Shown here: piece after piece, positions 1 to 64,000 of the stretch | How positions within the stretch are numbered: the first letter of the stretch is position 1 | Layout of the letters: every line of letters starts with the position of its first letter | From: Eledone cirrhosa | Lineage: Eukaryota | Direction: 5' to 3' | NCBI GenBank assembly: GCA_964016885.1 | Contig: OZ024743.1 | Span: 120,590,001 to 120,654,000, forward strand | DNA: 64,000 nucleotides | Program-made: the position numbers and the translations under genes | The notes under the pieces: generated by a model | Told to the model about the DNA's origin: nothing | What the model saw: the letters and a program-made list of their open reading frames with translations, nothing else | The model's database searches: none

Positions 1-171
1 CATATATATATATATATATATATAAATATATATATACAAGCTGAATTGACGAAGTCGTTCAAACGTTGGATATTCGAGTTTCTTCTGCCATCTGAGTTAA
101 ATACTGGTCAACTTTGCATTTCATTTATTCGGAAAAAATACCAGTCAAATACTGGTACTTTTTCGTCATAT

Positions 172-240
<69 letters not shown>

Positions 241-1749
241 TTCCAATCTCTCACTCTCTATTATATTCTGGAAGAAATCTACTGTATTCAGACCTTAAAA
301 ATGCCCTAGAAATGCCGTATGTTATCATCTACAATGTATCAAAACCACCATTTCAACATTTCAACATTTTTCTTCTTTGCTGTATTTCTATGATGCTCTA
401 AATTTGTTGACTTTACCCCACTTCTATCCAATTAATTAACACACCATTCTAACTTCTCTCGTAATCCTCTTGTTTTCCTTTATGCGCTTCAAAACCAACA
501 TTTTCCCTGCACTGCCTTCCCGGAACTTCAACCTGAACATACGTGAGGCCTGTGTTTATCTCCATCCATCCAAAACTGCTCCGTGCACAAGTTCAGGTTA
601 ATTATCAACCGCATTCGTAGTTACTAGACCTTGTATCTATTGATATTGATTTCTAATTTTGGCAGAAGTTCAAACACACTGAAAGGGTAGTCGAGTAAAT
701 CAACCCAGTACTAGAGTGGTACTATATTTCATCAACGCCTGAGCGATGAAAGATAAAGTGGATCTCGGTAGTATTTGTGGTAGGATTTCGAGTGGGCTGT
801 GATAAGCAGTAATGGGAAACCGTAGGATAAATGATTTGCAGCATTCAGTTATGTCTTAAGCTTTTCAATTCAAATCCTGCAAGGTAGACTTTGTCTTTCA
901 ACATAGATAGAAATAAGAATTACAGTCAGTTTAATCGATTATGCCCACCTTTCTTGTGCCATTGAGACCCTATTGGGATATTTGTTCTGGTTCTTTTCAC
1001 TCTGGGTTCAAATTCTGTCAAGATCAAGTTTGCTTTTCATACTTTTGTGGTCGATAACTAATTTACCAGCCCAGAATCCCGCTTTCCCCCAGCTTTCATA
1101 TATTGGCTGTTCGATTGGGTGAAGAATGTATCGGTCAAGAATGCATCTTCGTCTACTCTCGACTGTTTGAGTACCTGAAGCCATAAGTAAAAGCATGCTA
1201 CATGCTGATTCCAAGCTGTGCTTGTTTGCGAGCGATAGTCGTAGTTAGTTAAGATCTTTTCCTCTTTCACAAGATTTATAAACGCAAAGGAGCATTGATT
1301 TCTCTTAATCAGTAAGATCATATTCAATGTTTTCAAAGTATTTACCATTTGTGCCCCTAACAATATCCCTTTACTATAGCCTTTTTGCACAATCACCGCT
1401 TCTGCACATTTTGATTTGTACTGCTCAAAAAGAAAAAAATATAACCACAAGTCCAGTCAACATTACCATCACGATAATTATCTGTACAGAAATCGGGTGG
1501 GTGCAAGCTTTCCTGGATGGAGCGGAAAGTGACTTATGTAGATCGATTGGGTTTGGGATATGGAGAACAAAGCTCACATCGACTAGTCATGGCCTACTTT
1601 GCCTTAACATATCAATTCCATTGGGTATTATAGCCATTGTGGTTAATTGCATCCAAAATTGTGAGAAAGGCATTATTTGCTTTAGCCTCTATCATATTGT
1701 AGCATTTCTTCTACTATGTTTTTAACAGAAGTTACAGGTGATAATAGCC

Positions 1750-2450
1750 GTAATAACAGGAGTATAAAAACATATATATTTTGTTTCCTGTTGCCCACAC
1801 ACACCCTGAAGTAGAATTCTTACAATTAAAAGTTTATTAAACAAACTGCCCGTTCCTCAAATAACAATAATATATTTGCGAATGCTTAGAGAGATATTCT
1901 AACTCTTGGTAGTATTCTGAGCATGAAATACGACTTGTCAGATGGCCTGATTCCTCTTTGGTTAATGGCGATAGCCAGAATGATTGTATGGGTGAAAGAA
2001 CTGAGAGTTAGGAATATTTCTTTCATAGAATGGGTATTAATTTTATTTCAAGTTTATATTGAGGAGAAAAGTATAATTAGAAAAGGTGGGGAAGTTCACA
2101 GGATAATGCTTAGGGATAACCCGTTTAGTACCTACTTTAATCGAATGAGTTATTACCACGAGGAAAGGGTGAAGGAGGCTCAAGTATTTGTGGGCTTCTT
2201 ACTTCGAGTTGAAATATATACTTTTCTACTTTATCTTAATGCATTCTATATTCACGTGAATTAAATGTAAGCCTTCTACACCCATAAAGTCATAAATGAT
2301 ACATCATTTTCTTCAATCTAAGCTAAAGTATTTAGGTCCATTTTCCCGAAATAAAACGAGAGTAGCCAGTATATTGACGCTAAGAATATCATTCAATGAT
2401 CGGGTTTTATTCCTAGTTTTAGCTATTTTACTTCTATTGTTTTGCTTATC
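1750..2450 (-). pseudogene. Possible Penelope-like RT remnant
   Basis: IEENDVSFM...KKPTNT resembles the Penelope RT thumb pattern (E.N..LPFLD...RKPT.T); heavily decayed. Confidence 0.35.
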
Positions 2451-2687
2451 ATCTCCAGCTTCCGCAATTAATCTGAGTTGTTTCAAAATCAGGGGCTTTA
2501 CACCTTACAAGTATTCGTAGTCATTTACCAGTTGTGAAGATAATAGTTTCTGAAACATTGACAGATGCAGTGTGTGTGTATATATATATATATATAAGAC
2601 ATGGCAGCGATAATAAGGGACAGAGACTGCTGGAGAGAACTCGTCCATGGGTCTCGGGAATTTTACCCGCCCTATATATATATATAT

Positions 2688-2849
2688 AACGAAGGAAATG
2701 TGGTAAGGAACCAGGTGGACCATAACGCACCAAAGTACTCAATACTTAGGGTAGTAGAGTGGGTAATAGGAACAAGTAAGACCCCGACGGCTGAGCTCAA
2801 GCCGTTTCGACGAAACGGCTTGAGCTCAGCCGTCGGGGTCTTACTTGTT

Positions 2850-2854
<5 letters not shown>
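2688..2854. mobile_element. (TA)n-embedded fold-back insert, family P1
   Basis: Palindrome 2766-2854 (44-bp arms, 1-nt spacer) plus ~80-bp extension; carries the hammerhead 3' half GAAA-CGGC...GCCG-TC. Relatives at ~9632-9790, 13735-13880, 49618-49743, 51754-51848 and 55917-56150. Confidence 0.7.
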
Positions 2855-2892
<38 letters not shown>

Positions 2893-2898
<6 letters not shown>

Positions 2899-3481
2899 AA
2901 TGGCGTGCTGCGTGGTTGTACATGGGTTACATATGAATAAAATTAGTCCTTCATTAGTGATCTTCCAGCCTTCATTGGTATTTCTTCGCTTTAAAGATCA
3001 TATACCTCTGGCTGGTGCGAGCAATAACTAAAGAAAGTTATTGGGACAAGTAAAATAGGGTGAAGCGAGCGAGAGATGTAAACAACAAAGATGGTAATGC
3101 AACGGAAAGAGAAGAAGAGGGGAAAACAAGTCCGCGATATCTGTGAACTTAAGTTCTGTGAAATCATAGACGAGGAGAGATACAGACCATCCGACCTGTG
3201 TGAGATGTGAGCGAGAAAAGGATTTCACACAGGCCAAACGGGAGGAAGTGAGAGAAGGGAGAAGCAGAGAGTGAGTGAGTGAAAGTGCGAGGAAGAGTCC
3301 AGCGGAGAGAGAGTGACTGGCAGAGGGAGTAAAAAGAAGGTGAGAGGTACATAGACAGGGGAAGCAGTAAGAAAGAAACAGACATGTTGCAGCGGAGGAA
3401 AACATATAAATATATGAAAAATGGCGTGCTGCGTGGTTGCACATGGGTTACATATGAATAAAATTAGTCCTTCATCAGTGA
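2893..3481. mobile_element. Family P4 element with terminal direct repeat
   Basis: 2893-2960 repeated at 3415-3481; homologous element with direct repeat at ~63195-63820; related inverted-repeat copy 21149-21578; minus-strand CTGATGA-(A/T)GGAC motif. Confidence 0.6.
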
Positions 3482-4261
3482 AGTAAATATAATAAGTTTG
3501 AAGACTAAAATCCAAAGAGGGCTCGATAAGGATAAATATATATCAAATATATAAGAACCGTAGAGCAAATATTTATTAAAATAACAGATTAAAGTGTAAG
3601 CAAAGAATCGCTGCTTTCACCCTTAACGGGATCTTCTGAAACTAAAAAAAAAATCAATCTGTGAACGCAGGAGTAAATATTTCGAAAAACGTTGCAACCG
3701 AAGGAAGACAGGAAGACGATACTTTGGTTCGTGGAAACGTTTCTTGGCAAAGAACGGAAAAAAACGAAGATAATACGTCAGTTATTATTTGGAGCGGTGA
3801 AAACAATTACACGCAAAGACAAAACCACGTTTGTGGTATGAAGTCGTATGCATGTGTATGTACGTATATGGTTCCGTGTATGTATATATTTAATTTTTGT
3901 TGATTTCAATTACCTCTGTAATTTATTTACATTATTCTTAACTCTGAAGCCGAGAATCATTCGGTTTCCTAAATAGAATTTTAGTCTACTACTTCAGTTA
4001 TACCATAAACGTGGTTTTGTCTTTGCGTATAATTGTTCTCGAAGCTTCACATAATGACGTATTATCTTCCGTTTTTTCCGGTTATTGCCAGAGAACGTCT
4101 CCACGAACCAAAGTATCGTCTTCCTGTCTTCCTTCGGTTGCAACGGTTTTCGAAGTATTTACTTCTGCGTTCACAGATTGATTTTTTTTTAGTTTCAGAA
4201 GATCCCGTTAAGGGTGAAAGCAGCGATTCTTTGCTTAAACTTTAATCTGTTATTTTAATAT

Positions 4262-4265
<4 letters not shown>
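3480..4265. mobile_element. Fold-back insert, family P2 (long copy)
   Basis: Inverted arms ~3573-3830 and ~4010-4261 plus a one-sided extension. Relatives at 13500-13720, 26398-26635, 28542-28580 and 55688-55868. Confidence 0.7.
4191..4241 (+). ncRNA. Hammerhead-like motif with variant CAGAAGA core
   Basis: AGTTT CAGAAGA T-CCC-GTTAA-GGG-T GAAA GCA...TGC TT AAACT; further copies at 26481-26531 (+) and on the minus strand near 3590-3643 and 13601-13652. Confidence 0.55.
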
Positions 4266-4312
<47 letters not shown>

Positions 4313-4325
4313 TGTTATATATTGT

Positions 4326-4388
4326 ATTTTGTCTGATGAAGGCATACCATGATTTAACTTGGTATCCTTGAAATATATATAATGAAAT
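4326..4388 (+). ncRNA. Minimal type I hammerhead ribozyme
   Basis: ATTTTGT CTGATGA AGGCATACCA...TGGTATCCTT GAAA TATATA TA ATGAAAT; short palindromic stem III as described for Penelope hammerheads. Confidence 0.75.
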
Positions 4389-4482
4389 AAATATGGTTTT
4401 ATAAATATAGTTTCCATTTATTAATATTGTATATATATATATATATATATATGTAGATATATAGATATATACATGTATATAT

Positions 4483-4527
<45 letters not shown>

Positions 4528-5111
4528 AACACACACTCACACACACACACACGCACATATATATATATATATATATACACATGCATATATAAATGTATAC
4601 ATACACACATACAAACACATACGTACACACACGCACGCGCACACACATATACACACAGGCACACACGCGCATATATATATAACAAATATAACTAGCGGAA
4701 ATCGATTCGTTTCGACTAGGCACAAAACACCTGATTTTTAGAAAAGGAAACGTAGGCTGCTTGGCGTTCATACCTTTATCAGCAGCGGCAGCAACTACAG
4801 TAGCAGTATTCATCTAATCAAAGTGATAACTTTTACTGCTGATGCTGTTACATTTTATTGAAATGTTGTTTCCTAATTATTACTTTTAATCATATAACAT
4901 CCCCAGCTAAAGCAATTTGTCAATGCAACTAGACGGCTACTCTAACAATATACAGCAGCTCTCTAAATTAGTGTTATAGCTATGGAAAAAGTAATCTCTA
5001 GGGAAATGCTATACTTCTGTATTAGAGAGACAGCATTGCTATTGCTGCTATAACTACTGCTCTCGCAGTAACCGCCACTGCTGTTCATTACTCCTACCAT
5101 TGCCAGCGTTA

Positions 5112-5138
5112 CTGCTGCTGCTACTACTACTACTACAA

Positions 5139-5180
<42 letters not shown>

Positions 5181-5195
5181 GCTGCTGCTGCTACA

Positions 5196-5244
<49 letters not shown>

Positions 5245-5245
5245 T

Positions 5246-5308
<63 letters not shown>
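5112..5308. repeat. (CTA)n/(CTG)n microsatellite
   Basis: Direct observation. Confidence 0.95.
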
Positions 5309-6944
5309 TGAGTAGTAGTCTCATGATCGTGTTATTTGCTATCATTTACGAAGACTGAACACTATTGTTTATGACAAAATGAACAGTAGAAATTACGGAA
5401 ATCGAATTTATTTTTCTTAAGATTTCCTACCGAGTAATTTTAATTAAAATTATTTCCCCTCTTGCGGCAATTTACCTATTAAATCAGAATTTTAACAATA
5501 GTTGACATTAATTTGTCATATAAATCTATTTTTTCATTTACTATTGTTTCCCAAGAAATGATATCTCCTAACAACCATTATATATAAACTATATCTGATA
5601 ATATTTATGATTTAGATTGCTTACCTATTATGTCTACTGCTTTTATCTTAGAATTATATAAAGAACAGGTTTGAATATAAATTAACTTAGTGTTATCTAC
5701 TCCACAACTCCACAAATATGCTGCACATTTTTTTTATGAGTATTGATTAACTGATCCACTTTATAACTATTTTTTTCGTAATTTCTACTTCCTCTTAGTT
5801 TTAGTTTTCCAGTATACCCATATATAAACTAAATTCCTTTTCACATTTCTCCTAATATATCATATTGTATCAATTCCCATGTTAACTGATTAGTTTAAAA
5901 TACCTTAAGTTGAGCATAAAACATAGCGAACATAAACAATCTAGCCAAGGTATTTATTAAACATAAAAGAAACCTTGTTTATCTCAACAATTATATATGT
6001 TTTGTCATTCAATCAAATTATCATCTGATCATCATCATCATCCATCTCCCTCTAACTGGAAAAATCCTCAACACGATCACTTGACCTCCAAGAAATAGCA
6101 AACAAATTTCCTCAAATCATATCGTTTGTATTTCTAAATATAAAATAAATAAATTATAATAAAAGGGGAAAAGAGGTTGGAATACCTTTGCTCATAGGTT
6201 TGCTCAATTAAGGCTTTCCTGGGGCTAAACATCAACAAGATCTTAGCTCCCATCCTATCCTCACCCTCTTTAACAAAATACTGCTATAAATCCTCTCCCA
6301 CTAACGCTCCGATCAGTTTACAGATATCTTTGTTCACGAGTCATCCAAATGACGTCATTTAGAAGCAAAAACCGAAGTGCTACATGAACCTAATCTAAAC
6401 GTGGAAAATGTCAGTGGCATTCACATATAAAGATGTGCTGCAGCAACTGAATTACAATCAGGCTAGAACTAGTCATTTCGCTCTTCAGATTTCTTCTCAT
6501 GAACAATACTGATTCTCTTATAGTTGCAGCACTTAATGTATCCCTCGCTCGCACAATTTCAAGATGTTTGCTGCAAGCGAAAATGCTATTATATTAAAAT
6601 AAATGAATAAATAAATAAGTAAATAAGTAAATAAAATAGATCTTTGTCAGGCGAGGTTGATAATGTATATTTTAGATAATATATTACCTTTCCTGATAAA
6701 TAATCAATTGATTGCATAGAAGATTTTAAACATGTATGTACGACGAGCACATACATACACACATCCATTTAGAGACGTGCCCTGAGTATATGGAAGGTGA
6801 ATTATATATTTGCACACACACACTGACACACACACACACCTATATATATATTGTACATATATGCCCCAGTATGGCCGAAGCCTGGACCCGGTAAAAGAAT
6901 ATAAAAATGTGATAATATTTATATATGATATAATGTAATAATAG

Positions 6945-7135
6945 TAATTGTTTCTACTTTTGGCACAAGGCCAGCAATTACCCAGTACATTACTGGTACT
7001 TTATTTTATCGATCCCGTAAGGATGAAAGGCAAAGTTGACCTCGGCGGGATTTGAACTCAGAATGGAAAGGGCCGTAACTCTATGCGTCAAAGCACGGCG
7101 CTCGACCCTCTACCGATACTGCCAATCCACCGCCA
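6945..7135 (-). mobile_element. Same SINE family
   Basis: Reverse complement of 48869-49053. Confidence 0.8.
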
Positions 7136-7291
7136 ATAATAATAATAATAATAACAGTAATTACACACCCACATACACACATGCACAAACACACGCATGC
7201 ACAAACACACGCACGCACGCACACACACACATACACACACACATTTGTATATATATATATAAAGAGAGAGAGAGCTAGAGAGAGAGTGAAT

Positions 7292-7374
<83 letters not shown>

Positions 7375-7377
<3 letters not shown>

Positions 7378-7520
7378 TGAATTGGCAGAGTTGTCAGGAC
7401 GTCGGATAGAATGCTTTGTGCTATTCGTTTCAGCTCTCTACGCTTTGAGTTCAAATCCCGCTGAGGTCAACTTTACCTTTATTCCATTCGAAGTCGATAG
7501 AAAAGTATTGAGGTCGATTC
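7375..7520 (+). mobile_element. Same SINE family, diverged
   Basis: TGGCAGAG...GAGTTCAAATCCCGCTGAGGTCAACTTT. Confidence 0.75.
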
Positions 7521-7631
7521 TTTTTCTATTCCTCCCCACCCCTCTCTCTCTATATATATATATGCATACATATATCCTTATATATGGACACATTCATAAA
7601 ATATAAATGCACTTATACCATTATACATTTA

Positions 7632-7663
<32 letters not shown>

Positions 7664-8124
7664 GGATGCATGTATATATGTACACACATATGGATGCATG
7701 TATATATGTACATCTATATATGTACATACGCATACGCACACATATTGTATACAAATTTAAATATATCTATAATATATTATAAAATCTTAAAAAGTTTATG
7801 AGATACTATAAAGTTGTTTAAGACCCACATCTACTTTAACCCTTTAGCATTTAAACCGGCCATATCCAGCCAGAATTCTCTCACCTCTTTCTGTTCAAAC
7901 TGGCTGTAATCGGCCACTCATACCAATATTATGGTATTATTCTTAAAATAAATGACATCAAAATCTCATAGATTCGATATTATGTAAGATCATTATGTGT
8001 GATAAAGTGTTTACCGTGAAAATATAATAGTATATATAGAGTAATGCAAATGCTAAAGGGTTAAGGCAATCCTTTAGCTGACCACGGCTCACACGGTAGT
8101 TTTGTATCAAACCTATCATATTGA

Positions 8125-8440
8125 AGTCACATGTCTTAGTGGTTAAAGCTTTGGGTTTACAATTGTTAGGTTGAGAGTTCGATTCCAGGATCGGGTGATA
8201 TGTTGTGTCCTTGAGCAAGACACTTTATTTCACGTTACTCCAATTTACTCAGCTGTAGAAATGAGTTTTGACGTCACTGGTGCCAAGTTGTATTGGCCTT
8301 TGCCTTTCTCTTAGACAACATAGGTGGCGTTGATAGGCGAGACCGGTATGCATGGTTGACTGCTGGTCTTCCACAAACAACCTTACCCGGATTTGTACCA
8401 CGGAAGGGAAACTTTGTAGGTGCAAATCCCATGGTCATTT
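8125..8440 (+). mobile_element. Second tRNA-type SINE family
   Basis: TCTTAGTGG A box, GAGTTCGATTCC B box, GTGTCCTTGAGCAAGACAC hairpin. Other diverged SINE-like pieces near 8600-8860, 11660-11950 and 14005-14280. Confidence 0.65.
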
Positions 8441-9398
8441 ACACTTTTTTGTGGCTACACCTATGACTTTTATCAATTTCCATAGCACCTTCTGCTCAAT
8501 CATGTCAACATCAGCTTTAAAGTAGATTAAGTTGTAGCACAAGGGTATTAGATCTTTTTTATTTATTTATTTATTTATTTATAAATCAACTATTTGTCTA
8601 TGGCCACAGCATAGCCGAATGGTTAAGGAGCTCACTTAGCAAACATTAGTACACCTCGTGTCATTTACCATAGTCTCAGGTCAATCCATGCCCTGTGAGA
8701 AACATTGCGTAGTCAGAAATTAATTGGAAGCCCCTTCGGATGGATTATATATGTAACCCAAACGCCCAGCCTTGTCATATGTTGTGTCACGCTGAATCTC
8801 CCGAGAGTTATGTTTAGGGCACACGTGTCTGTGGAATTCTCAGCTACCTACACTTCAATTTCATTACCTGTTAAGAACATTTTCGTTATTTTCTTCGTAT
8901 ATAGCAACGCATATGATATTGTTTTTATACGTTTCAAAACTAGTTGACTTTCATAAAAACATAAAAAAAAGAAAAAAAAAAAGAACCAGTGTACATGAGT
9001 TTCCATGCAATGAAGTAAATTAAGACTTAAATTCTAGGTTGCATATGACATAAATACTAACTCGCTATCAACTCTCTTTGTGTATGAAAGCGTAGAAAAT
9101 CTTGTCTTCTGTAAAAGCCAGCTACTTTCAAAACAAAGACAATAACTTTCATTTCTCTGCGCAAGAATCTAAAAAAAGAAAGGATATTCACACATGTTTA
9201 TATTTGCAGTGAGACTTATCATTAAGAGCAAACTTTATCTGGATTAGTTTTTAGTGTATATGACTCTACAAGTAACCAATGGATCAAGTAAATGAGTATT
9301 CGATTCCTGGGTAGAACAACTATTTAATCTGATCAGCTGCGCAATCCGTTACCGGTTGTTTCATATCTATAAAAAAAAAAGATGTGTGTGTGTATGCA

Positions 9399-9442
<44 letters not shown>

Positions 9443-9601
9443 CCCCCCTCTCTCTCTCTCTCTCACCCCCCTCTCTCCCTCCCTTCCTGTCGCTCTCTCT
9501 CTGTATATATATATATATATATAAACAAATATGTCGATAGAAAAATTAACTTTAAAATACTTATCTATTTCTTTACACATGAATCAAAGGAGTTGGACCA
9601 T

Positions 9602-9632
<31 letters not shown>

Positions 9633-9789
9633 ACGAAGGAAATGTGGTAAGGAACCAGGTGGACCATAACGCACCAAAGTACTCAATACTTGGGGTAGTA
9701 GAGTGGGTAATAGGAACCAGTAAGACCCCGACGGCTGAGCTCAAGCCGTTTCGACGGCTAATTCTGGACGTCGGGGTCTTACTGGTTCC

Positions 9790-10093
<304 letters not shown>

Positions 10094-10288
10094 CAAAATA
10101 TATTAACAAAATAAATATTCTTGTGATCAAGTATATTTTATAAAATATACTTGATCACAAGAATATCTATTTTGTTAATATTTTTAATTAATATTAATAT
10201 CTCTGGAAAACCATATTTGTTGAGTGCTTTCAATCTATTGTAAAACTCATTCTTTTTTTCATTTATTCATTGAACCTTGTTTAACTTT

Positions 10289-10386
<98 letters not shown>

Positions 10387-10638
10387 GTATTTATGATATA
10401 TTTCGATATAGGCGCAGACATGGCTTTGTGGTTAATGCTGTTGCTTTGCTACCACGTGTTTCTATATTCAGTCCCGCAAGTGTCTTTTGCCATAGCCATG
10501 TGTTGACCAATGCCTTGTGAGTGGAATTTGTTAGACGGACGCTACATAATCCCGCCGTAACCACCCCTCCACACACATGTGTATATATATATATATATAT
10601 ATATATGATCACAGCTCCAAAATACTTACAGCGCGACA

Positions 10639-10687
<49 letters not shown>

Positions 10688-10691
10688 GCAC

Positions 10692-10749
<58 letters not shown>

Positions 10750-10753
10750 GCAC

Positions 10754-10831
<78 letters not shown>

Positions 10832-10832
<1 letters not shown>

Positions 10833-11084
10833 TATTGAAATTTCCGTTGGAAACAGAAAAGGTCATAGAAATGAAGAGTGCTCTATGTAAGTATCAGAGC
10901 ATAATTTAATGTATAAAAATCAATACAATATAATTACCTCATTACCAGAGGTTTCCCGAATGAGGCGAATACGAAATAAAATATATTGCCTCGTCTGACG
11001 AACGAATGAAGTCGTTTATTTCGTATTCGCCTCATTCGGGAAACCTCTGGTAATGAGGTAATTATATTGTATTGATTTTTATAC

Positions 11085-11088
<4 letters not shown>
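10832..11088. mobile_element. Fold-back insert, family P6
   Basis: 74-bp arms 10907-10980 and 11015-11088, one-sided extension, (TA)n on both flanks. Confidence 0.75.
10985..11062 (+). ncRNA. Type I hammerhead ribozyme
   Basis: Stem I ATTGCCTCGT/ATGAGGTAAT, core CTGACGA, stem II CGAATGA/TCATTCG, GAAA, stem III CC-TCT-GG, GTA cleavage triplet (cut after 11052). Confidence 0.85.
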
Positions 11089-11146
<58 letters not shown>

Positions 11147-11243
11147 TAAGCATATTGTATAGACTTCCATGTATGTCTCCCTTCTTAATCACGCTGTGTT
11201 AGTGCTACTGAGAATATATATATATTTATATATTTGTGTGTGA

Positions 11244-11280
<37 letters not shown>

Positions 11281-11512
11281 TATGCATATTCATTGGGAGC
11301 CATAATTAGTTTTATGATTACAAAGAAACAAAGATGGCGTGCTTGTTAACGAGCAGCATTCTTTAGGTTTAGCATAATCATATAAAATTGATATGGATTA
11401 CTTATGTAATACTTTTTGAACAGAGTTTATTGACACTCATTTTTTAATAAAAGTACATCTATTAGTAAGCTAATTATGAACCACCCTATATACATATATG
11501 TAAATTCAAACA

Positions 11513-11601
<89 letters not shown>

Positions 11602-12123
11602 TCACACGCACACACTCATATAGACATGCACGAACATACACACACGCACATGTGTGCGTTGGGGTGACGCAGACTAGTTTAAATGAACGACTTTACAATC
11701 ACGAGGTGCTAGACTCGATCTCACTGTGTGTAACCTTGGGCAAGTGTATGGCAGGCCAACCAAGGTTAACCCAAGCGTTGTCAGTAACATTTGCTGGATG
11801 AAAACTGTGCCGAAGACCACAGGATGAATTGTTTATTTAAAGCATGAACCAGACATGTTACTTACTATTTCACAATGAAGACTACTTTATAGGTAGACAC
11901 TAATTCAATGAGCAGGTAGTTCTGTTCACCGAACGACTGAATACTAATCTTCTCAACCGACATCGATTGATCTGTCTGACTCTCTTCCCCTCTCTTACCC
12001 ACTCTATCTTCCTCTCACACACTCACTCACTGACCCACTCACTCACACACTCACTCACTCACTCTCTCTCTCTATGTATAAATATATATATTTAGTATGT
12101 ATATATACATACATAAAACAATA

Positions 12124-12184
<61 letters not shown>

Positions 12185-12211
12185 CTCGCTAAAACAATTT
12201 CTATACCTTTC

Positions 12212-12287
<76 letters not shown>

Positions 12288-12288
12288 G

Positions 12289-12450
12289 GTATAGAAGGAG
12301 CTTCTACAGGACTAGAACTGTTTCATTCAGATGAAATCTTCATTCATCTGAATGAAACAGTTCTAGTCCTGTAGAAGCTCCTTCTATACAATAAATATAT
12401 TTTACTCTGCCATGTATTGAGTACCTTACTTACTGTGGTTATCCCCGACT
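12289..12450. mobile_element. Fold-back insert, family P3
   Basis: 47-bp arms 12289-12335 and 12343-12389 plus extension; homologous to 20538-20680, which holds a complete hammerhead. Confidence 0.75.
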
Positions 12451-12460
12451 ATATATATAC

Positions 12461-12545
<85 letters not shown>

Positions 12546-12559
12546 TATATTTATATATA

Positions 12560-12609
<50 letters not shown>

Positions 12610-12710
12610 GTCGGGGGATATTGTATATATAGATACTTATATTTATATATATATATATAAGTATCTATATATACAATATATATATACACATATACATATA
12701 TTTATATATA

Positions 12711-12798
<88 letters not shown>

Positions 12799-13395
12799 GT
12801 CGGGGGATATTGTATATATAGATACTTATATTTATATATATATATATATAAGTATCTATATATACAATATATATATATACATATATACCCATGAATATAT
12901 ATATATGTATAGACTTTACTGTTTTACTTCTTTGAGTAGGCTGTGGCCATGTTGGAGCACCACCTTGTAGAGATTTGTTCACTTATATCGACCCAGGACC
13001 CAATTTTTATTTCAAGTCTGCTACTTATTACATAAATCTATTTTTCTCAAACCGGTAATTTACGGGATATACACACATACACAAGTATACACCCCCCCCC
13101 CCCCCCGCACACACACGTACACACAATACACACACACACACACACACTTACATAAACCCGACGGGTTTTCGCGCAACTTTCGTTTACCAAATACATTGCT
13201 CAACCTGAGGTCACGGTAGATGACTGTTGCCCATGTGAATTTGAAACCACGTGTTTATGAAGCAAACCGCTTACTGGCAGTCACATACATAGATACATAC
13301 TTACATACATACAGATATACATACACACATATATACATACATACACATACATAGATATATACATACATACATACATACATATATATATACATACA

Positions 13396-13429
<34 letters not shown>

Positions 13430-13454
13430 CATACATACATACATATATACATAC

Positions 13455-13491
<37 letters not shown>

Positions 13492-13499
13492 GTAATAAA

Positions 13500-13720
13500 A
13501 ATAAATTTGAAGACTAAAATCCAAAGAGGGCTCGATAAGGATAAATATATATCAAATATATAAGAACCGTAGAGCAAAAATTTATTAAAATAACAGATTA
13601 AAGTTTAAGCAAAGAATCGCTGCTTTCACCCGTAATGGGATCTTCTGAAACTCAGAAGATCCCGTTAAGGGTGAAAGCAGCGATTCTTTGCTTAAACTTT
13701 AATCTGTTATTTTAATAAAT
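13500..13720. mobile_element. Fold-back insert, family P2
   Basis: 69-bp arms 13580-13648 and 13652-13720, plus an ~80-bp extension. Confidence 0.75.
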
Positions 13721-13878
13721 ATATATATATATATAACAAAGAGGGTGTGGTAAGATAGCAGGTGGACCGTAACACACCAGAGAACTCAATACTTAAGGAA
13801 GTAGAGCGGCTGAGTGGCTAGATTCGAACTAGCTGTCGAAACGGCCGGAGCTCAGCCGTCGGGGTCCTGACTCTTTTG

Positions 13879-13922
<44 letters not shown>

Positions 13923-14776
13923 ACATATATATATATATATAATTATATATATATATACATATATTTTTGTGTGTCTGTCTCTATGGAACGTGTGTTATTG
14001 TAGCATGACCAAATGGTTAAGAAGTTTGCTTCGCAATGTTTAGGACCCGCGCTAGATTCCAATCCATTGCATCTTAGGAAAGCGCCAGTTACCATAGCCG
14101 TGTCTCGAGCCAGCATTGACACTCTGTCACTCTGAATCTCCCTTAGTATTTTGTTAAGTGTACACTTGTCTGGGGAATGCTTAGTCAGTTACAGGTTAAT
14201 TTCATGTGCAGGATATTCCATTGACCAAACAACTGAAACACTCGTCGAAACCGATGGAGGTCCAACGAATATAATTTGTGTGTACCCGTATGTATACATG
14301 CAAATATTATACACACTGCATACAAATAACTATAGTAGGGAGCCGGTATTTTCGTGTTAGAAAACTGTAATTTCGAATATGAAGCTAGTACACGCTAAGT
14401 AACTGAACAATGATTAATATTGACCGATGATCAAACTAGTTCACTTGTATTATTTTTAGAGCCTGACTGGAACATACCTTAATTATATTAAAGACCGGAT
14501 TGTATAAACAGTTAAATGTCCGGCTATATAATAGTTGTCTTCAGGTTTATAATACAATATTGTTTAATTTAAAGCAATTCTCACTTAGAAAATAAACACT
14601 ATTAAGTTGTATTTTGCGGCTAAACTCACTAGCAGCTGTTTGTAGCGAAAGGTAAATAGAATGTTTAAATTTCGCTCCTATTAAGAAAGCATTCTAGAAT
14701 ATGTAGATTATGTTGTTTATAACTGGATTAATTAGATAATAGCATTATAAATGTTATTTATAAGTTGATATCTGAA

Positions 14777-15005
14777 GGGCGATGGACTGGCAGAATTTTA
14801 GACCGCCAGACAAATGTGCAGCAGCCTTTTTTCTGGCTCTTTATTTCCTAAGTTCAAATCCCGCCGAAGTCTTACTTTGTCTTATATACTTCAGGGCTCG
14901 ATGAAATAAACTACCAGTCAAGTACTGATTTCAATTTAATCGACTTACCCCCCCCCCCCCCCCCATAAAAAAATTACTGGCCTTGAGCTTGAAATAGAAA
15001 TCATT
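14777..15005 (+). mobile_element. Same SINE family, diverged
   Basis: TGGCAGAA...AGTTCAAATCCCGCCGAAG...TACCAG. Confidence 0.75.
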
Positions 15006-15723
15006 ATATTTTGATATCTGAAATGACGCAGATCATGAAACAACCTATGACACATAATTAATCTACTTGATGTTACTCATTTCAAACTAAGCGCATGTGT
15101 GCTTATAAATCTGTTAATCCACTTATCTCACTTAGTACATTAACCAACAATTTCTATCAAATGAAAACCTACAATTTTAAAAACAACAAAGTCTCCGATA
15201 GACACGTCAGTAAAATATTTTCTGGTATTAGCCATTAGGTAACATTAAAAGTGAAAATAGATTTCATTCATTATTCTGCTATCAGGATTTCCTTGTAGCA
15301 AAAGTGGAGTTTCATTTTGTATTACATTTACTATAAGTCAGGAATAATTAGCTGACAATAATAAAATATATTTTCTTATATTAATAAGTAAATATGTAAA
15401 TATTCCAGATATAACTCTCGTGTTCAATATAATTTCCATAAACATTTCTTACAGTTCATATGACAATTAAGTAGATATATGTGGAAAAAACTGCTAATAG
15501 AAATATATTATCAACATTTGCTTGCAGATAACATATAATACGTTCGTAAATATAGCGATGCGTGACTACATAAACTTAATGCACATGCTGATCAATAAAG
15601 GTGTACTTTGTTAATCGATCGAGAAAAAAGTAGGCTATACTGGAATAGTAATGTTTGAAGATAGAAATTAGAAATTAGCTATTGACTTGTATAGACGAAA
15701 CAGACAAAAATGAGAGCATCAAT

Positions 15724-15930
15724 GCTACCATGGCAACGCTTTCACATCAATTTGTTCGAAAGTCTTTATACTAAAAGGTTTAATCAGCATCTGACGTCAC
15801 CAATTAGGGAATGTGCCTACTTTGGTATTTACGTAATTCACATCACATTAAAGTAACGTGTGAGCCGTGAACAGGATTTAAAATAACAACTAGAATTAAT
15901 TTTCTGCATACGTAACAAGCGCACTGCGCA
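15724..15930. promoter_or_regulatory. Candidate promoter or enhancer motif cluster
   Basis: X-box-like GCTACCATGGCAAC 15724-15737, CRE TGACGTCA 15792-15799, CCAAT 15800-15804, TTACGTAA 15829-15836, GCGCACTGCGCA 15919-15930. Confidence 0.3.
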
Positions 15931-16392
15931 ACAACATGCTCAACGTCACTCTATTGTTTTATTCAGTTGTTGGGGCTTCAATACCTCGTTTCAGGAAGCC
16001 AAACATTTATTCACTGCTTTCAATAAATGCCGTTCGTAAATGTTGTTCGTAAAATACTTAACGTCACTGAAGATAACATTTATATACTCTATACTATATA
16101 TATTCTCTTATATACATTATTATTTATCCAAACAGTAATATTGTTCATATTCATAGGTTTTTATATAATTCTACGTCTACTATGTTGCTATATTCCTTTT
16201 AGTCATTATATTCATTCATAAAATTCCGATCTCTATGTTACAAAACACATACACACACCCTCTCACTCCCGTTTTCTCTCTCTCTTTATCGATCTATCTC
16301 TCCCTCTCTCTTTCTTCCTATCTCTCTCTCTGTATATATATATATATATAGATATATACATATATATACACACATACATATATATATATACA

Positions 16393-16435
<43 letters not shown>

Positions 16436-17799
16436 GTATGTGGTATGTGTGTGTGTGTGTGTGTGCTTGTGTGCGTACGTGTATGTCAATGTGTGTGTGT
16501 GTGTGTGTATAAATATTTGAGGGCGTGAGGTTTAGGGGTTTTTAGTGGTTGGCTCACGATCGGGAAGTCCTGAGTTCGATTCCTGAGAGTGTATTTAGGG
16601 GAGTGCCTGGGATAGCTCTTTTGGATGCGGGTGTAGAATGAAATAATGTAATCAGCGGCAAGGAGTATGCATATTGACCAGTATGGCATGTAGGTCAATA
16701 GGTGGACAGACGAGGCTTAAATGTGATCTTGCTGATAGTTGATGGCATTTCACACGTCGAGCTTAAAGAGAGTCTGTCGGGTGTTTGTCAGTTTCGTCTG
16801 GAGTATGAAGTCTTCAATGTATTCTGTTTTACTTCTGTTGGTTGGAATTATTTGAATGCGACTACGTAGGAGCACCGTCCCCAATGGTGATCATATCGAT
16901 CGTGTCGACACCAATATTATTTTCTCAAGTTTCATTTCATTGATCACCATTTCTCGAATAGCTAAATTACTGTAAATAAGTGTAATGTAAATACAAATTC
17001 AAGCACATACTCATACAGACAAAGTCTTCAACCTCTACTGGCAACGTATAAGACATGGTAATATCTATCAAGTTCCTACTGATAGATGCGCCTCAGCACT
17101 TGCGAGCAGATAGTGGTACCTTTCTTGATCGACCACATTATATATATATATATGATCAGGTCGCCTTTGAGCGCTACTGGTAACATAATCCAGTACAACC
17201 TGTCACATGGTCGACTAGTCGAATAATAAATCAAGCTTGCTTGTAGAAGAGGGTGATTTTTGGACATCCCAAGGGATGAAAAACAAGACCCGTCAAAGGG
17301 TGGAGGCACTCTTGAGAGTCAACCGCCATCGAATATCTGAGGTGTGTTGTTCACTGGGTTCGTGGCAAACTTCTGCACCAATCCTTTATTATCAACATTT
17401 CCAAAAGTGTGGCTGGTCCAACACAGGCCTTCACCACTACATATAATTCATTAGTGTATTAGCTCAATGGCTCTACCATTTCTGTCTATTTGATATCCCA
17501 CCATTAACAAACCCAATTGGCGAGGGAGCAGAGGCGACGGGGACAAGTAAAGGGTATCACAGGAAGTCCTTAGCTAGAGCTCTACACAGTGGCCACCAAC
17601 AGGTGATGGCTGTTAATGCACAAAATATGAGCTGATTGTGATGATCATATCCTCTGATGGTGACAAAGCAGATTTCGTTTTAGACATAACACAGATTTCC
17701 CTACATAGGGAGCCCTGAACAAATGATTTCTCAAACCTTTAACTTGACAGTCAACCGCGGCTGTCTGATTACCTAAATATGCGGTCGAAACAAAAGAAA

Positions 17800-17985
17800 G
17801 CATTTAACGTTTAGTTACTGGAAAGCAGGTTAGATCTGGAACGAAGATCAGGCCTCAGCCCTCAAAACATATAATATTGATATTTGTGCCACAAGTGAAA
17901 CCCGACCTCCTGTCACATCCCAAATGGAAGGAGAAGGGTACCCAGTATTCTGGTCCGGAAAAGACGGAGAAAACCACCATCAATC
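17800..17985 (+). pseudogene. RTE-clade LINE, APE N-terminal fragment
   Basis: YNIDICATSETR...EGYPVFWSGK. Confidence 0.7.
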
Positions 17986-19000
17986 TGATGGCGACTTGAT
18001 CTCCAAGCGAGACCAGCTAAGTTCATGGATGTTATCCAACCATCTTGCTCGGGGTCTACCCCTGGGTCTCCTGCTGGTTGGTTTTACCCGCAAAATCTGC
18101 CCTTCAATTCTTTCCTGAAACATTCTAAACAAGCCAATAGAATGGGAGCTGTGATCTCTCAATTCGGAGCTCTTGAACCGCTCTTGTGAGCTCAGCTTCT
18201 GAGAGATTAGTCACCTGTCCAAGATGCACCTCGTGTACATCAGAAGATGCTGTTGTGATCGGGTTTTGGAGATCAGAAAAGTATTTTATGCACCTCGTGA
18301 GGATGCACCTCTCTGAAGACAGGAGAACCCCATACGCGTTCTAGATAACAGGTGTGGTTGTTGGCTTCTTATTATGAAGTCGCCGAATGGTCTGCCAGAA
18401 CACTATACTTGCTGATCTGAAGTCAGATTCTAGCTTAACTGAAAGTCCTTCCATGTCTTAACTTGGGATGTCTTTACTGTCATTGCTGCGATTCTTTCTG
18501 CCCTCTTGTACCGCAAGTACATGGAGGAAGACTTATTTCCAAGCCAAGCTTTGTAAGCCCCCTTCTTTGCTCGGATAGTATCTTTGACCTCGTGATTGAA
18601 CTAAGTAGTCCTCCTGCCATCCGGCGCCATACTAAGCCTCTTTCGTCCGCAGTATTTAACAACATAAACTAGAGAGCTGAATAATCTCCACTCCGTTTCA
18701 AGGTCCTCAGTTTGCTCAGGGAGTTCTCTGAATTTGGATGCAATAGTATCTGCACACCTGGTTCTAATTTCCACCAATGCTTCTTATATCCACCAATGCT
18801 TCCTAATTTATTCTGTAGAGAGTCCATTGCTAGAACAGAAGTCTAGTAAGACCTCTCCATTCGTATTTATATCGGGATCGCCATTCCTTCCAGTCACTCC
18901 TTTCCATGTCAGGTTGTCAGTGCCAACATGCGCATTGAAGTCTATTATCAGCATATATGACTCAGTCATAACTAAATCTCAAGACTTCAGAGAAATATTT
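17985..19000 (-). pseudogene. Second RTE-clade LINE remnant (APE plus 3' end), antisense to the first
   Basis: DFNAHVGTDNLTWKGVTGRNGDPDINTNGEVLLDFCSSNGL and RRPRGRPRARWLDNI. Confidence 0.8.
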
Positions 19001-19009
19001 ATAATCCAT

Positions 19010-19790
19010 CCCTTTAATAACATAAACAATTCTATCTGTGACAACTCTCGCGGTATCTCCCGGCTCTGTGTTGCTGATAAAGTACATGCCCGTGTCATTC
19101 TGAGCAGAATTACATCCAGACTTGTTACTGATATCTATCATGAAAACCAATGTGGTTTCCTCACAGGGCGGGGTACTATTACCAGTTTGCTGAGAAGGTT
19201 CGTAAAAAGAAACAGAAGCTGTTTATGGTGTTTGTCAACTTCACCAAAACGTTGACACTGTCGACTAAAAAGCTCTCTGGGAACCTTAAAAAGGCTTGGC
19301 ATACTTGGAAATCTGGCAATGTGCTGATTGTCAGCATATGTTTATATGAGGTCATGAAAGCATCAATTATATCAAATTGTGAATGCTCTTAACCCTTTCA
19401 TGTCACAAATGGTACGAAGCATCTTTGTTCTTATCTATAATTCTCCAGTATGCATTTGGTGGCTTATATACCGGTGTCAGATTTGAATTCTATATATCAT
19501 GTGAGTTATTCAACCATCAGCACTTTAAGGCTACCATTCATACACGAACAAGTGTTATTCGTGATTTGCTGTTTCTGATGGACGAAGAGGCACAAACATT
19601 GATGAACCGCTTCTCGCTTGTCTGCAGGAGGTTTGGTTTAACAATCAGCCAAATAAACACCTCCTAGGCAAGTAGATGTTAAACAAGGACAGCCGGGGCA
19701 CAGGCAATCCCATGTTCCCATCACTGCTGATCGCAAAGATCTGACGTATGTGAACCTTCTTACATATCTAGACAGCCAGATGTGCTAGTA
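19010..19790 (+). pseudogene. RTE-clade LINE, degenerate RT fragment
   Basis: CDNSRGIS...ENQCGFLTGRGT, LFMVFVNFTK, IRDLLF...RFGLTIS. Confidence 0.8.
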
Positions 19791-20366
19791 ATTTCCTACA
19801 GTTAAATAAGGACCGCACACACAAGATACGGTGATACAGTCAACTTCATAATGGTGAACATAAAGTAGGTAGATCATTACTCAGATATAAAAACAAACTA
19901 AGTACAATCTTAAATCCATGAAGATACCTTTAACTTCTTTTGAAGCCCTACTTGCTGACCGTGGAACAAGGAGAACTGTTTGCCACGAAGGTAAAGAGAA
20001 CGTTTAAAAATCTTGTCTAGTGTGATCTAAGATCTGACACCAAGATTCAACCAAACCTTCCATCCTCCTCCGCTCAAAATCCTGCCATCTGCACTAAATG
20101 TAAATTGATGGGGAAACCAGCACTTGACTAAAGTGCCATTTAAGGCATAACCATAAAAAATGAATTGAGAAGACTGTTTATCCCCCATACGTCGGAATAC
20201 GACAGGAGAGTCCATGATAGTCGTCTGTTACAAATCGGTATAGCCACACATTCTTTTATTTCATGAAACCTTTGAAAATCACGAAACTTGTGAAACCGGT
20301 AAAGTTATAAGTTATTATAAATAAACCTTCTTAAAACTTCAATTGCAATATCAACATCTCCCCTCC

Positions 20367-20451
<85 letters not shown>

Positions 20452-20458
20452 TATATAC

Positions 20459-20537
<79 letters not shown>

Positions 20538-20539
<2 letters not shown>

Positions 20540-21120
20540 TAGGTTATTCCAGGTTGAATCGGAGGTAACCACAGTAAGTAAGGTACTCAATACATAGCAG
20601 TGTATAAACGTTTTATTATAGATGAGATTCTACAGGACTAGAACTGTTTCATTCTTTAGAAATCATCAGGAATCTGGCTTTCTAAAAATAAATGTTGTGG
20701 TATTTATATCTTTTCAGGTGGTAGGAGAGGGTGGGGAATGGGATGGGTGGAGGTCATTGGTTGAAAGAAAAGGGAATTCATTAAAAGCTAATTCTGTAAG
20801 GCTATAATTTATATTTAGAGTGACAAAGCAGAAAGAATTCTATAAACAAGTTCAGAATGGGGTGCCACTCCTTATTTTTAAGTATGTGAATGTGTCTGTT
20901 GAGACCTGGAATATAGCTTAAGAGAAATATGACAATAATGATATGATAGGCACCCAATATTTTGAACTGGTTTATAGAATTCTCTTGGCCTTTGTCACTC
21001 TAAGTAGTGCTTTAAAGAATTAGCTTTTAAAGAATTTCCCTTTTCTTGAAATCCATCAACCATGACCGACCCCCAACCATCTTATAGACACCTGAAATAT
21101 AGGCATTGTTAGCTTAAGAG
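20538..21120 (-). mobile_element. Longer family P3 copy with a diverged internal inversion
   Basis: Starts at (TA)n; hammerhead at 20625-20675; imperfect inverted arms ~20700-20860 and ~20960-21095. Confidence 0.6.
20625..20675 (-). ncRNA. Type I hammerhead ribozyme
   Basis: Minus strand reads AGATTC CTGATGA TTTC-TAAA-GAAT GAAA CAG-TTCTAGTC-CTG TA GAATCT. Confidence 0.85.
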
Positions 21121-22499
21121 AAACTTAAAAATAAGGAGTAGCACCCCATTTCAACGCTTTAAAGACAATATATCTACCCCCAGAGCGTTCAATAACTGGG
21201 TAAGTTATTGGGAAAACGGAGGAAGGAGGGAAGGAAAATAGAAGGGAAAAGGGAAGAAAAGAGAAAACACCGAAAAAAACAACTAACCAAGCAATGTGCG
21301 AGCAACTTAAGGTAAGAAAATCCAAGACCTCAGCGGTAACTGAACTTAAGTTCGAGAGCGTGTGGGCGAACGAAAAGACACGACTGACCCCAGCGAGTGT
21401 AAGTGAGAAAAGGACAGGCGAGGGAAAGAATGAGGTGGCTGGCAGAGAGAGGGTTAGTGAAAGTGAGAGGGAGAAAGGGAGAGGAAGAAAGAGGGGGGAA
21501 TAGTAGATAGTAACGAAATAACTTACCCAGTTATTGAACGCTCTGGGGGTAGATATATTGTCTTTAAAGCGTTGAAATATCCGAGACCCCAGTAGACAAA
21601 TGATGAGGAAAATTCGCCCTCCCGTTCTTACCTTCTTCTTATTCTCATTTAATTTTTATCCCTATATATATATATATATATTGAATGTTGAAAGTAGAAT
21701 CATGGTTAAAAAATTATTTTTAAAACTTAGGTGAGAAAGTTACTCTAATATTTTGATGAGAAACGGGAACTGTCAACTACAACTACACTAGGGAAGTGCA
21801 CATGACGCCAAAACCGAAATAAAATTGTATTATAAATTGAATATGTGTATATTACTCAATAAATGTGGTAGTGTTTTTAAGCTCTATTAAAAAAAAAACC
21901 CCAACATTCTTTGACTTGTTACTCTTAGTTTCACCTGCCTAATTATTCAAAAGATTATAAATGCGAAGCAGCATTGCGGGATATAAAGAATAATATTCTT
22001 AACCGCATTGAACTATGTACATATTCAGACACCACGAAACGTACCTCACCGCACACTACACAAATATATCTAGACTTCAAAGGATGATACTATTGATGAT
22101 TATAAAATCTATCCGTTTATTATAGAAAACACATTTCTCTATGATAGCTTTAGATGGTGTGAGCTTTGTCTTTCGGGGAAGTATAACATTCTATTGCAGC
22201 TTTTTGTAATCTTGAACAAAAAAGATCGGAATTGGTGAATTCATGCAGATACTTCTATCGATATTTATTGAGGAATTCCCAAATACCAACAGTTTGAAAT
22301 ATTTTCCATATAATCTACGTACCTGAAAGGTGGTCAAATATTGAAAAAATGAAAGAAAAAGAGAAAAACATCCAGATCTTCAACACTAAATCTTCATTAA
22401 CAATAGCAACTGTTCTTGCTTTAGTATGTTTTAAACATAATATTGGAGTCACAAAAATATCTCGATGTTTTGCATATGAATAGACAAATATACATACAT

Positions 22500-22554
<55 letters not shown>

Positions 22555-22699
22555 CAGACATATATATATTTGTGCGTACGTATATGTTGTGTGTGTGCGT
22601 GCTTATGTATGAGTCTTTATGTGTGTGTGTTATGAATGTGTCTATAATTAGAGAGTGTTTGTGTGCAGGTGTGTGTCCTGTAATAGAGGTGATATCCAA

Positions 22700-24000
22700 A
22701 ACTCAGTATTGTATGCAGAAGGGCAATGCTGGAAGAAAATGATGCCAGTATACCTTACGAAGAGAGATACAATTTTGATAGAAATCATTGTTAAAGTATT
22801 CGCTGTGGTTTACTAAAAGCCAGCTCGCATGTATTTGGAAAAATTGCCGGAAATCTATCCCGACATTTACTGAGTCTACGTTCGTTTCACCAAAGGGTGA
22901 TATCAGATCTTTCTCATTTATGTCAGTGTAATCTATGGTTGTCGTTTTTATATGTACTCTTCTTATGTTAAACATCTCATCGGCTTGGATTATTTGCAAG
23001 TGTTCTTTCTAGAAGGTAACAATCATTTTGAATTACCTTATCCTTTTGAGTCTACACTCAGAGAACTATTTTCTTGTAGTGTGTTGAAGCTGGTTACTTT
23101 TCCTATTTATAGAAATTATTAAGGGTTTGTTTGTATTTTTTCTATTGCACCAGTTTCTCTTGCGGCTATTTGTTTTCATGAGAGTGTTTGAGTTTATTTT
23201 CAATTTCTAGCAGTGAAGTTTTATATAAATGTTTTCTTTTTTATGTTATCATTTAGATGTTTATTTAAGCAATTTGACACCTTTATTCGTTTCTAAGAAT
23301 TTCTGTCTCTGTAATTATAGTTTTGTGAACGCTGACCTTTTCCTTTGAGACAAATCTATTGCTTATAACTTGCATTATTGGCATAAAGTGCTTTTGTTTT
23401 ATATTATTGTTTAGCATAAAGAAACTTTCGGATCAGTTATGTTTGTACATCTCATTCTGAATCAATATTCAGCCAGCTTCGTAAGATTTCATAAATCAGA
23501 AGGGCTTCTTTTTGCGATGAACTTCGTGAAGCTTCCGGGCCATATGACATAGGGGAGGTTAAAATTACTTAGGAGCAGTATATATGCTGATCCAGTTTAG
23601 GTAGTAATAATTCTTTGTTTTCGAAAGCTATATTCGAATAAACTATATCGAGTTGTTTCTTATGCACTAGTAGTGTGTCACAAATCGAGCGTGACACCTG
23701 AACCGGTTGTGTGACAGCTTCATTTATGTACATCCCAACTTTACTATGTCTTCATTCAAATCATTTTGAAATACGACCGATCTTGTTATGTATAATTTCA
23801 TATCTGATGTATTAGTTGTTAGATATTATTCTGTGGATGCTATAGAAATTGCTTTCAAGTAGGGAATGTTATTACTATTAATATGTAGTAACAGATCCCT
23901 GACATTCAGCAAAACTATGACTGTGACATTTGAGTAGGTGTCAAAGCTGACCATATCGGATTTATTATTTATGTTGGCATTCTGCGTTAATGTGCATGGT
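22700..24000 (-). pseudogene. Degenerate CR1/L2-like LINE (APE region)
   Basis: HSKVGMYINE...SICDTLLVH and ILLLSNFNLPYVIWP (GDFNLP-like); many stops. Confidence 0.5.
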
Positions 24001-24273
24001 TTGGAATTGCATCTGTTGCTGCCAGGTCATCTGCTATGCGGATTTTTGTGCCATGTTTTAAATGCTTTACTGTTCTACTGCCTCGGTTCTCAATGGATTT
24101 GCATATAACGTTTTTACGTATGTATGTATCTATATATGTATGTATCTATGTATGTATCTACATATGTATGTATCTATGTATGCAGGTATGCATGTTATTC
24201 TCTTTCTCTTAATTTCGAGTACATTTTTGACTGGCCACCTTCCTAGTGGCAAAGTTGTAAAAGAAAAAAATTC

Positions 24274-24515
24274 TTATCCCTTGAATAGCAAGATTGTTTT
24301 GCAAATTTTGAAGATGCCAGATATCGCGGCCATTTGTAGTCTATGAATTAGGGAGTTTCCCTCTTTGTCCACAAATCCAAGTTCAGTCATACTTTGGTCC
24401 AAGCGGGTTGGTATATAACCTGTAACTCCCATAATAATGGGTATGAAGCTGAAGGTGTATCTTGGATACATGATCTGCAAACTCCTCATCAATGGTCGGT
24501 AGATGTCGTCCAGCA
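24274..24515 (-). pseudogene. 3' end of a different RLE-type non-LTR element
   Basis: YRPLMRSLQIMYPRYTFSFIPIIMGVTGYIP...AAISGIFKICKT resembles RLE-element C termini. Confidence 0.6.
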
Positions 24516-24592
24516 TGTCTGTGTGTATGTATGTATGTATACATGCGCATACACACACATGAACACATACACACACATGTATATATATACAT

Positions 24593-24652
<60 letters not shown>

Positions 24653-25039
24653 ATATAAAGAATGGAAAGAGGAGAGAGATAGAGAGACCGAGATAGTTAG
24701 ATAAATAGATAGATGCTGGAATTCATTTGAAATATTTTTGAAATATTTATGAATGTGTTCCATAGATGTAAAACTTTTACAATTCCAATGGTCTATGCGC
24801 TAAAATTTAATAAATCTGTAAATATTTATTACATATCTTATCTTATTTTTATTTTTATTTTACTTGTTCCAGCAAATATATGTATTCGTGTATGTATGTA
24901 AGTATATATTCGCAGAAGACCCTTTGTTTTCCAGGTACAGAAGTGGTTATAAATGGATAAATGGATCAGAATACATATCTGTAGTAGTATTATGCGTTTA
25001 ATGTGAATAATTCACAATTTATTTCAATCATTTGAAAAT

Positions 25040-25600
25040 GAGTAAAACCTGGGGTAGAAATCGATGTGTCAAAGCAATTCACACATCCTTCAGACATCGA
25101 TACAACAAAACCTATGTGCTCGTTATGTGGAAATGATGCAATGAAGCCTTCGGAGATCAGAGACCACCTTGGGAGGCTGCATTCAGATAAGAACTTGAGC
25201 ACTGATAAACCTCCAGGTTTAACGCCTCTTTTTAAGTCACTATTTGATATCTAAATGTTAAATGATGATATCTTACAAAATACGTGCATCAAATCCAGAC
25301 ATGCACACAATAATGTCACTTAGATTTGGAGAGGATATTATTATACCAGCTGTAAAGCAATTCGTAGAAACCGGTTTCAAGTAAGACTCTGAGCCTATTA
25401 TTAAAGTTAATTATTCCTCTTGAATAATATTATAGTCAAATGCCGTATTTATGAGACATGAGAAGTTGATACGACGATAACTTTAGATCTTCAATGTTGT
25501 ACAGTTTTTATCCTGGTAGACAGGTCAATATATACTGATCTTAATATTCGTACAGCATATTTAAATTGCTAATTTCTCAGTAAAAAAAGAATACATTTTT
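25040..25600 (+). pseudogene. Degenerate hAT (Buster/Charlie-like) transposase N terminus
   Basis: PMCSLCGNDAMKPSEIRDHLGRLHSDK (BED-finger-like) followed by GEDIIIPAVKQFV. Confidence 0.7.
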
Positions 25601-26151
25601 AATGTTTTTTGTAATATACTTTCAATTTTACACGATATTCTTCTAAGACAAAATACAATTCCCCTAATTATATTATGATGGATGTTTTGATCAAAGCCAA
25701 GGGCTAGGTTCTGATGTTGAAACGGTGATCAGATTAAGTATTCCATAGAAGAAGGTCAAAACATGATTGGAATGTAGAACACATTGCGAAGAAATTCTTC
25801 AGTAACAAAAAATAAAGACGCAATTTTAAAAGAGAGTCGAAAGAGGAAGACAGGAAGTGGGGGTATGTAGATGAGTGGAAGAAAGATCTGGTAACATTAG
25901 GAAAAAGAATGAAAGAGAAAGGGAGAGAAATAGAGAAGTACTGGAGTGGCAACAGAGAACAGTTGATACGCATATAAGAAAGAAATAAAGGAACTATATA
26001 TATATATATATATATATATTTATTCAAAATATTAAATGAAAAATATTCTCATAACCAAAATATATATTTTATTATACATATTTCAAAGGAATTGAATAAT
26101 CAAAACCGTAGCGGTATGTCGCATCATATCTCATATGTCGCATCATCTCTC

Positions 26152-26220
26152 ATATATTTTATCTGATGAAAACTTACTGAAAAACCATAGTACCTTTGAA
26201 ATATGTATAATAAAATATAT
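26152..26220 (+). ncRNA. Minimal type I hammerhead ribozyme (weak stem II)
   Basis: Perfect 11-bp stem I ATATATTTTAT/ATAAAATATAT around CTGATGA...GAAA TATGTA TA. Confidence 0.65.
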
Positions 26221-26357
26221 ATTTTGGTTATGAGAATATTTTTCATTTATTAATATTTTGAATAATATTAAATACTCCAGAAAAATATCGGTCGAGTGCT
26301 TCTAATCTATTCTAAAATTGTATTCATTGAATAATCAACGAACCATATAAACTTTGG

Positions 26358-26401
<44 letters not shown>

Positions 26402-26638
26402 TTATTAAAATAACAGATTAAAATTTAAGCAAAGAATCGCTGCTTTCACCCTTAACGGGATCTTCTGAAACTAACTGGTTAGTTTCAGAAGACCCCGTTA
26501 AGGGTGAAAGCAGCGATTCTTTGCTCAAACTTTAATCTGATATTTTAATAAATATTTGCTCTACGGTTCTTATATATTTGATACATAATTATCCTTATCG
26601 AGTCCTCTTTGGATTTTAGTCTTCAAATTTATTATTAT

Positions 26639-26714
<76 letters not shown>

Positions 26715-26744
26715 TATAATATATATATATTTATATATATATAT

Positions 26745-27022
26745 GATACGTGCTAACATACATACACACTCACACACACACACCCACACATATATATGTG
26801 TGTGTGTATTTATATATCTAAATATCATTGTAATAAAACACAACTGTCCTATCTACCACTTTGTGTTAGAATTATTTGAAACATTTTTCAAATAATTCTA
26901 CCAGAAAGTGGTAGTTAGGACAGTTGTGTTTTATTACAATGATATTTAGATATATAAATACACACACACATATATATGTGTGGGTGTGTGTGTGTGAGTG
27001 TGTATGTATGTTAGCACGTATC
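26745..27022. repeat. 278-bp fold-back between (TA)n tracts (MITE-like or inversion)
   Basis: ~137-bp arms around a 4-nt spacer, with few mismatches. Confidence 0.85.
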
Positions 27023-27099
27023 ATATATATATATATATATAATTTGATTTCTCTCACGATGTTAACGAGATCGTCATTTTCCATGCAACAGTTATCTAT

Positions 27100-27750
27100 A
27101 GTTATCTGCCAATGTTTCTCTTTAATTTCGGACAATAATAACAATAAACATGTATGTGCAACGCAAATGGCCATAATAAGGGTAGTCGATCACGTATAAT
27201 GAACACTTAGAGATGACGGGAAAATGTGTACAGAGATGATTGAAATGATATGAACCAAAGTGGGGGTTTCGTCATAGTGGGAACACTAAGAAATTGCTAC
27301 ATGTCTTCCTAATCTGCAGAAATCAGGCTGTTGGATTCAAAGAAAACATTAATAATGTGTGGTGTTTTGCAGAGAACTGTTTTGAGTCCTCTGTTGTTAT
27401 TAGTGTCTCATTTAGAATTGTGATGAGTTAAACTAGTAGTCATACCTACTAACTATGCTCAAAATATGGGTGTATCACAGGAAATCAAGAATCTTGAAGA
27501 CAGTCGATAACTCCAGCGAGATTTGATTACAATTTTAAAGTGTGTCGGAGACAGCAATTTAATGCTGGAAAAATTCTCTATACACAATCATTTCAACACT
27601 GATACATTGGATTAGGAGTAACAATCAGTGCGTGGCCTGGGGATCTGTAAAGGTAATGATGCATCATTCCATGCCTACTTTACAAAGAGGGCAACAATGT
27701 ACAGCCGGCAGGTCAGTTGAACTTTGAAATCATTAGCACACGCCTTCCCA
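27100..27750 (+). pseudogene. Degenerate CR1-like RT fragment
   Basis: VDH, GVLQRTVLSPLLL (GVPQGTVLGPLLF-like), QFNAGK. Confidence 0.55.
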
Positions 27751-28237
27751 CTCAAGTACATCTGCATACATTTAAATTCTTACTTCTTATTCTTTCCAAA
27801 GATTGGTTACTAGTTATGTCAATATAGTCTCCTAATTGTTGTTCAATTCCTATTTATGATGTTTCTTTCCCTCACTCTGTACTAATTATCAATTTCTTAT
27901 TCTTATTTTCAAAAATCTGTTATTTATTACTTATGCTCATATTTCTCTCCAAACAAAGATTGTTTAAGTTTTATGTTTTACACTTCGACCCCAAATTTGA
28001 ATACTATTCAATAATTGTTTCTACGTTAGGCACAAGGCCAGCAATTACCCAGTGCATTACTGGTACTTTATTTTATCGACCCCGAAATAAATAATGTGTT
28101 TGCGTATGTATTACATAAAAATAACTATATTTCTACTCTATATCAACCTACACCCCAAATGAACAGTACCTCTGAAATATTAAGAATGGCACATATGCAC
28201 AAATATACACACGAAGAAGCACACATCCTCAGTTAAT

Positions 28238-28339
<102 letters not shown>

Positions 28340-28380
28340 ATACCTATATACTTAATATATACGTATATATATATATATAC

Positions 28381-28442
<62 letters not shown>

Positions 28443-28462
28443 ATAATATATATAAATAAGTC

Positions 28463-28519
<57 letters not shown>

Positions 28520-28592
28520 GTCATAATATATATATATATTAATAGTTTCAGAAGATCCCGTTAAGGGTGAAAGCTGCAATTCTTTATTCTTT

Positions 28593-28643
<51 letters not shown>

Positions 28644-28649
28644 ACATTA

Positions 28650-30150
28650 TTCATACTTATTATACTGTCCGTCTGGTAATTCAATTCCTTCCATCTTATC
28701 AATTCTACCTCGCTTCAGTAGTAGTTCGCCACACTTTTTATACCAAATTCCATTCCTATGTCCGTATTGGATGTGTGTTCTGTCTATACAAGGGAATTAA
28801 TATGTTCATAGTATTCCCCATAAAGTTTTAGGTCATCCATGAACAGCAGATAGTTTATCTGAAACTCACTCATAACCAGCATTTGACCTTCTCAACACTA
28901 ATGAAAGTGGAACCATACACAATATAAACAGCAAAGGTGAAAGTCTGTTTCCCTGAAATATCCGTATCTTGATCTCCACATCTCCCAATGTCTGTCTACA
29001 TGATGTCAGCTCTGTCTTCCAAACACTCATACTGCTCACCAGAAACTGTCTAACGTTAGCTGCAATACCAAACATTTCCAAACATTCTACTATATGACAC
29101 CATGACATAAGCCTTGCTGTAGTTGATCCAGGTCATGGCAAGGTTTGTTTGTCTCCTTTTACAATCTTTAAGGATCGCCTTATCAATCATCATCTGATCC
29201 TTAGTCCCCTTGCTTTTTCTCTCACATCCCATTTGCTCTTCCAGTAGTGTCTCCTCCAGGTATTCATATATTAACTCAGCAATGAGACCTGTCATAAGCT
29301 TCCACATAAGCGGGAGGCAAGAGTTAGGTCTAAAGTTGTCAACTGCATTTACTTTGCCGGGATCCTTCAAACACAAGATCGTTCTCCCAAAGATTAGCCA
29401 TTCTGGCAATCTCTTTTCTCCATTCAAGATCTTATTCAGTTGCTCAGCAATTCTCCCATGACGGGCCATCAGCATTTTTAACCAGAACCCTTGCACACAG
29501 TCTCTGCTGGGAGCGTTCTAATTTGATTTTCTACGCTGGATATTTACCATATCAGTTGTTATCTCCAATTCTCCATGTTGGCTATCCCCAATGCCATTTT
29601 TGATGTTAGTCAAGCACTCCACATTTCTATTGTGTTCTTTTCCTACACTCTAGATATCGCTCAAAAACTTCTTACTTATATCCGCATCAGGGATTATATC
29701 ATTCCTAACCATGCCATTTACCTCCTTATAGAATTATTTCTGATTTTGTTGGAAACATACATTCTGTTTATACTGCGTAATCCGTTGTTCATACCTCTTA
29801 ATCTTTGCAGCTTTGGCAAGTACCTTTTGTTTCAGCTCTTCTATTACCGTAGTAATTTTCTTTCTGCTGATATTGTATTTTCCTGTAATTTGTTCATTAT
29901 TTCTCCCTTTTCATAATTCACCTCTTTTTTCCCTTTCCAGAATATCAATTTTCTTTCCTAAGCATGTTGATGTCCCCCCCAATTCGTCTTTCCCACCTTG
30001 ATTTGCTTTTGTGTAGTCTCTTCCAGACCTAACTCTTTAGCAATATAGATACTTGCAGCACTGATTAGATTGTTGGTTTCTGTGGTGGTTCTAGTTGGCA
30101 CCTTGTCAAGTATGTTGTTTACTTTGTTAGTTATTTCTTTTAGCTGGCGT
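28650..30150 (-). pseudogene. Older, diverged R4/Dong-like fragment (copy D)
   Basis: Translations [62 protein letters not shown]. Confidence 0.85.
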
Positions 30151-30572
30151 TGGCTTGCAGAATCAGTGGAGTGTTGGACAACATGTTTAGTGACATAGAG
30201 TTATGGCCCTTTACGGGCTGAGTTCAAAACCCGCCGAGGTTAACTTTGCCTTTCATCCTTACGATAAAATAAAGCACCAGTAACGTCGATTTAATCGACT
30301 TTCCCCTCCCCCAAATCACTGGCTTTGTGCCTTTACTAGAAATCATTGTTGTTATTGATAAAATAAAGTACCAGTAATGCACTGAGAAATTTCTGGCCTT
30401 GTGCCAAAAGTAGAAACAATTATTCTTATTATTATTATAATTATAACCTCCCACCGAGGTTAACTTTGCTTTTCATCCTTACGGGGTCGATAAAATAAAG
30501 TACCAGTAATGTACTGGATAATTTACTGGCCTTGTGCCAAAAGTAGAAACAATTATTATTATTATGATTATT
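30150..30572 (+). mobile_element. SINE cluster with repeated 3' halves
   Basis: One head plus repeated GATAAAATAAAGTACCAG...GTGCCAAAAGTAGAAACAATT segments. Confidence 0.8.
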
Positions 30573-33500
30573 CTTTGAGTCATTGATGTTATTTAACTGG
30601 AAAGTTTGTTGAAATGAATATCAAGCCACTACCTGTAGCCTTAGATATTCAGGACGTATCGGAGGGTTATTGCTGTTCCCAGCAAGCATGCCTTTTGAAG
30701 CGTTCCAAAAAGCGTGAAGGGCCAATTTTCTTTAACCATCCCTGGAAACCTTTTGAGATAGTCCCTAGTGCGCCTATGACAATCCGGACCACTTTGACTT
30801 CATGGCAGTTCCAAATCCTTTTTACCTCCCACTTTAAGTCCTGGTATCGGTTAATTTTCTCCCTCTCCTTCTCTTGCACTCTCGTGTCGAATGGGCAGGC
30901 CACATCCACAATCAGGCACGATCTTTTTTCTTTGTCCACAACCACCAGGTCAGGTCTATTGTGTTCCAGTTTCTTGTCCGTCTGTATCCTAAAATCCCAC
31001 AGCACCTTCACCTGATCGTTTTCTATCACCGCCTCTGGCTTATGCTCATACCACTTATCAGAATGTGGTAAATTGTTTACTTTGCATAGGTGCCAGTGGA
31101 TCACCCTGCCCATCACATCATGTCTCCAGCCCTTATAGTGAGTCTGGGCTAGGTGTTTACACTCGGATACAATGTGAGCCACAGTCTCCTCTCTCTCTCC
31201 ACAGATCCTGCACAGTGGGCTAGCCTCCTCCTTGTAAATGTGGTGTTTCAACCACTTCGTTTTGAGAGCCTGCTCCTGTGCAGCCATTAACATTCCTTCT
31301 GTAGCCTTTTTAAGGTTTCCTCTTTTCAACCAGTTCCATGTCTGTGGATCTCTAAATTCAGTTTTCTCAAAGAAGGTACTATGAAGGGATTTTTTCTGAA
31401 GGCTGCTCTTTCTCCTTGATGTTATTTCCTCCTTGGATATCCCCTGGCCTATTGTCCCCTCCTTCAGTACAGTTCTGAGCATTGGCTCCTTACTATCAGT
31501 CACGTATTTGTGTAGGTTGTTTTTCTCCATCTGAACACAGTCCTCTATGCTGATAAGACGTCTTCCACCTTCAGATCTCCTTAAGTAGAGTCTATCGACA
31601 TCACTCCTCTTGTGGAACATATTGTAGATAGTCAATAGCTTCCTAGTCTTCCTATCCATTTCTTTTTGTTCAGCAACATTCCATCTCAGAATTCCCGCAC
31701 TGTACCTTATAATAGACACAGCTCGGGAATTTAATGCACTTTTGGCATTCCTACTGTTCAGATGTGACTTTAATACGCTCCTTACTCTCCGAAGGTTTCA
31801 GTTCTTATCAATTCATTCATTTTTTTGTTCTTGATGTCATCAGCCTCCAGAACGCCCAAATACTTGTATCCGTCCTCAGAGTCAATTTCCTTTATCATCT
31901 CACCTGTTGGTATCTGGATTCCGTTACTTCTGCTCAGCTTACCCCTCCTCATCACAATGAATCCACACTTACTAATACCAAATTGCATACATATATAATT
32001 GCTAAAAATACGGACAGTGTCAACAAGCACAATCAACTCCTTCTCACTCTTCCCGAAGAGCTTAAGATCGTCCATGAAGAGGAGGTGATTGATGGTAAGC
32101 CCTCCCTTTCCCAACCTGTATCCTGCTCTCACTTTTCGCAGTACACTGGTCAGGGGCATCAGGGCAAGGACAAACAACAGAGGGGACAGACTATCTCCCT
32201 GGAAGATACCTCTCTTGATCTTCACGCTTCCCAAGGATTCTCCAGTTGATGTTAACTCTGTTTCCCAGGCCTTCATACTTTTGCCCAACAACTGTCTGAT
32301 GTTATCTGCCACCTTGAAGATCTCCAGGCTTTTGGTGATCCAAGAATGAGGCACCATGTCAAATGCCTTTTTGTAGTCTATCCATCCCATGGCAAGACTA
32401 GTGTGTCTCCTCTTGCAATTCCTCATTACCATCTTATCAATAAGTAACTGGTCCTTTGTACCACGTAAACTTCTTTCGGCATCCTTTCTGTTCGTCCGGT
32501 AACAAGTTGTTTGTGTGGAGGTGATGGTAGATTTCCTCAGACATAATGCTTGTCAACAGTTTCCACATTACGGACAGACATGTGATAGGTATATAGTTGG
32601 TAACATCATTACCCTTGATTCGGTCTTTCATTATCAGAACTGTGGTACCTTTTGTCAATCACTCTGGTACCTCACCTGACATCAAGCAGTCATTGAACAT
32701 GGTTGTCAGTTTCGGGTGGAGGGATGTTATGTTTATAATCCAATACCCCTGCACACCATCTGGGCCAGGTGATTTCCAGTTGGTTAGTTTTTTGGCCTGC
32801 TCCTTAAAAGTTTCAACTGTGATACTCAAATCAGTTTGTTGGTGTGCCTGTTCACTGATCTCCTTCTGTACTGTCTCAATCCACACTGCCTGGTCATTAT
32901 GTTTAACATCCTGCTCCCATATTCCTCTCCAGAATGTCTTAGTTTGTTCCGCCTCAGGGATCAAGTCGTTGCCTCTTTCTTTCCCTTCAAGCTGTCCAAA
33001 CAGCATCTTCTGGTTGTTGTCGAACATGCGGTTCTGTCTATACTGACAGACTCTGTTCTCGTATCGCCTGATTGTTGCACTCCTTGCTACAATGCGTTGC
33101 TTCAGTTCCTCTATGATAATATTTAGCTTTTTCCTCCTAGCTTTGTACTTTATTTCCAGTCTATTTTTAGTGTCTATGTTTTTTAGTGTCCCATTCAGTA
33201 GGGACTCAAGCTTTCCAATGTCATTTCTCATTTCCCTGATTTGACCACTCAGTCGTTTCTTCCACCAAGGCTCTGCTCTTTCTTGTCTGTTGTTTCCCCT
33301 CGCTTTTATACCAAGTAGTTTCCTCACCGTATTTGCTGTTGCTTTGAGGATATTGTTGCACTGGTGAAGGCTCCTCGCCTCAAGGTATGGGATGTCTTTG
33401 TTTACCTTAGCTGTTTCTTTTAACTTTTTCCTGTCTACAAATCTTAGGTTCATAGGTCTCCCACTATCATTGTTCAATTCATCTACCACTAAGTTTAGGA

Positions 33501-33745
33501 TATCTACCAAATCTTGTCCTAGCCCGTCAGCATTCATCTCCTCAGTGGCCGTATCTCTGTTCCAGGTATTATTTATCTCAGCATTCAGATCATTGTCTGC
33601 TTCGGGTGGTTCCTCCGTTCTCTCGACCTCTTCACCTTCATTTCCCACTGGCTCGTTTGCCTGGCATAGTCCACCCTCCATCTCCAAGCTAATCTCTCTG
33701 CTCAGTTCCTCCAGTTCCAGCTCGCTTATCCACCCATTAGTTCTT
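30573..33745 (-). pseudogene. R4/Dong-like copy B, 5'-truncated and frameshifted
   Basis: ORF pieces 32659-33740, 32437-32658, 31782-32432 and 30667-31719 are collinear with and highly similar to copy A; stops and frameshifts present; 3' end sits in the (ATT)n tail of a SINE. Confidence 0.92.
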
Positions 33746-33896
33746 CTTCTTCTTCTTCTTCTTCTTCTTCTTCTTCTTCTTCTTCTTCTTCTTCTTCTTC
33801 TTCTTCTTCTTCTTCTTCTTCTTCTTCTTCTTCTTCTTCTTCTTCTTCTTCTTCTTCTTCTTCTTCTTCTTCTTCTTCTTCTTCTTCTTCTTCTTC
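33741..33896. repeat. Pure (TTC)52 microsatellite between Dong copies B and C
   Basis: Direct observation. Confidence 0.95.
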
Positions 33897-34743
33897 TTTG
33901 AGTCTCAGTCATTGATGTTAGTTAACTGGAAAGTTTGTTGAAATGAATATCAAGCCACTACCTGCATCCTCAGATATTCAGGACGTATCGGAGGGTTCTT
34001 GCTGTTCCCAGCAAGCATGCCTTTTGAAGCGTTCCAAAAAGCGTGAAGGGCCAATTTTCTTTAACCATCCCTGGAAACTATTTGAGATAGTATCTAGTGC
34101 GCCTATGACAACATTTTGACTTCATGGCAGTTCCAAATCCTTTTTACCTCCCACTTTAAGTCCTGGCATCGGTTAATTTTCTCCCTCTCCTTCTCTTGCA
34201 CTCTCGTGTCGAATGGCCAGGCCACATTCACAATCAGGCACGATCTCTTGTCCTTGTCCAAAACCACCAGGTCAGATCTATTGTGTTCCAGTTTCTTGTC
34301 CGTCTGTATCCTAAAATCCCACAGCACCTTCACCTGATTGTTTTCTATCACCGACTCTGGCTTATGCTCATACCACTTATCAGAATGTGGTAAATTGTTT
34401 ACTTTGCATAGGTGCCAGTGGATCACCCTGCCCATCACATCATGTCTCCAGCCCTTATAGTGAGTCTGGGCTAGGTGTTTACACTCGGATACAATGTGTG
34501 CCACAGTCTCCTCTCTCTCTCCACAGATCCTGCACAGTGGGCTAGCCTCCTCCTTGAAAATATGGTGTTTCAACCACTTCGTTTTGAGGGCCTGCTCTTG
34601 CGCAGCCATTAGCATTCCTTAAGTCTTCTCTTTTCAACCAGTTCCATGTCTGTGGATTTCTGAATTCAGTTTTCTCAAAGAAGGTACTATGTAGGGATTT
34701 TTCATGAAGGCTGCTCTTTCTCCTTGTTGTTATTTCCTCCTTG
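33896..34743 (-). pseudogene. R4/Dong-like copy C, ~850-bp 3' fragment
   Basis: ORF 34103-34615 matches the knuckle/RLE region of copies A and B; same 3' UTR; small deletions. Confidence 0.92.
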
Positions 34744-35006
34744 TTATTATTATTAATATTATTATTATTATTGTTATTATTATTATTATTATTGAATGCC
34801 ATGGTTGACGGAGGCTCGGCTCTGTAAGGTATAGTAATTTTTAACCGTTAAAACAATTGTAAATTGTTTAAAACTTGAACCAAATTGTTGATAAAGACAC
34901 CCTCCTCCTCGTGAGAGGGGTCTTTCTGTCCGTTATTTGGCCCTTCGGGGTTAAATAACCAGTTATTGGGGTTTTGTACCCAAAATTTCATTTTAAACAA
35001 AAAAAC

Positions 35007-37097
35007 ATGGCTACCAAAAAGAAATTTCATACGTCACTCCCACTCATTCCGTCTTCTTCTTCCTCAATCATCACTACAGCAGAGAGAAGATTGTCTCTCT
35101 CCCTCCCTTCTTTAAATGTGTCTCTCTCCCTCCCTTCTCTTTCGCAAGCGACGAAAGAAAAGAAAAGTCTCGTGCAAAGCGTGCAAGGTTTCTCCACGAC
35201 GACGACGACAGCGACGAAACAGGTGTGCGGGAAATACGAAAACCCAGTTCATTCGTCTGACGTCAGGAATAATAGCAGTAGCAGCCGTAATAACAACAGC
35301 AACAGTGACAATGAAAACAACAGTAGCAGCCGCAACAGCATCACCAGCAGCATAAACAACAACAGCATTAGCAGCAGCAACACCAACAACAACCACAGCA
35401 ACAGCGGCGGAGGCAGTAGTCGTAGTACCTGCAGCAACAACAAAAGTACCAGCAGCTCTGACGACAACAACAACAGCAGAGAAAAACCAATCTCATTTGC
35501 AGGTATTGCGAAAAACCTGGAAACAATCCTCATAACAAATGAGGAATTAGAGGAAGCGAAGAAGATGGTGACAAAGAACGGACACCGAGCAATCTGCAAG
35601 GCAGCGAAAAATTTTTTCGAAACCCAAGAGCACTGTACGGTCACGTACCGTACAGTAAGTACAAAATCCCGTAGGGTGGAAAGAGCCACAGAGGCCCAAA
35701 TACAAAAAGCCTTGGGGTCTGTGTGGCAGAGGAAAACGCACATCACCCGAGGCAAAAAATACGCCACCGTAGACGTACTTTTTGCCACACCCCAGGAGGC
35801 AAAGGCCCAATCAGTAGTGACCCTAAGGAGCGAGGAAATGGTGTTGGTGCCCTCCTACTGCGGGCAAAAAATTGTGAGGGTCAAACTGACCCACGTCCCC
35901 CCCGGAATGACCCCTTCTTGGCTGGCCGCGTCTGTCCTCGTCGGAATCGAGGACAAAACAACTGTACTGCAAGTACAGAAAAAAGTAAGAGAAGATTGGG
36001 TCGGCTCCTCCATTGAGATGCTAATCCAAACCAACCAGGAGTGCATCGAAGCTATCCCGGATGTGATAGACTTCGATAACGGCACTCAACTGCCCATAAG
36101 TGTTGAGGGCAAACGCCCGAAATGCTTTCGCTGTGGATCGAAGACTCACCTCAGGGCCTTCTGCAACGAGAAGACCCTGAGAAAGGAGAAAACCCCCCTC
36201 CTCCCGAATCCGGTTCCACGGCTACCAGCAACAGGACAAGCGGCAACCAGGAACGATAGGTCCGTGGCACCCATACCCACTCCACGGAAATCAAAGACAG
36301 CAGCAGCAGTGGAAATATTAACAACAACAACAGCAATACCAAATGCAGCTGCAACAGAGACTCCAGTGCAAACATCACCAACAACAACAAGTGAAAGAGT
36401 GGAGCTGGTACCCCTCCCCGACCTTACAGAATCAGACATGGAGTGTGAGGTGGGAGAGGGATGGCAAAAGGTCTCAAGAAGGCACAAACGCAGAAGCAGC
36501 GCATCGTCGCCTTTGAAAAGGGAGGAAAGAAATGAGAAAAGGGTAAAGTCTACTGCAAAGAGACCCACAGCAGCAACACCACCAACACCATCACCACCCA
36601 CACCAGCACCACCATCACCACCGGCGACAACCCCACCGCCAACAACACCTTCAACACCACAAGCACCAACATCGCAAACACAACAACAAAACACACACAC
36701 CCAGCAACAACGACAAGAAAATAGCAGAACCACACCCCACCCCCAGAAAAACAAATGCACGGCAATAAACACACACAACAAGAAACTAATGACTTACATA
36801 ATTGAACACACAGACATTTCACAACAGGACTACATAATACCAGCACCAATCAAAACGCCAACTAACATAAGACTGCTAAAAATAGCACAGAAACAATACA
36901 CAAACATTAAAACGAAATTCCCCAACGCAGTTGGTGATTTCAGGGACCTAGGAGGAACCATTAATCGAAGAGTATATTCAGACATTCTCTTAGAAGAGCC
37001 GACGACCAGCCGAAGGGACGATTCAACGGTCCCTTCACCAGACGATCAAGTGAAAAGGGATGTAAAAACCATCCCTCCTCTACCAAAAATACGGTAA
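35007..37097 (+). CDS. Tx1-like ORF1 (gag-like nucleic-acid-binding protein with zinc knuckle)
   Basis: Open frame from 34974, first ATG at 35007; CX2CX4HX4C knuckle CFRCGSKTHLRAFC; S/N-rich and P/T-rich low-complexity segments; directly upstream of an APE-RT ORF. Confidence 0.85.
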   Translation: MATKKKFHTSLPLIPSSSSSIITTAERRLSLSLPSLNVSLSLPSLSQATKEKKSLVQSVQGFSTTTTTATKQVCGKYENPVHSSDVRNNSSSSRNNNSNSDNENNSSSRNSITSSINNNSISSSNTNNNHSNSGGGSSRSTCSNNKSTSSSDDNNNSREKPISFAGIAKNLETILITNEELEEAKKMVTKNGHRAICKAAKNFFETQEHCTVTYRTVSTKSRRVERATEAQIQKALGSVWQRKTHITRGKKYATVDVLFATPQEAKAQSVVTLRSEEMVLVPSYCGQKIVRVKLTHVPPGMTPSWLAASVLVGIEDKTTVLQVQKKVREDWVGSSIEMLIQTNQECIEAIPDVIDFDNGTQLPISVEGKRPKCFRCGSKTHLRAFCNEKTLRKEKTPLLPNPVPRLPATGQAATRNDRSVAPIPTPRKSKTAAAVEILTTTTAIPNAAATETPVQTSPTTTSERVELVPLPDLTESDMECEVGEGWQKVSRRHKRRSSASSPLKREERNEKRVKSTAKRPTAATPPTPSPPTPAPPSPPATTPPPTTPSTPQAPTSQTQQQNTHTQQQRQENSRTTPHPQKNKCTAINTHNKKLMTYIIEHTDISQQDYIIPAPIKTPTNIRLLKIAQKQYTNIKTKFPNAVGDFRDLGGTINRRVYSDILLEEPTTSRRDDSTVPSPDDQVKRDVKTIPPLPKIR

Positions 37098-37132
37098 GTG
37101 GTCTTTCCCATCGTTTCCACTCTATTTTAAAC

Positions 37133-40100
37133 ATGACCTCACTCAGAATAGGCAGCATAAATGCGCGTGGCTTGGGGTCGTCATGGAAGCAGGGTCACCT
37201 GCTCAACGACCTCAGGTCACTAAACATAGATGTAGTGGCCATCAGCGAGACCAGAATCTCCGAAGCACGGGCCTTCGCACCGATCTTCGGCGGCTACGAT
37301 GTGTACGCATCTCCCAGCCGTCCTGGATCCGGTGGAGGAGTTGCTGTACTTTTTCGGAGAGGTTTGGATCTCGCCATACGGGCCATCTTCCTGGACCCAG
37401 AGGGTAAGCTGGTGGTGCTGGACGTGACCAGCGGAGACGGGCAATCTTTCAGGCTAGTGGCCGTCTATGCCCCGACAGGAGCAGGGCGGCCTGATTTCTT
37501 CCGGCGTCTGGAGACCTTTCTTGGAACGTCCCGCTCTTTAGTGTTAGTGGGCGACTGGAACGGGATCTTAGATGCACGCTGGGACTGTGTGGGATTAGCG
37601 GATAGGGGTGGAGGGTGCAAAAGCCTCACCAACCTGCTCAGGCGTTTTGAACTGTCTGACAGGTACCGATTGGATTTCCCGAATGTGCCAATGTGGACTT
37701 GGACAAACCGCATAGGGTCATCCAGATCATATCTAGATAGAGTATTTTGTAGGGAAATAGATAGGTCTAGCATAGGCTGTCCACAATTCAAGATAGTCAG
37801 CTACACGGACCACAAATTCGTGACCTGTGTGCTTGACTTAGATAGGCTTCATAGACGAGGACCCGGCTACTGGAAGCTAAACGCGTCCTTACCAGCGCGC
37901 AAGGCCTACAGAGACCGGATTAGCGAACTAGTTAAGCGGGCGTTGACGGGGGCCATCGTCAACAACAAGTGGTGGTTTGCTCTGAAAAGAGCGATTAGAA
38001 TAGAATCGATTAGGTTTAGTAAGGCTTTAGCAATAGAGAAAAATAGAGCAGAGGGAGAACTAGTTAGAAAATTAGACGAGGCGCTTAGCAAAGGCATTGC
38101 GACCGACGTGCTTGCGGCGAAATTGGCCCTTGACCAATTCTTCAATGCAAAGCACGAAGGCTGCGTTGTCAGAGCTAGGGTGCGTGCTCTCAGACACGAG
38201 GGGACGAAAGCCGTTCAATGGGCCCGAGTGGCGGAGGCGCGTCGTGGCAACAAAGCCACGATCCGGTCTTTGGTGGACCACGACGGGCGCATGCTACTCG
38301 ATCCCGGGCAAATGTGTGAAGCTTTTCAGCGACACTTCGCTCAGCTGTTCGGGGGCAGCGGGGGGCCGGGTAGAGGGATGGACTTTAGTGTCTACCTCGA
38401 CGGGCTGCCGCGGCTCTCGGCCACTGAGGCGAGGTGTTGCGAAAAGCCGATAACAGCCGCTGAAGTACGGGAGGCAATGACTGGCTGCACAAGGGGTAAA
38501 TCGCCTGGTTTGGATGGTCTGCCCTATGAACTTTACGTACAGATGCCAGACTTGTTCGGAGGCCTCTTGGCGGACGTCTACTGCAACTGGCAACAGAACG
38601 GGAGAATTCCCAGTTCTGTGAGCCGAGGAGCGGTGGCACTGCTGAGAAAGGATCCGAACAAGGGGGATAACATAGACAATTTCCGGCCCATAACTCTGCT
38701 AAACACAGAGTTTAAGATTTTGGCCAAGGTGCTAGCAAAGAGGTTGGCGCTTGTCGTTGGTGGTCTGGTGGGAGAGGCGCAGACATGCGCCATTCCCGAC
38801 AGATCCATCCACGACAACCTCCACCTCATGCGATACATCGTAGAGAGGGTAGCTAGGGAACCTGGCACGGGTGGGTCCTTGATCAATTTAGATCAGTCGA
38901 AAGCTTTCGATAGGGTCGACCATCGTTACCTAGCGGCAGTCCTGAGGGCGGCTGGCTTTGGGCCCGTCTTCAGAGGCTGGATCGCTGCCATGCACAGCGA
39001 CATCTGCTCTGTGGTGAGAGTGAACGGTCACCTGTCGGAACCGTTCAACATCATGCGCTCGGTCCGCCAAGGATGTCCCCTCTCGTCCCTCTTGTACGTA
39101 TTGACTCTCGAGCCATTACTGCACAAACTGGAGACGTTGAGGGGAGTCCCGCGCGAACTAGGATGCGGAAGATCCGTGTCAGCATATGCGGACGATGTCA
39201 CCGTAGTGGTGTCGAACGCCAAACACATCGAGGCGATCGGCACTACACTAAGAGAATACGAAGCGGTGACAGGAGCAATGATCAACCAGGAAAAGTCAGT
39301 GGGCCTGCAGCTCGGCACCTGGAGAGGCAGGTCCATGCCGTCCAACAGCGTCGTCGGGCGCTGGACGGACGGACCGGTTAAATTGCTAGGGGTCTGGTTC
39401 GGTCCGGACCTCCAGACGGACAAAAACTGGGACGAGGTGACGAGCAGGGTGGCTTCTCTCACCCAGAAATGGGCGGAGAGGAAGCTATCCCTGAAAGGTC
39501 GAGCGGAGGTGGCTAACGCGTACATCGCGTCTGTCATCTGCTACCGCCTAACCGTCGTACCTTGTCCTAAGCCTCGCCTGACTGCGCTGGAGCGTTTGCT
39601 CTTTCGCTTTTTGTGGAAGGGACGTGCTCCGATGGTCAGGCGGTCCATCTGTTGTCAACACCCGCTACGTGGAGGGCTGGGCATGCCGTGGCTGATGATG
39701 CGCAGGCACGCGCTCAGGCTACGACATCTCCACCTCTTCCTCGACGGTGATCAGGTGTGGTCGCCGTTTGCTAGACGCGTTTTTCCCCAGCTCGTTTCCT
39801 TGACGGAGCTGCAGTCCTGGGTCAAGCGAAGACCGAGAGGGAGCGCCTGGAGACTGGAATGTCTTCAGGCGCTCACAGCCCTCGACCAATCGGGCAATGT
39901 GATCGGTGGAAACTCCACCTCGGCGTTCTATAGAGGATTAGTGGAGGGGAAGAGCGACGACGTACTTGGGGAAACTCTAGGCGTCGACGAAAATCAACTA
40001 GCCAATCTCTTCGGAAGAACTTTCGGGCCAGGGCCTATGGACAACTTCCAGAAATCTCTGGCCTGGCAGTGCTACCGAGGAGCCTTGCCAGTTCGGGATA

Positions 40101-40552
40101 AACTCTACAGGCATGGAGGTGCCGTCAGCCGGGCATGTCCGAGATGCGCGCAGGGCGACGAAACCGTCCTGCACGCACTCGTCCAGTGTCCGAAAATTGC
40201 TGACTTGTGGGTTTATGTCGAACACCTGCTGTCGCGTTTAGGACGGATCCGGCTATCATCTGAGTCCATCGTGATGATTACCCCGCCCTCCTCCTTTAGC
40301 CGGGAAGGGCAGGCAGTTTTTATCTGCCTGGTGGCCATGGCGAAAGAGATAGTATGGTGGACACGTTTGAAAGGGCTGAAGACGAGCACTTACCTCTTCG
40401 GTGATGCTCTGATTGACTTTTTCAAATTTCATTTGAAAAGGAAAATCAGAGTAGAGAGGGAAGTGCTCTCTTCCCAGCATTTTGTTGAAAGATGGGTGAG
40501 AGAAGCAAGAATGGCCCGAGTGAATGGGCCTACTCTGAGCATATATCTGTAA
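37133..40552 (+). CDS. Tx1-like ORF2: APE endonuclease, reverse transcriptase and C-terminal Cys/His motif (1139 aa)
   Basis: APE motifs SINARGL, SETR, VYAP, GDWN, YLDRVF, TDHK; RT motifs KSPGLDG, FRPITLLN, DQSKAFDRV, RQGCPLS, YADD; C-terminal CPRC...ETVLHALVQC. Confidence 0.95.
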   Translation: MTSLRIGSINARGLGSSWKQGHLLNDLRSLNIDVVAISETRISEARAFAPIFGGYDVYASPSRPGSGGGVAVLFRRGLDLAIRAIFLDPEGKLVVLDVTSGDGQSFRLVAVYAPTGAGRPDFFRRLETFLGTSRSLVLVGDWNGILDARWDCVGLADRGGGCKSLTNLLRRFELSDRYRLDFPNVPMWTWTNRIGSSRSYLDRVFCREIDRSSIGCPQFKIVSYTDHKFVTCVLDLDRLHRRGPGYWKLNASLPARKAYRDRISELVKRALTGAIVNNKWWFALKRAIRIESIRFSKALAIEKNRAEGELVRKLDEALSKGIATDVLAAKLALDQFFNAKHEGCVVRARVRALRHEGTKAVQWARVAEARRGNKATIRSLVDHDGRMLLDPGQMCEAFQRHFAQLFGGSGGPGRGMDFSVYLDGLPRLSATEARCCEKPITAAEVREAMTGCTRGKSPGLDGLPYELYVQMPDLFGGLLADVYCNWQQNGRIPSSVSRGAVALLRKDPNKGDNIDNFRPITLLNTEFKILAKVLAKRLALVVGGLVGEAQTCAIPDRSIHDNLHLMRYIVERVAREPGTGGSLINLDQSKAFDRVDHRYLAAVLRAAGFGPVFRGWIAAMHSDICSVVRVNGHLSEPFNIMRSVRQGCPLSSLLYVLTLEPLLHKLETLRGVPRELGCGRSVSAYADDVTVVVSNAKHIEAIGTTLREYEAVTGAMINQEKSVGLQLGTWRGRSMPSNSVVGRWTDGPVKLLGVWFGPDLQTDKNWDEVTSRVASLTQKWAERKLSLKGRAEVANAYIASVICYRLTVVPCPKPRLTALERLLFRFLWKGRAPMVRRSICCQHPLRGGLGMPWLMMRRHALRLRHLHLFLDGDQVWSPFARRVFPQLVSLTELQSWVKRRPRGSAWRLECLQALTALDQSGNVIGGNSTSAFYRGLVEGKSDDVLGETLGVDENQLANLFGRTFGPGPMDNFQKSLAWQCYRGALPVRDKLYRHGGAVSRACPRCAQGDETVLHALVQCPKIADLWVYVEHLLSRLGRIRLSSESIVMITPPSSFSREGQAVFICLVAMAKEIVWWTRLKGLKTSTYLFGDALIDFFKFHLKRKIRVEREVLSSQHFVERWVREARMARVNGPTLSIYL

Positions 40553-40813
40553 ATTAAAGGTGGAAAACTGGGAGAGGGCACTTGCCTTGGTGGTCAGGGT
40601 CATTGTGGCTTTTTACTGGGCTTTCTCCACAAATGTCCCTCCGAAGTCTCCCCCCTATTGGGGAATTTTTCATTGTTATTTTCATTGTTATTTTTGTTAC
40701 ATCCTCTGTTTTTGTTTTTTTTACACGCAGAAATGCCCATTTGTACCGTCCTGCATTGTCCTGCACTGTCCTTAATGTCTACTTTATGTAAACCCTTGTG
40801 GTTAATAAAGAAA

Positions 40814-40815
<2 letters not shown>

Positions 40816-40904
<89 letters not shown>

Positions 40905-40919
40905 GTTATTATTGTTATT
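40816..40919. repeat. (ATT)n shared by the 3' ends of Tx1 and Dong copy A
   Basis: Direct observation. Confidence 0.95.
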
Positions 40920-43900
40920 CCTTGAATCTCAGTCATTGATGTTGGTTAACTGGAAAGTCCGTTGGATTGAATATCAAGCCACTACCTGCAGCCTCAGATA
41001 TTCAGGACGTATCGGAGGGTTCTTGCCGTTCCAAGCAAGCATGCCTTTTGAAGCGTTCCAAAAAGCGTGAAGGGGCCGATTTTCTTTAACCATCCCTGGA
41101 AACCTTTGGAGATAGTCCCCAGTGCGCCTATGACAATCGGGATCACTTTGACTTCATGGCAGTTCCAAATCCTTTTCACCTCCCACTTTAGGTCCTGGTA
41201 TCGGTTAATTTTCTCCCTCTCCTTCTCTTGCACTCTCGTGTCGAACGGGCAGGCCACATCCACAATCAGGCACGATCTTTTTTCTTTGTCCACAACCACC
41301 AGGTCAGGTCTATTGTGTTCCAGTTTTTTGTCCGTCTGTATCCTAAAATCCCACAGCACCTTCACCTGACTGTTCTCCATCACCGCCTCTGGCCTATGCT
41401 CATACCATTTCTCAGAATGTGGTAGATTGTTTACTTTGCACAGGTGCCAGTGGATCACCCTGCCCATCACATCGTGTCTCCAGCCCTTATAGTGGGTCTG
41501 GGCTAGGTGTTTACACTCGGACACAATGTGAGCAACAGTCTCCTCTCTCTCTCCACAGATCCTGCACAGTGGGCTAGCCTCCTCCTTGTAGATATGGTGC
41601 TTCAACCACTTCGTTTTGAGGGCCTGCTCCTGCGCAGCCATTAGCATTCCTTCTGTAGCCTTTTTGAGGTCTCCTCTTCTCAACCAGTTCCATGTCTGTG
41701 GATCTCTAAATTCAGTTTTCTCAAAGAAGGTACTATGAAGGGATTTTCCCTTAAGGCTGCTCTTCCTCCTTGATGTTATTTCCTCCTTGGGTATCCCCTG
41801 GCCTACTGTCCCCTCCTTCAGTACAGCTCTGAGCATTGGCTCCTTACTATAGGTCACGTATTTGTATAGGTTGTTTTTCTCCATCTGAACACAGTCCTCT
41901 ATGCTGATAAGACCTCTTCCACCCTCAGATCTCCTTAGGTAGAGTCTATCGACATCACTCCTCTTGTGGAACATGTTGTAGATAGTCAATAGCTTCCTAG
42001 TCTTCCTATCCATTTCTTTTTGTTCAGCAACATTCCATCTCAGAATTCCCGCACTGTACCTAATAATAGACACAGCTCGGGAATTTACTGCGCTTATGGA
42101 ATTTCTGCTGTTCAGATGTGACTTCAATACGCTCCTTACTCTCCGAATGTATTCAGTTCTTAACAATTCCTTCATTTTTTTGTTCTTTATGCCATCAGCC
42201 TCCAGAACGCCCAAATACTTGTATCCTTCCTCAGAGTCAATTTCCTTTATCATCTCACCTGTTGGTATCTGGATCCCGTTACTTCTGCTCAACCTACCCC
42301 TCCTCATCACAATGACTCCACATTTACCAATACCAAACTGCATACATATATCACTGCTGAAAATACGGACAGTGTCAACAAGCACATCCAACTCCTTCTC
42401 ACTTTTCCCGAAGAGCTTAAGATCGTCCATGAAGAGGAGGTGATTGATGGTAAGCTCTCCCTTTCCCAACTTGTATCCTGCTCTCACTTTTCGCAGCATA
42501 ATGGTCAAGGGCATCAGAGCAAGGACAAACAACAGAGGGGACAGGCTATCTCCCTGGAAGATACCTCTCTTGATCTTCACGCTTCCCAAGGATACTCCAG
42601 TTGATGTCAACTCTGTCTCCCAGGACCCCATACTCCTGCCCAGCAACTGTCTGATGTTATCTGCCACCCTGAAGATCTCCAGGCTTTTGGTGATCCAGGA
42701 ATGAGGCACCATGTCAAATGCCTTTCTGTAGTCTATCCATCCCATGGCAAGATCAGTGTGTCTCCTCCTGCAATTCCCCATTACCATCTTATCAATAAGC
42801 AACTGGTCCTTTGTACCACGTGACTTCTTTCGGCATCCTTTCTGTTCGTCCGGCAACAAGTTGTTTGTGTGGAGGTGATGGTAGATTTCCTCAGACACAA
42901 TGCTCGTCAACAGTTTCCACATTACGGGCAGACATGTGATAGGTCTATAGTTGGTAACATCATTACCCTTGATTCGGTCTTTCATTATCAGAACTGTGGT
43001 ACCTTTTGTCAACCACTCTGGCACCTCACCCGACACCAAGCAGTCATTGAACATGGCCGTCAGCTTCGGGTGGAGGGATGTTAAATGTTTAATCCAATAC
43101 CCCTGCACACCATCTGGGCCTGGTGATTTCCAGTTGGTTAGTTTTTTGGCTTGCCCCTTAAGAGTTTCAACTGTGATACTCAAATCAGTCTGTTGCTGTG
43201 CCTGCTCACCGATCTCCCTCTGTACTGTCTCAATCCACCCTGCCTGGGCATTGTGTCTAACATCCTGCTCCCATATTCCTCTCCAGAATGTTTTAGCTTG
43301 TTCCGCCCCAGGGATCAAGTCGTTGCCTCTTTCTTTCCCCTCAAGCTGTCCAAACAGCATCTTCTGGTTGTTGTCGAACATGCGGTTCTGTTTATACTGA
43401 CTGACTCTGTTCTCGTATCGCCTGATTTTGGCACTCTTTGCTACAATGCGTTGCTTCAATTCCTCTATGATAATATTTAGCTTTTTACTCCTAGTTTTGT
43501 ATTTTATTTCCAGTCTATTTTTAGTGCCTATGTTTTTTAGTGTCCCATTCAGTAGTGACTCAAGCTTTCCTATGTCATTTCTCATTTCCCCGATTTGCCC
43601 ACTCAGTCGCTTCTTCCACCACGGCTCTGCTCTTTCTTGTCTGTTGTTTCCTCTCGCTTTTATACCAAGTAGTTTCCTCACCGTATTTGCTGTTGCTTTG
43701 AGGATATTGTTGCACTGGTGAAGACTCCTCGCCTCAAGGTATGGGATGACTTTGTTTACCTTAGCTGTTGTTTCTTTTAACTTTTTCCTGTCTACAAATC
43801 TCAGGTTCATAGGTCTCCCACTATCATTGTTCAACTCATCTACCACTAAATTTAGGATGTCAACCGAATCTTGTCCTAGCCCGTCAGCATTCATCTCCTC

Positions 43901-44484
43901 AGTGGCCGTATCTCTGTTCCAGGTATTATTTATCTCAGTATTCAGATCATTGTCTGCTTCGGGTGGTTCCTCCGTTCTCAGGACCTCCTCACCTTCATTT
44001 CCCGCCGGCTCGCTTGTCTGGCATACTACACCCGCCATCTCCAAGCCATTCTCTCTGCTCAGTTCCTCCAGTTCCAGCTCGCTTATCCACCCATTAGTTC
44101 TTATTACCCGAGCCTGCCCGGCCAATTTTTGTTCATCTAATTTAAATAAACCAATCTCGTTCCAGATGTTATGCATCCGTCTCCTGTAGCCCCTCTCCTT
44201 GGGGTTACTTTTCAGGTAGCATTGCATAACAGTTCTATTCAATTCTTTCGTCCAGTTGGTTCTGGCCCCTTTCCTTCTTCTTCTTCCTCCAACATCAGCA
44301 GTATTTGGTTGACAGTCAGGTTCCTGCTGCTGAGCCAGGGGGCACCTGTTGGGTGAGAGTCTGTCACATGACGTTCTAGTCTCCATTTCACCGTTATTCG
44401 AACTGTTTATGTTCGATATTTAAACACTCTTATCGAGGATTGGCGAATGTATGTTTACATAGCCATCTGTGGATCCGCCATCCC

Positions 44485-44485
<1 letters not shown>
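40920..44485 (-). mobile_element. R4/Dong-like RLE non-LTR retrotransposon, intact copy A
   Basis: Single long ORF with ~100-nt 5' UTR and short 3' UTR; bounded by (TAA)n on the element strand at both ends (44486-44553 and 40816-40919), the known Dong target type. Confidence 0.9.
40994..44386 (-). CDS. RT, CCHC zinc knuckle and PD-(D/E)xK restriction-like endonuclease (1130 aa)
   Basis: [44 protein letters not shown]; CRICGEREETVAHIVSEC; RHD...RPDLV...IVDVA...EKINRY. Confidence 0.95.
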   Translation of the reverse strand: METRTSCDRLSPNRCPLAQQQEPDCQPNTADVGGRRRRKGARTNWTKELNRTVMQCYLKSNPKERGYRRRMHNIWNEIGLFKLDEQKLAGQARVIRTNGWISELELEELSRENGLEMAGVVCQTSEPAGNEGEEVLRTEEPPEADNDLNTEINNTWNRDTATEEMNADGLGQDSVDILNLVVDELNNDSGRPMNLRFVDRKKLKETTAKVNKVIPYLEARSLHQCNNILKATANTVRKLLGIKARGNNRQERAEPWWKKRLSGQIGEMRNDIGKLESLLNGTLKNIGTKNRLEIKYKTRSKKLNIIIEELKQRIVAKSAKIRRYENRVSQYKQNRMFDNNQKMLFGQLEGKERGNDLIPGAEQAKTFWRGIWEQDVRHNAQAGWIETVQREIGEQAQQQTDLSITVETLKGQAKKLTNWKSPGPDGVQGYWIKHLTSLHPKLTAMFNDCLVSGEVPEWLTKGTTVLIMKDRIKGNDVTNYRPITCLPVMWKLLTSIVSEEIYHHLHTNNLLPDEQKGCRKKSRGTKDQLLIDKMVMGNCRRRHTDLAMGWIDYRKAFDMVPHSWITKSLEIFRVADNIRQLLGRSMGSWETELTSTGVSLGSVKIKRGIFQGDSLSPLLFVLALMPLTIMLRKVRAGYKLGKGELTINHLLFMDDLKLFGKSEKELDVLVDTVRIFSSDICMQFGIGKCGVIVMRRGRLSRSNGIQIPTGEMIKEIDSEEGYKYLGVLEADGIKNKKMKELLRTEYIRRVRSVLKSHLNSRNSISAVNSRAVSIIRYSAGILRWNVAEQKEMDRKTRKLLTIYNMFHKRSDVDRLYLRRSEGGRGLISIEDCVQMEKNNLYKYVTYSKEPMLRAVLKEGTVGQGIPKEEITSRRKSSLKGKSLHSTFFEKTEFRDPQTWNWLRRGDLKKATEGMLMAAQEQALKTKWLKHHIYKEEASPLCRICGEREETVAHIVSECKHLAQTHYKGWRHDVMGRVIHWHLCKVNNLPHSEKWYEHRPEAVMENSQVKVLWDFRIQTDKKLEHNRPDLVVVDKEKRSCLIVDVACPFDTRVQEKEREKINRYQDLKWEVKRIWNCHEVKVIPIVIGALGTISKGFQGWLKKIGPFTLFGTLQKACLLGTARTLRYVLNI

Positions 44486-44555
<70 letters not shown>

Positions 44556-44759
44556 CTTCTTTCACGGTTTTATACAACCACCTACCTGTAAATAATACCT
44601 GCTACATAAACAATATATTTCTTCGTTGGTCTGTATTGTTTACTTTGTTGCTTCCATTTACGTATCGTATATATATACATATATACTTGAAGTGTAAAAG
44701 TATAAAATATAACTTTAAGTATAGAATGCCCGATTTTAAGGTATGCCACATTAGTTTAT

Positions 44760-46080
44760 AGCTACTCTGTAATTTATATTTAGATTGAGAAGCCTCTTCG
44801 TAGTATATATGCAGTTTTTCTCAATACTATTTCCCGAATTCCTTGAAGAGATGATTTACTTGAGACATTACCAATTGTTTCTCACATCCTTGTGTTGAGG
44901 TAGCTAAGGCTTCTATGATAAATGGGTTCGTTTTAAGAAGCCACATATTTTCAATCTTTATCTATAGATCTTTGTATATTCTTAGGTTTTCATATTCTTT
45001 TAATGTTATATTTGTTATCTTAGGAAATACCCATATCAATCATTTTGCGGTTTTATCTTCCCTGCCCTTGATGATGATATTTGATCTATTTTCTTGAATT
45101 ATCGGATCTGTACCAACTGGGAAAATCCAAAGTAGTTTTACACAATCTCCATCAATTACTGACTGAAGGTTTTGTTCACACCAGTTAATAGCGGTTCCTA
45201 TACGCATTTGGTGTTAGTACCGAACAGACTGAAATAAAGTGGTCTCGGCATACTCTTTCATGTTGGTCACAAAACCAATGTAGGTTTTAAGATTTAACAT
45301 ATTAGTTTCCGGTAAGCCAGTCCTTATCCTGTGCTGCCAATATAGATGTTTCTGTCGCTAACTTCAGTTGTGAACTCAACCACTGATGGGTCATTTTCTT
45401 TTCTACGTCTTCACATTTGCTTCGGTGAATAAACTCTCCACACAGAAGCCTTTGTGACCATTGGTCATCAAATTGATCTTGGCCTTTCACTTTTGTAATC
45501 TGTCTGAAGTTTTCAGATTGCACGTCAACATTTTCTTCGCTGTCCGCTTATTTCTACTCTTCAACTATAACCTTTTTCATTCTGCTTCTTCCTAACTTTT
45601 TTAGTATTGTCCCTCTTATATGTATCTGTTTCAAATATTTTGTTTTGCCTATAAAAATCTGTTTCTTTTTTCATACCTTCTTGCACGTTTGTCTTTGGTT
45701 TGTATTTTCTGTTTAAACTGTCCTTTGATTGATGTTATATCTATCTTCTTTAGTCCGTATTATTTTCTTTACTTCCTTTCCCTTTCTTGTTTTCACATCC
45801 TTGTCCTTGCTAGATCGATATTTCTCGTTTTATGAGATCAGTATTCTTTTCCCACCTTTACTTGTGCTGCTCAGATCTGTTTCTTTTTTTATTTATGGAG
45901 TACTGCAATTCAAGTACTTTGGCCGAGGCATAGATCGGTTGATTGGGTTCAGACAGATTGAATTTAATCATGTTAAGATTTTTTATTGCAACATTTCGTA
46001 TCCTCATCAATTTCTCGTTTGTTTTTCTTTCTGCCATGTTTGTGTTGCTTACTTTGGCTAGTTTTGTTACATTTTCTTCC
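44760..46080 (-). pseudogene. Highly degenerate R4-like RLE element with internal deletion
   Basis: NQPIYASA, RARRYEKRNRF, WLSSQLKLATETSILAAQD, LLWIFPVGTDPIIQENRSNII, KEYENLRIYKDL. Confidence 0.7.
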
Positions 46081-46159
46081 AAAATGCTTTTGGTGATTTC
46101 TCTAATAATGATAATGATGATGACGATGATGATGATGATAATTTGGAAAATATAATCAA

Positions 46160-46700
46160 CTTAGTAAATGGATGCTCAAAAGGAATAGAAGCGCCGCCAT
46201 GATAAAGTCTGTCTATACTTTCATTGGTTTTGTGTCGTAGATACAAATACGATGCAATAGAGAATCGGTAGTGTATGTGCTTTGTAAAGTAATGTAAGAG
46301 GATGGGAAAGCAATGATATTATGGGATTATGATTTCAGACTGATAGAGTAATTGAGTATTGCCGATCGAATATCGTCGTATTGAATAGCAAAGACAAATA
46401 CTGTCAGATCTTAGACGCAACCATACCAAATAACATGAATATTGCGAGTAAAGAGGTTGAAACAATTCCAAATACTCTGAATTGAAACTGGAGCTGTCAA
46501 GACAAGTTGGAATAAGAGAGTGTAATGTAAAAGAGATGCCAGTTGTGATCGGGTCATTAGGGTCAATCTCATTTAAACTCTAAGACTACTTAAAGTGGTT
46601 GGAAATATACAGATTAGGTGTCATACACCATGGGGCTTTGCTAGGTACTGTGCACATTTAGAGGAAATTATTATCTGCCTGAAGTCCTTGTGACTCAACA
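46160..46700 (+). pseudogene. Degenerate 3' end of an R4-like RLE element
   Basis: MPVVIGSLGSIS...ALLGTVHI resembles the C terminus of copy A (IPIVIGALGTIS...CLLGTART). Confidence 0.7.
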
Positions 46701-47793
46701 TATGACTAAATACTCCGGCGTATTTATGTTACTAAGATATAACAGATATCTGACACTCACCAGTAGAATGTCTGTGGCAGTTGGATAAATTGCAATGTTG
46801 ATCACAATTAATCTAATATTTGTGATGGTTTGAGTGTTCATTTGAGACTGATTCTGTATCTAATACAACCAGGTCAGCTGTTGCACAATCATCTGCGTCA
46901 TGCGTAAAAAACATGTGTTGTTTAGCTGTTGAAATCTGCACAGCATCGGTATATTGTCTGTTATTAGTGCAAGCGATCTGACTGCATATGTCCTTTTGAT
47001 GCAGTGAAATTTGTATACTGTTTAGGTGTTCTTGGTACCTTTGCGAAGAAACTTTACTCACTATGATACAGCTCTGACAGTGCTTGGGATGAGAGAATCG
47101 GTAACCTACACCCTTCTCTATATGCCGGTCGCTGGTTTTTAGGTAGTAACTGCAAGTAATTTTGACTTAGTCAATTTGGTTTGTGGTATCTTTATTTTTA
47201 GTGGTCTTGCTTTTCATAGTTGATATTTCTCGTTTCTGACCAATGTCTGATTGTGTTTTTGTTTATGCTTTTCCCAGATGGTTTTCCTTTTTGTTCTTGA
47301 AGATAGTTTCAGCTTTAACTTGTTTAGTCAAATCACCTTCACAATTATCTTCATTTCTTGAGTCAAGGTTGGTCGTGTTAGTTATATCTTACCTTTCATG
47401 TCAGCTTTCACACGACAACGAATATCTGTGGAACATATACTTCAATTATAGATTTCTGTGTCAGCGATTTTAAGCATTGCATCTAATAAGTTTTTATATG
47501 GTTTGATGGTGGTGTAAAACGAATAAATGTCTTCCATTTTCCATTTTATTTGAGCTACCAATCTGTGAAATCTATAGATCTTCGAGGTCTACACAATATG
47601 ATTGTTGGATGAGGAACGTTCGGCCGTAGTCTATACTTAATCTTATTTTATCCATTTGCCAATTTTGTTTCATCTTGTAAGCGTTGTCTTTTATTATCTC
47701 TTCTCGTATAAAGTTCTGTAGTTTCTGTTCATCTGTATATTTAATTTGCGAAGAAAAACGTGAAAGAGAGAGCGAGAGAGAGAGAGAGAGACT

Positions 47794-47849
<56 letters not shown>

Positions 47850-47936
47850 TGAAAGAGAGAGAAAAAGAGTAAAAAAAAAGAGAGTGAGAGAGAGAGCGAA
47901 AGAGGAAAGTAAAAACAAACAGGCAATATATGTATT

Positions 47937-48029
<93 letters not shown>

Positions 48030-48318
48030 TAGCATTAAAGCCCGGCGTTGCTCGGGGTCATTAAGTTACCAAAGTTAGGTTGCACCACCCATTTTATGGC
48101 AGCACTTTTTTGTCTGCCAGGCACTGGGTGAATGAATTGCAGACCTGGAAGCAGGAGCTGCGCCAGCAGTGACAATTGTAGTTTCGCCTATGGATATTAT
48201 CTCTGTGCAAAAAAGTGTTGAAATTTATTGTTTCACAGTACTTGCGCAACACGCGCGTAGACGATGCCAGCCGAACAACAGAGCTGCGATGGAGTTGTTC
48301 TGCATGGTTGTCTGTGTG

Positions 48319-48866
48319 TTTTCTAAATTTAAGACAGTAGGGAGGGTTGTGATATGAGGGAGAGTTAGCTGTTGTTTCTAGCAGGTTTAGTGACCTCATA
48401 GAGGATATGTGTTTTCTAAATTTAAGACAGTAGGGAGTGGTGTGATATGGGGGAGAGTTAGCTGCTGTTTCTAGCAGGTTTAGTGACCTCATAGAAGATA
48501 TGTTTTCTAAATTTAAGACAGTAGGGAGGGGTGTAGTATGGGGGAGAGTTAGCTGCTGTTTCTAGCAGGTTTAGTGACCTCATAAAGGATATGTGTTTTC
48601 TAAATTTAAGACAGTAGGGAGTGGTGTGATATGGGGGAGAGTTAGCTGCTGCTTCTTGCAGGTCTAGTGACCTCATAGAAGATATGTCTTCTAAATTTAA
48701 GACAGTAGGGAGGGGTGTAGTATGGGGGAGAGTTAGCTGCTGTTTCTTGCAGGTTTAGTGACCTCATAGAAGATATGTTTTCTAAATTTAAGACAGTAGG
48801 GAGGGGTGTAGTATGGGGGAGAGTTAGCTGCTGTTTCTAGCAGGTTTAGTGACCTCATAGAGGATA
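48319..48866. repeat. Tandem array, 6 units of ~91-93 bp
   Basis: Unit TTTTCTAAATTTAAGACAGTAGGGAG...GACCTCATAGA(A/G)GATATG repeated. Confidence 0.95.
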
Positions 48867-48868
48867 TT

Positions 48869-49053
48869 GTGGATTGGCAGTATCGGTAGAGGGTCGGACG
48901 CCATGCTTTCCAGCATAGTTACGTCTCTTTACGATCTGAGTTCAAATCCCGCCGAGGTTGACTTTGCCTTTCATCCTTACGGGGTCGATAAAATAAAGTA
49001 CCAGTAATGTACTGGATAATTGCTGGCCCTGTGCCAAAAGTAGAAACAATTAT
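48869..49053 (+). mobile_element. tRNA-derived SINE (major family of this window)
   Basis: A-box-like TGGCAGTATCGG, B box GAGTTCAAATCC, body GAGGTTGACTTTGCCTTTCATCCTTACGGGGTCGATAAAA, ATT tail. Confidence 0.85.
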
Positions 49054-49741
49054 CTATAAAAGGCAGATTGTTGTTGTTGTTGTTGTTGAAGTGAGTGTGT
49101 GTTTGTATGCGTTTGGAAAAGAGGTTTTAAAAAAGATTTATCGCTTGTTGTTGAATAAATATATCTGTTGCCTTTGAATAATTGTCGTTTCGTATGAAAT
49201 GTAATAATTGTTTCTACTGTTTTGGCACAAGGCCAGCAATTATCCAGTACATTACTGGTACTTTATGTAATAATAAACGTTCTCTATCTCTCTCCCTCTC
49301 ACTCTCTTCTCTCTCTCTCTTCGGCAATCACGCACGTTGTCAGATGATATGAGAGAGTAAAACGGACAGTATCACCATCAAGCTTGGAAAGAGAAAGTAG
49401 CAGAAAATATGAAGTTGTATAGATTTTGAATGGTAGTGGAAAGATTTTAGCAGTTTCAATGACAGAGGAAAATCGTAAAATATTGTGTTTTATCTATTTT
49501 TTGCGTAATTGTGGGTGAAATTGAAAAAATTAGATATGCCAAGACGCAATCGAAGCTATTTCGAATACTGAATTGTAAATTTCAATTGAAGAAATTCTAT
49601 ATCGTAGATTTCTATAAGAAACGGCTTGGGCTCTGCCGTCGAGGTTAAACATTTCCCTATTACCCACTCTACTACACTAAGTATTGAGTACTCTGGTGCG
49701 TAATGGTCCATCTGGTTCCTTCCATACCACACCCTCTTCGT

Positions 49742-49814
<73 letters not shown>

Positions 49815-49816
<2 letters not shown>

Positions 49817-51028
49817 TAAAGAGTTAAACAAGATTCAATGAGTATATCAAAGAATGAGTTTTACAGTAGATTGGAAGCACTCAACGAAAAAATAATTTTC
49901 CAGAGTTATTAATATTAAAATACAAATATTAATAAAATAGATGTTCTTTTGATCAATTACATTTTATTATACATATTTAGGATTTACAACAGTACGTCCT
50001 CATAAGACAAAATATAATGATACATAACATACCCTGAGATGTTAAATGGTTAAGATTTAATCAAGGTAGTGATTAACCTAAGAGAAAATTTAACATTTAT
50101 AGCCTAATAATGAGAAAATGCGAAAACGTAATCAATCAATAGAGAATGTGTGAGTAAGAAAAACGTTAGTTAATGTGACAGCTATAGAGATTTTAAAATA
50201 TATGATACTACAAGATAAGTTTATCTAGGAAAACATCTCATGAATTGTAACAGTCAGTGAGAGTCACTGAAATAGGATTTATAGAGAGGGGAATATAAGG
50301 GGGGTAATATATGCAGAAGGAGATTTTTCCGAAAGTTAAACGGTTAATTTTGAAAATATTTAATTTATGCTATTTTAGGGTGAAGAATCAAGATTTTAGG
50401 TTTTTTTAAAAATTGCTGGTTATTTATATTTATTAGTTTTGTAAATTCTATAAGTGTGTTAACATTTCTAAACTTCTGAATTTTATGAGGATAACATTTA
50501 AAGTATTTAGCTGGCCAGCGAAAAGGAAAATTTACACAGTTGAATATTTTCCTAAATGTAAACTTTAACGAAGGTAATCAATGTCAACATATTTGGCATG
50601 TAAAGCTTATGAAGTACTTATTGTTAGAAATATTTAAATAGCGATTATGTATATAGATATATATTAATGAGCCAGTATATATTAGGTAAATGATAACGAA
50701 AATAAAAATAAAAATAAAATAATTGATTGAGGCATGCTAAAGTTAAATATATACCTATATATAACAGGGTGTAAATGCATGAACAAACTCCTGCATATAT
50801 TACCCCCCTTATCTTTCCCTCTCTATAAATCCTATTTCAGTGACTCTCATTGACTGTTACAATTCATGAGATGTTTTCCTAGATAAACTTAACTTGTAGT
50901 ATCATACATTTTAAAATCTCTATAGCTGTCACATTAACTAACGTTTTTCTTACTCACACATTCTCTATTGATTGATTACGTTTTCGCATTTTCTCATTAT
51001 TAGGGTATAAATGTTAAATTTTCTCTTA
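49815..51028 (-). mobile_element. Family P5 long copy with ~238-bp inverted duplication
   Basis: Arms 50079-50316 and 50791-51028; decayed hammerhead (CTTATGA...TAAA) at ~49960-50018 minus; similar to 10090-10290 and 26030-26360. Confidence 0.6.
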
Positions 51029-51036
51029 TAGTTGTA

Positions 51037-51074
<38 letters not shown>

Positions 51075-52094
51075 GCGCACACACATATACACATACATTG
51101 GAGGATAGAAATGAGCTAGTATACACACACATATTCAGTGCTTGTTTAGTTTCGGGTGTTATAGGGTAGACATATCAGCAAAGGCTTTGAAACCATCATC
51201 ACCAGTGAGAGGATGAAGGCTTACACCTATATATATAATCTCTTCTTGGGGCCTCGGAGACTGGAGAGAGGAAGTTATCTAGTGCTAACGATCCTAGAGA
51301 TCCTAGAATTTAGCATACAATACATAATGCCTCCATGGTTAAATCACAAAACCTTTTTCTGTTGATCCGAATGAAGTACAAATGCCACTAACTCTCCTGG
51401 TCATCAGGGGTATTTACTTCCGCTGATGTAAAGGGAGAGAAGGGGAGAGCTAGAGAAGAGAGAAAGAGAGAGTGTGTGTGTGTATGTAAGACTGAGAAAA
51501 AAGAGAGGAAGAGAGAATGGCCTCGGTTGAAGATAGTTTGCAATTATGAACACATTCGTGGATCAATCAATTAAAGTACTTTACTAGTATGTTCTTTAAC
51601 TAACAATACTTTCACTTCTCAGTTGACCAAATGAATAAAAGTTGTTGATAAGCTTTTGATGATAGGCGAAATATTTCAGTTACTATTTCACTGCATTCAG
51701 CACAATGAAACATGTTATAATGCATCTTTATTAAAAATATGTATATATATATATAACGAAGGAAATGTAGTAAGGAACCAGATGGACCATAACGCACCAA
51801 AGTACTCAATACTTAGGGTAGTAGTGTTTCGACGGCTAATTCTGGACTAAATAAGAATTATTAGCCTGGTAAATAAATAGACGAACTTCTCAGGGGGTAA
51901 TTCCATATATGGTAAAATAGTGATTGTCACAAGGATTGGTCAAAAGTTTGTTGTTAAGACATAGGATTCTATCATGGCATTTTGTGGAAGGTAGGGGTAG
52001 CTGAACTTACCGGTAGAAGAAAGAAGGAGAGGGAGTGGAGGAAACCCAGTCAAGCGTTGAAAGTGAAATCTATACAGCAGATTCTAAGGATAAG

Positions 52095-52122
<28 letters not shown>

Positions 52123-52130
<8 letters not shown>

Positions 52131-53100
52131 ATACTTGGGGAGGGTCATATTTGTGTAATATTGCCAGAATTAATAACAGAACACACTCACTGTTTGGTTG
52201 GTTTTCGCTTTTCGCTTCTGTGTCTTTTATATCGGTAATCTAATTTATTCGGTCCTCAATGTTGCCATTGACTGACCAACGGTCAAAAATAATACAGATA
52301 CAATATAGACACAAACACATATATATATAGTTTATAAAAGTTCTTTCGTTGCACATCTGCAACATCGTCAGTGGTGCTATTGTTTCCTCCCGTTACATTG
52401 TATGTCTACGCCATTTTTATTTAGTCTTGAAATAGAACTTAGAAGGCCAAGACTAAACAGAAAGAATGAATAGAATAACAACACCCAAACAAACAACACT
52501 GACCTAAGAGAAGTATAAATAAATAAATAAATAAATAGATAAATAAATAAATAAATACATACACAAGCACAATAACAACAAACACATATAAACACACTAG
52601 TAAAGATAGAATACATTAACCGATACACAGTCACCCAATCACTAACACACATCAAACAAAACACTATATACACACACACAAACGCATGCGCAAAGAAGAC
52701 AAAATAAAATAAACAAACAAACAAATAAATAAATAAATATATAGACAGACTAAATAAAAATGGCGTAGACATACAATGTAACGGGAGGAAACAATAGCAC
52801 CACTGACGATGTTGCAGATGTGCAACGAAAGAACTTTGATAAACTATATATATATGTTTGTGTCTATATTGTATCTGTATTATTTTTGACCGTTGGTCAG
52901 TCAATGGCAACATTGAGGACCGAATAAATTAGATTACCGATATAAAAGACACAGAAGCGAAAAGCGAAAACCAACCAAACAGTGAGTGTGTTCTGTTATT
53001 AATTCTGGCAATATTACACAAATATGACCCTCCCCAAGTATAACAATATTTGTTTCGACACACGATTTCATATAAAAAACCTCGCAAAACTAATTCATCG
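52123..53100. mobile_element. Family P7 fold-back with ~305-bp arms
   Basis: Arms 52123-52427 and 52747-53049 nearly identical; extension to (TA)n; relative at 63830-64000; hammerhead-like core at 52803-52830. Confidence 0.75.
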
Positions 53101-53103
53101 CCG

Positions 53104-53143
<40 letters not shown>

Positions 53144-53234
53144 CTTACGAACTAATTAGATATTCACAAACAACACAACACACATTGGCATATGTATATA
53201 TAAGAGAAACAGGGAGAGGGAGCATATTAATATT

Positions 53235-53285
<51 letters not shown>

Positions 53286-55049
53286 AAGAAAGGAGAGAGA
53301 AAAGGAAAGGAAAGTGAGAGAAGATGCTTGCAATGTTTTTATATACTCTGTGTATATACTGATGTATCCGTCACCTGGTTGTCACCAATTTCGGAATACT
53401 TTCCTAATTCCCTCCTCATTTTCTGGAGGCATTAGACAGATTTACAGGCTCTGATCTTCCTCCTAACTCGGCGATAAAAAACATTTACATAACTTATTTT
53501 GTTTTTGTCCTGAATGCATGCAGACTCATACACACACATTTAATGAACAGTAAACGTAAACACACCCCATACATACTACTGGCTTTCACACAGATTCCTT
53601 TTGCGAAAGTTCATTGAAAGAGCAACGGTCAACCCGAAGACACGTAGTGGGTTTCGAGTTGAAACCCTGTGGTTGCGAAGCAAACTACTTCGCCACACAG
53701 CCATAGAGTGTTAATTATACTATTATGAAAACCTATACAAAAGAAAACAATAAGAAATAGAAAATAACTCAAAATATTCAATTGTAAAACCATAACTAAA
53801 TACCACAAGGTATTTTTCTTCGACACTCTAACGATTCTGCAATGCGCGGTAGCAAAATAACTAAATATTTACACAAGAAAAAATCTTTGGCGTATTGCTG
53901 AGCACATCTGAACAAACAAACCATATTGACTGTCAATAAGAGTGATAGTGGGAAGGCGTTTTTATTTGTAAGATTCTTTTTGTTCAGCTAAAGTTAACTC
54001 TGTGAAATCATGTAATGTTACTCGACTTTATTATTGTAACTTCTCCATAACATTATGCAATATACAGAATATACTTAACACAGTAAATTTTGCCTCCTTT
54101 TCTATTATATGTATTGATAAATTTTCTCTTGAACATTTAGCTCCATCTTTCACTTTTTCCATTGGGGGAAATACATATCTCGTTATTTTATTTTTTTACC
54201 AAATTAAGCACAATTAATGCATAAATTCTATTAAAAAATGTGATAGATATAATATTTTAATTAATCTATTTTTTATTTTTAAATTGTGGAATGGAAATAA
54301 ATTAGGATGACAAATTGAAAATAATTTATAAATTATGTATATCAACGAAAGATTAATATAATATAGATTATTTCACTTAAATTGTGTCTGTTTTCTTAAG
54401 AGCACTTACCGATAGAATACATTTTGCTTGTTTTGATTTTTTTTGTGCGACAGAGGGAAGTTTACATTTTTCATGAGTTTGAAGATAAATTTAAATTAGA
54501 AAAATAATATTTTCTATTGATGGATTTAAAGAGGTTCTAATGAATGAAGTTTTAGTCACAAAATTTTCCACATACTAGTTTATAAGCTTTACATAAATTT
54601 GTATCATAAGCTGACTCGGATGACAAGGTCCGCTAAACGGCAATGCAACAGTAAAGTCGATAATATCCTAACCAGTATTCTCAAATACCGACATTTGCTT
54701 AACACTGCAACATTCAACCCCTCTAGTTTTATCCTTGAGTCCGTAAGACCCAAACACGTACTGCAGCTCAAGCCTTTTACTTCAAACCTGCAAGTCCTAT
54801 TCTCATAGTTTCACATTAGCATTTGCGGAAATGAGTGGTAGATATGATATTGTGAAGTGAATACGAGGTTTAAAATAATTACATACTTACGGGCTCCATA
54901 AAGAAAGTACTAGACTAATACTGGTCTAATCGTATCTAGCTCGAGATGTCATTAGTTGGCTGTTAAAATGGACTAAAGGGGATAGAGTAAAGAGGCTGCT
55001 TCTGTCTGCTGATGACTACATAGAAACCCACACCCATTAACGATGGCAT

Positions 55050-55300
55050 GGTACATGTTATCAAGTACTCCCGATTGCAAGTTACGTAATTCCTCCCAGC
55101 CATCTATGTTTTTCAGATCATATTTGTGTTGATTTCTGAAACTTAACTTCAGTTTGATATGGAGTCTTTTCCCAGAACATAATTTCCAATAGAATTGACG
55201 CTATGGAAATTCTTCTTCTCCTGTATGTGCAATATGGCCTGTCTATATCATACCAATTCTTTACAAGAAGCTTCAATACTCACAACATTCGTTCTAAAGT
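55050..55300 (-). pseudogene. Degenerate RTE 3' end
   Basis: TGHIAH...FYWKLCSGKRLHIKLKLSFRNQHKYDLKNIDGWEEL resembles the RTE C-terminal pattern. Confidence 0.6.
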
Positions 55301-55566
55301 ATCTCTCAAACAGCCTCTCTAATATAATTGCATAATTTGTAAAATACAATTTTACTGAAAATACTTCAAATTTTAAACAAATTTTCAGAAATTGAATAGA
55401 AAAACATACAAAATATACACGTTTCGAAAACTAAAATGTTATGTTTTTTATATTTTTCTTTCAGATCATAATGAAAATATACGTTTTCGAAGGCTATCTA
55501 TGATTTTGGAAATTTTTGTTTAACAAACTACCGATATAAACGAAGGAATGTATGTTCCATACAGAC

Positions 55567-55665
<99 letters not shown>

Positions 55666-55860
55666 ATAGTGATAGATTGATAGATGTGAAGACTAAAATC
55701 CAAAGAGGACTCGATAAGGACAAATATATATCAAATATATAAAAACCTTAGAGCAAATATTTATTAAAATAACAGATTATAGTTTAAGCAAAGAATCGGT
55801 ACTGAGTTTCAGAAGATCCCGTTAAGGGTGAAAGCAACTTAAGCTTTAATCTGTCTGTTA

Positions 55861-55919
<59 letters not shown>

Positions 55920-56147
55920 TAGGCATGGTAAAATACCAGGTGGACCATAACCCACCAGAGTACTCGATACTTGGGGTAGTAGAGTGGGTAATATGAAAAG
56001 GGTCAGGACCCTCGCGGCTGAGCTTAGGCCGTTTCGACATCTAGATCCGATCTCAATTTTTGAAAATGATGTTCGGATCCTAGCTGTCGAAACGGGCGGA
56101 GCTCTGCCATCGGGGTCCTGAATCTTTTTTTAATCTTTAATCTGTCA

Positions 56148-56238
<91 letters not shown>

Positions 56239-56631
56239 ACATATATGTATGTGCGTGCTTTTGTGCGTGTATGTTCTAATCTTGCTTGCAGATTAGAAAT
56301 GAAATATTGTCATATATAAGGTACGATCCTGAGAAAGTAAAACAAACTGAAGAATTTGTACATAGCTGGCTTGCAGCAAAGATCATGCACGGTTTACCAT
56401 AGCATATGGATTTACTTGAAACATTTATTCTTCTTTCCTTGAAATTATCTCACCTCTCTCCTTAAGAGCCGATAACAAATCCTTCGTATCCCAAACGAAG
56501 GGAAATCTAAAGAATTTATTTTGTTCAGCTTCTCGTACACAACCGTTTAACTTAATTATCTGTCTGACAGTCTATCTATCTCCCTCGCCTCTTTACATAC
56601 ACACATACAGGCACCCCCCCCCACACACACA

Positions 56632-56677
<46 letters not shown>

Positions 56678-57482
56678 AATTTATACAGATACACATCCAC
56701 AAACACATGTACGCGCACACACACGCATATATGCATATGTATGTGTGTGTTTGTTTGTGTGTGTGTGTTCTTGTGCTCGTGGGCCAGTGTCTGCGCATGT
56801 GTCAATCTGTATTTATGTTCCGTAACGTAGCAAGTCGACAAAAACGTGATCGATAATATATGTACCAGTCTTGCAAAAATATGCAAAGATCGAATATGCT
56901 TGACTAAATCAAGGTGGTACACAAGCATGACTGCAATCTACTGACTGAAACAAGCAAAACACACACACACACATGCGCGCGCACACACACACATATGTAC
57001 ACACAAACACATTTATATATGTTTTAGTTTGCAAGTAAGTTCTGTGTGTCATTACCTTTGGATATACGTTAGATAAACATTATTCAAGTACGAGATAAAG
57101 GACGGTAAAGTATTAAAAAAACATAGTTATTCCCTCAGCAGCCACCCCTGAAAATGGATAATTACGATTTCGTACACTAAGCGTGGGTATCGCTACTCTG
57201 TATGTAGTGGTTAATAGCAGTGGATAGAGAAAGTACTAGGACAGCTGTATAGAGTACAATACTACAAAACATTACAAAACGCACGGAAATTTATATAGAA
57301 AGGCCTTAAGACGCAGTTAAGACGCAGCCAAACATCACAACGAACAACGAAATTACGACTGAATATACAAAAATGTATTATCACTGACTAAAACTTATTC
57401 AGTCTTTCAACATAGTCATTGTCTAAATCTTACAAATCCCATTTCTGCTAAAATCCAACCATTAACAAATATGCATTATTAA

Positions 57483-57802
57483 GAGCGGTGGATTGGTAGT
57501 ATCGGTAGAGGGTTGGACGCCATATTTTGCACCATAGAGTTACGCCCCTTTACGGTCTGAGTTCAAATCCCACCGAGGTTAACTTTGCCTTTCATCCTTA
57601 CGGGGGATTTGGCGGTGGATTGGCAGTATCGGTAGAAGGTTGGACGCCATATTTTGCAGCATAGAGTTACGCCCCTTTACGGTCTGAGTTCAAATCCCAC
57701 CGAGGTTAACTTTGCTTTTCATCCTTACGGGGTCGATAAAATAATGTACCAGTTATACACTGAGATAATTGCTGGCCTTGTGCCAAAAGTAGAAACAATT
57801 AT
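57483..57802 (+). mobile_element. Tandem SINE (truncated copy then full copy)
   Basis: 57485-57604 is nearly identical to 57612-57731. Confidence 0.85.
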
Positions 57803-60800
57803 TAAGGAAGTTATTAAGAAAAATATTTGGAGTGTCACTGAACTATGGTTATGCAAACTACGATGTGAAGCTATTTAAAAAGTCCAAGTAATTGCATACC
57901 ATACTCCATTGTCTGAATATGACTCATCTGATAACTGACGCAAATGTTAAAACAGTTTGATTGTGTAATATCGTTCTTTTTTTTCATCTCAACCTTTTTC
58001 ATTGTTATTTTGAAGTATTTTAAGATTTCTATCCAGGGGTAACGAGATATCATATTGTCTTCATGTGGCATTAATGGCGGGACAATTGAAAAGTTTCGTG
58101 TTATGGAAATAAATATATTGTGTTTTAAAGGGATCATTTTATTGACCATTTCTGTTAGCTTATTTAATTATATCCGATGGTGCTGAGTGTAATTCAATTT
58201 TATTATTTCTGATGTCAGATGAAACATATAAGTTGATATAATCTACAAAATCCGACATATCCACAATTCCATTCGAGATCTAAACAAATATTGTGTGTAT
58301 AGAAGGTATATAATTTGGCTGTTGAATCAGTCTCGTACTACATTTGTTGAGAAAATTTTCCACTCAGTTGCAATGTAGTTGGGAATTTCAGGATGATATG
58401 GTTTATTTATTTATTGGGATTTTAGCTCACCACAACACATTAACGAAGCATTAATTAATTATGCCTTTTCGCGATGTGTCCAGTGGTAATCTATGTCCTA
58501 TGTGGTACCCACTTACAAATAGATTAACTGAAGAAAGTTAAGAAGTTCAACTGATAAATGCTGTATTTTTTCAGTTGTTATATAAGCATTGAAACATTAC
58601 AACATTGACATTAGTTAATACCTTTAAAGGTCAAAATACCTATAATGCCGACTGATTTAAGTAATTGTGGAGCAAGACTTCTTCAGCAATCAGTGACACT
58701 ACTATTCACATATTAAAGATATAATTATCTAAAAATTTCTTTCCAAGCATATTTTATATTAATTTTCTTCTAAACGGTTCATTTAGTTTTAACTATCTCA
58801 TTTTTATAAAACACTGCTATCTTGATTTATAGCACAAGATCTTTATATTTGTAGAATTTGTTTTGACATTTTCCTTACACTCATTACTTTAACATGAAAG
58901 GTTACTTTATTTTGACTATAATGTATCGGTTTATTGATTACACTAATAATTATTGTCAGTATTATGATAAATAAATCACTTGCGTTAACTCTTTTGTTTC
59001 GATGCTATTTTGAATAATAGAGTAAATCTATAGTTTTCGATCAACACTGTACAGTATGTAATAGGCATATGTAAACACTACATACCTATGTACAATGTTA
59101 AGAGCTGTACCCGTAGTTGACTGGGTTTATTAATACATACAATAAATAGAACTGTATGTATTTACATTATTTCGAAGAAATTACTTTACAAAATTGCTGG
59201 TAATCTGTAGTTGTAGGGAAATTAATTCACCCAGAAGTTTTGTTTACAATCCTTACAGAAGATGGATCAAATTCTGTAAATAAATCATTGTTTCAAATTA
59301 ACATTTTCCAATGACCATTGCAATGGTTGTAGATATATATTCTTAGCTTTTCTAAGGATATAGAAAATGCAAGAAAAAAATCTATCAATTTCTCCATGAA
59401 ACGAGGCCCCTATGAAATATTTCAGTTAAAAAAACGGTGGTTTATATATTTTCAGCAAATACACACATACGCACGTACGCACACATACATACATACACAC
59501 ATGCATATACATATATTCACTTTTATTAGAGGGAAGAAAAATGAGGGATCAGCTGAACTAGTTTCAATCTTGTGTTAGTTTCAATAGGGTATATAAGCAG
59601 TTGCACTGTGTACAGAGTAATTATTGAAATTCCGACACAGTATTGAAACTAGTCCAGCTCATCACGCTTTTTCTATCCATATATATATTGTACATCGAGA
59701 GAAGTTGTTTACACACGACTATTATATACAGTGTTGGGTGAAAAATATAGATATGATATATGGTAGAACATAGTGTTAAATAAAATTTTAATATTTGGCG
59801 CATAATGCACATTTGAGATACAAAACAGGATTTAAGTATGAAAATATATTACTACCTTCCGAAAGTATAATAAAACTCTAATCGGATAATCTAATGATCT
59901 TTCTAATTACAACAGTAACGATATGTCATTAATCTCATAACTAATCTTACAAACATATCGATTCCCGAAAAAATCTGCGTTTTGATTCCCCATGTCAAGT
60001 ATAAGCCGATTCATTCCTATTTTGACATTTATCATGTATTTGCTTTATGTCACTTCATATTAACTATCTGCTTATAAACAATTAAAATGAAATGTATATT
60101 GAAACAAATGTACGCATCCTATTAAACATTTAATTTTGTAAATATGTACTATACATTGATTTACACATTCATTTCATACTTTCGAATTTATATTTTTAAA
60201 TCTGTGGTTATTAAAATAAAGTGTTTGTGAATCAATACACAGAGATTCTTGATATACTATTAATTGTGGCATATTTATACACTTCTGTCATTAATCACAC
60301 ACCTAATTAATAGCGAAGTGACCGGAATGATAAACTAATTTTATTGTGATTATAAATCTGCTCCAGGCGTTACATTGTGTTTCTGGGCGGGGTATTTAAT
60401 TTATGCGATTCAAATTTTGATTATCGATTATAAATGACGTTTCGGTAAAGCTCTTAGAAACGTAGTGCCTGCGAGAATTTCTGTCAACTTCTCTGCAAGA
60501 AAAGATTGTTGGGTTTGCAGAGCTATGATCATGTAAAGTTAAGCACTTATCTCTAAATATTGTTTTAGAACTTATTCAAATTCTTAAACTGGTATCAAAG
60601 TTATGAAATATATTATCTTGATTTGTTCAATTTTTTCATTCACAAAGGCACGGTCACATATTTACCAATAATTCTATTGGCTGCTTTATTTTTCCTATTC
60701 TTGAAATATTTTTCTTTCTTAAACACACATTCATACATTTGCACACGGTGCAAAATATAGTGGCCAGAGACACTAAAATATGTTGTCAGCCAGCAAATAT

Positions 60801-61508
60801 AACGTTTGTTAGGATACAAAAGAAAAAATACGGATACGTTCAGCAAGTTTTAAAGTTAGATCAGTTTCTTGCATTTTATATAGTACATTGGAATATATTT
60901 GTTCAGCCTGCAAAGATAAAACACAGCCAAAATGAGGAATCGTAAAATATTGTGGAATAAATTAACTTTTAAATATTGGTTACCATAAAAGTTTTAAAAA
61001 CAATGGATAACAATTATTTTTTGTTTTTTTGTTTTTCTTCATATATTCATATTTGGATTACTTATTGCAATTTGCACAATAAACAGTAGATTACGTAAGT
61101 TTCCAGAACTGGCAGTCTTCAACAGGAGTTTGCCCTTAATTCTCAAACGATCCTTCTACATTGAATACCGCGCACGCGCTGTAGGCGTATTCCACAATCT
61201 GGGTGCGAGCAGCATCACGTAATTAAAAGGAAGAATTTACTGTAGCATTTTCTAATTGAGAATGCATGGCAGGAATAAATAAATGAGAATAAATAAATGA
61301 AATACTTACATCGACTATCGAAGCACTCAACTATTTTCGCATAAAAATATTTAAAATAATGAGTGTTTACGAAATGAACTGATGTTGTGTTATCAAGAGA
61401 TGTCACAAGTCTAATTAAAATATGGTTATCTACACTCACTCAAATTTATCGGGGGAACAAGAGGCGGTGAAAACAAAGCCTACATTATATATATTTAATA
61501 TATATATA

Positions 61509-61602
<94 letters not shown>

Positions 61603-61737
61603 ATACTAATTAGCATCAACACTAACATAGCGTGGTTCATAAGAGTGATGTATATGAAGACATATACGATATGTTTAAAGTTAATAAACATATAAGACAC
61701 TCTATGAATAATACAAACTGTGATCATGTCACAACTA

Positions 61738-61805
<68 letters not shown>

Positions 61806-62355
61806 ACACACACACATACCCACATATATATATACACCAACACAAACATACCCACGGACACACACATATATATATAATTATCAAGGTGAGTTACTACACC
61901 GGTGCCATACTAGGTACGTATGTTTCGTTAGCTCTGAGGACCAAATTGTTCAACCTGTGCCAATGAAAATCAACCAGAAATTGCTTACTTAAAAAGGAAA
62001 ATAAAGAAGAAAGACAGAAGAGCCCCAAATCAAGGGCAGATAATCTGGTTGGTTTTGTTTGAAAAGACGTGAACAAACGCTGAATCAGATGATAATTATG
62101 AGGAGGCTAGAACAAAATCGATAGGTTAAGAAACATGTAAATCAATATTAAGGAAGCCAATTCTTTAAAATGTTCTTAAAAACGTGAGGATATCGGGAGA
62201 ATTCTGTACGTGAGTCAAGTGGTTTGATAATATTGTGGAGACTATTCAATTTCCACCATTTCTCGTTATTGCATAATCTTTAGGCCTTGAAACCATTTAT
62301 ATATGGTCAAGATTTTTCCAGTATCTTCCAATGGAAAATGCTGGAAAAATCTCGA

Positions 62356-62485
<130 letters not shown>

Positions 62486-62864
62486 TTAATAAAGGAAAAA
62501 AAAACAAACACAGGTTCACGCTTGGAGGAAATGAGGTGGGTTTGACGTTTTGAGCAGAGGTCCTTTATTAGGAAATTCGGATAAGGAGCGAATAGGTATA
62601 TGTATGAAAGCAGTGTGTGAAAGTTATAAAAGGGCTGTTGGGAGGAGATTGGTAGGTTGACGGTGGTAGGTGAAAGGTCAAGTCTTGAGGGTGGAGGTGG
62701 AAGTGGAGGGTATAGAGGCGTCCTGTTGGTGGTTGTGTGTATGCCGTAGGGATGGAGTTGGTAGATGTGCGTTGCTTCAGTCTATGTGTGGGGTGTATGA
62801 ACACGTAGGTGTACACAGTCTTATATTGTTGGTGCGCGCACACTGGTGTGTGTGTATGTGAGTT

Positions 62865-62960
<96 letters not shown>

Positions 62961-62971
62961 AACAAACACAA

Positions 62972-63012
<41 letters not shown>

Positions 63013-63194
63013 AATGAATGAAAAAAGAATAACTACGATTTAAATTAAATCATTTAAGAATGTTTCGATTATAATAAAAGAAATATCCATTCCTGTTATA
63101 ATAATATCTTCAAATAATAACATCACATTGAGCTTTGAAATTGTTTTTGCCTTTATATGGTTGTATTGCCAATTCATCTAAATTCTTATATATA

Positions 63195-63820
63195 AACGGG
63201 ACTGTCCATTATCAGTGATCTTCTGACTATCATCGATATTTCTTCGCATTAAAGACCAGATACCTCAAAATCAGTGCGAGCAATAACTTAAATAAATTAT
63301 TGGGACAGAGCAAATTCGGTGGAGAAAGAGGGACAGTAAACAAACAAAAGTAGTAATGCAACGTAAAGAGAAGAAATGAGAGACAAGTCAATGATACATG
63401 TGAACTTAAGTTCTACCAAATCAACGACGAGAAGACGGCAGACGAGTCCGAACCCTGCGAAATGTGAGCAAGAAAAGGATTTTCACAGGTCAGACGGGAG
63501 GAAGTGAGAGAGGGGGAGCACCAGAGAGTAAGTGAGTGAAAGTGTTAGGAAGAGGCCAGCTGAGGGAGTGTGACCAGCAGAGAGGGTGAATGAAAGCAAG
63601 AGGTACAAGTAGAGAGAAGGGGGAGAGAGAAAGAGGGTAACAGTAAGGTGATAGAAAAAGACAAACCACAGCGAGGGGAAAAATTATATATGAATGAAAA
63701 AATGGCGTGTTGCGTTGTTGCGAGTGTGATACATATGAATGAAAAATAGAGCGAGAAACGGGACTGTCCATCATCAGTGATCTTCTGACTATCATCGGTA
63801 TTTCTTCGCATTAAAGACCA
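63195..63820. mobile_element. Family P4 element, second copy
   Basis: AAACGGGACTGTCCAT...TTAAAGACCA repeated at ~63195 and ~63756; interior similar to 2960-3440. Confidence 0.6.
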
Positions 63821-64000
63821 TATATATATGTTTTGCGAGGTTTTTGATATGAAATCGTGTGTCGAAATAAATATTGTTATACTTGGGGAGGGTCATATTG
63901 TTGTAATAATATTGCCAGAAATAATAACAGAACACACTTACTGTTTGGTTAGTTTTTGCTTCTGTATCTTTTATATCTACACAGTTAATTCATTTGGTCC

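Follow-up and report, generated by a model that had tools for sequence, protein, structure and literature searches.

Stepwise A-to-G Replacement along the Source Lineage of a Dong/R4-Type Retrotransposon in Eledone cirrhosa

A Dong/R4-Type Element in a TAA Tract

The window, a stretch of 64,000 nucleotides from contig OZ024743.1 of the Eledone cirrhosa assembly, contains a non-LTR retrotransposon, here termed copy A, whose parts are as follows.

40994..44386, minus strand: open reading frame of copy A, one open frame of 1130 aa; Dong/R4-type non-LTR retrotransposon, youngest subfamily (Y)
42206..42961, minus strand: reverse transcriptase domain, aa 476-727 (Pfam RVT_1, E=5.7e-23)
41513..41566, minus strand: zinc knuckle C-x2-C-x8-H-x4-C, from the translation, placed by the position of RHD
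41246..41479, minus strand: restriction-like endonuclease motifs RHD and PD..D, from motif reading and alignment with R2
44387..44484, minus strand: remnant of the 5' UTR; ~90 nt further upstream are common to longer copies
40906..40993, minus strand: 3' UTR, from comparison of copies
40817..40905, minus strand: (TAA)n tract at the 3' end, from the sequence
44486..44554, minus strand: (TAA)n tract at the 5' junction, from the sequence and comparison of copies

The closest solved relatives of the copy A protein are R2 proteins. The zinc knuckle (CCHC) and the restriction-like endonuclease motifs are C-terminal, and aa 1018-1091 align with the R2 endonuclease region, an alignment that is weak taken alone (E=0.056). 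A Pfam match to Exo_endo_phos, the AP endonuclease domain, was not found in the frame, nor was one to a Myb/SANT-like N-terminal domain at E<0.001; in Dong, the latter is visible only through HHpred according to the accessible text of PMC7998251. The same text describes Dong (R4 clade, non-LTR elements with a restriction-like endonuclease) as having, like copy A, a single ORF with reverse transcriptase, zinc knuckle, and restriction-like endonuclease, and as inserting into (TAA)n. In the host assembly searched (3.0 Gb), (TAA)3 or longer lies no more than 33 nt from the 3' reference point in 84 of 87 young copies and precedes 54 of 71 truncated 5' junctions of relatives. Copy A fits a TAA-inserting Dong/R4-type element, an assignment made by domain set and target rather than by a tree containing named Dong sequences; a full-length Dong is listed for the Octopus bimaculoides repeat library in the accessible part of PMC9115989. 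An earlier reading made from the letters of the window alone (hereafter the sequence-only reading) had called copy A intact, which holds for the open 1130-aa frame but not for the 5' end, which is ~90 nt short relative to longer copies.

The window holds several further repeats. A very young two-ORF Tx1/L1-type element (34959-40800, plus strand), encoding an AP endonuclease and a reverse transcriptase, occupies the same TAA tract in opposite polarity to copy A. Two long inverted-repeat pairs that are MITE-like lie at 52123-53049 and 50079-51028 (305 nt at 99% and 241 nt at 97%, respectively), and a tandem array with a unit of ~93 nt, 92-94% alike, lies at 48315-48867. At 18668-19255 on the plus strand, a 195-aa frame is a candidate piece of another LINE reverse transcriptase. 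Words from copy A (41000-44380) also occur in sequencing runs filed under many differently coded organisms, two of which contain 98-100% identical pieces at low depth; these matches may reflect contamination, diet or environmental DNA, related hosts, or transfer.

Copy A within Its Subfamily

Three relatives of copy A in the window entered the comparison.

30552..33748, minus strand: copy B, 5'-truncated and broken; older subfamily near the ancestor of Y
33907..34743, minus strand: copy C, a 3' fragment; its subfamily is slightly older
29056..29517, minus strand: copy D, fragment of a distant family outside the subfamilies of A
42597..43350, minus strand: interval of copy A compared with B by the sequence-only reading; 31 sense A/G differences, 28 of them fixed between subfamilies

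The sequence-only reading had counted 31 sense A/G, 6 T/C, 3 G/A, and no C/T differences with 6 transversions between copies B and A, and had proposed that an edited transcript of the element was retrotransposed as copy A. We find nearly the same counts in this interval: 50 differences, comprising 31 sense sites with A in B and G in A, 6 T/C, 3 G/A, 1 C/T, and 9 transversions. Across 3170 columns, the figures are A/G 73, T/C 28, G/A 20, C/T 9, and transversions 51. A 5' U or A stands at 21 of the 31 sense A/G sites (background 48%), the codon changes named between A and B are present in the sequences, and copy C has the same A state as B, all as claimed. Copy D, which had also been cited for the A state, is of a different family with 66-69% DNA identity and a poor outgroup, and the two A>G sites thought to be B's own (42471 and 42456) are common to 93% and 83% of the B group. 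Clustering of the A>G sites is present but mild, with 20 pairs within 10 nt versus 12.8 expected (p=0.015) and 28 A>G in the densest 750 nt versus 22.5 expected (p=0.024).

The 40 best genome matches to the core of copy A have identities that round to 100%. We compared 30 young copies, A included, over 2.7-3.6 kb; the 29 others are 99.1-99.8% identical to copy A, and G is found at 31 of 31 sites in all 30. At 28 of these sites the difference is fixed between subfamilies, 93-100% of the 30 B-like rows, one of them a duplicate of B, having A there; the other three are private G>A decay in copy B. Decay of B by G>A as the cause of the differences was considered and is rejected for the 28 sites, where G is fixed and derived. 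Copy A departs from the majority of its subfamily at just five positions: two are G>T, and A>G, G>A, and C>T account for one each. Given that all 30 young copies share the G state and that copy A has one private A>G, the hyper-editing mark is not peculiar to copy A, which is an ordinary young member of its family and no hyper-edited individual. Pairwise comparison between subfamilies is thus a trap for claims of hyper-editing.

Direction and Stepwise Gain of G

Changes were polarized with an older subfamily, 87-92% identical, as the outgroup, D being too distant. On the line to A and the young group, 55 of 104 polarized changes are A>G, which confirms that G is derived, and the remaining classes include T>C 17, G>A 11, and C>T 3; with the same outgroup, 13 changes fall on the side of B. 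The sequence-only reading had held that a family consensus with G would speak against it. The young subfamily does carry G, and B and C are older, yet G is the derived state nonetheless.

The subfamily tree is a ladder. It was sampled at 470 loci, which gave 521 segments after 17 duplicates were dropped; class counts leave out one chimeric segment and 14 between-class segments. In the 521 segments, 137 diagnostic sites resolve into 40 thresholds, and the share of A>G in successive fifths of the ladder is 14/24, 13/27, 15/31, 13/30, and 11/25 (43-58%). Two dense clusters of A>G sites lie along it.

42608..42636, minus strand: a 29-nt stretch with six A>G sites that arose in separate steps
43022..43064, minus strand: a 43-nt stretch with six A>G sites that arose over several steps, 43036, 43031, and 43022 close in time

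A motif search returned 193 copies with G at 42608 and A at 42636; by eye count, 85 of the 100 matches listed of those 193 have G at 42627 and A at both 42617 and 42628. For the second cluster, 76 copies combine G at 43036 with A at 43064 and fall into eight haplotypes, in which, again by eye count, 42 have G at all four inner sites, 17 are without 43058, 5 are without 43057 and 43058, 2 add only 43031, 7 have 43036 alone, and 3 are others. These many half-way copies (193 and 76) reject a single-burst origin of either cluster. G thus replaced A gradually, a few positions per step, over 40 or more steps of the source lineage, and a single hyper-edited founder is excluded; the proposal that one edited transcript was retrotransposed fails on the same steps and half-filled clusters. 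No hyper-edited tract occurs among the 521 segments, where the maximum is 4 private A>G in 150 nt (reached by 2 segments, versus 6 for G>A), in a sample biased against hyper-edited or diverged copies by its use of top-similarity matches (each search scored the best 40 among 221-5252 candidates), of exact patterns, and of alignments above 80%.

Four copies, L356, L029 (41748-41938), L049, and L213, are mosaics that contain stretches of an older or a younger subfamily, which may reflect either template switching or gene conversion.

Mutation Spectrum

The 260 polarized transmitted changes comprise A>G 105, T>C 48, G>A 40, C>T 15, and transversions 52, so that 125 (48%) start from A. Rare changes (8024 events in 424 copies) amount per kb to G>A 6.5, C>T 6.4, A>G 2.7, and T>C 2.3, and in old copies they are near strand-symmetric, rich in G>A and C>T, and host-like. 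Between the middle and the youngest class, silent A>G exceeds the host silent rate 25-fold (23/296 sites) and silent T>C 17-fold (12/273), with G>A at 3.4-fold, C>T at 2.3-fold, and transversions at 2.2-fold, ratios that are rough because class ages taken from top matches are biased low. Silent A>G and T>C so far above the host rate argue for input from retrotransposition itself. The changes thus likely arose during the jump, in the cycle from RNA to DNA and not in the chromosome, as the sequence-only reading had supposed. Amino-acid-changing A>G proceeds at 0.28 of the silent A>G rate, the commonest such change being K>R (17 of 48), and the frame stays open through purifying selection.

At silent sites, the sense strand lacks a one-way surplus in which A>G would far outnumber T>C: A>G affects 57 of 296 sites (19.3%) and T>C 40 of 273 (14.7%) (p=0.15); in a smaller silent set, the two differ at p=0.04. 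Silent A>G and T>C exceed their reverses 2.6-fold and 3.1-fold, respectively (p<1e-4). Symmetry of A>G and T>C had been named as a sign of GC-biased conversion, and half of that picture is found: silent T>C is raised too, yet G>A and C>T are unsuppressed. T>C is not a change that editing of the sense transcript can produce, and it needs another source.

The Tx1-type element of the window served as a control family for drift. Its 29 copies are nearly identical in ORF2, one being identical over 5141 nt elsewhere in the genome, and the family has no such drift (A>G 2/18 and 3/16 of polarized changes; p=0.012 and 0.11 versus Dong, on small numbers). In its young copies (L242-L270; ORF2, 37136-40552), private changes include sense G>A 9 and C>T 0 of 24 and shared changes G>A 6 and C>T 2 of 16, a bias opposite to that of the Dong lineage, and young Dong doubletons lean as the Tx1-type copies do (G>A 13, C>T 3 of 34). 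The G>A bias of the Tx1-type element could stem from rG:dT misreading or from deamination of first-strand cDNA.

Neighbors of the A>G Sites

Silent A>G depends on the 5' base (p=9e-8), having occurred at 19 of 45 sites after U (42%), 29 of 108 after A (27%), 6 of 62 after C (10%), and 3 of 81 after G (4%). Mirror silent T>C, in the same order of classes, stands at 15/83, 11/56, 9/103, and 5/31 (18, 20, 9, and 16%), and A>G differs from its mirror in the U class (p=0.006) and the G class (p=0.036). The order U>A>C>G at silent A>G, unlike that of T>C, bears out the ADAR-like 5' neighbor of the sequence-only reading, given that the accessible texts of PMC9989829 and PMC9068888 present a favored 5' U or A, a disfavored 5' G, and a weak 3' G as the ADAR motif, in PMC9989829 across metazoans. 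A 3' G stands beside 42 of 105 A>G sites versus 28% expected (p=0.009). On side branches, 11 of 13 A>G changes follow a 5' U or A and 0 of 13 a 5' G (p about 0.01), and in the 48 youngest copies, A>G after 5' U or A is seen 19 times in sense versus 2 times in antisense (p=0.011). In predicted folds of three older copies, the A>G sites have better-paired flanks (raw p 0.002-0.025, GC-adjusted p 0.014-0.34); T>C and G>A sites have no better-paired flanks in the same folds.

Tight pairs of private A>G number 8 versus 3.2 expected (p=0.025), and pairs of C>T cluster as strongly (13 versus 4.8 expected). Micro-clusters of two to three private A>G, mostly after U or A, occur in L186 (42488-42491), L029 (42160-42161), L374 (43769-43778), and L334 (43362-43371), and these copies are the best single-molecule candidates for light editing. 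A polymerase-eta-like WA motif was considered and is rejected, with only 6 of 19 A>C or A>T changes after 5' U or A.

At first codon positions, A>G has no deficit after 5' G (6/18 versus 1.2 expected from the silent pattern, p=0.0007), and none of four A>G events in the UTRs follows U or A (three follow G and one C). Among rare changes, the surplus after 5' U or A is confined to the youngest class and absent from classes I, M3, M1-3, BC, and O (p 0.25-0.68); in the pooled rare changes, a small sense surplus is equal in both contexts. Silent A>G after G (3.7%) lies below its mirror (16%) and reverse G>A is scarce in NTG codons (2/82 versus 13/140, p=0.056), which together argue for codon or dinucleotide selection. 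Recurrence at later-fixed sites is not specific to A>G, because it is raised for all four transitions (3.1-, 2.6-, 2.1-, and 1.8-fold).

Reverse Transcriptase Errors and RNA Editing as Proposed Sources of Change

Our account of the observed ladder, direction, stepwise gain, spectrum, and neighbor pattern, which we hold at an even level of confidence, is that A gave way to G step by step in the Dong source lineage, that errors made by the element's own reverse transcriptase were the likely cause, and that light editing by ADAR likely contributed a share. Each jump would add on the order of zero to one change. Misreading by the reverse transcriptase would produce A>G as well as T>C in the sense strand; ADAR would occasionally deaminate one to three adenosines in UA or AA contexts within short folds of the transcript, and the resulting inosine would be read as G by the reverse transcriptase. 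Purifying selection would tolerate silent changes and mild replacements (K>R, S>G, N>S, and T>A) and in this way keep the frame open.

Reverse transcriptase errors very probably form the base load of changes and, by analogy with related enzymes, can alone give the overall spectrum. The accessible text of PMC11331410 (Roll-Seq) places 47% of the cDNA substitutions of R2 reverse transcriptase in vitro at T, with C misincorporated most, and by our reading an error at T with C corresponds to sense A>G. For second-strand synthesis by a retroviral reverse transcriptase, the accessible part of PMC6009661 gives ~70% of errors at A or T, chiefly dA>dG, and no neighbor bias, and for an avian R2 protein supplied with T7 RNA in cells, that of PMC11371274 gives about one error per 10 kb. 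As far as these partial texts extend, the R2/L1 and retroviral spectra (PMC11331410, PMC6009661) are like that of the Dong lineage, with errors mainly at A and T that yield A>G and T>C, and error rates of ~1e-4 per base fit zero to one change per Dong jump. Unlike the lineage record, these data are in vitro, from other enzymes, and with no neighbor bias reported, the context of R2 errors being absent from the accessible text.

These similarities also serve an account that dispenses with editing, in which errors of the reverse transcriptase (and of RNA polymerase) drive A>G and T>C, and codon or dinucleotide selection (against NTA, NCG, and NGG) shapes the third-position context. We regard it as a serious contender whose probability falls somewhat short of even. 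It accommodates a 17-fold rise of T>C that has no editing route, the similar extent of silent A>G and T>C (p=0.15), first codon positions without a 5' G deficit, A>G after G under its mirror with few NTG>NTA reversals, and the absence of hyper-edited tracts among the 521 segments, and the in vitro R2 spectrum in the accessible part of PMC11331410 matches the 48% of lineage changes that start from A. It is harder to reconcile with the same 5' U/A bias in side branches and in the youngest private changes, which are little sifted by selection, and with the 3' G surplus; silent TA>TG at 19/45 versus TA>CA at 15/83 (p=0.006) means that plain avoidance of UpA fails, and the retroviral second-strand errors are context-free in the accessible text of PMC6009661.

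We judge the chances evenly balanced that light ADAR editing adds a share on top of reverse transcriptase errors. If the 5' U/A surplus is editing, then editing would account for between one third and two thirds of silent A>G. The bolder proposal that light ADAR editing of its own transcript is a main mutation source of the active lineage, and that it accounts for as much as two thirds of silent A>G as well as many K>R and S>G changes, is tentative and in our judgment somewhat less likely than not.

GC-biased gene conversion, GC selection among copies, or a transcription-linked repair asymmetry in a resident master copy would explain why the excess over the reverse change is about as large for silent A>G as for silent T>C (2.6 and 3.1), and the mosaic copies do attest exchange between subfamilies. 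A pull toward GC, by selection or by conversion, fits poorly with the lack of any suppression of G>A and C>T, which like transversions stand at 2-3 times the host rate versus 17-25 times for A>G and T>C, and the neighboring Tx1-type family lacks the drift (2/18 and 3/16 A>G, small numbers); we consider this group of explanations improbable. We find it very improbable that one or a few hyper-edited transcripts were retrotransposed to give copy A or the founder of the subfamily: the high share of A>G, the ADAR-like neighbors, and the near-joint arrival of some sites (44192/44193; 43218/43205; 43036/43031/43022) would suit such an origin, but copy A has one private A>G, and the lineage passed through 40 steps of mixed change types with half-way copies for both dense clusters. 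An assembly or sequencing artefact can be practically discounted, as G is present in 30 of 30 young copies on four chromosome-scale contigs and the young state recurs in contigs from two other studies, which differ at 2 positions over ~478 nt inside 42597-43350, so that the G alleles are real DNA, as the sequence-only reading required.

Comparison with Known Deaminase Systems

With ADAR editing of repeats, as described in the accessible texts of PMC9989829 and PMC9068888, the Dong lineage shares the neighbor order at silent A>G sites, the 3' G surplus, and a predicted flank pairing that weakens after GC adjustment; that editing is at the RNA level and mostly clustered, whereas the Dong changes are in DNA and single, with T>C rising alongside. 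APOBEC editing of LTR retrotransposons (PMC4866542 and PMC2873906, in their accessible parts) likewise fixes a deaminase-type bias in genomic retroelements, but as G>A in single, damaged, hypermutated copies, in contrast to A>G over many steps in a lineage that remains active. In the Drosophila sigma virus, low-level ADAR-type change likewise shapes the mutation of a replicating RNA over the long term, according to the accessible text of PMC5630973, but this is an RNA virus without reverse transcription into host DNA, unlike the Dong lineage. Our search, with most subscription journals beyond its reach, found no literature report of stepwise A>G drift in a LINE lineage, and the accessible parts of the Dong literature (PMC7998251, PMC9115989) make no mention of directional A>G drift.

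The ladder provides a 40-step record of in vivo mutation in an active LINE-type lineage, mostly A>G and T>C and far above host rates. If light ADAR editing is a main source of it, single UA and AA edits would be written into germline DNA jump after jump, and the element would grow steadily richer in G yet stay active. With the ladder one can ask directly whether low-level RNA editing contributes to heritable change through retrotransposition, beyond rare dead copies.
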